Sequence record: SRR22947727_155 | Length of the DNA stretch: 43,028 nt | Reading direction: 5' to 3' (one strand) | Part shown: piece by piece, positions 1 to 43,028 of the stretch | Layout of the letters: every line of letters begins with the position of its first letter | Numbering within the stretch: the first letter of the stretch is position 1 | Notes under the pieces: model-generated | What the model was told of the DNA's origin: nothing | Database searches by the model: none | What the model saw: only the letters and a program-made list of their open reading frames with translations | Translations under genes and position numbers: made by a program

Positions 1-690
1 ACATCGAATTAATAAATCAACTAAATTATCCATTCCAATCATTGATCGTTTATTTTTAATTCCCCCTAAAGGTAATGGAATACCTAATCGAATAATATTT
101 AATAATTTTGCTAAATTACCTTTCACACCAGGGCCATAAACTAATGGTAATCGTAATATAACAATTTCCAAACCAGTTTTTGCTGTAATATCCCATAATA
201 CCTTTTCTGCTTCTAATTTAGATGCTGCATAATTATCTTCTGGTGCTAGAATATCATCGTGACTGAATACTTTCTTATATTCATTTTTTAAAACTTGTGT
301 TTGAAAAAATTTTTCCGTGCTTTCTCCATTAACTTTTATTGAACTTAAAAAAATTAATCTTTTAACTCCAGCAGCAACTGCTTGATTTGCTAGTTTTTTT
401 GTAGCATCTACATTTACTTTTTGGTAAATCTGTGAAACTTCACCATTAAGTTCATTAATTTTATGAGCTATCCCAGCAGAATGAATAATACACTCACATC
501 CAAATATTGCCTCACTCCAATTTGTATTATTACTAATATCCCCAACAGATACACACTCATAATTAGAAGTTTTAAAAATTAAGTTTTGAGATCTAACTGT
601 GCCACGTACAAAAATACCCCATTTAATTAATGAACGACAAATTGATTTTCCAATAAATCCATTAGCACCTGTAACACAAATTTTTTTCAT
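1..690 (-). CDS. NAD-dependent epimerase/dehydratase (extended SDR, WbpV/UDP-glucose 4-epimerase-like); 3' end runs off the window
   Basis: Not in the ORF track; translated by hand from ATG at 690: MKKICVTGANGFIGKSIC (GxxGxxG), IHSAGIAH, FLSSIKVNGE, YAASK (YxxxK), RLPLVYGPGVKGN; open to position 1. Confidence 0.9.
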   Translation of the reverse strand, partial: MKKICVTGANGFIGKSICRSLIKWGIFVRGTVRSQNLIFKTSNYECVSVGDISNNTNWSEAIFGCECIIHSAGIAHKINELNGEVSQIYQKVNVDATKKLANQAVAAGVKRLIFLSSIKVNGESTEKFFQTQVLKNEYKKVFSHDDILAPEDNYAASKLEAEKVLWDITAKTGLEIVILRLPLVYGPGVKGNLAKLLNIIRLGIPLPLGGIKNKRSMIGMDNLVDLLIRC

Positions 691-800
691 TAGTTTATTT
701 TTAAATATTACTAAAATAATAAAATTGCTAGTAATTGATTAATAAAATATAATTTTAATTGAAGTTAAATTTTATAGTAATTAATATAAATAAGAAAAAA

Positions 801-1733
801 TTGAAAAAAATACCCCTAACATGTCCTTGTAAGAACAAAAGTTCTTTAATAAGGCTAAAAAAATCTTTTATCTGTAACAATAAAAATTGTAATCATAATT
901 TAGAAACTAATAGTTTCCCTATTTTTAATGATATACCTGTAATTATTAGTGAGGAAAAAACAGATACGGTATGCCAAATTAAGTTTGGAAAGACATATAT
1001 CAATAGATCATCATCAAATTTTACACATTTAAAAAAGATTATTAAAGGAACTAATAAGACCACTAAAGATAATTGTGAAAAATTTATTTCAAAAATATTA
1101 ACCTGTAATGAAAATCCCAAAGTACTGGTAATTGGCGGAGGTCAAAAAGGCGATGGGACAAAAAAATTATGGACAGAAAAAAAAATAGAAGTTCATTCAA
1201 TTGATATTTATGGTTCTGAAAATGTAGATATAATCTGTGATGCTCACTATTTACCTTTAGAAGACAGCTACTATGATGGTGTTTGGATACAAGCTGTTTT
1301 GGAACATGTGGTAGAACCTCATAAAGTAGTTAATGAAATATATAGAGTACTTAAAAAAGATGGCAAGGTATACGCCGAAACACCTTTTATGCAACCAGTC
1401 CACGAAGGTGCCTATGACTTTACCCGCTATACTGTTCTTGGCCATAGATATTTATTTAAGAATTTTGATCTTTTAGATATGGGTGGTATTGGTGGTCCAG
1501 AACAATTTTTTTCTTTATCTTTTAAATATTTAATATGGTCAATTACAAGAAGTAAATTCCTCGGAAAAATATTCGGCCTAATATTAAGTATATTATTAAG
1601 ACCTATAGGCTTATTAACCAACAAAGCATCAATGTATGACGCATCATCTGGGGTTTATTTTTTTGGGAAAAAAAATGATTTAAAAAAAATTAATCATAAA
1701 GATTTGATTAGTTTGTATAAAGGCCTAATGTAA
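801..1733 (+). CDS. Class I SAM-dependent methyltransferase with N-terminal Trm112-like Cys-rich segment
   Basis: VLVIGGG SAM motif, CDAHYLPLEDSYYDGVWIQAVLEHV, ETPFMQPVHEGAYDFTRYT; N-terminal CPC...CNNKNC...FPIFNDIPVI. ORF track starts at TTG 759; the in-frame TTG at 801 seems more likely. Confidence 0.85.
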   Translation: MKKIPLTCPCKNKSSLIRLKKSFICNNKNCNHNLETNSFPIFNDIPVIISEEKTDTVCQIKFGKTYINRSSSNFTHLKKIIKGTNKTTKDNCEKFISKILTCNENPKVLVIGGGQKGDGTKKLWTEKKIEVHSIDIYGSENVDIICDAHYLPLEDSYYDGVWIQAVLEHVVEPHKVVNEIYRVLKKDGKVYAETPFMQPVHEGAYDFTRYTVLGHRYLFKNFDLLDMGGIGGPEQFFSLSFKYLIWSITRSKFLGKIFGLILSILLRPIGLLTNKASMYDASSGVYFFGKKNDLKKINHKDLISLYKGLM

Positions 1734-1736
1734 TGT

Positions 1737-2768
1737 TTAATTTATTAATCCAGAAAGAATTTTTCCAAAAATATTTTCTGCCCTTCTAAAATTTTCTCCA
1801 AAAAAATCACATTTTTTGCACATTTCATTTTTGGATCTATTGCCATTTAATAAATCTTTTCTGAGGTTTTTAAAAAAATCAGAGTTCCAAATTTGATATA
1901 TTGTTAAATTTTTACAATTTAGGTTGGAGCCATCAAGATAAAAATCTGCACAACATTGACCAACATTACCATCTGCTTTTATATTAATTTGCCAAAAAGG
2001 GTATGAGCAGAAACCATCATAAATAATTTTTCTATCTTTCCAATTAGGTGCACTACCTCCTCTTGAGTTCAAATTATCATTTACATTTCTGAGAATTTTA
2101 TAATAGAATCTTTTTTTATTCTTATATTCAAATTCCATATATGAGTTGTTTTTATTTATTTTTAAATCCTGCCCCAGAAATTTATCTTCAAACTCATTAA
2201 TGCCTTTAATAACTTTATCTTGTATATTTTTAATGTACCAGTTTACCTCAAGTTCTGTTATTCCAGCATCAAACAATTCTTTTCCTGAAACATAATTTAA
2301 CTTTTTTCCGTTAGTTAATATTCTAAGATTTGATTTAGGTAGTTTGGCGGATGCAAATTTTATATAATCTGTTAAATTTTTTACTAATAACGGTTCATTA
2401 TTTACATAAAATGAAATATTCCCAAGATAATTATTCTGCGAAAGTTCCACAATAATTTTTTTATATAATTCAAAATCCATTGATATGTCGGGCCTGTCAT
2501 CAGTAAATATTGAAGCCTTACAAAAACTACATTGACTATTACACTTGGTTCTAAGTTCGAAGTACACATGATCAAAATTTAAATCATCTTTATATTTTTT
2601 AGTTATAATAAAACTTTTTTGTATTTTTTGTCTTATATTGAACGGTAAGAAAAAATAAAGTTTTCTGGAAATAAATTTAATTTTATTAAATATCTTATCA
2701 TATGAATTTAAAGTGAATTTATTAATAAATTTTATTTTATCTTTTGTAATATTTCTTAGAAAAAACAT
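1737..2768 (-). CDS. Radical SAM protein with C-terminal SPASM/twitch domain
   Basis: CNSQCSFC (CxxxCxxC), NNEPLL, ILTNG, NSRGG; C-terminal CSYPFWQINIKADGNVGQCCAD...IWNS...CKKC. Confidence 0.9.
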   Translation of the reverse strand: MFFLRNITKDKIKFINKFTLNSYDKIFNKIKFISRKLYFFLPFNIRQKIQKSFIITKKYKDDLNFDHVYFELRTKCNSQCSFCKASIFTDDRPDISMDFELYKKIIVELSQNNYLGNISFYVNNEPLLVKNLTDYIKFASAKLPKSNLRILTNGKKLNYVSGKELFDAGITELEVNWYIKNIQDKVIKGINEFEDKFLGQDLKINKNNSYMEFEYKNKKRFYYKILRNVNDNLNSRGGSAPNWKDRKIIYDGFCSYPFWQINIKADGNVGQCCADFYLDGSNLNCKNLTIYQIWNSDFFKNLRKDLLNGNRSKNEMCKKCDFFGENFRRAENIFGKILSGLIN

Positions 2769-3606
2769 GAATTAAATTTATAAGATTGAAAGTGAATATC
2801 AAGATTAATTCAATAATCAACAAACTAAATACTAATGTTCTAAATAACACAAGCTGTTCAACATTGATACCAATGCTAAAGTAAATATTTGAGACATATG
2901 CCACAAAATCAAAAATACCTATTCCAAAAAATAACTTTAGTGGAATTGGTTGAAGAATACTAAAAATAAAAACTAAAAAAAAAATTTCTCTATCCATAGT
3001 CTGATCTGTAACTAGGTATAAGGTAACAAAAATAAAACAATAATTCAAAATTGAAATATAAATTGATTTATATAACAAATTCTTTTTAAATAAATAATCA
3101 ATCTCTTTTAAAAAGATATTAAAAAATTTATTAATATTTTTTATATTTCTTAATTTATTTTTTATTTTTTGAATATGGCCAATGATTGTTAATCTTTTGT
3201 TATAAATAAAATAAAAAATTAAGATTAACATCAATAAATAAATAAAACTATTGACTGTATTTAAAATAAAAAAAATAAAAATCAAAAATGCTATTATTTG
3301 AACTATAAACATGTCCATAAACTTTGTCATCGTCAATAAACTTAAAATATTGAAAATTTTATTTTTGATGAGTATTTTTTTAAAAAAAAATAATTGAATA
3401 ATATCAGCTGATTTAAAAGGTAGTGCAAAATTAGCAACTCTATAAAAACTTAAAAACAAAAATAAACCTTTTATATCTTTAATTTTAATAAAATCTTTTA
3501 ATCTTGAGCATCTTAAATATGTAATCCAAATGTTAATGACCAAAGCAACTGATAATAATAATAAATTATCTGTGAAAATACTTATGTATGCATCTAAATT
3601 AAACAT
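2737..3606 (-). CDS. Multi-pass membrane protein, lysylphosphatidylglycerol-synthase TM / flippase-like family
   Basis: Many hydrophobic helices; ANFALPFKSADII resembles the N-x2-LP-x2-G-D/E family motif; KFMD; IPLKLFFGIGIFD. Confidence 0.6.
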   Translation of the reverse strand: MFNLDAYISIFTDNLLLLSVALVINIWITYLRCSRLKDFIKIKDIKGLFLFLSFYRVANFALPFKSADIIQLFFFKKILIKNKIFNILSLLTMTKFMDMFIVQIIAFLIFIFFILNTVNSFIYLLMLILIFYFIYNKRLTIIGHIQKIKNKLRNIKNINKFFNIFLKEIDYLFKKNLLYKSIYISILNYCFIFVTLYLVTDQTMDREIFFLVFIFSILQPIPLKLFFGIGIFDFVAYVSNIYFSIGINVEQLVLFRTLVFSLLIIELILIFTFNLINLIHVFSKKYYKR

Positions 3607-3678
3607 ATTATTAGTAGTTAATAAATTGTATTTTTATTTCCTTAAGTTAAATGATTAAATTTTATAATCTTTATACTA

Positions 3679-5442
3679 TTACTTAAATTTTTGAACTATA
3701 AAATTTTCCAATATTAGATGATCTACATCAGATTTTAAAAATGTTTCAATAGCATCTTTAGGTGTGCTCACTATTGGTTCATTAATATTGAATGAGGTAT
3801 TTAATAAAACAGGAATTTTACTCTTTTCAAAAAACTTGGTTAGTAAATCAAAATATTTTTTATTTAAATTTTCTGATACAGTATGTACTCTACAAGTACC
3901 ATCAATATGAACTACCGCAGGTATTAAATTTTTTTTATTTTCTCTGACTTTTGCTACAATATTCATATATGGACTCGCTTGATCTAATTCAAAATAATTT
4001 TGGGCCTCATGCGCCAATACACTTGGGGCAAATGGTCTAAATAGTTCTCTTTTTTTTATTTTTTTATTTATTATTTCTCTAATTTCTTCATTAGATGGGT
4101 TCGCTAAGAATGATCTGTTTCCTAATGCTCTAGGACCTATTTCATCTCTTCCCTGAAACCAAGCTATTATTTTATTTTTAGCTAAAGCTTTTGCAGCAAA
4201 TTCTATTACATCATCGTATTTTAATGATTCAAAATTAATATAATCAGAATATTCCTCAAGTATATTCATTATTTGGTCATCATTATATTTAAAGCCCAAG
4301 TAAGGACTCATTATTTTAGATTTCACTTTGCTATCCTCTTGAAAATTTAAATTTTTGGTTTTATAAAAATAGGAAAGAACTGACCCTATTGAACACCCGG
4401 CATCATGAGGAGCTGGCGGAACTATAATTTTATCAAAAATTTTATTACTTAATATTTTTCCATTAAGTGTAACATTGAGTGCGCATCCACCAGATATTAC
4501 TAAATTTTTAACTTCAGGAAATTTCAGTTTAACATCTTGTAAAGTTTCAATAACGATATCTTCGAGTAGAGATTGGACACTTGATGCTAAGTCTATATGT
4601 TTTTGATTAATTTTTTCATTGTGAGTTCTTGCTTTTGGAAAAGATTGGTATTCAATATTTTCAAAATTATTTTTTAATGCTTTATGATAGCTGAATTTGG
4701 TATAGTTAAATTTATATTGTTTGTTTGAGGATTTACTAAGAACTTTTTCTCTTAGAAAATTTTTATAAACTGGTTTTCCATATGGCGCTAGTCCCATCAT
4801 TTTATATTCACCTTCTAACATTTTAAAACCCAGATAACCTGTAAAATAACTATAAAAATGTCCTAAAGAGTTTGGCCAATAGATTTTTTCAAGTTCTTTT
4901 ATTTGACCATTTTTAAACAAGCTTATTTCGGTAGATGTATTCTCTCCACCACCATCATAAGATAATACAACTGCATTATTAAAGTTTGATAACATAATTC
5001 CATAAATTTTATGTGTTAAGTGATGATCATAAAATTTTATTCTAGCATTAAAATTACCAAATTTTTTTTTTAGAATTTTTTTTAAAATAAATAGATCTGA
5101 CCATTTACCTGTTTTTTCTTTTTTTTTTTTATCCTGAAAGAAAAATATTTCCAAAGCTCTTTTCAAAATAAAATTATTTTTAATTGGATCTTTTATAAAA
5201 ATCTCAAAACATTTAAAGGCTCTTAAAAGAAAATTGTAAGGCTTCCAATACACAGTTATGAGATCAACATCTGATAAATTTATATTTTCTGATTTAAGAC
5301 ATCTGTCTATAGACTTATAGGGAAAACTTGAGTCGTTTTTTATTCTACTTAATCTTTCTTCTTCTATAGCAAAAAGAATTTTATCATCTTTAAATAGACA
5401 AGCAGAGCTATTTCCCATAGTTGTTAAGCCTAAAATATACAT
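3679..5442 (-). CDS. O-carbamoyltransferase (NodU/CmcH/TobZ family)
   Basis: AIEEERLSRIK, DHHLTH, DGGGE, EYKMMGLAPYG, SGGCALN, PAPHDAG, EIGPRALGNRS, KKRELFRPFAP, LLNTSFN. Confidence 0.95.
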   Translation of the reverse strand: MYILGLTTMGNSSACLFKDDKILFAIEEERLSRIKNDSSFPYKSIDRCLKSENINLSDVDLITVYWKPYNFLLRAFKCFEIFIKDPIKNNFILKRALEIFFFQDKKKKEKTGKWSDLFILKKILKKKFGNFNARIKFYDHHLTHKIYGIMLSNFNNAVVLSYDGGGENTSTEISLFKNGQIKELEKIYWPNSLGHFYSYFTGYLGFKMLEGEYKMMGLAPYGKPVYKNFLREKVLSKSSNKQYKFNYTKFSYHKALKNNFENIEYQSFPKARTHNEKINQKHIDLASSVQSLLEDIVIETLQDVKLKFPEVKNLVISGGCALNVTLNGKILSNKIFDKIIVPPAPHDAGCSIGSVLSYFYKTKNLNFQEDSKVKSKIMSPYLGFKYNDDQIMNILEEYSDYINFESLKYDDVIEFAAKALAKNKIIAWFQGRDEIGPRALGNRSFLANPSNEEIREIINKKIKKRELFRPFAPSVLAHEAQNYFELDQASPYMNIVAKVRENKKNLIPAVVHIDGTCRVHTVSENLNKKYFDLLTKFFEKSKIPVLLNTSFNINEPIVSTPKDAIETFLKSDVDHLILENFIVQKFK

Positions 5443-5446
5443 ATGA

Positions 5447-6295
5447 TTAATTTTTCATATCTTTTAGTAATTTTTCAAAAGGATACAATTTCATTAAAGA
5501 AGTAAGTTTATTGAGAACATTATTATTTCCAAAGTAAAGCCATTGGAATTGTTTTAAATAAAAATACATTTGCTTGAAGGAGTTTAATTCATCGAATGTT
5601 TTAAATTTATTTATATAGGAAAATTCGGTGTCATAATCATATGGATGCAAATATACTATACAATTATTATAATTTAATATTTTATTTGATAAATTATTTA
5701 AAATTTTTAAAGGTAAAATTTTAAAATAAGTTCCACCTAGTCTAAGCTTTACTTTTGGAAAAGGGCTATAATATAAAACTGGGTAAATATTTAATTTTCC
5801 TAAAAGTTTACTTTTTAAAGTTCCAATCTTATTCTTATAATTATTAACATCTATCAATAGAGAAGAGTCATATTCAAAATATTTTTCTAAAATTTGATAA
5901 TATTTAATATCTTTATAGTTTAAAGAAAAATAAGGTGCTCTAAATCCACAAATTTTATTTTTAGAGGAGTTTGAAAGAATATTAATGGAGTCGTAAATCC
6001 TTTTTTCAAATGTTTTTAAATCATCTTTATTTGCATAATCGTGATAAAAATACTGACTTGCAATCTCATGGCCATCTGAACTAATTAATTTAATAATATC
6101 TGGAAATAATTTTCCTAAAATTCCTGTACAAAAAAAAGTAATTTTAATATCATTTTTTTTGCATAACTGATTAATTTGATTATAATTTTTCAACAACGCA
6201 GAAAAATTAATTTCTTTTTTTAAATTTAGACCCAAGGTTCTTGGGTAATCATAAGAAAAATCTTCTAAATCGATTGTGCAAAATATTTTATTCAT
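5447..6295 (-). CDS. Polysaccharide deacetylase family protein (CE4/NodB-like, DUF3473-type)
   Basis: TIDLED, TFFCTG, GHEIAS, GFRAPYFS, YDSS, GGTYF, YLHPYD. Confidence 0.85.
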   Translation of the reverse strand: MNKIFCTIDLEDFSYDYPRTLGLNLKKEINFSALLKNYNQINQLCKKNDIKITFFCTGILGKLFPDIIKLISSDGHEIASQYFYHDYANKDDLKTFEKRIYDSINILSNSSKNKICGFRAPYFSLNYKDIKYYQILEKYFEYDSSLLIDVNNYKNKIGTLKSKLLGKLNIYPVLYYSPFPKVKLRLGGTYFKILPLKILNNLSNKILNYNNCIVYLHPYDYDTEFSYINKFKTFDELNSFKQMYFYLKQFQWLYFGNNNVLNKLTSLMKLYPFEKLLKDMKN

Positions 6296-6344
6296 TTTAC
6301 TTATTTTAATACAATTAAAGTGATCAGATCAAATCTATAAACAG

Positions 6345-7478
6345 TTATATATTTTTAAATTGTGTATATAAATCTATTGTCATTTTATTAACAATATCTG
6401 AACTAAAATCTTTCTTTACTATATTGAGTCCATTAGATCCATACTTAGATCTTAACTCAGTATTATTAATTAAAGTTTCCAGAGCATTAGCTAAAAGTAG
6501 GCTATTTTTTGGTGGAACTAATATTCCATTAAAACCATCTTTCACTATCTCTCTGCAGCCTGGCATATCTGTTGTTACGATCGGCTTAGCACACGCTGCT
6601 GCCTCTATTAATGACTTTGGAATTCCCTCTGAATAAAAAGAGGGCAGACAAACTATGCTTGAATTTTGATAAATCTCATGAATATTGTCACAAAATCCTA
6701 ACCACGATATGATACCATTTTTGTTCCATTCTTGTAGCTTTTCTTTTTTAATAAAATTTGGATAACCATAATCTATTCCTCCAACCAACAAAAACTTAGC
6801 TTTTATTCCTCTATCTTTCAATATAGTTGCAGCATTTACATACTCTCTAACTCCTTTATCCCATATCATTCTAGCAGCAAGTACAATCACAGGTGTCTCT
6901 TGAAATATGTGCTTTGGTGTAAAAACATCTAGGTCGACACCAGCTCCTTTTATTAAGTAAGAATTATTCTCATTTACAATATTTTCACTCAATAGCATAT
7001 TTCTCTCGTCTGGATTTTGAAAGATAACTTTGTTATTTTTCTTTCTAAATAAAAATTTATAAATCAGTTTAATTATATTTTTTTTTAAAAAATTAGTGGA
7101 ATTTTTTTCAATAAAGATAAATCCAAGACCAGAAATAGCACTAACCACAAAAGGTATAGAAGTAATTATTGCTGCAATTCCTCCATATACGATTGGCTTA
7201 ATTGTTACATGATGGACTATATCAGGACTAACTTTTTTATAGACTTTTATTAGACTTAGTAAAGTAGATGCCTCATTAAAAATATTGACTGAACTTCTGA
7301 AAAAAGGAATTTCATGAAATATTAAACCAGAGCTTATTATTTTAGAGACACTTTTATAATCTCCATGAGCTGCCACATGAACCTGATATCCATTTTTTTT
7401 TGCATGTATTGCTAGAGATAGTCTATGCGAAATAAAAAATGATGCATCATTCACTACAATTAATAATTTATTATTCAA
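6345..7478 (-). CDS. Glycosyltransferase family 4 (CapM/PglA-like)
   Basis: FFISHR, TIKPIVYGG, FQNPDE, GAGVD, RMIWDKGVREY, EGIPKSLIEAAA, TTDMPGCRE. Confidence 0.93.
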   Translation of the reverse strand: MNNKLLIVVNDASFFISHRLSLAIHAKKNGYQVHVAAHGDYKSVSKIISSGLIFHEIPFFRSSVNIFNEASTLLSLIKVYKKVSPDIVHHVTIKPIVYGGIAAIITSIPFVVSAISGLGFIFIEKNSTNFLKKNIIKLIYKFLFRKKNNKVIFQNPDERNMLLSENIVNENNSYLIKGAGVDLDVFTPKHIFQETPVIVLAARMIWDKGVREYVNAATILKDRGIKAKFLLVGGIDYGYPNFIKKEKLQEWNKNGIISWLGFCDNIHEIYQNSSIVCLPSFYSEGIPKSLIEAAACAKPIVTTDMPGCREIVKDGFNGILVPPKNSLLLANALETLINNTELRSKYGSNGLNIVKKDFSSDIVNKMTIDLYTQFKNI

Positions 7479-7495
7479 TATTAATATATTTTAAT

Positions 7496-8671
7496 TTATT
7501 TTTTTAATTTTTTTTTTTCATTATTCCATATTTTTTTATAAGATATAAAGGTAAAAATTAACATCAGCCAGAATGGAGCAATTAATGATGCCGTTTCAAA
7601 AAAATAATATGAAATTAAAAAAGAGGACATACCAATAATAACAGCTAAATTTTTATTTAATACCCTTAAAATTATCATTTTTTTAAACGATTTAAATAAA
7701 AAATAGAATGGAATTATATGAAAACAAATTGAATTAATAATTCCATATTTCAACGTTTGACTAAGGTAATTATTATGTACATCATCTTTATATGAAATAT
7801 CATTATATTCAGAGGATCCAAAAAAATTAAAATAATTAAGTCCAGATTTCCATAAGTTTAATCTTCCTGAAGTTCCATCACCTCTATCAAATTTAAACTT
7901 ATAAATCTCAATAATTTCAGAAAAAAAATTATTTAAAACTGTAAACCCTAATAATGGAATAAATATCAAAAATATAAATAATTGAATTTTTTTTTTTTTT
8001 ACTATTGAGTAAGTGCCTATTATTATCAAAAAAGATATTAGTGTAGCAAGTATTGAAGTTCTACTTTGAGTTAAAATTAGAAATATAAAAGACATAACCA
8101 TTACTATGGTGGAAATGATCTTTAAAAATTTTTCCTTATCTAAAAAAAATATACAAATTAATGAAAAAATGAAAGAACATCCTGCAAATCTACCCATTGA
8201 ATTAGATCTATCAAATATACCTTGGTATCTATATATATATAAGCCATCATAAAATAAGGATAAAAAAATTATAATTAAATTGATCCATATAATAATTTTA
8301 AAAATAATAATAGTATCTATTGCTCCTAAAACAGAGTTTGTAATTTCCAAAGAAAACTTTGATACACTCAAAAAGATAAAAATAAATGAGAAATATGTAA
8401 TTAAAATTCTATAATCATTAATGACAAAAGAATTTATTATGGATGATATAATTAGAATAAAAAAATTAAACTTTAAGAACTTTGGTAGAAAAAAAACAGT
8501 TGGTCTAGTAGAGTAGACAAAATACAAATAAAAAATCAAACCAAATAAAAATATGTGCAATAATATACTTGGTCTTCCATATCCAGAGATGCTTATGTTA
8601 TTAGATGCTATTGCCAGAATATAGATAAGTGTGAGAGCTGATAATCTTAGATTGGATTTTTTTAGAATCAT
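7496..8671 (-). CDS. O-antigen ligase/polymerase family protein (Wzy_C)
   Basis: About ten TM segments; GIFDRSN, LTQSRTS, TSGRLNLW, VHNNYL...YGII. Confidence 0.85.
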   Translation of the reverse strand: MILKKSNLRLSALTLIYILAIASNNISISGYGRPSILLHIFLFGLIFYLYFVYSTRPTVFFLPKFLKFNFFILIISSIINSFVINDYRILITYFSFIFIFLSVSKFSLEITNSVLGAIDTIIIFKIIIWINLIIIFLSLFYDGLYIYRYQGIFDRSNSMGRFAGCSFIFSLICIFFLDKEKFLKIISTIVMVMSFIFLILTQSRTSILATLISFLIIIGTYSIVKKKKIQLFIFLIFIPLLGFTVLNNFFSEIIEIYKFKFDRGDGTSGRLNLWKSGLNYFNFFGSSEYNDISYKDDVHNNYLSQTLKYGIINSICFHIIPFYFLFKSFKKMIILRVLNKNLAVIIGMSSFLISYYFFETASLIAPFWLMLIFTFISYKKIWNNEKKKLKK

Positions 8672-8688
8672 TACAGTTTTATAATAAT

Positions 8689-9684
8689 TTAATTATTAAA
8701 AAATTTAATCATTTTGTTAAATATGTACTCCCAACTATCAAAATAACTATTGTTTTTTACTGAATTCTTTCTAGGAGATTTAGCCCATATAATATCTTTT
8801 TTTTTGACACCTTTTTTAAAATCAACTTTTCTAACTAGTGGGTTATTTTTAAAGTGTTGAAGTTTTAAAGAATTACTAATCAATATTTTTTTTTGTAATG
8901 TGATCGTCTCTAATATTGGCATACCAAAACCCTCATAATTAGATGGAAATATAGCAAATGATGAATTATGTATTAAATCCATTAGCCTCGTTTCGGAAAT
9001 CTTGCTATAAATTTTTACATTATCATATTTAAGTAAATTCTCTCTTATCTTTACACCATGCCTATCTATGGGAGAACCAACAAAAATCATCTTATATCTT
9101 TTGAAAAGCGGGTTATTTTTTATCACACTAAGATGGTTCTTATTTTTGGTAAAATTAGAAACATATATAATGTATTCGTCTTTATTTTTATTGTTAATTT
9201 TTTTTTTTTTCACATAATTTGCCAACCATTTTTTAGATACCGCATTATGAAAAACATGGCTGTTTATTTTTAACTTATCTCTTATAATTCTTCTTTGATC
9301 TTCAGAAACTGTGATCAAGTATTTTGCTTTTCTTGTAATAAAAAAAATTAAAATTTTTTTCAATATTCCAACACGACCATATTCAGTCCACTCCTTCATA
9401 TCATGCAGTGTAAATATCAATCCTCTAATTGGAATAAAAGACCATTTAATGACGTCACAAAACCAATAATCAAACTTGTGATTGAAAAATAAAAATATTA
9501 TATCAAAAATAGTTCTTTTTTTTTTAGATAAAACTTTTCCATTTTTTAATGTAATAATCATACTAGATGTCAAAATAAAAACTTTGTATTTTGTAGAAAA
9601 GAGTTTGCTTAAACATTTTGCCCTTTTACTTGCGCCAGTTATTTGAGTAGAATAATTTTGAATTATAAAAAGTATATTTGACAT
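8689..9684 (-). CDS. Glycosyltransferase family 4
   Basis: TLHD, ITVSE, KNH, FPSNYEGFGMPILE (EX7E motif). Confidence 0.88.
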   Translation of the reverse strand: MSNILFIIQNYSTQITGASKRAKCLSKLFSTKYKVFILTSSMIITLKNGKVLSKKKRTIFDIIFLFFNHKFDYWFCDVIKWSFIPIRGLIFTLHDMKEWTEYGRVGILKKILIFFITRKAKYLITVSEDQRRIIRDKLKINSHVFHNAVSKKWLANYVKKKKINNKNKDEYIIYVSNFTKNKNHLSVIKNNPLFKRYKMIFVGSPIDRHGVKIRENLLKYDNVKIYSKISETRLMDLIHNSSFAIFPSNYEGFGMPILETITLQKKILISNSLKLQHFKNNPLVRKVDFKKGVKKKDIIWAKSPRKNSVKNNSYFDSWEYIFNKMIKFFNN

Positions 9685-9713
9685 GATGCTATAATTTTAA
9701 TTCAATAAAAATC

Positions 9714-10700
9714 TTATATTCTATATTGGGCATCACAAAATTTAAAAAGAGAAAGAATTTCATTTTTAGTGTTATCATAAGTAATACCCATGACTTTTGC
9801 TAATTTATCATTACTGTAAATTAGATTTGATTGGATAGATTCTTTGTTTGATGAAGTTACTTTTTTTCTTTCAATCTTTATTTTTCGCCCATATGTCTCT
9901 TTATAATAATCAGCTATAAGTAAAGCCATATCGTATATTGATAATGATGAAGCAGATCCAATATTAAAAATTGGTAGATCATCAAAATCTTTTTGTTTTT
10001 CATATAATAAAAAAAACTCCACAATTTTACTCAGATCTTGGATGGGTATAAAGTTTCTATACTGAAGTCCACTTGTTCTAAGATTTATTTTATTAGATAT
10101 AATTGCTTGCCTACATAAGTCATTGACAAATAATGACCAACAATCAATATTTGGATCTATTGGGGCACCAAAACCATTTGAAATACGAAATACAATGCCA
10201 TTAATTTCACCTTTTTGAGTTTGGTACAACACAGCATCTTCACCAGACTTGTGACTTGTGGCATATGGATGAAGATTGGTGACCTGGCTATTCTCATTAA
10301 TAATCCCTGAAAGATTTTTGGAATAAACATGGGCTGTAGAAAAATAAATAAAATTAGTTACGTCACATGATATTGCACTTCTTAACAATCTAGCTGTAGC
10401 AACTCCATTAAACTGGATGGCGTTTATAGGGTCAGATGCACAAGAGTTTGCATTTATACCTGCAGCATGAATTACAACATCGCAGTTTTTGCAGGCTTTT
10501 TTGATGCTTAGCTCATCGTTCCAGTCTATTTTATATATATTTACGTTTTCTAAGTACTTGTAAGTTTTATATTGATTTCTCGTAGTAACAATAACCTCAT
10601 GATTTATTTGACTTAAATACTGAGCCAATCTTCCACCCAAATACCCTAATCCCCCGGTAATTAAAATTTTCAAGTTTAACCTTTCGTATCCCAAGGACAA
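9714..10700 (-). CDS. NAD-dependent epimerase/reductase (extended SDR), probable NDP-4-keto-6-deoxyhexose reductase
   Basis: ITGGLGYLGG, FSTAHVY, YATSH (YxxxH variant), RISNGFG, RNFI; true start probably the TTG at LKILITGG near 10673. Confidence 0.85.
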   Translation of the reverse strand: MSLGYERLNLKILITGGLGYLGGRLAQYLSQINHEVIVTTRNQYKTYKYLENVNIYKIDWNDELSIKKACKNCDVVIHAAGINANSCASDPINAIQFNGVATARLLRSAISCDVTNFIYFSTAHVYSKNLSGIINENSQVTNLHPYATSHKSGEDAVLYQTQKGEINGIVFRISNGFGAPIDPNIDCWSLFVNDLCRQAIISNKINLRTSGLQYRNFIPIQDLSKIVEFFLLYEKQKDFDDLPIFNIGSASSLSIYDMALLIADYYKETYGRKIKIERKKVTSSNKESIQSNLIYSNDKLAKVMGITYDNTKNEILSLFKFCDAQYRI

Positions 10701-11446
10701 TCATCAGACTTCCAAAGTTTCTCAAGTAATTCATGATCTCTTTTTGTATCCATACATTGCCAAAACCCATTATGCCTATATGCCATTAACTCACCCATAG
10801 AAGCTACCTTTTCGAGTGGTTCACGTTCTAACATTATATTATCTCCACCAATCAAATCAAAAAATTTAGAATTTATTACAAAGAAACCACCATTAATCCA
10901 GCCTTCATGCATTTGAGGTTTTTCCTTAAAAAGTGAAACTTTATCACCATCCAATTCTAGTTCTCCAAACCGTGCAGTTGGTCTAACAGCTGTCATAGTC
11001 ACCATTTTTCCGTGTGTTTCATGAAATTTTACCAATGCATTTATATCTACATCAGATAGTCCATCTCCATAAGTTAATAAAAACGTATTATCTTTTATAT
11101 ATGGCTGTATCCTCTTAACTCTTCCTCCCGTCAAAGTATTAAGCCCAGTATCAATCAATGTTACTCTCCATGGTATACTTGTTTTTTGATGTTGAGTAAC
11201 ATCTCCATTATTTAGGTTGATTGTAAAATCTGAGTTTAACAAGTGATAATTTGAAAAGTACTCTTTAACTTTTTTCGCTTTATACCCCAACGCAAAATAA
11301 AAATCATTGTGCCCATAATTGGAAAATATATTCATAATATGATTTAAAATCGGCTTATCTCCTACCTGTATCATAGGTTTCGGAATAGTTTCAGTGTGCT
11401 CTGAGATCCTAGTTCCAAATCCACCTGCTAAAATAATGACCTTCAT
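10676..11446 (-). CDS. rfbF: Glucose-1-phosphate cytidylyltransferase
   Basis: ILAGGFGTRISE, PKPM, DTGLNTLTGGR, LTYGDG, WINGGFF, HNGFWQCMDTKRD; near rfbG. Confidence 0.96.
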   Translation of the reverse strand: MKVIILAGGFGTRISEHTETIPKPMIQVGDKPILNHIMNIFSNYGHNDFYFALGYKAKKVKEYFSNYHLLNSDFTINLNNGDVTQHQKTSIPWRVTLIDTGLNTLTGGRVKRIQPYIKDNTFLLTYGDGLSDVDINALVKFHETHGKMVTMTAVRPTARFGELELDGDKVSLFKEKPQMHEGWINGGFFVINSKFFDLIGGDNIMLEREPLEKVASMGELMAYRHNGFWQCMDTKRDHELLEKLWKSDDCPWDTKG

Positions 11447-11455
11447 AATTTAATC

Positions 11456-11905
11456 TTATTTATGTTTTATATTCCAATCGTATGGAATTGAACTATCGTT
11501 ATATTCTTTTCTTATGATTTCTTCCTGACTATGTGGAACTGTTGAACAATTGGCAATAATTGATGTCTCAGTGCCTATGCCCTTAAATCCATTCCAGATG
11601 CCTGGTGGGACAGTAACTAATTGATAATTTTCAGTTGAAATAAAAAACTCCTGCACTTCTTTTTGCGTTGGACTATTATGTCGATCATCATATAAAACAA
11701 ACTTTATCGATCCATAAATAACTGCATAATTCAATGTCATCTCCTTATGCATATGCCATGCTTTAATTGCACCTGGATAAGTGCATGAAAAATAAATCTC
11801 TCCAAACTTTGAAAACTGAGTGGAGTCACTTCGTAACATATGCATCACTTTTCCTCGTTCATCAAAAATTTGTTTAAGTGGAGTAATCTTAACGCCCTGA
11901 ATCAT
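11456..11905 (-). CDS. RmlC-like NDP-4-keto-6-deoxyglucose 3(,5)-epimerase (cupin)
   Basis: DERG, FGEIYFS, IKAWHMH, VLYDDRHNSPT, VPPGIWNGF, IPYDW. Confidence 0.88.
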   Translation of the reverse strand: MIQGVKITPLKQIFDERGKVMHMLRSDSTQFSKFGEIYFSCTYPGAIKAWHMHKEMTLNYAVIYGSIKFVLYDDRHNSPTQKEVQEFFISTENYQLVTVPPGIWNGFKGIGTETSIIANCSTVPHSQEEIIRKEYNDSSIPYDWNIKHK

Positions 11906-12963
11906 TCATATTCCTTAAAATATTCATCAATTTGTTCTTTTGTCACATTTTCTACATTTTCGCCAGATACAACTCTTTTATACCAATCAGCAGTAACTTT
12001 AAATGTTTTTTCAAGGTCCCAAGTTGACTTCCAGTTTAATTCTTGATGCGTTTTATCACAATTCAGCTGAAGAAGACCAGCTTCATGAGGTTGATTTAAA
12101 TCTGGTTTCTCAATAATACTTCCTTCTTTAAAATGAGTTACAATTGATTTCGCAAGTTCTCCTACTGTTGCTGTTTTAAAAGTGGATGGACCAAAATTCC
12201 ATGAACCAGAAAATTTAGATGGATTACTATAGAGTTTTAAAGCTAATAAAAGGTATCCTGATAATGGTTCAAGAACATGTTGCCAAGGTCTTGTTGCAAG
12301 AGGATTTCTTAAAGTAATAGGAATATCCTGATCAATACATCTAATACAATCTGGAACAATTCTGTCGACAGACCAATCTCCACCTCCAATAACATTACCA
12401 GCTCTGACGGATGCTGCACCTAGTAGTGAATTCATTTCAATAAATGACTTGGAGTATGCAAAAAAAACATGTTCTGCAGCAGCTTTAGATGCACTATATG
12501 GATCTCTACCACCTAATCGATCGTTTTCTCTATAACCCCATACCCATTCATTATTTTCATAACACTTATCAGAAGTTACATAAACTAAAGCCCGTACACT
12601 TTTTGTAGCTAAAACCGCATCTAATATATTCACTGAACCCATTACATTGGTTTCAAAAGTATTATGTGGATCGTTATATGAAGGTCTAACAAGAGCTTGT
12701 GCAGCTAAATGAAATACATAATCTGGCTCAAATTTTTGAACAGCTGAAATAAGTTCCTCTCGATTCCTGATGTCACCTTCAATTTGTGTCATTTTGCTCT
12801 TAAGTTTTAAATCATTATAATGAGATTTCTCATTTACCATTTGTGGAAGGGCATAACCCATAACTTTTGCACCGCTAGATGTAAGAATATACGACAACCA
12901 AGTTCCTTTAAATCCTGTGCTGCCTGTAATAAAAATACGTTTATTTTTAAAATTACTTAACAT
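11902..12963 (-). CDS. rfbG: CDP-glucose 4,6-dehydratase
   Basis: TGSTGFKGTWL, FHLAAQALV, TSDKCY, DPYSASK, RAGNVIGGGDW, ATRPWQHVLEPLSGYL. Confidence 0.97.
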   Translation of the reverse strand: MLSNFKNKRIFITGSTGFKGTWLSYILTSSGAKVMGYALPQMVNEKSHYNDLKLKSKMTQIEGDIRNREELISAVQKFEPDYVFHLAAQALVRPSYNDPHNTFETNVMGSVNILDAVLATKSVRALVYVTSDKCYENNEWVWGYRENDRLGGRDPYSASKAAAEHVFFAYSKSFIEMNSLLGAASVRAGNVIGGGDWSVDRIVPDCIRCIDQDIPITLRNPLATRPWQHVLEPLSGYLLLALKLYSNPSKFSGSWNFGPSTFKTATVGELAKSIVTHFKEGSIIEKPDLNQPHEAGLLQLNCDKTHQELNWKSTWDLEKTFKVTADWYKRVVSGENVENVTKEQIDEYFKEYE

Positions 12964-13136
12964 CAGATTGATAAATTTTTTTTAAAATATGTTTATGATT
13001 ATAATTATCTATGATATATATGACATTAATATAACTTTTAAAATTAAAAAATTTTTTATTAATAATATAATTAAATTATTCTAAATATTGGCAATTATCT
13101 TGATTATGTTTAATTTAATTCCTACAAATTAACATC

Positions 13137-14015
13137 ATGGGAATAGATAATCATGTTTTAAAATTCTTAAAATATTCAAGTATTAAAAAAAAATTTAATC
13201 TTACAATCACAGTTGGTCGTCAAGAAATTAAAGATACAGATGAAAATTTAAAGAAACTCTTAAATAATCAATATTATCAAAAAAGTAAATACTCTGAAGA
13301 ACTGTTAGCTGAATATTTTGGGTCAACAAAAATCGATTCTATTGACAACAATAGCTTTGAAAATGCAACACATATTCACAACATGAACAACCCTCTTCCT
13401 GAGAAATTATTAAAAAATTATGACACAGTTATAGATGGTGGTTGTTTAGAACATATATTTAACGTGCCACAGGCATTGAAAAATTGCTCTTTTTTATTAA
13501 AACCTGGTGGCCAAATCATTCATATTTTACCTGCAAACAATTTTTGTGGACATGGATTTTATCAATTTTCTCCTGAACTATTTTTTTGTGTTTACTCAAA
13601 TAAAAATGGATACGATGAAACTGAAATTTTCTTAGCAGATTTAACTGATATTAATCATTGGTATAAAGTAAAAAAACCTGAAAATGGTGAAAGAGTGAAT
13701 GTTAGAAATTCAAATAATCTCTATATATTAATTCGAAGTGTATTAAAAAGTAATAATTTTGATCATTCTAATATTCAACAAAGTGACTATGTGTTTAAAT
13801 GGAATAGAGTTGAAAAAAATAAACATCAGAAAAACATAAATAGATTAAATATAAAACAACAAATAAGACAATTTCCCTTTTTATATGAAATTATAAAGTC
13901 AATTTATCAAAAACTATTAAAACCTATGATATTATTCATATTTAGACAAGCAGATGGCTTAAATATAAAAAATCCAGGTTTAGTCAAGCTTAAGATAAAA
14001 GAATTAATTAACTAA
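13137..14015 (+). CDS. Class I SAM-dependent methyltransferase-like protein
   Basis: YDTVIDGGCLEHIFN, LLKPGG, NNFCGHGFYQFSPELF. Confidence 0.8.
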   Translation: MGIDNHVLKFLKYSSIKKKFNLTITVGRQEIKDTDENLKKLLNNQYYQKSKYSEELLAEYFGSTKIDSIDNNSFENATHIHNMNNPLPEKLLKNYDTVIDGGCLEHIFNVPQALKNCSFLLKPGGQIIHILPANNFCGHGFYQFSPELFFCVYSNKNGYDETEIFLADLTDINHWYKVKKPENGERVNVRNSNNLYILIRSVLKSNNFDHSNIQQSDYVFKWNRVEKNKHQKNINRLNIKQQIRQFPFLYEIIKSIYQKLLKPMILFIFRQADGLNIKNPGLVKLKIKELIN

Positions 14016-14074
14016 TTAAATCAAAATAAAAAAATTAATTCATTTAAAAAATATGTAAATATTTTTATTCGATT

Positions 14075-15313
14075 TTAACTTTTTAATAAGTTTTCATATA
14101 AGTTAATATATTTTTTTACAGAAATTTTATCAGTAAAATTTTTTATAAACTTCTTTTTTGACTCATATTTCATCAATGAAATATCATATTTTTTATTTAT
14201 TAGATTTATCATTAGTTTAGCTAAGTTTTTACTATCACCCTTTTTAAATAAAAAACCAGTTTTTAAGTGTGTAATTTGTTCTGGTATACCTGACAATTTA
14301 CTTGCAACAACTACTTTGCCAAGGCCCATGGCTTCTAATATTACATTTGGAAAGTCTTCGTTATTAATTGAAGGCAAAACAACAAAATCAAGTACAGAAA
14401 TAAAATCAATAATATTTTTTTCAACTCCAACAAAAACACAATATTTTTCTAAATTTTTAATTTTAACCTCATTTTCTAGCTCTTTCTTAAGCTCACCTTT
14501 TCCCTCGATTAAAACTATGAAATCATTTATTTTCTTTTTAAGTATTTCTTCTATTGCACTGATTACGATTTTATGCCCTTTTCTGGGTATTAATAAAGCA
14601 ACAACACCAAAAATTGTAGTCTTTCTTCCTTTTAGCCCTAACCTATGTCGGGTATCATTAATAGTTTCTTGAGAACTTCTTAATTTTATTCCATTATGAA
14701 TATTTATAATTTTATTATCATTCAAAGATAAAACTTTATTTAGTCTATCCTTTGCTGCTACTGATGCTGTAATAAAAAAATCTACTTTTTTAACTATAAA
14801 TCTATCAACTGGATAATCGAGAATTCTAGTTAGGCTAGAATAACTTTCAGCCAAATTATTTACTACAAAAATTATTTTCTTAACTCCAGACAAGCTAGCT
14901 GCGATAACAGCAGATTTGGCAGACATTGTTGCTGGATAACCGCCACTATTAATATGAATAATATCTGGTTTAATTTCTAAAAAAAGTTTTGTCAAAACAA
15001 AAGTATCATAAACTAACAGTGGTACATTCGTAAAAATTCTAATTATTTTAACAATTAATTTTCCTAATTGGTAATTTTGTAATTTTTTAATCAATCTTAA
15101 ATTATTTAAATATGGTAACTTTAGAGGATAACATCTAATTTTTGGTTTTATTCTGCTGTGAAAACCTTTTTTATATTCATAAGTATCTCTGTAACTAAAA
15201 GATAATTGAAAATTATTTATTAATTCTTTTGACGTAAAAAAATTAACTAGCATATTTTCGCATCCAGCAAAAAATTGACAATCTGAATGATAGTGAATTT
15301 TTTTTTTTAACAT
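14075..15313 (-). CDS. Glycosyltransferase family 4
   Basis: FAGCE, IHNG, RKGH, LPSINNEDFPNVILEAMGLGK, GIPE. Confidence 0.92.
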   Translation of the reverse strand: MLKKKIHYHSDCQFFAGCENMLVNFFTSKELINNFQLSFSYRDTYEYKKGFHSRIKPKIRCYPLKLPYLNNLRLIKKLQNYQLGKLIVKIIRIFTNVPLLVYDTFVLTKLFLEIKPDIIHINSGGYPATMSAKSAVIAASLSGVKKIIFVVNNLAESYSSLTRILDYPVDRFIVKKVDFFITASVAAKDRLNKVLSLNDNKIINIHNGIKLRSSQETINDTRHRLGLKGRKTTIFGVVALLIPRKGHKIVISAIEEILKKKINDFIVLIEGKGELKKELENEVKIKNLEKYCVFVGVEKNIIDFISVLDFVVLPSINNEDFPNVILEAMGLGKVVVASKLSGIPEQITHLKTGFLFKKGDSKNLAKLMINLINKKYDISLMKYESKKKFIKNFTDKISVKKYINLYENLLKS

Positions 15314-16236
15314 TAAGATAAAAAAGATGAAGCTATATTTTTTAATCCTACTTCAAGGTTTGTTTTAGGATGCCAGCCAAGTAAATTTTTAGCTTTTTGG
15401 TTTGATGTAAAATAATTCATAACTTCTGTTTTTCTATAATCAATACCTCCAAATTTCAGCAGTAATTCTCCATCTTTTTTTATTAAATTAGCAAGCTTTA
15501 TTGCAATATTTTTTATTTGGTACGACTTTCCATAAGTAATGTTAAAAATATCACCTACTCCTAAATTTTTATTATTTATCAATATAATTATAGCCTCTAT
15601 TAAATCATCAATATAAATATAATCACGATACTGTTCTCCCATAGTCATCTTAAAGTTTTTTTCTTTTCTAATTGAGTTGGCTAATGATGGCAAAAACATA
15701 CTTTCATCCTGACCTTCACCATACACCACACTTGGTCTAATTATAACTGAGGGATAATTTTCTTTAAGGTATAATGCTTTTAGTTTTTTTGTTATTGAAA
15801 GTTTGGATAAACCGTAAGAAGTTAATGGTCGTTCTAATTGATTTTCTTTGAACGAATTTTTTTGTATTCCATATTCGTCACAACTACCAAAAAAAATAAA
15901 CTTTTTTAGAGACTTTAAAGTCCTACTAGCTTCAATGATATTTGAAGAAATTTGTAGATTTAAAAGATAAATTTGGTTAGATATCCCAATTTTTTCATTT
16001 CTTTGTTTAGAATAAGCAAGATGTATTATAATATTTGGATCGATATTCATTACGACCTGCTTTAGAAAATTTAAATTAGTTAAATCTACCAAGTGAATTT
16101 TTTGACTGTTTTTTGAGCTTACATTGTTTTCTCTTGATATACTGTGAATTTCAAACTTATTTCCATACTGTGATAGAGCCTTAACAAGATTTTTTCCTAT
16201 AAAACCATTCGCTCCTGTTACCAAAACTTTAATCAT
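15313..16236 (-). CDS. NAD-dependent epimerase/reductase (extended SDR; CDP-paratose/abequose synthase-like)
   Basis: VTGANGFIG, GSCDEYG, YGLSK, RPSVVYGEGQ, MTMGEQYRDYIYIDD. Confidence 0.85.
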   Translation of the reverse strand: MIKVLVTGANGFIGKNLVKALSQYGNKFEIHSISRENNVSSKNSQKIHLVDLTNLNFLKQVVMNIDPNIIIHLAYSKQRNEKIGISNQIYLLNLQISSNIIEASRTLKSLKKFIFFGSCDEYGIQKNSFKENQLERPLTSYGLSKLSITKKLKALYLKENYPSVIIRPSVVYGEGQDESMFLPSLANSIRKEKNFKMTMGEQYRDYIYIDDLIEAIIILINNKNLGVGDIFNITYGKSYQIKNIAIKLANLIKKDGELLLKFGGIDYRKTEVMNYFTSNQKAKNLLGWHPKTNLEVGLKNIASSFLS

Positions 16237-16261
16237 AATTTATATCAGATAATACAAATCA

Positions 16262-17059
16262 TTATTTTTTTAACTTTAATTTTAAATAATGATAGGCTGG
16301 TTCAAATTCATTGGTTATTTTTTTTGGTGAACAATCACCTAAATGCGCTGGGTCTACTAGTTTTTTATTTAATAATCTTCTAAATATTTTTCCACCAAGG
16401 GTGTAAATAATTCCATAAGTTTCTGATCTTATTTTATCCAACCAAAATCTACGTATAAAATTTCTATATTCAAAAATTTCTTTTGAATCCTTTTTCATAG
16501 GATGTGTTCCTAAATATTCTTCAATCAACCAATCAGATAAATTTAATAATTCATAAAGTTCCTCTTTTGTAAACTCAGTTTTGTGGTACGGATTATGAGG
16601 TAATTCATTTTTATTTTTAAAACTAAACCCATTTGGTGTAGATAAAAAAAAAATAGAATTAGTATGACATAATTTTGCAAGTGCATTTAAAAACTTTAAT
16701 GGGTCTTCAACATGTTCAAGAGTTTCAAATGAAGTTATTACATCAAACTTTTCATTGCTGCTAAAATTATAAATATTATCTTCCTGGTATAATATTGAAT
16801 CATGATTGTAATACTTTTTTGCTGTATTGATAGCGTTACTTGACAAATCTAATCCAACGACTTTTTCTGCACCAGCTTTGGCCATAATATATGATCCCCA
16901 ACCAACACCACATGCACAGTCGAGAACTCTTTTCCCTTTTACAAATTGCAATACATTTATATATCTCTTCTGATCAATTATATTTTTGTACATAAAATCT
17001 GGCCTTACACCAGATTCATTTGAAGCTAACTTATTTTTAATTTCAGAATTTTTAGTCAT
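16262..17059 (-). CDS. Class I SAM-dependent methyltransferase
   Basis: VLDCACGVGWGS, FDVITSFETLEHV, STPN, NPYH. Confidence 0.92.
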   Translation of the reverse strand: MTKNSEIKNKLASNESGVRPDFMYKNIIDQKRYINVLQFVKGKRVLDCACGVGWGSYIMAKAGAEKVVGLDLSSNAINTAKKYYNHDSILYQEDNIYNFSSNEKFDVITSFETLEHVEDPLKFLNALAKLCHTNSIFFLSTPNGFSFKNKNELPHNPYHKTEFTKEELYELLNLSDWLIEEYLGTHPMKKDSKEIFEYRNFIRRFWLDKIRSETYGIIYTLGGKIFRRLLNKKLVDPAHLGDCSPKKITNEFEPAYHYLKLKLKK

Positions 17060-18008
17060 TAGTTTTTTTCCAATTCAAAAACCATTTTGTAAAATCCTCT
17101 AAACCTTTTTCAAAATTTGTATATAAATTAAAGTTTGTTAATTTTACAATTTTTCTTGAATTGGAGAAAGTTTTAAATGCCTCAATATTAATTTTTTTCA
17201 TATATTTTACTTTTGTTTTCCTGTTTAGTAATTTAAAAAGAGTATTAAGCATTTCATTAGTTTTAACAGGTTCTTGATTACCAATATTTAGTATTTCATG
17301 ATTATGTAATTTTTTATTAAGTATTAAACGCTTTATAATTTCAACAATATCAAAAACACTAGTCATATCCCTTAAATTATTGCCCTTATTAAAAAGATGT
17401 ATTGTTTTTCTTTCTAATATTCTTTTACTAAAATCAAAATAAGCCATATCTGGTCTTCCATATGGTCCATATACTGAAAAAAATCTTAATCCCGTAACTT
17501 TTAAACCAAATTGTTTAGAATAATAACTACCTAACAATTCATTTGTTTTTTTTGTCAAGCCATAAAGTGAATTTGGTTCTGTTGGACTTTTTTCTTCAAG
17601 TTTTTTCTTGCTCTCTTTATAAACTGAACTTGATGATGCATAGATTAAATGTTTAATTTTAAAAAATTTTGAACACTCAAGAATGTTGTAAAAACCCTTT
17701 ATATTTGTATCAATATAACTTGCTGGATTAATCAATGAATATCTAACTCCAGCTTGTGCTGCTAGATTTATTACAACTTCTGGTTTATGTTTTTTAAATA
17801 TTAGATTTAGAGCTTTAAATTTTTCAATATCTTTTTTATAAAAAATATAATTAGAATTTTTTTTTAATATTGAATTTCTCAACTTTTTTAATTTATTGTC
17901 GTAATATTGATTAAAATTATCTATTCCAATTATTTGGTTTTTTTCTAAAAGTTTTTTACATAAATGAAATCCTATAAAACCTGCTGATCCTGTAATTAAA
18001 ATTTTCAT
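17052..18008 (-). CDS. UDP-glucuronate 4-epimerase-like SDR
   Basis: TGSAGFIGFH, IDNFNQYYD, NLAAQAGVRYS, YASSSSVY, YGLTK, LRFFSVYGPYGRPDMA. Confidence 0.9.
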   Translation of the reverse strand: MKILITGSAGFIGFHLCKKLLEKNQIIGIDNFNQYYDNKLKKLRNSILKKNSNYIFYKKDIEKFKALNLIFKKHKPEVVINLAAQAGVRYSLINPASYIDTNIKGFYNILECSKFFKIKHLIYASSSSVYKESKKKLEEKSPTEPNSLYGLTKKTNELLGSYYSKQFGLKVTGLRFFSVYGPYGRPDMAYFDFSKRILERKTIHLFNKGNNLRDMTSVFDIVEIIKRLILNKKLHNHEILNIGNQEPVKTNEMLNTLFKLLNRKTKVKYMKKINIEAFKTFSNSRKIVKLTNFNLYTNFEKGLEDFTKWFLNWKKTND

Positions 18009-18053
18009 TGCTTAATTTGTTAACTATAAATTATATTAAATTCATCTGACAAC

Positions 18054-18983
18054 TTAGTAAAGTTTTTTTTTATCTTTAGAAAATTCATTAATTCTTTTGA
18101 GATATAATTTAATTAAAAAATTACTTTTAAAATAAAACAAAGGAAAAACTATCATAGTTAATAGTGAAAATAAAAATTTAATATATTGTTTTTTAAAAAA
18201 AAATAACTGCAATAAGTGATAAATTTGTATTAATCTCATAAAATTATTTTTTATTCGATTAAAAAATATTGGCTTGTTCTTTTCTGCATACATAAGGTTT
18301 TTAAGAATATCAATTTTTGAAATAAGTTTGTTTTGAGCTGTAATACTTTGACTATATCTTCTCCAAAAAACCCAGTCTTTATTTATAAATAAAATCTTGT
18401 TGAAAATTGAGATCTTTAAAAATAATCTCCAATCATGTCCTGTTAATAAATTCTCATCGTAGGGGCATTTAAATTTTCTAAGAATGTTTCTATTAAAAAT
18501 GCTTCCAGAGTGAGCACATGGAAATGTATAACTTAAAACATGGTTAATACTACCTGATTTTATTTTAAAAAATTCTTTTTTTTTTAATTTTTTATTTTTC
18601 TCATTTATGGGTATATAATTTCCAACTATTACACCGAAATTTTTATTGTGACTAATTTTATCTTTAACGTCTTTTAACCAACTTGGACTAACTAAATCAT
18701 CAGCATCTAAAATACCAATATAACTACTTTTGCAAAATCTTAGGCCATAATTTAAAACTACCGGTCTTGTTAATAATTTTTTTGTATTAAATACTTTGAT
18801 TTTTTTTGAACTTTTATTAATTTTGTTCAATAACTTTGTGGTATTATTAGATGAATAGTTATTGATTATTATTAAATTCCATCTTTTATATTTCTGAGAT
18901 TTAAGACTATTGATTGTTTGTGTTAAATATTTATCTCCATTATGAATAGTCATTAAGATATCTATTTTGCATTTTTTTGGCAT
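18054..18983 (-). CDS. Glycosyltransferase family 2
   Basis: ILMTIHNG, INNYSS, ILDADD (DxD), HSGS, GHDW. Confidence 0.88.
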   Translation of the reverse strand: MPKKCKIDILMTIHNGDKYLTQTINSLKSQKYKRWNLIIINNYSSNNTTKLLNKINKSSKKIKVFNTKKLLTRPVVLNYGLRFCKSSYIGILDADDLVSPSWLKDVKDKISHNKNFGVIVGNYIPINEKNKKLKKKEFFKIKSGSINHVLSYTFPCAHSGSIFNRNILRKFKCPYDENLLTGHDWRLFLKISIFNKILFINKDWVFWRRYSQSITAQNKLISKIDILKNLMYAEKNKPIFFNRIKNNFMRLIQIYHLLQLFFFKKQYIKFLFSLLTMIVFPLFYFKSNFLIKLYLKRINEFSKDKKKLY

Positions 18984-19074
18984 ATAATATTTTATATAGA
19001 ATTTTGCTATTTTTTTATAATCTAATTTTTTTTTTTAAAATCTTATTCTTCATCAATTTAAAACTTGCAAAAAA

Positions 19075-19386
19075 CTACTCTATTTCTACTTCTTGAATTA
19101 ATTTCATAATTTGATCATTAACCAATCTAGATCCTTCTAAAGAGAGATGATCATCATCATAATAAAATATATGTTTATTATCATGTGTTATGCATCTTCC
19201 GATAATACTATTACAAAAAATTTTATGTGGATAGACTCTATAAATATTTGCATTATTGATAGAATTTAGTAGCTCAAAACTTGTTTTAGTTTTTTCTTTA
19301 TAAACATTATATAAGGTTATAAATTTCTCCACTTCAAGTTTTTTGGGGTAACCTTCAATTTCTGAGCGGTACCTGATTGCTGACAT
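19075..19386 (-). pseudogene. Internally deleted OafA-like AT3-SGNH O-acyltransferase remnant
   Basis: N-terminus MSAIRYRSEIEG resembles the AT3 start motif YRxEIDG(LR); it runs straight into an SGNH C-terminal tail (FC...RC...FYYDDDHLS, DxxH); no TM segments; only 103 aa. Confidence 0.75.
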
Positions 19387-19445
19387 TTAATCTATATATA
19401 ATTTAGGTTTTAATGATTTCAAAATGAGATAAAAAATAATTCAAT

Positions 19446-20135
19446 TTAAACTTTATCAACTAAACTTTTGGCAATTTTTAAATCATCTAAAGTATCAATA
19501 TCTACAGATCTCCATTTTTCCATCTCAACAAAACCACACTTTTTACCTATTCTTCCTTTTTTAAATAAAAGATCTTTTTTCATTACATATATCGACTTGT
19601 TTTCAGCCCACTGATTCCATATTTCTTTCTGCCTTGGCATACGATTATTAGGATCATAATTTGTAGGAACTACTTGTTTTTTATTTTTAATTTTCCATAA
19701 ATATCTAGTATCGTGATATAGCGAAAGAACCGAGTCGAAACCTTTATTTTTTACCATATCAATTGCTTTATCCAATGATTTTACATCTCTAAGTGGTGAC
19801 GTGGGATACAATAAAACCACAATGTCTACTTTTTTATTATATTTTTTTTCGTATTTTTGAACTGTCCATTTCAATAATAAGTCTACCTCTTGTAAAATTT
19901 TATCATGAGAGTATTTTTTTGGTCTATTCATTGTCTTTACACCATAACCATTAGCAACTTCCCTTATTTTTTTATCGTCGCTATTTAAAACATAATCATC
20001 AAGATATTTAGATTTCTTTGCAACATTTATTGTGTAATAAATAAGTGGCTTATTATTTAATTTAATTATATTTTTCTTTGGTATACCTTTTGAACCACCT
20101 CTAGCTGGTGAAATTCCAAGAACAAATTTTTTCAT
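19446..20135 (-). CDS. Acylneuraminate (ulosonate) cytidylyltransferase, NeuA-like
   Basis: PARGGSKGIPKKN, KPLI, PTSPLR, PRQ, SVDIDTLDD. Confidence 0.92.
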   Translation of the reverse strand: MKKFVLGISPARGGSKGIPKKNIIKLNNKPLIYYTINVAKKSKYLDDYVLNSDDKKIREVANGYGVKTMNRPKKYSHDKILQEVDLLLKWTVQKYEKKYNKKVDIVVLLYPTSPLRDVKSLDKAIDMVKNKGFDSVLSLYHDTRYLWKIKNKKQVVPTNYDPNNRMPRQKEIWNQWAENKSIYVMKKDLLFKKGRIGKKCGFVEMEKWRSVDIDTLDDLKIAKSLVDKV

Positions 20136-20992
20136 ATTAGATTTGGGTACACTAATTTATAATTTTCTTCCATAAAATTATTTAAAATATCTTCTTCAAT
20201 TTTATTATAGTAAGTATTATTAAAATTGATCGTTGGACTTATAAATTTATTGTATTTATTTAATGAAAAAAAATTAGAAATATCACAATTAACACCACTG
20301 CCATCAAGTCCAATATTTTCAATTACAGAAAATGGTGGATAAACAGAATATTTTTTTTTTATAAAATGGGTTATGATCCAGTCTATACTCCATATGTTTT
20401 TATTAAAATTCTTGTCCATAGTTTTAGACAATAAAATTTTTATATCTTTTGGATAAACTTCATAATGATTTTTTTTTGATTTAATATCTTTTAAGATTTT
20501 GTGGTAATCTAGCCATTCTTCTTTCCAGGTTGCCCATCCCCAAGGGAAAAACCTTTTTAAAATAAATGGGCTATTATTTTTATATATATCACGATAATTA
20601 CCTATTCTATAACCACAAATACTTTTAATATCGTTTTCATCTTTAAAGTAATTAAGACTATTCTTAAAAAAATTAAAACCATTTTTTTTTAAAACACAAT
20701 CATCTTCCAAAACTATTATGGCATCAGCTTTTTTATTAAAAGTATAATCTATAGATTTTACCATATTTGATGCTAAACCAATATTCTTATTTCGTATAAC
20801 AATACTACTTATAATTTCTTTATAAGATTTTAATATTCTTGAAATTTTTTTTTGTTTGAAAATATCTTTTTTATTTTTAGCGCCATCTAAAAAAACCAAT
20901 ATTCCATTTACATTATTTTTTTTTAAACTTTCAAGAACCTTTATTGTATGTCTCGGCCTATTATATAAAAGCAAGATAACTTTAATCTTCAT
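20132..20992 (-). CDS. GT-A fold glycosyltransferase (GT2-like, WGWATW type)
   Basis: YNRPRHT, FLDG, NIGLA, IVLEDD, WGWATW, NIGLDGSG. Confidence 0.88.
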   Translation of the reverse strand: MKIKVILLLYNRPRHTIKVLESLKKNNVNGILVFLDGAKNKKDIFKQKKISRILKSYKEIISSIVIRNKNIGLASNMVKSIDYTFNKKADAIIVLEDDCVLKKNGFNFFKNSLNYFKDENDIKSICGYRIGNYRDIYKNNSPFILKRFFPWGWATWKEEWLDYHKILKDIKSKKNHYEVYPKDIKILLSKTMDKNFNKNIWSIDWIITHFIKKKYSVYPPFSVIENIGLDGSGVNCDISNFFSLNKYNKFISPTINFNNTYYNKIEEDILNNFMEENYKLVYPNLI

Positions 20993-22200
20993 TTAAAACT
21001 TAGAATTAATAATTTGTTCTCATATTGTTTTCTTTTTATTATTTTATCGATCATACTATCGATACCTTTAACTTTTATTGCATTTTTGAGAAATAATTCA
21101 GCAATAAATCTTCCTTTGCTTCTTCTAATTAATTCTATTGTTTCTTTTCTGTTTCTTTGGTTACCCACACCTCTGGACATCATAACAGTTAATCCAGATT
21201 TTTGTATTGTCATTTCATCAAGCAAAATCATATTTGATGCAAATCCAAATGGAATTACAAATGAATTTTCTTTGAGTATTTTGTTATTGGACCAAAGTGG
21301 TGAAGTATTTGAAGATGAGCAGTCCATCAACAATCCTAAATTTTTATTATTAAAAAATTTATTAAGTTTTTTTGATATTTTGTCAATTGTATCACTTATT
21401 AAATCGGCAAAGTCATAACTTGGTATTTTTTTATTCAATTCATTTGATATTTTTTTATTTATAACAAAATAATCAATTTCTGAATTAATAGTTTTTTTTA
21501 GGTTTTCAATTTTTTTTAAATCATTATCAACTAAAAATATTTTATTATCTGGAGATGAATTTGAGAATAAATAGGCAGCTAAACTTCCACTTTGTCCCGC
21601 ACCAAATAAAACCATTCTATTATTTTTATAGAGCTCAGGAATTCTAGTAAGTGCATTTCTTACGTCAGCCAATAAAAAACTATACATAAATGGCATCAAT
21701 TCTTTATTGCTAGGTTTTTCTTTTTTTTTAAAACAAATTTCATAACTGAATTTTGGAAGTATTGTATATTCGGAAAAAGTTCCGTCATAAGAATCTTTTC
21801 CATGTCCAATTATTTTTCCTTGTCCATACTGACACTCTGTATATCGATGTAATACTTTACAAGAATAGCAATCGTAGTTATCGCAGGGATAATGACCGAA
21901 AACTGCAACATAATCACCGATGTCAACGTCATCAACAGACACATGTTTATCTATGATTTTTGAAACACCTCCATTACCAAAGACAAAATGATTTTTATTC
22001 AAAAATTCTTGTATTCTAGGATGTGCTGGTTTTTCAGAAGATGAAAGCCAGAAACTTCCATGAACTGGTACAAATAAATTTTTTACTAAAATTTCTCCAT
22101 TTTTAAGTTTTTTTAACCTTTTTCTTTCCTTTATGGTTATAACTTTTCTTTTTAAATTATTTTCCCACTTACAAACTATTTGATTAGTAATTTTAGGCAT
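20989..22200 (-). CDS. Divergent medium-chain dehydrogenase/reductase (Zn-ADH fold)
   Basis: GEILVK, GDYVAV, structural Zn cluster CDNYDCYSC...EC, DGTFSEY, Rossmann motif FGAGQSG. Confidence 0.82.
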   Translation of the reverse strand: MPKITNQIVCKWENNLKRKVITIKERKRLKKLKNGEILVKNLFVPVHGSFWLSSSEKPAHPRIQEFLNKNHFVFGNGGVSKIIDKHVSVDDVDIGDYVAVFGHYPCDNYDCYSCKVLHRYTECQYGQGKIIGHGKDSYDGTFSEYTILPKFSYEICFKKKEKPSNKELMPFMYSFLLADVRNALTRIPELYKNNRMVLFGAGQSGSLAAYLFSNSSPDNKIFLVDNDLKKIENLKKTINSEIDYFVINKKISNELNKKIPSYDFADLISDTIDKISKKLNKFFNNKNLGLLMDCSSSNTSPLWSNNKILKENSFVIPFGFASNMILLDEMTIQKSGLTVMMSRGVGNQRNRKETIELIRRSKGRFIAELFLKNAIKVKGIDSMIDKIIKRKQYENKLLILSFK

Positions 22201-23221
22201 AAAATTTTTTTGCAGCTTCTAGCTCTTTTAAAAAACTATTAGATAAAGGTATTCCAGTTTTTGATCTTTTTTCAAAAATTTCGTTTTCTTTTTGCCCAGG
22301 ATACTTTGGCTCATCCAGCTTTTTATTTATTTTTTTTGAGTGAGTAATATTTTTTATTGTTTTGTTTATATTTTTTTTAAAATTTTTAAGATTACATATT
22401 TTATTTAAATTTATTACTATAAAACTTTGTGATAAATATCTTTTATTTTTTATATTATCTCCATACATAGATGTTACATCACTTGTCATATTCATATTTG
22501 ATAGAGCGCCAGTTAAAATATCGACAAATAATGATAAGCCTGTTCCTTTAAAATCACCAATTGGCATTAGATATTCAGCTTTTTTAGGATCAGTGGTCAT
22601 TTTGAAAAAACTATTTAAAGCTACATTAGGTGGTAATTTTTTTCCTTTTTTATTTAAATATCTAATTTTATTAAAACTAATTGATGTAATACAACTATCA
22701 TAAGCAAAATTTATTTTTTTATTTATTGGGCAAACTAAACTCAATGGATTGTTTCCATAAAATACTTTCCTAGTATTTTTTAACATTACTCTTGGGGTTG
22801 CTTGTGTCATTCCAATGATTAAATATCCGTCTTTTACACTGTCAAAACCAAAATATGACATCGCACCACAATGGCCTGAGTTATAAATATTTGCCATGGC
22901 AATTCCAGTCTTATTAGATAAATTTATCAAATATTTGACAGCTTTATTGCAAGCATGGTGACCCATTGTATGGTCAGCATCTATACTTACAAAATTATTC
23001 AATATTTTTTTATATTTTATTTTTGGTTTTAAATTAGTTCTACCAGAAATAATTTCTCTTAAATATTGTGGAAAAAGGTTTAAACCATGCGAATCGATTC
23101 CTCTTAATGAAGACCAAACTAAACCATCAATAGTATCTTCTAATATTTTTACGTTTATTTTATGAAATCTTAAAGTCTCAAAAATAATTTTATGTATGTC
23201 GTTTTTTTTAATTAAGATCAT
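22193..23221 (-). CDS. Ldh_2 family 2-hydroxyacid oxidoreductase (AllD/ComC/YiaK-like)
   Basis: LRGIDSHG, DADHTMG, NSGHCGA, GNNPLS, PIGDFKGTGL, YPGQKE, GIPL. Confidence 0.9.
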   Translation of the reverse strand: MILIKKNDIHKIIFETLRFHKINVKILEDTIDGLVWSSLRGIDSHGLNLFPQYLREIISGRTNLKPKIKYKKILNNFVSIDADHTMGHHACNKAVKYLINLSNKTGIAMANIYNSGHCGAMSYFGFDSVKDGYLIIGMTQATPRVMLKNTRKVFYGNNPLSLVCPINKKINFAYDSCITSISFNKIRYLNKKGKKLPPNVALNSFFKMTTDPKKAEYLMPIGDFKGTGLSLFVDILTGALSNMNMTSDVTSMYGDNIKNKRYLSQSFIVINLNKICNLKNFKKNINKTIKNITHSKKINKKLDEPKYPGQKENEIFEKRSKTGIPLSNSFLKELEAAKKFYA

Positions 23222-24302
23222 AAGAATTTTCTAACTTACTTAAAAATTTTTTTTGATCAAGTTTTAATATTTTTGTAAATTTTTTATCACCTTTTACGAG
23301 GTTGGAAGCATTATATAAAAATTTTACAAAATTAAATTGAGAAAGTGGATCGTGTTGAAAGATAATACTTAAAAATTTTGATTTCTGATCTAAATTATGT
23401 TTTTCATAATTTTTAACTCTTTTTGGGTTTACTAAAAAATCATTATCAAAAATTTTAATCCTCTTAGGGTTGCAAACTAAAATTTCAAACAAAATATATG
23501 GTAACATATTTGAGATACCTATCATCATATACCTATCAATATTTATACTTTTATAAACATTATCAAAATTAAATCTTTTAAAAAACTTTACATAACCATC
23601 AGTTTTAAAAATAACAGCTTTGGCTTTTTTTATAAATTCTAAATTTTTTAGTTTAATAATTTCTTCAGTTTTTGTTCCATTTAAATATATTATATCTATT
23701 TTTTTACCCTTAGATATATTTGATAAATTTGATTGATCAATTTGATTAATTCTAACAACAATATCATATTTATCTATTTCTGCTGCGTTTTTATCTTTGC
23801 TCAAAGCTGGACCAACAATTGCTACATTTTTATTGAAAAAGAAATTTTTTAGACACTCGTCAACAGAAGTTTTTTCTTTAATACTATAATAAAGTTTATT
23901 TTGAAGTTCTAGATTGTTATTTTCAGTAATATTTGAATAGTCTATTTTTTTATTTTTATTTAATTTTAAATAAAATTTTCTTAGAAAAAAACTATCAACA
24001 AGCCAGCCCTTAAAGATGAAAAACTTATAATAAAACAAGATTTTTTTATCATCTTTTATGCTTAATTTTTTAAGTAGTTTGTCAATTGAATTATTTTTTT
24101 TATTAATCTTGTCAAATATAAATTCGTTGATTTTTACATCATAAATTTTATTGAATTTTGTCAAATTTTTTTTTAATTCTTTTTTGCTTTTTGCAAAACA
24201 TATAAAATTATTTAAATCCTTACATTCTTTTTCAAATTGTCTTGTGTTTTTATTGGTAAGTTTTCTAAATATAGATTTAATATATTGTTTTAAATGATAC
24301 AT
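23208..24302 (-). CDS. GT29-like (sialyltransferase sialylmotif-L) protein
   Basis: KNVAIVGPALSKDKNAAEIDKYDIVVRIN...GKKIDIIYLN resembles sialylmotif L (CAVVGN...G.EID..D.V.R.N...G.KT); late QHD. Confidence 0.65.
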   Translation of the reverse strand: MYHLKQYIKSIFRKLTNKNTRQFEKECKDLNNFICFAKSKKELKKNLTKFNKIYDVKINEFIFDKINKKNNSIDKLLKKLSIKDDKKILFYYKFFIFKGWLVDSFFLRKFYLKLNKNKKIDYSNITENNNLELQNKLYYSIKEKTSVDECLKNFFFNKNVAIVGPALSKDKNAAEIDKYDIVVRINQIDQSNLSNISKGKKIDIIYLNGTKTEEIIKLKNLEFIKKAKAVIFKTDGYVKFFKRFNFDNVYKSINIDRYMMIGISNMLPYILFEILVCNPKRIKIFDNDFLVNPKRVKNYEKHNLDQKSKFLSIIFQHDPLSQFNFVKFLYNASNLVKGDKKFTKILKLDQKKFLSKLENSYDLN

Positions 24303-24384
24303 TTTATAAAAAATTTTAATATTATTGAAATAAAAATATAATAAAAAAACTTAACCTACAATATTAATTGAATAATCAATTTAA

Positions 24385-25587
24385 CTATTTTAATAAATTC
24401 TCTAATTCATCTTGATCATTCTGAAATTTATTTTTCCAATTATTTAAACCAGAATTCACAGATTTTAAATGATAATCTATATTGTTTTGATCTATTTTCT
24501 TCCCAAGTGGCTTCTTAAAATGAAATTTTTTTTGATCATGATTATGAATTAAACTAATAATTATATCTCCAAATTCTGCTTTAAAATGAGAATCCCACCA
24601 CCATGTCATCTCTTTGTCTTTGTCATTTAAGCTAGGGACTTGTTCCATTGTAATATCATTTAAAAGTGCAAAATCCCAAATATCAAATTTGTTTTTTTTG
24701 TATTTTTTTGAGACTTTATCATTACTAGATATCAATCCCTTCTTCCAATGTTCATATTTTTGCCAATTATTTGATATTGAAATTGTGCTTAAATGTCTTG
24801 CATGCATTGGTTGTATAACAATCGTTAAATCTATATCACTTTCATAACTTTTGCTTAATAGTTTTTCAAATATATTCCATGAATTTATATTTTTGTTAAA
24901 AAAAGAGTAATCTTTATAAAATTTATTTATTAAATTTTTTTCTTTTTTTAAAAAAATTTTTTTGTGTCCTCCTTCCAACAATATTCTATCTTTCATATGA
25001 TTTCTTTCTCTCATACCGTTTTTTAAGTATTTGTAATGAATAGAATTTTGTAATTTTATAGTTTCATAACTACCCTTTAAAGCATGCCAAGATGATAATA
25101 GAGCAAGCTTGTTGCCAGCAGTATGTTGTTGATTACCATTAAAACTAATAGATAGCATGCGTTCATCAAAATCAACTTTATTTGGTAAATTAGCATTGAA
25201 CATATAAAAATCTAAAAACAATAATACTTTTTTTTGTTTTCTAATATTTTGAGCATGTTGAAAATATCTGTAAACTTCATACAGATTTGGACCTGGTAAA
25301 CCTAGGTTATAAATATTTCTCTTATCTAGATATTTATGTTCAGGATCAAAACCAAATTCTGCTTTTGAACTACCTAAGATTATAGCATCTGGTTTTTGAT
25401 CTTTTATTGCAAAAGCTTTGGTCATTCTTATATTTTTTTCAAAAGCAGGTTTTTCTTTATTAAAATTATTTATTCTAGGTTGTTCATAAAATCCGAAAGG
25501 ATCGATTAATCTATTAATAGCGATAACTAATGTCATCAAAAATAAAAATAGTGTGATAATTATAAAAAAGTATTTCTTGTTTATCAT
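24385..25587 (-). CDS. Membrane-anchored SGNH-like acyltransferase (DltD/AlgJ-like)
   Basis: N-terminal TM followed by IDPFG; block I IILGSS; YNLGLPG; C-terminal WDSH (DxH); directly downstream of the MBOAT. Confidence 0.65.
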   Translation of the reverse strand: MINKKYFFIIITLFLFLMTLVIAINRLIDPFGFYEQPRINNFNKEKPAFEKNIRMTKAFAIKDQKPDAIILGSSKAEFGFDPEHKYLDKRNIYNLGLPGPNLYEVYRYFQHAQNIRKQKKVLLFLDFYMFNANLPNKVDFDERMLSISFNGNQQHTAGNKLALLSSWHALKGSYETIKLQNSIHYKYLKNGMRERNHMKDRILLEGGHKKIFLKKEKNLINKFYKDYSFFNKNINSWNIFEKLLSKSYESDIDLTIVIQPMHARHLSTISISNNWQKYEHWKKGLISSNDKVSKKYKKNKFDIWDFALLNDITMEQVPSLNDKDKEMTWWWDSHFKAEFGDIIISLIHNHDQKKFHFKKPLGKKIDQNNIDYHLKSVNSGLNNWKNKFQNDQDELENLLK

Positions 25588-25591
25588 TTTT

Positions 25592-27184
25592 TTAAAACTG
25601 GAAATAAATAAATTCAGATATATTGCTCAGATTCATTACTGAAAAAGTAAATAAGATACAAATTAAAATAGACCAAAAAATATTTGGTTTCCAAGAAACT
25701 TTGAAGAATTCAAATTTTTTCTCATTATCATCCTCAAGAGATGGAAAGTATTCATGAAATAAACTTTTTGTATTTGGTGCTAATATGCAAAAAAGATATA
25801 AAAAAAAAATAATTAATAACTGATTGAAGCCAAAAAAAAATGGTAAAGTGTCATATTTGATAAAACTATTGTTTGTAAAATTTGGTCCAAATATAGATTG
25901 AAGTAAAATAAACCAACTATCAGGGACAACAATATTGCTGATGTTAAACATGGCATTGTAGATTATTATCGCAGAATCATAGTTGGTGGCTCTAAAAAAG
26001 ACAATAGAAATTGCGTAAGCTAAAAAAACAATAAAACAACTTAAAAAATAACTACTTAAAGAATATTTTTTATATAAATTTTTAATAAAATTACCTTGCA
26101 ATCTTTTCCATATGATATTTACAATTATATAAAATGCATGAATGGCACCAAAAAATAAAAAATTTACACCAGAACCATGCCAAATGCCTATCAAAAGATA
26201 AGTAATTAAAGAAGGAATTATTATTGTAAGGGTAAAATTCGTAACAAAATCTCTTTTTTTTCTTAATGAAAATCTTGTAAAAAATAAGGACAAAGGATAA
26301 TAAACATAATCCCTAAAAAAAATACCAAGTGTTATGTGCCATCTGCGCCAGAACTCTGCAATATTTCTTGATTTAAAAGGGGAGTCAAAATTAAGTGGAA
26401 GCTTAATACCAAACATATACCCCAATCCTATTGCCATATCTGAATAACCAGAAAAATCGAAATATATTTGAAGACTGTAGCATAAAACGCCCGACCAAGC
26501 TTCCAGAAAAGATATACTCATTGATTGTTCAGCCGCAAAAAAAACTGGACTTGAATAAAAGGATAAATTATCAGCAATAATTACTTTTTTAAATAACCCA
26601 ATTACAAAGATTGAGAATCCAATAAGCAAGTATTGTGTTTTTTTCTCTATGAAGTTGATATTTCTAAACTGATAAAGAACTTGAGAATGATGAACAATAG
26701 GTCCTGCAATTAATTGAGGGAAGAAAGTTATAAAGATAACAAAATCTTTTAAACTTAAATTGTCAATTTTTTTATTATAAAGATCAACAAGAAAAGTTAT
26801 TTGTTGAAAAGTATAGAATGATATTCCTAAAGGTAAAATTATATTTTTTGATATTAGTTCAAGATTTGATGAAAAAGAAATTATATCAACAAAGAAATTA
26901 TAATATTTAAAATATCCTAATAAAAATAGATTTAATAAAATTCCAAAAATTAAAAAAATTTTTTTTTGGAAAGAACGGATTAATATAGCAAAAAAATAAT
27001 TAGAAGTTAGAGAAAATAATATTAAAATGAGATAAATTGGTGTCCACCAACTATAAAAAAACAATGAGCAAACTATAAGCCAAAAAATAGCAAATTTATT
27101 ATTAGAAAATTTGTGTATTAAGTAATAACCTAACCAAGTAATTGGTAAAAATAAAAGTATAAATTGATAAGAATTAAATAACAT
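25592..27184 (-). CDS. MBOAT family O-acyltransferase (AlgI/DltB/PatA-like) with C-terminal FIYFQF motif
   Basis: MLFNS, LPLGISFYTFQ, FFPQLIAGPI, QIYFDFSGYSDMAIG, EFWRRWHITL, GIWHG (catalytic His), ends SEFIYFQF. Confidence 0.96.
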   Translation of the reverse strand: MLFNSYQFILLFLPITWLGYYLIHKFSNNKFAIFWLIVCSLFFYSWWTPIYLILILFSLTSNYFFAILIRSFQKKIFLIFGILLNLFLLGYFKYYNFFVDIISFSSNLELISKNIILPLGISFYTFQQITFLVDLYNKKIDNLSLKDFVIFITFFPQLIAGPIVHHSQVLYQFRNINFIEKKTQYLLIGFSIFVIGLFKKVIIADNLSFYSSPVFFAAEQSMSISFLEAWSGVLCYSLQIYFDFSGYSDMAIGLGYMFGIKLPLNFDSPFKSRNIAEFWRRWHITLGIFFRDYVYYPLSLFFTRFSLRKKRDFVTNFTLTIIIPSLITYLLIGIWHGSGVNFLFFGAIHAFYIIVNIIWKRLQGNFIKNLYKKYSLSSYFLSCFIVFLAYAISIVFFRATNYDSAIIIYNAMFNISNIVVPDSWFILLQSIFGPNFTNNSFIKYDTLPFFFGFNQLLIIFFLYLFCILAPNTKSLFHEYFPSLEDDNEKKFEFFKVSWKPNIFWSILICILFTFSVMNLSNISEFIYFQF

Positions 27185-27190
27185 CTTAAA

Positions 27191-29080
27191 TTATTTTGAA
27201 GATATAACTAGATCAAAATTTAATTTTGTGTTTAGATCTAAAGTCCACTCACTATTTGATTCTTTATCTTCATTTTGCATTATGAACCCTAGCTTTTTAT
27301 AATGATCTTTCACAATTCCATTCTTCTTAGTACTTAAATAAGTACCTTTTAATTTTTTTATTTTTTTTGAAATTGCAATCTCAGCAATGTGATTAAGACA
27401 AAATTCTTCAACTTTTCTACCTAACACTCTACAACTCATTATCCAGGTGTCAATTTCCCAAATATCTTTTACTTTTTTACAAATAATCAAGCTAATCAAG
27501 CCATTATCTCCAAAAATATCCTCCAACCTTATTTGAAATGTGAAATAATCGTCATTATTAATAATGTTCTTTATATCGTTCATTTTGTATCTTCTAGTGG
27601 TCAGATTGAACTGATTTGAACGTAAGATTAGTTGAGCAATTCTATTCAAATCTTTTTCTTGAAATTCTTTTAACTCGGCTTTCATTTTTAGTGTTTTTAA
27701 ATAACTTCCAATATCTTTACTGATACTTAATAAATTTGAACGTTTAATATTTGCATTGTAACTATCCACTCTTTTAGTGTCTTCCTCAGAAAAAACTATA
27801 GATTCAAAATAACCACCTGCTAATAAAGTTCTTACATATGTGGATGGGTCATCTGTTAGTTCTGGAACAGCAACTTCTGGTAAGTGTTGTCTAACAATAT
27901 CTCTTTCCATTGGATTATCATCAAGAAAAACAAATGAGTCTAATGATAGGTTTAAAGAATGCGAAATCTCAGTAATATTACTTGGTTTATCTTTCCAGTT
28001 TGCTTTGAATACAGTTATGTGCTCTTCTTTGAGTATCATGCTTTTATGCTTTAAGAAAACCTCTTTTGCTATTTTTTCCTCATTTTTTGAGCATACTGCA
28101 ATTACAACACCCCTTTCTCGCAATTTCAAAATCATTTTTTGTATATCTAAAAATATTTCTCCCAACTTGTCATTTGCCCCTAATTTTATTCCATCTAAGC
28201 CATCATCTCCAATAACACCTCCCCAGAGTGTATTATCTAGGTCAACAACTAAAACTTTTTTTGTCTTACCTGAAATTGCCGCTATAATTCTAGACAAATT
28301 CTCAGCATAAAAAGGCACATAGTCTAATGAAAAAGGAAATTTAGCATGATAATACATTGTTTGATCATGCCAACTATCAGTTCCCACAATCTCTGAAAGT
28401 GCAGATATGTCAAAGATGTAATCACTTGAGTTTTTTACATTTGTAAAAAGCTTCATATTAAATTCATTTACAAAACTTCTGTCTGTACCATTTATATTAC
28501 TCTCTATATTTCCAAAATATTGTTCAGGATTTTGAGGAAGAGTCTGAAAAATACATGGAACATTATATTTGTTATTTAATTTTTCTTTGATTTTTTTTAG
28601 ATAATCAATCGAATCATTTGCATGATTATTTTCATCTATAAAATTATTATTAAGCCTTAATAAAGAAAATCCCTCAATATCTATTGCAAGAAGAATTAGG
28701 TCTAATTTTTTTTTCTTGAAAGGATCTATGTCACTTAATGCGATTTGTGTTAATTGGTTGTAAGGAGCCTCATGAATATCTATCATTAATCCATAACGAA
28801 GACCAGCTATAACTATGTCAGGTATCAGATGAGACGATGTATGATTTGATATAATCCCTAATGAAATTTTTTTTAAACTATTAAAATCTTTTTCAAAAAA
28901 TTTAATTTTTTTTAATCTATTATAAATTTTATTAGTATTTGAAATATTTGGTCTATGTTTTGCAAATTTCAATAACTCTTCAATTTTAACATCTTTAGAA
29001 AAAATTTTTTTGATTTCATCATCAAAACTAGATGAAAACTTTGGATACCATTCAAGATTCTGAAATAGATTAGAACTCAT
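27191..29080 (-). CDS. FkbH-like HAD-IIIC glyceryl transferase/phosphatase with C-terminal GNAT-like domain
   Basis: KVLVVDLDNTLWGGVIGDDG, CSKN, ANWKDK, FLDDNPMER, RSNQFNLTTRRY, MSCRVLGR. Confidence 0.95.
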   Translation of the reverse strand: MSSNLFQNLEWYPKFSSSFDDEIKKIFSKDVKIEELLKFAKHRPNISNTNKIYNRLKKIKFFEKDFNSLKKISLGIISNHTSSHLIPDIVIAGLRYGLMIDIHEAPYNQLTQIALSDIDPFKKKKLDLILLAIDIEGFSLLRLNNNFIDENNHANDSIDYLKKIKEKLNNKYNVPCIFQTLPQNPEQYFGNIESNINGTDRSFVNEFNMKLFTNVKNSSDYIFDISALSEIVGTDSWHDQTMYYHAKFPFSLDYVPFYAENLSRIIAAISGKTKKVLVVDLDNTLWGGVIGDDGLDGIKLGANDKLGEIFLDIQKMILKLRERGVVIAVCSKNEEKIAKEVFLKHKSMILKEEHITVFKANWKDKPSNITEISHSLNLSLDSFVFLDDNPMERDIVRQHLPEVAVPELTDDPSTYVRTLLAGGYFESIVFSEEDTKRVDSYNANIKRSNLLSISKDIGSYLKTLKMKAELKEFQEKDLNRIAQLILRSNQFNLTTRRYKMNDIKNIINNDDYFTFQIRLEDIFGDNGLISLIICKKVKDIWEIDTWIMSCRVLGRKVEEFCLNHIAEIAISKKIKKLKGTYLSTKKNGIVKDHYKKLGFIMQNEDKESNSEWTLDLNTKLNFDLVISSK

Positions 29081-29214
29081 AGAGATATTATTTTTAATTA
29101 TTTTATTATAAATTGTAAATGACTAATTTTATTTAATTGAATTACTCAATCTTAATATTTTTTAAGACTCCTTTTAATTTTTTTTTTGATAATAAAAAAA
29201 TTGCATAAATTTTT

Positions 29215-29652
29215 TTATATTTTTAAAGTAGTTACTATAGTATTTGCTTTTCCTCTAGCCTTTAAGATGTTATCTTTCACTGAAAATATTTTTATAATTA
29301 ATTCGACAGATGATGTTGACTCTGAAATATGAGTAACTTCAGAGACAATTTTAGCTTCTTCATTAACATATAGTGGTTTTAAAAATGACAAATTTAAATT
29401 GGTACATAGCGAATGACCACCAGGTAGTTTCATTCCAAGCATTTTTGAAGTTTTTGCAAAAAGTAACCCACCATATACAATTATATCTTTGTAGCCTCGT
29501 GAAATTGCAAAAGAACTATCAACGTGTAAAGGGCTTGAGTCTCCAGAAATTTTTTCAAAATCTAACATCATCTGTTTGGTAATTTTAAAATAGAAATTGT
29601 CAGTGGAGCCAATCTTAATATCCTTGATTGATAAAATTTTTGGAATATCCAT
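29215..29652 (-). CDS. MaoC/PhaJ-like hotdog-fold (de)hydratase
   Basis: FEKISGDSSPLHVD (D-x4-H hydratase dyad), IVYGGL, GMKLPG, FLKPLY. Confidence 0.92.
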   Translation of the reverse strand: MDIPKILSIKDIKIGSTDNFYFKITKQMMLDFEKISGDSSPLHVDSSFAISRGYKDIIVYGGLLFAKTSKMLGMKLPGGHSLCTNLNLSFLKPLYVNEEAKIVSEVTHISESTSSVELIIKIFSVKDNILKARGKANTIVTTLKI

Positions 29653-29692
29653 AATTAAATTTTTGTACTCTAAGCTTTCAAAATAAAATAAA

Positions 29693-29938
29693 TTAGTTTT
29701 TAATTTTCTTAAGAATTAGATTATGAAATTCTTTTACATTATTTAACGAATTAATCTCATTTGCAGAAAATTTGATTCCAAAATCTTTTTCATGGGACGC
29801 AACAAGGCGAATATGAGAAAGACTATCCCATTGTTCTATATCATCAGCTGTTGTCTCTGGGCTGATGGTAATATCATTATCATCAAAAACATCTCTAAAA
29901 ATCAAATTAGATTTTTTTAAAATATCTTTTAAATCCAT
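29693..29938 (-). CDS. Acyl carrier protein
   Basis: 81 aa, acidic, WDSLSHI phosphopantetheine site, EKDFGIKF. Confidence 0.95.
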   Translation of the reverse strand: MDLKDILKKSNLIFRDVFDDNDITISPETTADDIEQWDSLSHIRLVASHEKDFGIKFSANEINSLNNVKEFHNLILKKIKN

Positions 29939-30032
29939 TAAAGTAATGCCTCGCTATAAATAAATTTTAAGTTTCTGTTTCTTAAACATATCAAACTTAT
30001 ATAAAAAAAAAAAAATTACCACTTAAATCATA

Positions 30033-31802
30033 TTAAGATTTAGCACTTTCTTTTACTAATTGATTAAAAGTTTTAAGATTTAGTTCTCCATTTTTTAATA
30101 AATAAATATTATCACAGTTTTTTACTGTACTCAATCTATGGGCAATTAAGATGATTGTCATATTTTGACTTAGATTATTAACTGCATCCATTACGGCTTG
30201 TTCAGTTTGATTATCTAGTGCGCTAGTTGCTTCATCTAATATCAAAACCTTTGGATTATGATATAAGGCCCTCGCAATTCCTATACGTTGTTTTTGACCT
30301 CCAGATAATCGTACGCCTCTCTCACCTATAATGGTTTGATATTTTTGTTCCAATTCATTTTCAACAAAATTATGTAAATTTGCAATCTCGGCTGCTCTTT
30401 TAACTGCTTTAAAGTCAATATTATCTTTATCAATTCCAAATGCAATGTTTGAAGCGATAGTTTCATCTATTAAATAAATATTTTGGGGTACATACCCAAT
30501 TATATTTTTCCAGCTTTGTAAATTTTTCTCAGTTATCACTATTCCATCCACTTTTAAAGTACCTTTATTGAATTTTAGTAAACCCAGAATAATATCCACA
30601 ATAGTGGTTTTACCACTACCAGTTGATCCAACCAATCCAACGATGTCATTGGCATTTATAGTTAAATTAATATTTTTTAATATTAATCTTTGAGAATTAG
30701 GATAGCTAAATTGAATATTATTTAAAGAAATTTGTTTATTAAATAATATAGTATCTTCATTAATATTAGGTTTAATTTCATTAAGATTTTTTAAATCATT
30801 TACTAAAGCACTTAGAGAAGGATTTATAAAAGTAATTTGAGTTAAAGAATTATAAATTTGTTGTAAAGATGGTATTAAACGATATCCAGCGAAAATATAA
30901 AAAGCAATCACTGGCAAAGCTTCATTAAAATTACCTTTTTTTAGCATTAAATATAATATCAATAGCATTGCTCCTCCAAAAGCTATTGCCTCTAAAAAAA
31001 AACGTGGCAAATGTTTTATAATTTGAGATAACGCAGTAGTACTTGCATAAATTTTTGAAGGAACGGCAAAACTATTTATATAAATTTTTTCCATACCTCT
31101 AATTTTAATCTCTTTAATTGCACCGAAAGCTTCACTAAGAGTTAAAAATCTTGACTTGTTATTTTCTAATCTTAATTTTCCTATTTTTTTAAGAAAGCTA
31201 CGTAAAATATAAAAAATTATTGAATATGCTCCACCCAGTATAAATCCTACAATGATTGCAAGTTTAATATCAACCACAAGTAATAACACAATGATCGCAA
31301 TTGCGACTGTTCCTTTAGCTAGTAATTCAATCAAAGGATTTAACCCATTTCCAATTATAGCTTGAATTTCGGACAACACATTTTTTCCTAAATCTGCACT
31401 ATGGCGATTTAAAAACCAGGCATATGGCTGTCTAAGATAACTTTCTAATAATCGTTTACCTATAGTATATTCGCGCATCTGCACAAACCTATGTTGAGCG
31501 TATGTTGTGATTGCTTTAAAAGAAAGCGATATAATCAACATAACAAACACCATAATGCCCAAGAAAAACAGAAATTCCTGTTCATCTTCAACTCCAAATT
31601 TGATTGAAAAGTTAAATATAGAATTCAAAATTGAATTAGACTCGATTAAAGTTGGATTGGTTAAAACTGCGATAAATGGTAATATCGAAACAACGCCTAT
31701 AATTTCCAGTAAAGCCATAATCAGAATCATTACTGCTAATAAAATTACTCGTTTAATTTCTTGAAAAGTAAATAAAAATAAAAAATTTTTAATAATTTGC
31801 AT
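30033..31802 (-). CDS. ABC transporter permease/ATP-binding fusion (MsbA/PglK-like glycolipid flippase)
   Basis: N-terminal TMD; Walker A GSTGSGKT; YVPQ; LSGGQKQR; Walker B ILDEATSALD; IAHRLST. Confidence 0.93.
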   Translation of the reverse strand: MQIIKNFLFLFTFQEIKRVILLAVMILIMALLEIIGVVSILPFIAVLTNPTLIESNSILNSIFNFSIKFGVEDEQEFLFFLGIMVFVMLIISLSFKAITTYAQHRFVQMREYTIGKRLLESYLRQPYAWFLNRHSADLGKNVLSEIQAIIGNGLNPLIELLAKGTVAIAIIVLLLVVDIKLAIIVGFILGGAYSIIFYILRSFLKKIGKLRLENNKSRFLTLSEAFGAIKEIKIRGMEKIYINSFAVPSKIYASTTALSQIIKHLPRFFLEAIAFGGAMLLILYLMLKKGNFNEALPVIAFYIFAGYRLIPSLQQIYNSLTQITFINPSLSALVNDLKNLNEIKPNINEDTILFNKQISLNNIQFSYPNSQRLILKNINLTINANDIVGLVGSTGSGKTTIVDIILGLLKFNKGTLKVDGIVITEKNLQSWKNIIGYVPQNIYLIDETIASNIAFGIDKDNIDFKAVKRAAEIANLHNFVENELEQKYQTIIGERGVRLSGGQKQRIGIARALYHNPKVLILDEATSALDNQTEQAVMDAVNNLSQNMTIILIAHRLSTVKNCDNIYLLKNGELNLKTFNQLVKESAKS

Positions 31803-31918
31803 ATTTGAATATTGCTTTTAATTTTACTAATTTATTTCCTAAAATAAAATGAACATTGTCAAAGTATAAAATACTGTTTATCATCAAAAGATAATTTGTT
31901 AAAACTTAATTAATATTT

Positions 31919-33688
31919 ATGAAATATCATCTTATTACTTCTAATGCAAAAATTAGTAATAAAAATAGGATTTTTTTAGGAGACTGGTGTGGAGAGGTAA
32001 AAAATAAAAACAAAAATAACAAATCTAATATTGTAAAAGTTAACTTAGGTAGAGATGAAAACGAGAGGAAAAAAATAGAAAAAAAAATCTTGATATATGA
32101 AAAAAAAATATTTCCTCAACTTTATAAATTATTAAATAATCTCCATAATACTCATAATAGTAAACAATATTATTCATTCATAATTGGTAAGTGGTTAAGA
32201 AGATATCTTGCAGTAATGCTAAACAGATATTTAACTCTTAGTGAATATTTAAGATGTAATAAAAATAAAATTCAAGACATTTGGTTTGAAACATATAATG
32301 TGCTTTCGCCACCTTTAGATAGTTTTTCAGCTATAGAGTTTTTTGATGACCCAAAAATAAATGATTGGATATATATTCAGACTTTAAAATCAGTAAATTC
32401 TAATTTTAAAATTAAAATTAAACACATAAGACAAATTAAATCAAAAAGAAAATATAATATTGGTAAAAAGAATGTCTTTAAAATAATTTTAAATAAAGTG
32501 AACACAATTATCCAAAAATATTTTTCATATTCAGATAAAACATTTTTTATTGGGACATTTATGCCACTTTATAAAGAAGCAATATTAAATTTATATTTTT
32601 TTCAATTACCTAAAATATGGAAAAAAAATAAAATAAATTATTCTGAGAAAGCTGATTTGGACTTAAGAATAAAGCTCAAAAACTTATTGGTATCAAATTT
32701 TTTGAAACAAAAGGATAAAAATAAAAACGGAGAGTTTAAATTTTTAATTGAAAATTTATTCCACATGATGCCTACCTCCTATATTGAAAATTTTTTGAAT
32801 ATAAAAGACTCTATTTCAAAAAGTTATTGGCCAGAAAAGCCAAATTTAATTTTCACCTCAAATAATTTTGATACAGACGAAGGATTTAAAATTTACCTGG
32901 CTGAACAAAAAGAGAATAATCCGAATTTAAAATACATTATTGGTCAGCATGGTATAGGATACAATATTAGAAACACAAAAACGCATTACCAAGAAAGAGA
33001 AATTGCAGATAAGATTTTTGTATGGGGTAAATACACAGAAAATAAAAATCAAATACCTGGTTTTATATTAAAATCATCAAAGATTGATTATGATAAAAAT
33101 GGAAAAATTTTAATAGTTTGTACACACCTTGGTCACCAGGTTGAATATTGGGATAAAAATTATTTTTTTTCTAAAAATTTCAATAGAAAAATTACCTTTC
33201 TTGCAGCATTCAAGAAAAAATTTTTATACGAAAATATGATAATAAGATTGGGAATAAATTTTGAAAGATATCATTTTAATGAAAAAATAAAAACTAAAAA
33301 AAAATTTCCAAAAATATATATCGATGAAAATAAGAACATAAATAAATCGTATGCTGTTTCAAGACTGGTAGTTCATTTTTATTTTGCAACAACTTTCTTA
33401 GAAACAATTTCAAAAAATATACCTTCAGTAATGCTACTAGATATTGAAGAGTTTAGTTATAATAAAAAAGCAATTTCTATTTTTAAAATTTTAGAAAAGA
33501 ATAGCATTTTATTTTACGATGCAAAAAAAATGCAAGAATTTGTTGAAAAAAATTATAATAATTTAGAAAAGTGGTGGTATTCAAAAAAAACTCAAAAAGC
33601 CCTAAATTTATTTAGAAGTAATTACTGTAGAAATGGTTCATTAAGAAAATTTAGGGATATGATAAAAAAAACTAATTATATTTCTTAG
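31919..33688 (+). CDS. LIC12162-family putative surface carbohydrate transferase
   Basis: FLGDWC near the N-terminus, LNNLHN, IGKWL, MPTSYIE, GQHG, TTFLET, EKWW; motifs recalled from this family. Confidence 0.75.
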   Translation: MKYHLITSNAKISNKNRIFLGDWCGEVKNKNKNNKSNIVKVNLGRDENERKKIEKKILIYEKKIFPQLYKLLNNLHNTHNSKQYYSFIIGKWLRRYLAVMLNRYLTLSEYLRCNKNKIQDIWFETYNVLSPPLDSFSAIEFFDDPKINDWIYIQTLKSVNSNFKIKIKHIRQIKSKRKYNIGKKNVFKIILNKVNTIIQKYFSYSDKTFFIGTFMPLYKEAILNLYFFQLPKIWKKNKINYSEKADLDLRIKLKNLLVSNFLKQKDKNKNGEFKFLIENLFHMMPTSYIENFLNIKDSISKSYWPEKPNLIFTSNNFDTDEGFKIYLAEQKENNPNLKYIIGQHGIGYNIRNTKTHYQEREIADKIFVWGKYTENKNQIPGFILKSSKIDYDKNGKILIVCTHLGHQVEYWDKNYFFSKNFNRKITFLAAFKKKFLYENMIIRLGINFERYHFNEKIKTKKKFPKIYIDENKNINKSYAVSRLVVHFYFATTFLETISKNIPSVMLLDIEEFSYNKKAISIFKILEKNSILFYDAKKMQEFVEKNYNNLEKWWYSKKTQKALNLFRSNYCRNGSLRKFRDMIKKTNYIS

Positions 33689-33755
33689 GATTTATATATA
33701 CAATAATCAATTATTGATATAATTAATCCAATAAAAATTTTTACTTAAGAGCAAA

Positions 33756-34802
33756 ATGTTAAAAAAAATTTCAAAATATAAAAAATATATTGACGGAAAA
33801 ACATTCTTTGTTACTGGAGGGACTGGTTCGTTTGGTAAAAAATTTATCTATACTTTACTTAAAGAGTACAACCCTAAGAAAATCATTATTTTTAGTCGAG
33901 ATGAATTAAAACAATATAATTTACAAAATGATCCTTTTTTCAAAAAGTACGAAAAAAAACTAAGATATTTTATTGGAGATATAAGAGATAGAGAACGTTT
34001 AGATTTTGCTCTATCAAATAACTATGTAGATATTCTTGTGCACTCTGCTGCATTAAAACAAGTGGTTGCTGCTGAATATAATCCATTTGAAACAATAAAA
34101 ACAAATATAATTGGAGCACAAAACATTATTGAGAGCTCGCTAAAATATAAAGTTAAAAAAGTACTAGCTTTAAGTACTGACAAAGCCGCAGCACCTATTA
34201 ATCTATATGGAGCAACAAAGCTAGCATCTGATAAAATATTTGTTTCGAGTAACAATTTTAGCAAAAAAAACTCATTGTTTTCTGTTGTGAGATATGGAAA
34301 TGTTTTTGGAAGTAGAGGTTCAGTAATATTCAATTTTTTAAAAAATAAGAATTTAATTCCGATAACTGATAAAAGAATGACAAGATTTTCTATCACACTT
34401 CAACAAGGTGTTAACTTTGTTATCAAATCTTTATCTGAAATGTGGGGTGGTGAAATATTTATTCCAAAGATTCCATCTTATAATATCTTGGATTTAGCAA
34501 AAGCAGTAAATCCAAAAGCAAAACTAATATTCTCAGGTATTCGTTCAGGAGAAAAAATTCATGAAGAAATGTTGACAAAATCAGATTCATATAACTCAAT
34601 TGAAAATGATGATCACTATGTGATTTTACCATCTTTTGATTATTTGAGTTGGGATAAGAAGAGTTATATAAAAAAGAAGAAACTGAACTACAGAGAATGT
34701 AAACTACACAGTTATAGTAGTGATAATAATAAGGATTTTATGAAAATTAATGATCTAAAAAAATTGGTAAAAAAAATTAAAATAGATGAAAAACTTGGGT
34801 GA
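33756..34802 (+). CDS. pseB: UDP-N-acetylglucosamine 4,6-dehydratase (inverting)
   Basis: TGGTGSFG, FSRDELKQ, HSAALKQV, AEYNPFE, LSTDKA, NLYGATK, VRYGNVFGSRGSV, GEKIHE. Confidence 0.95.
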   Translation: MLKKISKYKKYIDGKTFFVTGGTGSFGKKFIYTLLKEYNPKKIIIFSRDELKQYNLQNDPFFKKYEKKLRYFIGDIRDRERLDFALSNNYVDILVHSAALKQVVAAEYNPFETIKTNIIGAQNIIESSLKYKVKKVLALSTDKAAAPINLYGATKLASDKIFVSSNNFSKKNSLFSVVRYGNVFGSRGSVIFNFLKNKNLIPITDKRMTRFSITLQQGVNFVIKSLSEMWGGEIFIPKIPSYNILDLAKAVNPKAKLIFSGIRSGEKIHEEMLTKSDSYNSIENDDHYVILPSFDYLSWDKKSYIKKKKLNYRECKLHSYSSDNNKDFMKINDLKKLVKKIKIDEKLG

Positions 34803-36051
34803 TCCCTATAAACTTGCCAAAATTTTATTTCCAATTAATAGAAGCTTGACAGGTAAAGGAAACTATAAAACTTTAAAAATATTAAAAAAAATAAATAATT
34901 TAATAAAAATAAAATCATTTAAGGTTGGAGAAAAAGTTTTCGATTGGAAAATACCTCCTGTTTGGAACACATCATATGCATATTTAAAAAAAATTAATGG
35001 AGAAGTGATTTGTGATTTTAAAAAAAATAATCTTCATCTTTTAGGTTATAGTATTTCAATAGACAAAAAATTTAAATTTAAAGAGTTATCTAAAAACTTA
35101 TTTTTTATAAAAAAATATCCACAAGCAATTCCATATGTGACAAGCTATTACAAAAAAAATTGGGGTTTTTGCTTAAGTTATAATCAATATAAAAAAATGG
35201 ATAGAAAATCAAAATATCATGCAGTTATAAAAACAGATTTTAATTACAAAGGTAACATGAATTACGGTGAAGCTTTAATTAAAGGAAAAGACAAAAGAGA
35301 AATTGTTCTCTCTAGTTATATATGTCACCCATCTATGGCCAATAATGAGACCTCTGGAATAGTTGTTCTGAGCTTTTTACTGAAATGGTTAAATTCTTTT
35401 AAAAAATTGAAATATAGCTATAGATTTTTGTTCATACCAGAAACTATTGGTTCTATAGCATATGTAAACAAACATTATAAAAAATTAAAAAAGAATATTT
35501 TAACAGGTATTGTAATAACATGTGTCGGCGACAATGGACCATTTTCTTTATTAAAATCTAAATATAACAATGCACCTGGAGACAAAATTATTGAAAGACA
35601 TTTGAGAAAAAAAAAAATTCATTCAAAGATTTATAATTGGTCAGACCGTGGAAGTGACGAAAGACAATTCTGCTCTCCTAATGTCGATCTTCCGTTTTCA
35701 AGCTTTATGCGATCCAAATATGGCGAATACAAACAGTATCATACTTCAGAAGACAATATGAATTTTATCTCAAAAAAAGGACTTCAAGATAGTATTCTGT
35801 TTCTTCAAAAAATTATTTTAAATTTAGAAAATTCTAATTTTTGGAGATCTAGATTTATGTGTGAGCCAATGTTATCAAAAAGAAAATTATATCCTACGAT
35901 AAGCAAAGCTTCTAACAACAATAATGACTTATTGGATATACTTACATGGTGTGATGGAAAAAATTCAGAGGAAGACATATCTGAAATTACAAAAATAAAA
36001 GGATTGAAATCTAAAATCGCTGTTTTAAAAAAAAACAAACTTATTTACTAA
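34786..36051 (+). CDS. DUF4910 aminopeptidase-like polysaccharide biosynthesis protein
   Basis: FPINRSLTG, FDWKIP, IPYVTSYY, WGFC, CHPSMANNE, PETIGSI, GSDERQF, YHTS, EPMLSKRKLY. Confidence 0.9.
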   Translation: MKNLGDPYKLAKILFPINRSLTGKGNYKTLKILKKINNLIKIKSFKVGEKVFDWKIPPVWNTSYAYLKKINGEVICDFKKNNLHLLGYSISIDKKFKFKELSKNLFFIKKYPQAIPYVTSYYKKNWGFCLSYNQYKKMDRKSKYHAVIKTDFNYKGNMNYGEALIKGKDKREIVLSSYICHPSMANNETSGIVVLSFLLKWLNSFKKLKYSYRFLFIPETIGSIAYVNKHYKKLKKNILTGIVITCVGDNGPFSLLKSKYNNAPGDKIIERHLRKKKIHSKIYNWSDRGSDERQFCSPNVDLPFSSFMRSKYGEYKQYHTSEDNMNFISKKGLQDSILFLQKIILNLENSNFWRSRFMCEPMLSKRKLYPTISKASNNNNDLLDILTWCDGKNSEEDISEITKIKGLKSKIAVLKKNKLIY

Positions 36052-37007
36052 CTAAATCTGTCATAAAAAAAATATTTATGATTAACTAATTTGTAAAACT
36101 CTACAACACTGTTGTGCCTTGATACTTCTTTGAAGGTAAGTTCATAATTGTATTTTTTCATAAATTTTTTAAAATAATGTTCCAAGACTGCAGCTTCATC
36201 TTCATCAATCCTTTTAGACCACTTACCAATATTTATTTTTGAAATTTTTTTCAATTTTAATTGATTAAAATTATTTCCATAAGTTTCTGATCCCATCAAG
36301 GTTGGAACGATTAAGTCATTCGAATAACTAATTTTTAAAAATTTACATATTTTTTTCATTTCTTTTTTTGGTGAAGCTATTAAATCTTCAAAACGGCATA
36401 CGTAGTAGTCTTTTCCAATGATTTTTTTATTAATTTCAATTGCTTCTAAGCCATTTAAGTATCTAAATATGATTGAAAATAATATAGACAGCTTGTCATC
36501 GTTAAATTTACTATAATATTTCTTTAAGCCCGATTTAATGGCAGAGTAATTATCTCTAGGATCTCTAATCAGATGAATAAATTTAGCATTTTTGAACCAT
36601 TTCTTTATTTCAGTTGCATAAATTTCTACACTTGTTTCTTTACATATAATTGATTTGGTTTCTTTAGTTGTAAATTTCTGATTATAGATATTTAACAAAT
36701 TATAAATTAAATTTTTGGTATCATAGTTTTTTTTTATTTTGTCAAAAAAAATCTTTTGATATTTTTCTAAGTTAATTCTTTTTTTTATTATTTCATTTTT
36801 TGCAAATTCTTTGAATAAAATATTTTCTAATCTTTTTTTTTTTTTTGACTTATTTAACTTTCTTTCAACAATTGGAAAATAAGCGTATAGTAAATTTAAA
36901 TCAGTCGGAAACACATTTATTTCTGAATTATTGTCAAATAAATTAAGAAACATTGATGTGCCTGATTTTCTATGACCACATAAAAAAATTGGATTAAAAT
37001 CTTTCAT
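36048..37007 (-). CDS. PAPS-dependent sulfotransferase family protein
   Basis: 5'-PSB loop GHRKSGTS; 3'-PB IRDPRDNYSA; RFEDL; IGKW. Confidence 0.88.
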   Translation of the reverse strand: MKDFNPIFLCGHRKSGTSMFLNLFDNNSEINVFPTDLNLLYAYFPIVERKLNKSKKKKRLENILFKEFAKNEIIKKRINLEKYQKIFFDKIKKNYDTKNLIYNLLNIYNQKFTTKETKSIICKETSVEIYATEIKKWFKNAKFIHLIRDPRDNYSAIKSGLKKYYSKFNDDKLSILFSIIFRYLNGLEAIEINKKIIGKDYYVCRFEDLIASPKKEMKKICKFLKISYSNDLIVPTLMGSETYGNNFNQLKLKKISKINIGKWSKRIDEDEAAVLEHYFKKFMKKYNYELTFKEVSRHNSVVEFYKLVNHKYFFYDRFS

Positions 37008-37029
37008 TTTTTTAAAAATTAATAATTAA

Positions 37030-38202
37030 TCAATACCTTTTTTTAATTTGGCTAAAAATTTTAATATAATTCTTAATTATATTTACAACTTTTTTTTGTT
37101 TTGTTTTATCCAAACTTACATAAATAGGAATACTTATTGAGTCGGAATAGTAATCTTCTGATCCAGTAAGATTTGTTTTTCTATCTTTAAAAATATCAAA
37201 TTTATATATTGGAATATAATGATATTGTGCAAAAATATTATATTTATTCAAATATTTTATAAAATGATCTTTATTTTTGTTAAGTTTATTAAAATTAATT
37301 TTAATTAAAAATAAATGGTATGAAGGTACTATAGATTTTGAATAAGTTGGAATTGTCAAATTTTTATCAAAATTGTTTAGTTCTTTAAAATACTTATTGT
37401 AAATTAATCTTCTTTTTTTTAAGAAAAAATTAATTTTCTTCAATTGAGTTAATCCCAAAGCACAATTTATATCGGATAATCGATAGTTATAACCATGCTC
37501 AAAAACATTATATTTCCAGTATTTTTTTTTATGACGAACTATCCCATGGCTTCTGAATATCTTAATTTTTTCTGCAATTTTTGAATTATTAGTGCTAATA
37601 ATCCCCCCTTCTCCAGTTGTTATTGTTTTTAATGGATGCAAAGAAAATGTACAAATATCTGAATGTTTGCAAGAACCAATTTTATAAAAATTAGTTTTGA
37701 ATTTATATTGTGCACCTAAAGCATGGCACGCATCTTCAATTATTTTGAAATTAAATTTTTTTTTTAGGTCATAGAATTTTTTTGAATTTTCTGGATAACC
37801 TCCATGGTACATAGTTATTAATGCTTTTATTTTTTTTAAATTATTTTTTTTAATACAATCTATCACATTATCAGGTGTCATCTGGCCAGTATCTTTGTCG
37901 ACGTCAACTAAAAAAATTTTTAATTGAAGAATTTTTGCCATATTATAAGAGGATATAAAGTTTATTGCTGGCATTAAAATAATATCACCTTTTTTTAAAT
38001 TCAATGCTAACATAGAAAGATGAATAGCTGCAGTACCACTGTTGCAGACAAATGAAAAGTTCGATTTAAGATATTTTTTTAATTCTTTTTCAAATCTTTC
38101 AACGTAAGGACCTGTTGTTATTAAATTTTTAGATAACGATTTAACTACTAATTTCTTATCAGCTTGATCAATGAATTGTTTGCCATACGGTATGATTTCC
38201 AT
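37030..38202 (-). CDS. pseC: DegT/DnrJ PLP aminotransferase, UDP-4-amino-4,6-dideoxy-AltNAc transaminase-like
   Basis: IPYGKQFID, ITTGP, NSGTAA, EDACHALGA, FSLHPLKTITTGEGG, GYNYRLSDINCALG. Confidence 0.88.
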   Translation of the reverse strand: MEIIPYGKQFIDQADKKLVVKSLSKNLITTGPYVERFEKELKKYLKSNFSFVCNSGTAAIHLSMLALNLKKGDIILMPAINFISSYNMAKILQLKIFLVDVDKDTGQMTPDNVIDCIKKNNLKKIKALITMYHGGYPENSKKFYDLKKKFNFKIIEDACHALGAQYKFKTNFYKIGSCKHSDICTFSLHPLKTITTGEGGIISTNNSKIAEKIKIFRSHGIVRHKKKYWKYNVFEHGYNYRLSDINCALGLTQLKKINFFLKKRRLIYNKYFKELNNFDKNLTIPTYSKSIVPSYHLFLIKINFNKLNKNKDHFIKYLNKYNIFAQYHYIPIYKFDIFKDRKTNLTGSEDYYSDSISIPIYVSLDKTKQKKVVNIIKNYIKIFSQIKKRY

Positions 38203-38204
38203 GT

Positions 38205-39509
38205 TTAATTAATTCTATTTATAGGTTTAAAACAAATTTTTGATTTTAATGTTTTAGTTATATTTTTGTTCTTAATTTCAAAAAAAACTTTATCCAAAAC
38301 TTTTTCGTATTTAATGATATTTTTTTTACAATGAAAAATATTTACGTATATTAAATTTGAAGCAAGAATTTTATTATCTAACATTCTTTTTGTAAGAAAT
38401 GTTTTATTCAATAAATGATTATTTAAAAATTCAAAAGATGGTATTGCATTGGTACCAAGTATTTTAATTGGTAAATCATGCTTTAGAGATAGTTTTGACC
38501 AGATTCTTTTAATTTTAATTCCATTTTGTTGCACTTTGTCAAAAGCTTTCAAGCGTTTAAATTCTTCAATTGTTGCTATGGCCGCTGTATAACCAATTCT
38601 TTCTCCCCAAAAAGTACTGCTAATAAATGTATTTTCTGCTTTTTTCATAATCTTTTCTCTTCCAATTACAGCATTAATAGCGAATCCATTTCCTAAGGCT
38701 TTACCAAATATTGCAATATCAGGATGAACTTTGTAATTTAAATGTATCCCTCCCATATTTTCCCTATAACCTGTTGTGCATTCATCAAATATTAAAATAA
38801 TTTTCTTTTGGTCACATAATTTTCTAACTTTTTTTAAAAAATCATTTTCTGGAGGAGAGTTCCTCATAACTTCCATTTTTATAATTCCGATCTTTTTTTT
38901 TTGTATAATGTTATATAAATATTCAAAATCATTATAAGGAAAAGGGTAAGAGGTATTTTTTAAATTATCAGGAAGTCCATCATAATTCAAACCTGACATT
39001 AAATGTTGATCTAAATTATTTTTAGAATTTATATTCGCAGACAAATACCAATCATGCCATCCATGGTAACCACAAAAAGCAATATTTTTTTTTTTGGTGT
39101 TTGATCTGGCAATTCGTATTGCAACTGCGTTTGCTTCTCCACCTCCTCTTGTAAATTTTGCCATAGAAGACCATGAATGATGTTTTGTAATAATATCTGC
39201 AAGTTTTACTTCCTCAGGACAATTTAATGTTGACATATTACTTAATGAGATATTTTTGAATACAGCTCTATTTATTTTAGGATTAGAATAGCCCAATACA
39301 TTTGTTCCAACAGCACAGAACATATCTAAAAATTTATTACCTTTTAAGTCCCAAACATGTGTATCTTTTGCTTTTGTATAATATGCTGGCCATAAATCTG
39401 GTAAATGCAATTCTGATCTCTTAGAAAATAGTGTGGTTCCTCCAGGAATTTTTTTTTTTGCAAAATTATAAAGATTAACACCATTTTTAGTTTTCATATT
39501 TTTTTCCAT
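38205..39509 (-). CDS. Class III PLP aminotransferase (glutamate-1-semialdehyde aminomutase-like)
   Basis: IPGGTTLFSKR, WDLKGN, CGYHGWHDW, LIFDECTTG, FGKALGNG, ISSTF; start may be ATG 39497. Confidence 0.9.
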   Translation of the reverse strand: MEKNMKTKNGVNLYNFAKKKIPGGTTLFSKRSELHLPDLWPAYYTKAKDTHVWDLKGNKFLDMFCAVGTNVLGYSNPKINRAVFKNISLSNMSTLNCPEEVKLADIITKHHSWSSMAKFTRGGGEANAVAIRIARSNTKKKNIAFCGYHGWHDWYLSANINSKNNLDQHLMSGLNYDGLPDNLKNTSYPFPYNDFEYLYNIIQKKKIGIIKMEVMRNSPPENDFLKKVRKLCDQKKIILIFDECTTGYRENMGGIHLNYKVHPDIAIFGKALGNGFAINAVIGREKIMKKAENTFISSTFWGERIGYTAAIATIEEFKRLKAFDKVQQNGIKIKRIWSKLSLKHDLPIKILGTNAIPSFEFLNNHLLNKTFLTKRMLDNKILASNLIYVNIFHCKKNIIKYEKVLDKVFFEIKNKNITKTLKSKICFKPINRIN

Positions 39510-40363
39510 TTTCTTGGATCAATTAAGCTTAAATCATTATTTTCTAAATTCATATATTTTAAATTATTTTTAAAAACTTTAAAGTTTACTATTTCCTTTA
39601 AGTTATCTTTAGTGTTAATGCCAAATATTATTTGATTAAAATCATGATTAATTAAATCATTAAGACAATATTGTATAGGGGTAATATTATTATTTCTTAA
39701 AAAAATGAACCATCTAGAAAAAAAATTGTTCCATTTATTAAAATATTTTTTTTTATGCAATTTTTTATCAACCAATAAACCTTGTAAAAATATTGATCTA
39801 GCATGTACTTGAATATTTTTTTCTTTAAGTTTTTTAAACCATCCAGAATTAATTATCCTTTTATCACAAATATTATAAGGACACTGCACAACATCAATTT
39901 TGTACCTAGATATTAAATAATTTAAACATTTTGGATCGTAGATAGAAACCCCAATTTTTTTAAAGTATTTATTTTTTTTTAAAATTAAAAGATTTCTAAA
40001 TATTGATTTTCCAAATTTTGAATATAAAATTTTAATGTCATGAATCAATAAAGTTTGAATTTTTTTGTTATGAAAAGTATTTAAATGTGAACTTAACATT
40101 TTCTTGCAATATTTAAGTGATGTCCAATGTTGGTCAGGTTTTATCTTTGTAATAAATTTAAAACGTGAATCTATATTTTGAAAAAGCTTATTATTTTTTA
40201 AATAAGACTCTGCAGTATCAATTGTTAATATATTATTTGATATAGCAAATTTAATAATTTTATTTATTTCTGCATTGTTTATTTTTTTATTTTCAATACC
40301 GTAATTTAGATCAAAATTTGCAGAACCTATTACGATCCTTTTTTTAAATTTTGATTTATTCAT
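39494..40363 (-). CDS. Aldo/keto reductase
   Basis: IGSANF, IDTAESY, ITK, LLIH, IGVSIY, VQCPYN, HARSIFLQGLL, IDPRKW. Confidence 0.9.
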   Translation of the reverse strand: MNKSKFKKRIVIGSANFDLNYGIENKKINNAEINKIIKFAISNNILTIDTAESYLKNNKLFQNIDSRFKFITKIKPDQHWTSLKYCKKMLSSHLNTFHNKKIQTLLIHDIKILYSKFGKSIFRNLLILKKNKYFKKIGVSIYDPKCLNYLISRYKIDVVQCPYNICDKRIINSGWFKKLKEKNIQVHARSIFLQGLLVDKKLHKKKYFNKWNNFFSRWFIFLRNNNITPIQYCLNDLINHDFNQIIFGINTKDNLKEIVNFKVFKNNLKYMNLENNDLSLIDPRKWKKI

Positions 40364-40364
40364 T

Positions 40365-41084
40365 TCATCTTAATTTTAAATTTATTAACTTTTTATTTTT
40401 TTTTTCTGAGGCAATTATATCTTTCCAAGAAAAGTATATATTTGGAGAAAAAAATTTAATAATTTTTTTTATGAAAATATAATCTTTGTAATAGTCTAAT
40501 GTCCACCTTCTATTTGAATAATTGATAGAGTTCCTAAAATTTTTTTTTTTAAAAATTTTTGAATTTCTTATAAAAGGAGTTACATGTTCTTTGTTATAAG
40601 GATCATCAAAAATTTTATAAGACTTAATTAGTGCTTTAAGTTCAATTACTTCAACATCTAGACCATCAGGAAAGGTAAGTTTGAGAATATTAGATGTATA
40701 ATCGTTTTTTCTTTTTAAATGTAAGTTTATACATTTATCAACTAAACTCGGATCAATAATTGGGCAATCTGCTGTAATTCTTACTATTGTCTTAATTTTG
40801 AATTTCTCCGCACAACTTATAATTCTCTTTAAAACATTTTTTTCACTTCCTCTATATAAATTAATTTTATGCTCTTTGCACACAAGTCGGAATTTATCAT
40901 CGTTTTTGTTATTTGTAGTACACAGAAATATATTATTTTTAACTAATTTTGACTTTTTTAGTCTTAAAATACACAGGTCTATTATTCTTAAATTTTTACT
41001 TAATTGTAAAAAATGCTTATTGGGTAATCTTCTAGAGCTTGATCTAGCTATAAGAAATATTCCAATTTTTTTATTTACATTCAT
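40365..41084 (-). CDS. SpsF-like cytidylyltransferase (probable CMP-nonulosonate synthetase)
   Basis: ARSSSRRLPNK, RGSEKNVLKR, VRITADCPIIDP, FPDGLDVE, EHVTPFI, RWTLDY. Confidence 0.9.
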   Translation of the reverse strand: MNVNKKIGIFLIARSSSRRLPNKHFLQLSKNLRIIDLCILRLKKSKLVKNNIFLCTTNNKNDDKFRLVCKEHKINLYRGSEKNVLKRIISCAEKFKIKTIVRITADCPIIDPSLVDKCINLHLKRKNDYTSNILKLTFPDGLDVEVIELKALIKSYKIFDDPYNKEHVTPFIRNSKIFKKKNFRNSINYSNRRWTLDYYKDYIFIKKIIKFFSPNIYFSWKDIIASEKKNKKLINLKLR

Positions 41085-41144
41085 AGAAACTTCAAAATAA
41101 TTAAAATTTAGATAATATTTGACGTTGTTTTTTTTAATTTTTTT

Positions 41145-41366
41145 CTATTTGCCCAGTTTTGATAATAATTGAGATATTTTTTTATCATCATAATTTATTT
41201 TCTTCATAATTTTTTTTGCAGATGTTGGGTCCAGTCTAAATGCCAATTTTAGTATATTCATCCAATTAACATTATTTCTAGAACGAACTTTTTGAATGGC
41301 ATCAATAATTTTTACATATCTATTCTTATTGTATAAATCTTTTTTTTTTATAATTTTTTTTTTCAT
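41145..41366 (-). CDS. Small hypothetical helical protein
   Basis: 73 aa ATG ORF filling the gap at the head of the minus-strand operon; IIDAIQKVRSRNNVNWMNILKLAF. Confidence 0.7.
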   Translation of the reverse strand: MKKKIIKKKDLYNKNRYVKIIDAIQKVRSRNNVNWMNILKLAFRLDPTSAKKIMKKINYDDKKISQLLSKLGK

Positions 41367-41400
41367 TAGTATATAATATCATAATTACATATAATTTTTC
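41367..41400. promoter_or_regulatory. Candidate compact bidirectional promoter (leaderless -10 boxes)
   Basis: TATAAT at 41390-41395, 5 nt before the pseI ATG; minus-strand TATTAT at 41378-41373, 6 nt before ATG 41366; no SD sequence. Confidence 0.4.
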
Positions 41401-42435
41401 ATGATCAAAATAAAAAATAATTACAGGTTTTCGTATAAAGACCCACCAATTATAATTGCTGAAATATCTGGAAATCACAATGGTTCAAAAAGCAAATTTT
41501 TGAAACTAATAAAATTAGCATGTGTAAATGGAGCAGATTTAATAAAAATTCAAACCTATGAACCTAAAGACATAACTTTAAATAAAGATTATGGAAATTT
41601 TAAAATTAAGAAAGGTATATGGAAAGGGAAAAAATTATGGGAATTGTATAAAAAAGCGTGCACGCCATTTTCTTGGCATAAAGAAGCTTTTAAAATTGCT
41701 AAAAAATACAATAAAGAAATTTTTAGTAGTCCATTTAGTATAAGGGCAGTTGACTTACTAGAAAATTTAGGTTGTAAAATTTATAAAATCGCTTCATTTG
41801 AAATAACAGATGTAAAGCTAATTGACTATATAGCATCAAAAAAAAAACCAATTATTATATCCACAGGAATGGCAAGTCTGAAAGAAATTAAAAAAGCTAT
41901 TAAAATCATTGAAAATTATCATTCTGAAATAATAATCCTTCATTGTATTTCTTCTTACCCAACAGAACTTGAAGATATAAATTTACAACGTATTACAATT
42001 TTAAAAAAAAAATTTCCCAAATATTTGATTGGTCTTTCAGATCATACGGATGATATTTATTCTTCAATTGCGGCCACACAAATAGGTGTTACAGTAATTG
42101 AAAAGCATTTTAAAATTAATAATTATGATAAAACAGCTGACTCTAGTTTCTCGTTAACTCCAAAAAAACTAAAAGCTTTAAAAGATGTAACTTTACAAAT
42201 TTCCAAGTCCAAAAAGAAGGTTAATAAAAATGTTGAAAAAATTAGTGTTAATCTAAGAAGATCAATTTTTACAAAAAAAAATTTAAAAAAAAATCAAATG
42301 ATAACAAAAGATAATATTGAGACTTTAAGACCATCAATTGGAATATGTGCTTCAAAATATTTTGATATTATTGGTAAAAAAGTTAAAAAAAATATTAAAA
42401 AAGGCGAACCTTTATTTTTAAAAGATTTAGTTTAA
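41401..42435 (+). CDS. pseI: Pseudaminic acid synthase (NeuB family) with C-terminal SAF domain
   Basis: IIAEISGNHNG, IKIQTY, TPFSWH, FSSPF, KIASFE, IISTGMA, LHCISSYP, GLSDHT, IEKHF, DSSFS, RRSIF, RPSIG. Confidence 0.9.
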   Translation: MIKIKNNYRFSYKDPPIIIAEISGNHNGSKSKFLKLIKLACVNGADLIKIQTYEPKDITLNKDYGNFKIKKGIWKGKKLWELYKKACTPFSWHKEAFKIAKKYNKEIFSSPFSIRAVDLLENLGCKIYKIASFEITDVKLIDYIASKKKPIIISTGMASLKEIKKAIKIIENYHSEIIILHCISSYPTELEDINLQRITILKKKFPKYLIGLSDHTDDIYSSIAATQIGVTVIEKHFKINNYDKTADSSFSLTPKKLKALKDVTLQISKSKKKVNKNVEKISVNLRRSIFTKKNLKKNQMITKDNIETLRPSIGICASKYFDIIGKKVKKNIKKGEPLFLKDLV

Positions 42436-42998
42436 TTTTTTAAATATTTTTTGATTACTATATCCCAATTCTTTAAGTTTTTTGGCAGATCTTTTTTTTT
42501 ATGATATGAACCTTTAAATTGTGGTTTAATAAATTTGTATTCATTATTTATGATTTTTTTTAGGTTTCTTTTAAATAAATTCTCAACTTCAACAATAAGT
42601 TTCTGATAAGTATTAGAAAAGGTTAAATTGTTATCTAATTTAAAGATTACTTTTTTTCTAGCTATGATCCCTCCTCTATCAATTCCTTTATTGATCTCAT
42701 GTATGGAAACACCTTTTGGAGTTTTATTAATAAATGACCAAAAGTTAGGATGTGCACCTCTATTGTAGGGTAAATAAGATATGTGCAAATTAATTGGTGG
42801 TCTAGATAATTTCTCTAAAAGATCTTCTTTTAATATTTTGTTATATCCAAAACTGATTATTATATCGTAATTTTTGGCATCTTTAAAAATTAAAAGCTTT
42901 TGGCCATGAACTCTAACAAAAAAATTTTTCTTTCGTAAAAAAGAAATTAAAATGGTTTTTTTTGTTGTGTAACCTAAAAATAAGATTTTTTTTTTCAC
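42432..42998 (-). CDS. Formyltransferase family protein (sugar N-formyltransferase-like)
   Basis: IISFGYNKIL, INLHISYLPYNRGAHPNFWS, GVSIHEINKGIDRG; GTG start, although the frame stays open to the window edge. Confidence 0.9.
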   Translation of the reverse strand: MKKKILFLGYTTKKTILISFLRKKNFFVRVHGQKLLIFKDAKNYDIIISFGYNKILKEDLLEKLSRPPINLHISYLPYNRGAHPNFWSFINKTPKGVSIHEINKGIDRGGIIARKKVIFKLDNNLTFSNTYQKLIVEVENLFKRNLKKIINNEYKFIKPQFKGSYHKKKDLPKNLKNWDIVIKKYLKN

Positions 42999-43028
42999 TA
43001 TAATATAAATTTTTTTCAGTGCATAAAT

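Follow-up and report, generated by a model that had tools for sequence, protein, structure and literature searches.

A recurrent gene cassette that may supply CMP-activated 2-ulosonic acids by a route lacking a condensing synthase

CMP-activated ulosonic acids are made by the CMP-sialic acid and other CMP-nonulosonate pathways (NeuC-NeuB-NeuA; PseB-I with PseF; Leg) and by the CMP-Kdo pathway (KdsD-KdsA-KdsC-KdsB), and a condensing enzyme is common to every known pathway of this type. In Kdo8N tailoring (KdnA/KdnB), a dehydrogenase modifies the free ulosonate before activation. GlucD-type enzymes form 2-keto-3-deoxy acids from 2-hydroxy acids by removing the proton at C2 and expelling the 3-OH. 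The cassette described here, carried by a marine bacterium and by members of many other phyla, seems to dispense with the condensing enzyme. No description of the five-gene module or of the cassette was found in print, and an Ldh_2 enzyme in a glycan-biosynthesis context with a cytidylyltransferase was found in no paper.

The window (the whole stretch of DNA that was analysed, 43,028 nucleotides of record SRR22947727_155) contains five minus-strand orfs at positions 19446-24302, neighbours sharing 4, 4, 8 and 14 nt. The orf list bears out the five overlapping genes described in an earlier sequence-only reading of this DNA; short overlaps on their own are ordinary in operons and common in compact low-GC genomes, and all genes between 14 and 30 kb of the window are on one strand. 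Judged from protein families, conserved motifs and synteny, there is an even chance that a mobile cassette of four of these genes, together with the GT29-like transferase encoded by the fifth, makes, activates and installs a 2-ulosonic acid without a NeuB- or KdsA-type synthase.

Scans of genomes and metagenomes yielded 54 MDR-anchored loci, dereplicated at 90% or greater identity to 38 clusters; the sample is biased because the loci were located by conserved peptide patterns, and their orfs were called by a simple script. The record titles name Alpha- and Gammaproteobacteria, Bacteroidota, Spirochaetota, Elusimicrobiota, Verrucomicrobiota, Desulfobacterota, Planctomycetota, Acidobacteriota and Saccharibacteria. 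Mucilaginibacter roseus LMG 28454 and Bernardetia sp. OM2101 are cultured carriers. The MDR, GT-A, NeuA-like and Ldh_2 genes are a conserved four-gene unit, occurring together in roughly ten phyla, and their recurrence across unrelated phyla is beyond chance. Conservation as a unit thus extends to these four of the five genes, the two dehydrogenase-family genes and the NeuA-like gene being truly syntenic across phyla, and not to the GT29-like gene, which is variable. Natural fusions join CTP_transf_3 to MDR (P0069), MDR to MR_MLE (P0121, P0122) and MDR to GT-A (P0275). A Saccharibacteria MAG (L012) has the MDR, the GT-A protein and a dehydratase, with a non-orthologous cytidylyltransferase nearby.

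The NeuA-type cytidylyltransferase (P0005 or 'CTP3a', 19446..20135, minus strand, 229 aa) matches PF02348 (CTP_transf_3) with 74.2 bits against a gathering cut-off of 22.6. Its best NCBIfam match, PseF (TIGR03584), is under the cut-off (116.1 versus 205.7 bits), as are KdsB TIGR00466 (18 versus 155.2 bits), the KdsB models overall (18-46 bits, cut-offs 155-255) and all other equivalog models. The nearest solved structures are CMP-Neu5Ac synthetases: the single protein matches 6ifd at 2.2e-23, and the family profile matches 1qwj at 5.7e-35 from end to end (positions 8-226). The alignment with the solved CMP-Neu5Ac synthetases includes the N-terminal P-loop PARGGSKG..KN and a C-terminal acidic D-x-D, which we take to be the catalytic motifs; P10-S15, K21, N22, D212 and D214 are invariant across 19 orthologues, and mean column identity among orthologues from many phyla is 64%. 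Within the cassette, P0005 is predicted to act as the CMP-ulosonate synthetase. The cassette cytidylyltransferase also occurs without the MDR, adjoining Ldh_2 or MR_MLE: in three loci that have neither MDR nor GT-A (L065, L066, L067), the cytidylyltransferase is still tightly linked to Ldh_2 or the dehydratase. Among the MDR-free loci there is a Maf/MptE-like transferase in L065 and a Capsule_synth-like (KpsC/S-type) protein in L067 and L068, both CMP-ulosonate-using types.

The GT29/GT42-like, sialyltransferase-fold transferase (P0001, 23208..24302, minus strand, 364 aa) has no Pfam match of its own, PF00777 included, even at E<=10. PF00777 was found in 13 of 60 homologues (best E 6.6e-06) and other GT families in none, and the Atlas places P0001 at 0.90 to bacterial GT29 clusters. 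In a Foldseek search with the AF2 model (pLDDT 88), the 13 matches with E<=0.001 fall without exception among GT29 and GT42 sialyltransferases, with low TM-scores (0.3-0.5), the alignment being confined to the C-terminal domain. The modelled structure thereby confirms a sialyltransferase fold (GT29/GT42, a GT-A variant that includes MptE-like proteins), and the pairing of a CMP-activating enzyme with a sialyltransferase-type transferase, first proposed from the sequence, is upheld. GT29-like genes are found next to the cassette in the window, in L021 and L042 and, as two copies, in L037, and at a distance of 8 kb in L001; other cassette loci have different transferase types in this place. The GT29-like protein is likely a variable partner that uses the CMP-sugar.

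The Ldh_2-family NAD(P)-dependent 2-hydroxy/2-oxo acid dehydrogenase (P0002, 22193..23221, minus strand, 342 aa) matches PF02615 over residues 6-334 with 255.2 bits against a cut-off of 38.8, and is under the cut-offs of the equivalogs for AllD, sulfolactate dehydrogenase and 3-dehydro-L-gulonate 2-dehydrogenase (equivalog scores versus cut-offs 181.6/356, 165.4/496.2, 155.3/500 and 119.3/316). Among 18 orthologues, the motifs G41-x-D43-S44-H45-G46 and N114-S115-x-H117 are conserved at 90% or more. In the PDB, 1v9n is the best match (6.8e-36), followed by AllD (2.9e-35) and, more distantly, the sugar-acid enzyme YiaK (7.4e-19; 71 versus 127 bits); the nearest solved structures, malate dehydrogenase, AllD and sulfolactate dehydrogenase, use C3-C4 acids.

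Within 6 kb of the MDR gene, Ldh_2 was found in 13 of the 38 dereplicated clusters, MR_MLE in 11 and both in none (15, 18 and 0 of the 54 raw loci), and on the MDR tree the two types are intermixed, implying at least five changes. The cassette MR_MLE proteins belong to the glucarate-dehydratase subgroup of the enolase superfamily (4it1, 2.8e-96; E. coli GlucD 1ec7, 1.1e-80). This mutually exclusive replacement fits only the conversion of a 2-hydroxy sugar acid to a 2-keto acid; modification of Kdo or a nonulosonate does not fit because those sugars have no C2 hydrogen. Both enzymes yield a 2-keto acid, and therefore the kind of substrate that NeuA-type enzymes need. No columns that separate Ldh_2-type from dehydratase-type cassettes were found in the cytidylyltransferase, MDR or GT-A alignments. 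Products that differ at C3 would lead one to expect such columns, unless the three enzymes ignore C3 or act before the branch. A DAO-type FAD enzyme adjoins the cassette in L002/L025, L007, L030, L037 and L042, and in a Mucilaginibacter without NeuB a D-2-hydroxyacid dehydrogenase adjoins a second NeuA-like gene; these appear to be other 2-hydroxy-acid oxidoreductases filling the same role. NAD-linked oxidation of 2-hydroxy acids is thermodynamically uphill and would need the pull of ring closure and CMP activation.

The atypical MDR-fold protein (P0003, 20989..22200, minus strand, 403 aa) is the most conserved piece of the cassette and the hub of its gene fusions, with 115 relatives of about 405 aa each in a family search. 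Its ADH_N match, 24.3 bits, is barely above the cut-off of 23.5, and its AF2 model (pLDDT 90) has, as modelled, the MDR fold of a GroES-like domain and a Rossmann domain. The best Foldseek matches are TM0436, threonine dehydrogenase, RspB, galactitol-1-P dehydrogenase and sorbitol and xylitol dehydrogenases, with E of 2.8e-20 to 1e-16 and TMt of 0.76-0.84 for TM0436 and the threonine, sorbitol and xylitol enzymes. A profile alignment with 1e3j and threonine dehydrogenases shows invariant His47 in place of Cys and Asn76-Gly77 in place of His-Glu, residues that in the reference enzymes are presumably the catalytic zinc ligands. The structural-zinc lobe (C106, C111, C114, C123), whose columns coincide with those of threonine dehydrogenase, and G200-x-G202-x-x-G205 are invariant in 22 MDR sequences. 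Because the canonical catalytic zinc ligands are missing, P0003 may not be a simple dehydrogenase. Five long-flank MDR clusters have neither Ldh_2 nor dehydratase, and four of these five (L014, L016, L017, L018) have no cytidylyltransferase either; the MDR family is therefore not confined to this pathway. A pyruvyl transferase is encoded near MDR-only loci.

The putative GT-A-fold nucleotide-sugar transferase-like protein (P0004 or 'GTA', 20132..20992, minus strand, 286 aa), provisionally GT2/GNT-I-like, was found in 20 of the 24 dereplicated clusters that have the cassette. It has no Pfam match even at E<=10, scores 20.7 bits against an NCBIfam rhamnosyltransferase cut-off of 200.55, and matches POMGNT1 weakly in the PDB (E 0.4). 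The Atlas places it at 0.98 to GT2/GNT-I clusters, where PF00535 or PF03071 occurs in 10-21% of the members. E96-D97-D98 is at least 90% conserved across 26 orthologues; such an acidic EDD motif is typical of NDP-sugar users rather than CMP-sugar users. Among longer homologues, the GT-A protein is fused to ordinary GT1/GT2 and methyltransferase domains, and the family therefore builds glycans. P0004 may either add a neighbouring sugar or free a precursor from a nucleotide sugar.

It is unlikely that the MDR, the Ldh_2 enzyme or dehydratase and the GT-A protein make something else, such as a hydroxy- or keto-acid substituent or a neighbouring sugar, while the NeuA-like enzyme activates a common ulosonate, Kdo for instance, for a capsule-type polymer. 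The small acids taken by the solved relatives of Ldh_2, the domains fused to GT-A homologues, the Capsule_synth-like genes beside the cytidylyltransferase and the pyruvyl transferase would suit such a division of labour, whereas the CTP_transf_3+MDR fusion argues for a single pathway, as does the fact that the cytidylyltransferase stays tightly linked to Ldh_2 or the dehydratase where MDR and GT-A are missing. Every host, moreover, already has a separate, unlinked KdsB-type gene (149-197 bits), and the cassette enzyme is far under the KdsB cut-offs.

The absence of NeuB, KdsA and NeuC noted in the sequence-only reading holds for the five-gene span, where a domain search detected none of them, and not for the window, which has a nonulosonate-type gene set at 33.7-43 kb. 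Its NeuB (41401-42435, plus strand, 247.7 bits) is accompanied by a second CTP_transf_3 protein (40365-41084, minus strand) that is very different from P0005, with no significant similarity between the two by BLASTP. In the fetched flanks of the 24 dereplicated cassette clusters, NeuB occurs in four, each time with a second, different cytidylyltransferase. A whole-genome check of five cassette hosts other than the window's own genome did not find NeuB in two (G002, a Mucilaginibacter of 4.6 Mb, and G003) and found it unlinked to the cassette in G001 and G004; KdsA, carried by four of the five (all Gram-negative hosts with data), and the DAHP_synth_1 genes are likewise unlinked. NeuB is thus not routinely linked to the module, as had been predicted.

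These observations also bear on a reading in which an existing ulosonate (Kdo from KdsA, or a nonulosonate from the NeuB module) is remodelled by oxidation and reduction and the NeuA-like enzyme activates the epimer or derivative. The NeuB module 17 kb from the cassette and the KdsA genes of the hosts could provide the starting sugar, epimerisation of a carbinol centre is conceivable for MDR-family and DAO+Ldh_2 pairs, and the lack of columns discriminating cassette types would suit one common product. Remodelling is nonetheless distinctly improbable: Ldh_2 and GlucD-type enzymes act at C2, beside the carboxylate, and the dehydratase variant cannot use Kdo or nonulosonates because their C2 is already a ketone without hydrogen. 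It is further opposed by the two hosts without NeuB, by the separate cytidylyltransferase that always accompanies a nearby NeuB, and by the cassette variant in the Saccharibacteria MAG, from a lineage that, to our knowledge, is expected to lack LPS and Kdo. Mere packing of unrelated polysaccharide genes in a streamlined genome, which the common overlaps of compact low-GC genomes, the single coding strand and the unconserved GT29-like gene might suggest, is highly improbable and is contradicted by the synteny census, with its four genes recurring in about ten phyla, three kinds of fusion and mutually exclusive enzyme swap.

Two origins had been offered for the ulosonate, redox chemistry on a sugar acid and epimerisation of an existing ulosonate. 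The second is disfavoured by the C2 argument; the first is supported by comparative genomics, namely the Ldh_2/dehydratase swap and the NeuB-less hosts, which suggest redox chemistry instead of PEP condensation. In the redox route, the MDR would help to form or tailor a 2-hydroxy sugar acid (aldonic or aldaric), the order of events being uncertain. Ldh_2 would then convert the hydroxyl at C2 to a ketone, and the resulting 2-ulosonate could close into a hemiketal ring; in sister cassettes the glucarate-dehydratase-type enzyme would make a 3-deoxy-2-keto acid instead. The NeuA-type enzyme, judging from its family and conserved motifs, would join CMP to the anomeric C2 hydroxyl, and the sialyltransferase-fold enzyme, here the GT29-like protein, would transfer the acidic 2-keto sugar to its predicted target, a surface polysaccharide.

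More tentatively, and with somewhat less than even probability, the cassette may represent an unrecognised, lineage-hopping route in which interchangeable enzymes (Ldh_2, GlucD-type dehydratase and, in some loci, DAO-type or D-2-hydroxyacid dehydrogenases) convert an aldonic or aldaric acid directly into a hex-, pent- or hept-2-ulosonic or -ulosaric acid, which a dedicated NeuA-type enzyme activates and sialyltransferase-fold, Maf-type or KpsS/C-type transferases install. If so, SAR11-type marine bacteria and about ten further phyla would share a new class of sialic-acid-like surface sugars, and the MDR family with the altered zinc site would gain a first function.

Like the CMP-sialic acid and CMP-nonulosonate pathways, the cassette has a NeuA-type enzyme and a sialyltransferase-fold transferase and lies within a surface-polysaccharide locus. 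Unlike them, it has no NeuB-type synthase, NeuC/PseG hydrolase, aminotransferase or acetyltransferase, it is predicted to obtain its keto acid from a sugar acid through a dehydrogenase or dehydratase, and its cytidylyltransferase does not reach the PseF cut-off. With the CMP-Kdo pathway it would share the CMP activation of a free 2-keto-3-deoxy acid sugar, but it has no aldolase-type synthase, and its hosts encode KdsA and KdsB separately, away from the cassette. P0002 resembles AllD (ureidoglycolate dehydrogenase), ComC (sulfolactate dehydrogenase) and YiaK/DlgD (2,3-diketo-L-gulonate reductase) in its conserved His45 and His117 motifs and in its predicted chemistry at the C2 hydroxy/oxo position beside the carboxylate; it differs from them in being under every equivalog cut-off and in its glycan-biosynthesis context with a cytidylyltransferase.

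The non-phosphorylative oxidative pathways (archaeal branched Entner-Doudoroff, Weimberg/Dahms, E. coli RspA/RspB and D-glucarate catabolism with GlucD) likewise combine an MDR-fold oxidoreductase with an enolase-superfamily dehydratase and produce a 2-keto-3-deoxy sugar acid; the best structural matches of the cassette MDR include RspB, and GlucD relatives are the nearest solved structures to the dehydratase. The cassette differs in that its MDR lacks the canonical catalytic zinc ligands, and the pathways themselves are catabolic, ending in an aldolase or a second dehydratase, whereas the keto acid of the cassette is predicted to be activated with CMP and bound for a glycan.

The window, 43 kb long with a G+C content of ~25%, is a locus for polysaccharide biosynthesis. 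Among named relatives of the region, a Pelagibacteraceae MAG (locus L001) is the closest; it has much of the gene order in common and is 55% identical in the MDR protein and 70% identical in the cytidylyltransferase. The ORF list places five minus-strand genes at 19446-24302 exactly where the sequence-only reading had put them, with successive overlaps of 14, 8, 4 and 4 nt. They encode a sialyltransferase-like protein of GT29 type with no Pfam match (P0001, 23208-24302), an Ldh_2 protein (P0002, 22193-23221; 255 bits, under all equivalog cut-offs), an atypical MDR protein with a borderline ADH_N match (P0003, 20989-22200; 24.3 versus 23.5 bits), a GT-A protein with no Pfam match that the Atlas places as GT2/GNT-I-like (P0004, 20132-20992), and a NeuA-type cytidylyltransferase (P0005, 19446-20135; CTP_transf_3 at 74 bits, with PseF as the top NCBIfam model, scoring 116 bits where 205.7 are required). 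The module had also been described as synthase-free, which holds for the span, where NeuB, KdsA and NeuC are all missing, but not for the window, where a NeuB gene is located at 41401-42435. That gene belongs to a nonulosonate-type module (33756-43028) with genes for a PseB-like dehydratase, a DUF4910/DUF2172 peptidase-like protein, a sulfotransferase, DegT and class-III aminotransferases, an aldo-keto reductase, a second CTP_transf_3 protein (40365-41084) and a partial formyltransferase; the sulfotransferase and formyltransferase suggest that the product is an unusual decorated nonulosonate. BLASTP does not significantly match the window's two cytidylyltransferases to each other, so the five-gene span and the NeuB gene set are separate modules.

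Directly upstream of the span are five more minus-strand genes (24385-29938) encoding an acyl carrier protein (29693-29938), a MaoC-like dehydratase (29215-29652), an FkbH-domain protein (27191-29080; TIGR01686, 303 bits), a DltB-like MBOAT protein (25592-27184; DltB model score 171 bits, under its cut-off) and an uncharacterised protein of 400 aa (24385-25587) that has a single hydrophobic segment. Together they look like a carrier-protein-dependent system for polysaccharide O-acylation of the D-alanylation type, loaded with a glyceryl-type unit; related MBOAT genes are found in cassette loci L008, L009, L031 and L071. Directly downstream of the cytidylyltransferase gene, a 103-aa ORF (19075-19386, minus strand) matches just the C-terminal end of PF19040 (profile positions 180-247 of 248), an SGNH domain normally fused to AT3 acyltransferases; it is probably what is left, at the edge of the cassette, of an O-acetyltransferase that was truncated. 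In L003 and L068, the cassette is flanked by intact Acyl_transf_3 genes. At its left end (1737-5442, minus strand), the locus encodes a radical-SAM/SPASM protein, a six-segment uncharacterised membrane protein and a NodU/CmcH-type carbamoyltransferase, and a 589-aa protein with no Pfam match is encoded on the plus strand (31919-33688) between an ABC transporter and the PseB-like gene.

CMP-Neu5Ac synthetases give an end-to-end alignment (5.7e-35) with the profile of the cytidylyltransferase family, one that covers the P-loop and the acidic motif. The Ldh_2 protein retains the His45 and His117 motifs, and its nearest solved relatives act on small acids. The AF2 model of the MDR protein (pLDDT 90) matches the structures of threonine, sorbitol, xylitol and galactitol-1-phosphate dehydrogenases, RspB and TM0436. 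In profile alignments, the column of the MDR catalytic cysteine is occupied by an invariant His47 and the His-Glu pair is replaced by Asn76-Gly77; since these canonical residues are replaced while the cysteines of the structural lobe and the glycines that bind the dinucleotide remain, the chemistry of the MDR protein is uncertain. An EDD motif in the GT-A protein shows at least 90% conservation, and some longer proteins combine relatives of the GT-A protein with GT1, GT2 and methyltransferase domains. The GT29-like protein has 595 representative relatives; among 60 that were aligned, 13 match PF00777 and none matches another GT family. All 13 matches of its model (pLDDT 88) at E<=0.001 are GT29/GT42 sialyltransferases, with an MptE-type kinase ranking just below them.

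The MDR-like protein represents a distinct family of ~405 aa, of which 115 relatives were found. A genome scan with the single protein gave 119 pattern matches and 0 confirmed relatives; a scan with an alignment of 22 members succeeded, identifying 19 loci on genome contigs and 35 on metagenome contigs, in which ORFs were called by a simple script and families were assigned by jackhmmer from the window proteins. Usually the MDR gene is followed by the GT-A gene, and both are accompanied by an orthologue of the cytidylyltransferase (mean column identity 64% in 19 sequences from many phyla). The GT29-like gene, counted in the sequence-only reading as a member of the unit, turned out on profile searches of the cassette loci to lie outside the conserved core: it adjoins the cassette in just L021 (97% identical to the window), L037 (two copies) and L042, and L001 has a copy 8 kb away. 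Among 301 genomes sampled in the order to which the Pelagibacteraceae relative belongs, the sole MDR carrier is that relative itself, so the family is rare in this order, a rarity that is no evidence on function. In sequencing runs, no RNA run was listed for the window, and the best DNA run shares 0.44 of its words.

In loci that lack Ldh_2, the neighbouring ORF of 428-442 aa encodes an enolase-superfamily protein in all five cases tested (PF13378, 121-180 bits), and the nearest solved structures belong to the glucarate-dehydratase subgroup (4it1, 2.8e-96; E. coli GlucD 1ec7, 1.1e-80). When genes within 6 kb of the MDR gene were tallied, 15 of 54 loci had Ldh_2 alone, 18 the dehydratase alone, 21 neither and none both; after dereplication at >=90% MDR identity, the corresponding numbers for 38 clusters were 13, 11, 14 and zero, with flanks shorter than 4 kb in nine of the 14 clusters that have neither. 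The 24 clusters carrying one enzyme or the other include a GT-A gene in 20 cases and a CTP_transf_3 gene in 22. NeuB occurs in the fetched flank of four of these 24, each of which also holds another cytidylyltransferase with a lower score. In a maximum-likelihood tree built from 46 MDR sequences, a quick IQ-TREE calculation in which several long branches were flagged, the Ldh_2 and dehydratase states interleave, with at least five changes between them.

Ldh_2 enzymes interconvert 2-hydroxy acids and 2-oxo acids, and GlucD-type dehydratases convert 2,3-dihydroxy acids to 2-keto-3-deoxy acids; what they have in common is the conversion of a 2-hydroxy sugar acid to a 2-keto acid. No columns separating Ldh_2-type from dehydratase-type cassettes were found in the cytidylyltransferase, MDR or GT-A alignments, contrary to what would be expected were the products to differ at C3. 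An FAD oxidoreductase of the DAO family (~400 aa) recurs in the Ldh_2-type loci L007, L030, L037 and L042, and the end of its gene abuts or overlaps the start of Ldh_2 in L007 and L042. It is also present in L002/L025, where Ldh_2 is 10 kb off, and was found in none of the dehydratase-type loci.

Five whole genomes bearing the cassette were compared. NeuB is missing from two of them, Mucilaginibacter sp. UR6-1 (G002, 4.6 Mb) and a 2.1-Mb MAG (G003); it is on a different contig from the cassette in G001, ~500 kb away in G004, and on the cassette contig inside the fetched flank in G005 (L006). Genes of the DAHP_synth_1 family (KdsA or DAHP synthase type) are unlinked to the cassette. A separate CTP_transf_3 protein scoring 149-197 bits, as a KdsB would be expected to, is encoded by four of the five genomes (G001-G004); no such KdsB-type protein was found in G005, a fragmentary genome. 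Mucilaginibacter sp. UR6-1 has a second synthase-free module 12 kb from the cassette (L071, contig G002:C6, 6788-13823), comprising two MptE-like proteins at its ends and, between them, a CTP_transf_3 protein, a D-2-hydroxyacid dehydrogenase, a hexapeptide acyltransferase, a GFO/IDH/MocA oxidoreductase, a SIS-domain protein, an IMPase-family protein and a DUF386 (YhcH/YiaL) protein. It is another pairing of a NeuA-like protein with a 2-hydroxy-acid dehydrogenase in a genome without the synthase.

The MDR protein is the hub of every fusion found: with an N-terminal CTP_transf_3 domain (P0069, 673 aa), with the dehydratase, the MDR domain being N-terminal (P0121, 866 aa; P0122, 916 aa), and with the GT-A protein (P0275, 737 aa). 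A scan with the cytidylyltransferase alignment found the same loci again plus contexts without MDR. In L065 (Sulfurimonadaceae) the cytidylyltransferase accompanies Ldh_2 and a Maf/MptE-like transferase; in L067, Ldh_2 and a Capsule_synth-like protein; in L068, at a contig end, a Capsule_synth-like protein; in L066, the dehydratase and an uncharacterised 573-aa protein; and in L064, a 630-aa homologue of the latter. Therefore, the minimal pair is the cytidylyltransferase with either Ldh_2 or the dehydratase. The transferases adjoining the cytidylyltransferase in these loci are of kinds known to use CMP-ulosonates. Soluble ORFs of 385-630 aa that adjoin it elsewhere have no useful Pfam match at E<=10 and an hhalign probability below 1% against the GT29-like alignment; the L064/L066 pair is the sole clear mutual relation among them, and L019/L024/L045 group weakly with L067 (65% by hhalign). 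They are not Wzx or Wzy, because they have 0-1 hydrophobic segments.

A separate clade of atypical MDR proteins (L014, L016, L018, L044, L046, L049 and L050) occurs without any cytidylyltransferase and adjoins a conserved 329-aa protein of no recognised family, for which neither a PDB relative nor hhalign similarity to the cassette proteins was found. Next to the MDR gene of L014 are genes for a polysaccharide pyruvyl transferase and a Methyltransf_24 protein; both have relatives in L016, and L018 and L044 each have a relative of one of the two. This clade thus gives the MDR family a second context, as yet unexplained.

The best reading, drawn entirely from comparative genomics and predicted folds and given about an even chance, is an aldolase-independent route to a CMP-ulosonate from a 2-hydroxy sugar acid. 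Ldh_2 would convert the 2-hydroxy sugar acid to a 2-ulosonate, the dehydratase of sister cassettes would make a 3-deoxy-2-ulosonate, and the product would then be CMP-activated and transferred by the sialyltransferase-fold enzyme or, in other loci, by a Maf- or KpsS/C-type enzyme. NAD-linked oxidation of 2-hydroxy acids is thermodynamically unfavourable. The MDR protein may supply the sugar acid, by analogy with archaeal pathways that pair an MDR glucose dehydrogenase with a gluconate dehydratase, or it might act after formation of the keto acid and before activation. The GT-A protein may attach an adjacent sugar; alternatively, it may release the precursor in free form from a nucleotide sugar, by analogy with PseG and NeuC of established pathways. 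The rival explanation, that the cassette remodels an existing Kdo or nonulosonate, had been offered in the sequence-only reading as epimerisation of an ulosonate (Kdo or Pse); it is disfavoured because the dehydratase requires a hydrogen at C2 and some hosts have no NeuB.

The Klebsiella K38 capsule contains 3-deoxy-L-glycero-pentulosonic acid. A literature search of index entries and parts of PMC10433991 found no published description of such a cassette or pathway; the reference list of PMC10433991 cites an E. coli K3 capsule with 4-deoxy-2-hexulosonic acid. If the aldolase-independent route is real, it predicts that abundant bacteria of sea and soil display new acidic sugars on their surfaces, sugars that bear on recognition by phages and grazers in the hypervariable surface-glycan regions of streamlined plankton, and it would give functions to four poorly annotated families. 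The cassette is carried by the cultured strains Mucilaginibacter roseus LMG 28454, Mucilaginibacter sp. UR6-1 and Bernardetia sp. OM2101, so the proposed route is directly testable. To our knowledge, every characterised CMP-activated sugar (sialic, legionaminic and pseudaminic acids, Kdn and Kdo) owes its keto-acid head to an aldol-type condensation with PEP. Routes to CMP-activated ulosonates as such are well known; what is new is the predicted origin of the keto acid, which would come from the action of a dehydrogenase or dehydratase on a sugar acid in place of PEP condensation, a second biosynthetic logic for this class of sugars.

What the first reader, a model, noticed from the sequence alone, without database searches (positions are those of the whole stretch)
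27191..29938. MaoC dehydratase between ACP and FkbH: standalone analogue of the PKS lactyl-starter module
Seen: MaoC sits between ACP and FkbH, with no adjacent ketoreductase. Known: in trans-AT PKS loading modules (bryostatin, FR901464), DH + KR + FkbH + ACP convert glyceryl-ACP via pyruvoyl-ACP to lactyl-ACP. Inference: MaoC dehydrates glyceryl-ACP to (enol)pyruvoyl-ACP, giving pyruvoyl or, with a reductase, lactyl decoration. The Ldh_2 2-oxoacid reductase (22193-23221) or the MDR in the next module are candidate reductases. Alternative: MaoC supplies (R)-3-hydroxybutyryl, a known N-acyl group on nonulosonates.
Basis: inference. Interest (0 to 1): 0.7.

Follow-up and report, generated by a model that had tools for sequence, protein, structure and literature searches.

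The report
Sugar-coat acylation cassette missing its reductase
Three small genes in a marine SAR11-type bacterium belong to a five-gene machine that probably builds a three-carbon acid on a carrier protein and exports it onto a surface sugar polymer, and this strain has lost the reductase gene that its nearest relatives keep.

Summary
On the minus strand lie a carrier protein (29693-29938), a MaoC hotdog dehydratase (29215-29652) and a 629-aa FkbH-type loader (27191-29080), with no reductase between them.

It runs on into a DltB-like MBOAT (25592-27184) and a DltD-like SGNH protein (24385-25587). That makes it a Dlt-like, carrier-protein-fed route for O-acylating a surface glycan.

Among 83 related loci, 17 carry a MaoC domain, and 16 of those 17 also carry a dedicated SDR, either as a separate gene (12) or fused to MaoC (4). 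The order carrier-MaoC-SDR-FkbH recurs across phyla. So the free-standing equivalent of the polyketide DH-KR-FkbH-ACP lactyl module exists as a family.

This window is a derivative that lost the SDR. Its nearest relatives keep it, including isolate HIMB1695, whose MaoC, SDR and FkbH have consecutive accessions. An independent 35,767-base contig confirms the SDR-less junction.

Ldh_2 and the MDR belong to a separate overlapping block with a sialyltransferase-like gene and a cytidylyltransferase, and are poor candidates for the missing reductase. The end product in this strain (pyruvoyl, lactyl or glyceryl) is open.

Earlier notes of this scan describe the same cassette on other DNA. I found no published description.

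The parts
29693..29938 (-). Dedicated acyl carrier protein (81 aa) with a WDSLSH phosphopantetheine-serine motif
   Evidence: Translation. NCBIfam ACP models match at E 1.7e-4 to 1.8e-3, below their cut-offs. tblastn finds homologues in 73 of 80 FkbH-family loci, mostly next to FkbH. The L083 orthologue reaches PF00550 at 20.9 bits against a cut-off of 20.8.
29215..29652 (-). Single-hotdog MaoC/(R)-hydratase-type dehydratase (145 aa), motif SGDSSPLH with Asp38 and His43
   Evidence: PF01575 scores 37.8 bits. The closest solved structure is the (R)-specific enoyl-CoA hydratase 1iq6 at E 2.2e-12, aligned across the motif. G37, D38 and H43 are invariant in 20 cassette MaoCs. In the tree it is nested among SDR-linked MaoCs.
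29081..29214 (.). 134-base AT-rich spacer at the place where relatives carry the SDR (ketoreductase) gene
   Evidence: Sequence. No SDR match here. In L083 the SDR (7828-8511) fills this position, 7 bases after MaoC and overlapping FkbH by 4 bases. An independent contig bridges the spacer without an insertion.
27191..29080 (-). FkbH-like loader (629 aa): N-terminal domain, HAD-IIIC phosphatase core (DLDNT at 280-284) and C-terminal part with an invariant Cys550
   Evidence: TIGR01686 scores 302.8 bits against 146.65, TIGR01681 68.5 bits, and PF21211 (FkbH_N) 38.4 bits. D280, D282 and C550 are invariant in 18 diverse homologues. Residues 61-432 match PDB 3slr at E 4.9e-63. 7982 of the 8000 candidates scored have E at most 1e-10.
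25592..27184 (-). DltB-like membrane-bound O-acyltransferase (530 aa)
   Evidence: PF03062 scores 59.5 bits. TIGR04091 (DltB) scores 171 bits, below its cut-off of 375. PDB DltB entries 8jem and 6bug match at E 2-3e-28, with the WHG histidine aligned. An MBOAT lies in 62 of 80 FkbH loci. Its start is 6 bases after the FkbH stop.
24385..25587 (-). Membrane-anchored DltD-like SGNH protein (400 aa): N-terminal helix, GSS at 72-74, D332 and H334
   Evidence: No Pfam or NCBIfam family. G72, S74, D332 and H334 are invariant in 7 homologues. The AlphaFold model has pLDDT 84.6 and pTM 0.85, with a helix at 2-28. The seven best Foldseek matches are all DltD chains (E about 1e-3). VIA-align gives Z 11.7-12.2 over 244-258 residues for DltD, tied with shorter SGNH esterases. 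The nearest named Atlas clusters are DUF1574 and DltD, at 0.89-0.90.

Best explanation
The three genes are the cytoplasmic half of a five-gene, Dlt-like acylation cassette: carrier protein, MaoC, FkbH loader, MBOAT and a DltD-like SGNH protein. It sits in the surface-glycan island of a SAR11/Pelagibacter-type bacterium.

Inferred pathway:
1. FkbH takes a three-carbon unit from 1,3-bisphosphoglycerate and puts it on the carrier protein as glyceryl-S-ACP.
2. MaoC removes water from this beta-hydroxy thioester. The product is the enol of pyruvoyl-ACP, which settles as pyruvoyl-ACP.
3. In relatives, a dedicated SDR then reduces it to lactyl-ACP.
4. The MBOAT and the DltD-like protein pass the acyl group across the inner membrane onto a hydroxyl of a surface glycan.

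Shown here: the identity of the parts, their conserved order, the tight MaoC-SDR linkage (including fusions), and that this window's lineage lost the SDR gene while its nearest relatives keep it.

Inferred only: every chemical step and the acceptor.

For this strain the end product is therefore not settled. My split is roughly pyruvoyl 35%, lactyl through an unlinked reductase 30%, glyceryl with MaoC bypassed 20%, and something else 15%.
For: Parts.

Co-occurrence in 80 genome loci found with the FkbH family:
- carrier protein 73 of 80
- MBOAT 62 of 80
- MaoC 11 of 80

With profiles over 83 loci (80 genome loci plus 3 metagenome loci), a MaoC domain is in 17. An SDR partner is in the same locus in 16 of those 17:
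- 12 as separate genes, of which 10 lie directly between MaoC and FkbH
- 4 as MaoC::SDR fusion proteins, in L005, L047, L078 and L080

Eight of 12 longer proteins examined, out of the best 150 relatives of the cassette MaoC in 1.84 billion representatives, are MaoC-SDR fusions.

L001 (Nitrospinaceae) has the window's gene order plus the SDR: ACP-MaoC-SDR-FkbH-MBOAT-DltD-like.

Loss in this lineage:
- The window's MaoC groups with P0005-P0008 and is sister to L083, which has the SDR (support 100/100). This group lies inside a group with L001 and L081, which both have it.
- In isolate HIMB1695, MaoC, SDR and FkbH carry accessions WP_440694024, 025 and 026, all on a 235,935-base contig.
- MaoC, SDR and FkbH clusters also share contig lengths of 16408, 46113 and 57152. 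SDR and FkbH clusters share 44825 and 31252.
- The window has no SDR, and a second contig about 3% diverged in sequence shows the same junction.

Chemistry (established knowledge, recalled): MaoC/hydratase-2 enzymes interconvert 3-hydroxyacyl and 2-enoyl thioesters, and glyceryl-ACP is a 3-hydroxyacyl thioester. A pathway-rule table lists the FkbH loading module as 1,3-bpg + ACP giving D-lactate-ACP (PMC7901079, passage seen).
Against: - No enzyme of this cassette family has been assayed, so the substrate of MaoC rests on gene linkage alone.
- The polyketide modules use a PKS-type dehydratase domain, not a MaoC domain, so the parallel is by analogy.
- The pocket positions that align with the C4-C6 hydratase 1iq6 are not visibly narrowed, so nothing in the sequence points to a three-carbon substrate.
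- In 66 of 83 loci my profile found no MaoC domain. L024 carries a shorter MaoC-like gene that the profile missed. So MaoC is optional in this cassette.
- One locus (L059) has MaoC next to FkbH with no SDR and no MBOAT in view.
- A pyruvoyl thioester or ester is chemically labile, and I know of no glycan carrying one.
- The gene order in HIMB1695 is inferred from consecutive accession numbers and a shared contig length. I did not see its DNA.
Confidence: 0.6

Rival explanations
1. The module still makes lactyl-ACP in this strain because another reductase of the island (Ldh_2 at 22193-23221, the MDR at 20989-22200, or another) or a housekeeping reductase stands in for the lost SDR.
For: Ldh_2 is a family of NAD(P)H-dependent 2-oxoacid reductases: PF02615 scores 255 bits, and its solved relatives are malate, ureidoglycolate and sulfolactate dehydrogenases. 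It lies about 4 kb downstream on the same strand. Both diverged copies of the MaoC gene are intact, which suggests the step is still used.
Against: Ldh_2 and the MDR occur in 0 of 80 genome loci of the cassette. The only related locus with an Ldh_2 (L083) also keeps the dedicated SDR, and there too Ldh_2 sits close to the cytidylyltransferase gene, with one methyltransferase gene between them. In the window, Ldh_2 overlaps its neighbours by 14 and 8 bases inside a separate five-gene block with a GT29-like gene and a cytidylyltransferase. That block is separated from the cassette by an 82-base gap. The solved relatives act on free acids, not on thioesters (their substrates are recalled).
Confidence: 0.15
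2. After the SDR was lost the dehydration branch is idle or being lost. The cassette now transfers plain glyceryl, as the majority form without MaoC and SDR presumably does, and MaoC is a relic that has not yet decayed.
For: My profile found no MaoC in 66 of 83 loci, so the loader, carrier and MBOAT work without it. The SDR loss is recent: relatives at 63-70% MaoC identity keep the SDR. L024 shows a comparable decay, with a short MaoC-like gene, an inserted unknown ORF and only a 69-aa C-terminal remnant of the SDR.
Against: The MaoC frame is intact, and Asp38 and His43 are kept. The copy about 3% diverged in sequence differs by one residue in 145. The one unusual motif residue, Ser40 where 18 of 19 cassette relatives have Asn, is a common natural variant: Ser occupies that place in 31 of 143 motifs among the best 150 representatives. 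An active MaoC would drain glyceryl-ACP irreversibly by keto-enol tautomerisation (inference).
Confidence: 0.15
3. MaoC is unrelated to the FkbH product. It hydrates crotonyl or another 2-enoyl thioester to supply an (R)-3-hydroxyacyl group, for example 3-hydroxybutyryl, for N-acylation of a nonulosonic acid made by the same island.
For: The closest solved relatives are (R)-specific enoyl-CoA hydratases of the PhaJ type. The island encodes PseB, NeuB, two cytidylyltransferases and aminotransferases. That 3-hydroxybutyryl occurs on nonulosonates is recalled, not checked.
Against: Pfam shows no ketosynthase, thiolase, acyl-CoA ligase or acetoacetyl reductase among the window's 41 ORFs. MaoC of this clade is found inside FkbH cassettes, in a fixed order between carrier protein and SDR-FkbH, and is fused to the SDR in four loci. 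The cassette ends in an MBOAT, which makes O-esters outside the cytoplasm.
Confidence: 0.04

Closest known systems
DH-KR-FkbH-ACP loading modules of trans-AT polyketide synthases (bryostatin BryA; FR901464/spliceostatin). The names and details are recalled. In the held library I saw only a rule table giving 'FkbH: 1,3-bpg + ACP -> D-lactate-ACP' (PMC7901079, passage).
   Same: The same four activities occur around one carrier protein: an FkbH-type loader, a hotdog dehydratase, a short-chain reductase and an ACP. The predicted sequence glyceryl, pyruvoyl, lactyl is also the same. Relatives of this window have all four as neighbouring genes or as MaoC::SDR fusions.
   Different: The parts are free-standing genes, not domains of a synthase, and no ketosynthase follows. 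The dehydratase is a MaoC/hydratase-2 hotdog rather than a PKS-type DH domain. The product goes to an MBOAT rather than into chain extension. In this window the reductase is missing.
Dlt pathway for D-alanylation of teichoic acids (DltA, DltC, DltB, DltD, DltX)
   Same: A small carrier protein feeds a DltB-like MBOAT that works with a membrane-anchored DltD-like SGNH protein.
   Different: There is no adenylating DltA. The loader is an FkbH/HAD-IIIC enzyme and the cargo a glycolysis-derived three-carbon acid. The host is a Gram-negative alphaproteobacterium, and the acceptor is unknown. DltX was not looked for.
PhaJ, the (R)-specific enoyl-CoA hydratase of Aeromonas caviae (PDB 1iq6)
   Same: A single hotdog domain of about 140 residues, with the hydratase-2 motif and its Asp and His aligned (E 2.2e-12).
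   Different: PhaJ works on C4-C6 enoyl-CoA for polyester synthesis. Here the predicted substrate is a carrier-bound 2,3-dihydroxypropanoyl group and the direction is dehydration. Ser replaces Asn in the motif.
FkbH-domain gene cj1302 in the Campylobacter jejuni flagellin glycosylation locus (PMC7099621, passage seen). Its link to a glyceroyl-type decoration is recalled.
   Same: An FkbH-type gene inside a nonulosonic-acid glycan locus.
   Different: The passage I saw mentions no MBOAT or DltD partner. The decoration there is on the sugar's amino group (recalled), not an extracytoplasmic O-ester.

Membership tests
MaoC / hydratase-2 hotdog dehydratases (PF01575) | Match to the family profile above its curated threshold | tested here: met
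   37.8 bits against a cut-off of 27
MaoC / hydratase-2 hotdog dehydratases (PF01575) | Hydratase-2 motif with catalytic Asp and His (G-D-x-N-P-x-H; the motif wording is recalled) | tested here: met
   SGDSSPLH. D38 and H43 are invariant in 20 cassette MaoCs and align with the motif of 1iq6. Asn is replaced by Ser, as in 31 of 143 motifs among the best 150 relatives.
MaoC / hydratase-2 hotdog dehydratases (PF01575) | Hydration or dehydration of a 3-hydroxyacyl thioester | not testable with these tools
   Needs an enzyme assay
FkbH family (TIGR01686) | Match to the FkbH domain model above its curated threshold | tested here: met
   302.8 bits against 146.65, over residues 273-602
FkbH family (TIGR01686) | HAD phosphatase motif DxDxT and a conserved cysteine that carries the glyceryl group (the roles are recalled) | tested here: met
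   D280, D282, T284 and C550 are invariant in 18 homologues
FkbH family (TIGR01686) | Formation of glyceryl-S-ACP from 1,3-bisphosphoglycerate | not testable with these tools
   Needs mass spectrometry of the loaded carrier protein
DH-KR-FkbH-ACP lactyl starter module of trans-AT PKS | A ketoreductase acting with the dehydratase | tested here: not met
   No SDR of the cassette type in the window. It is present in 16 of 17 related loci that have a MaoC domain.
DH-KR-FkbH-ACP lactyl starter module of trans-AT PKS | PKS-type DH domain, fused into a synthase and followed by a ketosynthase | tested here: not met
   The dehydratase is MaoC-type and stands alone. Pfam finds no ketosynthase among the window's 41 ORFs.
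Dlt-type carrier-protein-fed MBOAT acylation | DltB-like MBOAT with the conserved histidine | tested here: met
   PDB DltB matches at E 2-3e-28, with WHG aligned. TIGR04091 scores 171 bits, below its equivalog cut-off of 375, so it is DltB-like rather than DltB.
Dlt-type carrier-protein-fed MBOAT acylation | DltD-like extracytoplasmic SGNH partner | tested here: met
   Model pLDDT 84.6. DltD structures give Z 11.7-12.2 over 244-258 residues, the longest alignments, but tie in Z with small SGNH esterases. Ser, Asp and His are invariant.
Dlt-type carrier-protein-fed MBOAT acylation | Adenylating loader DltA | tested here: not met
   Pfam finds no adenylate-forming enzyme in the window. An FkbH-type loader takes that place.

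The most novel reading that the evidence does not exclude
Gene loss in the hypervariable glycan island switches the ester that SAR11 cells put on their surface polymer. The full cassette gives lactyl, the form without MaoC and SDR gives glyceryl, and this SDR-less form gives a 2-oxoacyl (pyruvoyl) ester, a glycan decoration not known from any organism. Such one-gene switches would be a cheap way for the ocean's most abundant bacteria to vary their surface against phages and grazers.
Probability: 0.2. Interest if true: 0.8.

Novelty: new variant of a known kind. Interest (0 to 1): 0.6.

Why it matters
If the reading holds, bacteria have a second carrier-protein-fed route, beside D-alanylation, for decorating envelope polymers. 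It draws its cargo directly from glycolysis and re-uses, as loose genes, the chemistry of a polyketide starter module.

The loader family is very large: 7982 of the 8000 candidates scored had E at most 1e-10. It spans many phyla.

Here the cassette sits in the surface-glycan island of a SAR11-type bacterium. A cultured relative, HIMB1695, appears to hold the complete version. The complete and the SDR-less forms are therefore a natural pair for testing what each step contributes.

The window itself adds a caution. The missing reductase is a lineage-specific loss, so a neighbouring dehydrogenase should not be recruited into the pathway on proximity alone.

Tried and rejected
- **No genome held.** A whole-genome search of relatives was not possible.
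- **Metagenome scan with the MaoC alignment.** It found no relative.
- **Search for a SAR11 genome handle.** I sampled 400 genomes of one alphaproteobacterial class with MaoC, and again with PseB. The best MaoC identity was 39% and the best PseB identity 58%, so the context of the nearest relatives came from cluster look-ups instead.
- **Idea that Ser40 in the MaoC motif marks decay.** Rejected, because Ser is common at that place in the family.
- **Idea that the 134-base spacer holds an SDR remnant.** No match.
- **Promoter and terminator scan of 24200-30200.** Uninformative in this AT-rich DNA: 54 promoter-like sites against 44.7 +/- 5.9 expected, and no terminators.
- **hyp400 against hyp364.** No similarity (E 0.13), so the window does not have two DltD-like genes.
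- **Foldseek alone on the hyp400 model.** No match at E <= 0.001. The DltD assignment rests on ranking, on the VIA-align Z scores and on the catalytic residues.
- **Read laying.** Runs X1, X3 and X5 gave only short pieces, which neither bridge nor contradict the junction.
- **Literature.**
  - FkbH with MBOAT: 2 papers. I read passages of one (aeruginosin-type gene clusters) and saw the other only in the listing.
  - FkbH, polysaccharide and acyl carrier protein: 2 papers, listing only.
  - FkbH with polysaccharide: 3 papers, one passage read.
  - FkbH with lactyl: 0 papers, with or without the further terms.
  - HAD-IIIC: 1 paper, unrelated by its listing.
  - The search was badly framed and says nothing.
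  - No held paper combined FkbH with FR901464, so the polyketide precedent is recalled.
- **Not used.** No complex prediction was run. The second structure job was not used.
Full report
**What is there**

The window has about 25% G+C and is one long surface-glycan island. It holds glycosyltransferases, a Wzy-like polymerase, PseB, NeuB, two cytidylyltransferases, aminotransferases, a carbamoyltransferase and a sulfotransferase. The closest named relatives of its proteins come from Candidatus Pelagibacter sp. HIMB1695, so the organism is SAR11-like.

The three ORFs of the finding lie exactly where stated, all on the minus strand:
- An 81-aa carrier protein with a WDSLSH serine motif.
- A 145-aa MaoC hotdog protein. 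PF01575 scores 37.8 bits, and the motif SGDSSPLH aligns with that of the (R)-specific enoyl-CoA hydratase 1iq6 at E 2.2e-12.
- A 629-aa FkbH-like protein. TIGR01686 scores 302.8 bits against a cut-off of 146.65, and the HAD motif DLDNT and Cys550 are invariant in 18 homologues.

Between MaoC and FkbH lie 134 AT-rich non-coding bases.

**The unit is larger than the finding**

Six bases after the FkbH stop begins a 530-aa MBOAT. Its nearest solved relatives are the DltB structures (E 2-3e-28, with the WHG histidine aligned).

Four bases after that comes a 400-aa protein with no family match. Several lines point to a DltD-like SGNH protein:
- It has an N-terminal helix, and Ser74, Asp332 and His334 are invariant in seven homologues.
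- Its model (pLDDT 84.6) finds DltD as the seven best Foldseek matches, though only at E about 1e-3.
- VIA-align gives Z 11.7-12.2 over 244-258 residues for DltD. This ties in Z with shorter SGNH esterases, but DltD gives the longest alignments.

The arrangement is therefore carrier protein, tailoring enzyme, loader, MBOAT and DltD-like protein. This is the logic of the Dlt D-alanylation system with an FkbH loader where DltA would be.

**How conserved it is**

The 630-aa FkbH form is very common: 7982 of the 8000 candidates scored had E at most 1e-10. In 80 genome loci fetched with it, tblastn with the window's proteins found:
- the carrier protein in 73
- an MBOAT in 62
- MaoC in 11
- the DltD-like protein in 5
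- Ldh_2, the MDR, hyp364 and hyp286 in none

Profiles run over 83 loci (80 genome loci plus 3 metagenome loci) raised the MaoC count to 17 and the DltD-like count to 9.

**MaoC has a fixed partner**

In nine of the 11 genome loci with a stand-alone MaoC, a 226-256-aa SDR with a Gly-rich G-G-I/V-G nucleotide-binding motif lies directly between MaoC and FkbH. The other loci behave as follows:
- L066 has the SDR further down the operon.
- L003 has the SDR next to FkbH, but the contig ends before a MaoC could be seen.
- Metagenome loci L081 and L083 also have ACP-MaoC-SDR.
- Four more loci carry about 500-aa MaoC::SDR fusion proteins within the locus, two of them directly after FkbH.

Altogether 16 of 17 loci with a MaoC domain have the SDR. 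The exception is L059. The window would be a second.

Eight of 12 longer proteins that I examined, out of the best 150 relatives of the cassette MaoC in 1.84 billion representatives, are MaoC-SDR fusions.

This linkage is the main evidence that MaoC and the SDR act one after the other on what FkbH loads. I recall that precedent from the bryostatin and FR901464 literature. The only text I could see in the held library is a rule table giving 1,3-bpg + ACP -> D-lactate-ACP for FkbH loading modules (PMC7901079). No held paper combined FkbH with FR901464.

**The window lost the reductase**

- A tree of 20 cassette MaoCs puts the window's protein with P0005-P0008, sister to L083 (support 100/100). 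This group lies inside a group with L001 and L081 (92/87). L083, L001 and L081 all have the SDR.
- Cluster look-ups show that HIMB1695 has MaoC WP_440694024, an SDR WP_440694025 and FkbH WP_440694026 on one 235,935-base contig.
- MaoC, SDR and FkbH clusters of the other close relatives share contig lengths of 16408, 46113 and 57152. SDR and FkbH clusters share 44825 and 31252.
- That these genes are adjacent is my inference from consecutive accessions and equal contig lengths. I could not read those contigs.
- The window has no such SDR.
- The same junction stands in a 35,767-base contig of another run. That contig differs at 73 of 2301 positions and has only 1-5 base indels. It is the contig that carries P0004 and P0009.

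The SDR-less form is therefore real, occurs in at least two slightly diverged genotypes, and is derived.

L024 shows a comparable event elsewhere: a short MaoC-like gene, an unknown 338-aa ORF, and only a 69-aa C-terminal remnant of the SDR in front of FkbH.

**What this means for the product**

With the SDR, the expected cargo is lactyl. Without it there are three options:
- MaoC makes pyruvoyl-ACP and that is what is exported.
- Another reductase steps in.
- MaoC is bypassed and glyceryl is exported.

I cannot decide between these. MaoC is intact, its Asp and His are kept, and the diverged copy differs by one residue. Its Ser40, where 18 of 19 cassette relatives have Asn, is a common variant in the wider family: 31 of 143 motifs. 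It is no sign of decay.

**The proposed substitute reductases**

Ldh_2 and the MDR are weak candidates:
- They are absent from all 80 genome loci.
- L083 has an Ldh_2 as well as the SDR. There too Ldh_2 lies close to a cytidylyltransferase gene, with one methyltransferase gene between them.
- In the window hyp364, Ldh_2, the MDR, hyp286 and a cytidylyltransferase overlap one another by 14, 8, 4 and 4 bases. This block is separated from the cassette by 82 bases.
- hyp364 looks like a family-29 sialyltransferase (Atlas score 0.90, a lead only). The block is therefore more likely a pathway for a CMP-activated acidic sugar and its transfer.
- Solved relatives of Ldh_2 are dehydrogenases of free hydroxy-acids.

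**The 3-hydroxybutyryl alternative**

It finds no support. Pfam shows no ketosynthase, thiolase, ligase or acetoacetyl reductase among the window's 41 ORFs, and this MaoC clade is tied to FkbH cassettes.

**Novelty**

- FkbH with MBOAT gave two papers. I read passages of one, on aeruginosin-type gene clusters, and saw the other only in the listing.
- FkbH with polysaccharide gave three papers. The passage I read only mentions the FkbH-domain gene cj1302 of Campylobacter.
- FkbH with lactyl gave none.
- HAD-IIIC gave one paper, unrelated by its listing.

I therefore found no description of an FkbH-loaded, MBOAT-coupled glycan acylation system. Subscription journals are not covered, and supplementary files were not consulted.

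Earlier AI notes of this scan describe the same cassette on many other genomes, with the same reading. They agree with mine, which I recorded before seeing them, but they are not independent evidence.

What this window adds is a SAR11 instance, a cultured relative that appears to have the complete form, and a documented loss of the reductase.

**Verdict**

This is a new variant of a known kind of system. Interest 0.6.

Noticed in passing
window 19446-24302 (minus strand): Five genes with overlapping stops and starts: hyp364 (family-29 sialyltransferase-like by Atlas, score 0.90), Ldh_2, a 403-aa MDR with a weak ADH_N match, hyp286 (weak rhamnosyltransferase-like match) and a PseF-like cytidylyltransferase scoring below its cut-off. 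It looks like a separate pathway for an unusual CMP-activated acidic sugar. The role of Ldh_2 and the MDR in it is unexplained.
   Followed up: partly
window 19075-19386 (minus strand): A 103-aa ORF that matches only the last 68 positions of the SGNH domain found fused to AT3 acyltransferases (PF19040). It is probably the remnant of a truncated O-acyltransferase gene.
   Followed up: no
L024 8096-11869: A Gemmatimonadetes locus with the carrier protein, a short (119 aa) MaoC-like gene, an unknown 338-aa ORF with no family match, a 69-aa C-terminal remnant of the cassette SDR, and then FkbH. This is a second case of SDR disruption, here with a gene inserted. tblastn found no MBOAT in the locus.
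   Followed up: partly
L005 14501-16036, L047 11788-13365, L078 7012-8550, L080 11785-13272: Proteins of about 500 aa with an N-terminal MaoC domain and a C-terminal SDR inside FkbH cassettes. About 150 residues between the two domains match nothing, and might be a second, degenerate hotdog.
   Followed up: partly
window 30033-31802 and L083 5322-7076: A PglK/MsbA-like ABC exporter lies directly upstream of the carrier-protein gene both in the window and in L083 (30% identity). It may be the flippase of the glycan that gets acylated.
   Followed up: no
window 31919-33688 and 34786-36051: A LIC12162-family transferase (TIGR04331, 234.6 bits) and a DUF4910/DUF2172 aminopeptidase-like protein with a winged-helix tail flank PseB. 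Both are families of unknown function that recur in glycan loci.
   Followed up: no
window 1737-5442: A radical SAM/SPASM protein, a 289-aa ORF with no family, and a carbamoyltransferase lie at one end of the island, and a sulfotransferase lies at 36048-37007. Together these suggest further unusual decorations (carbamoyl, sulfate) of the same glycan.
   Followed up: no
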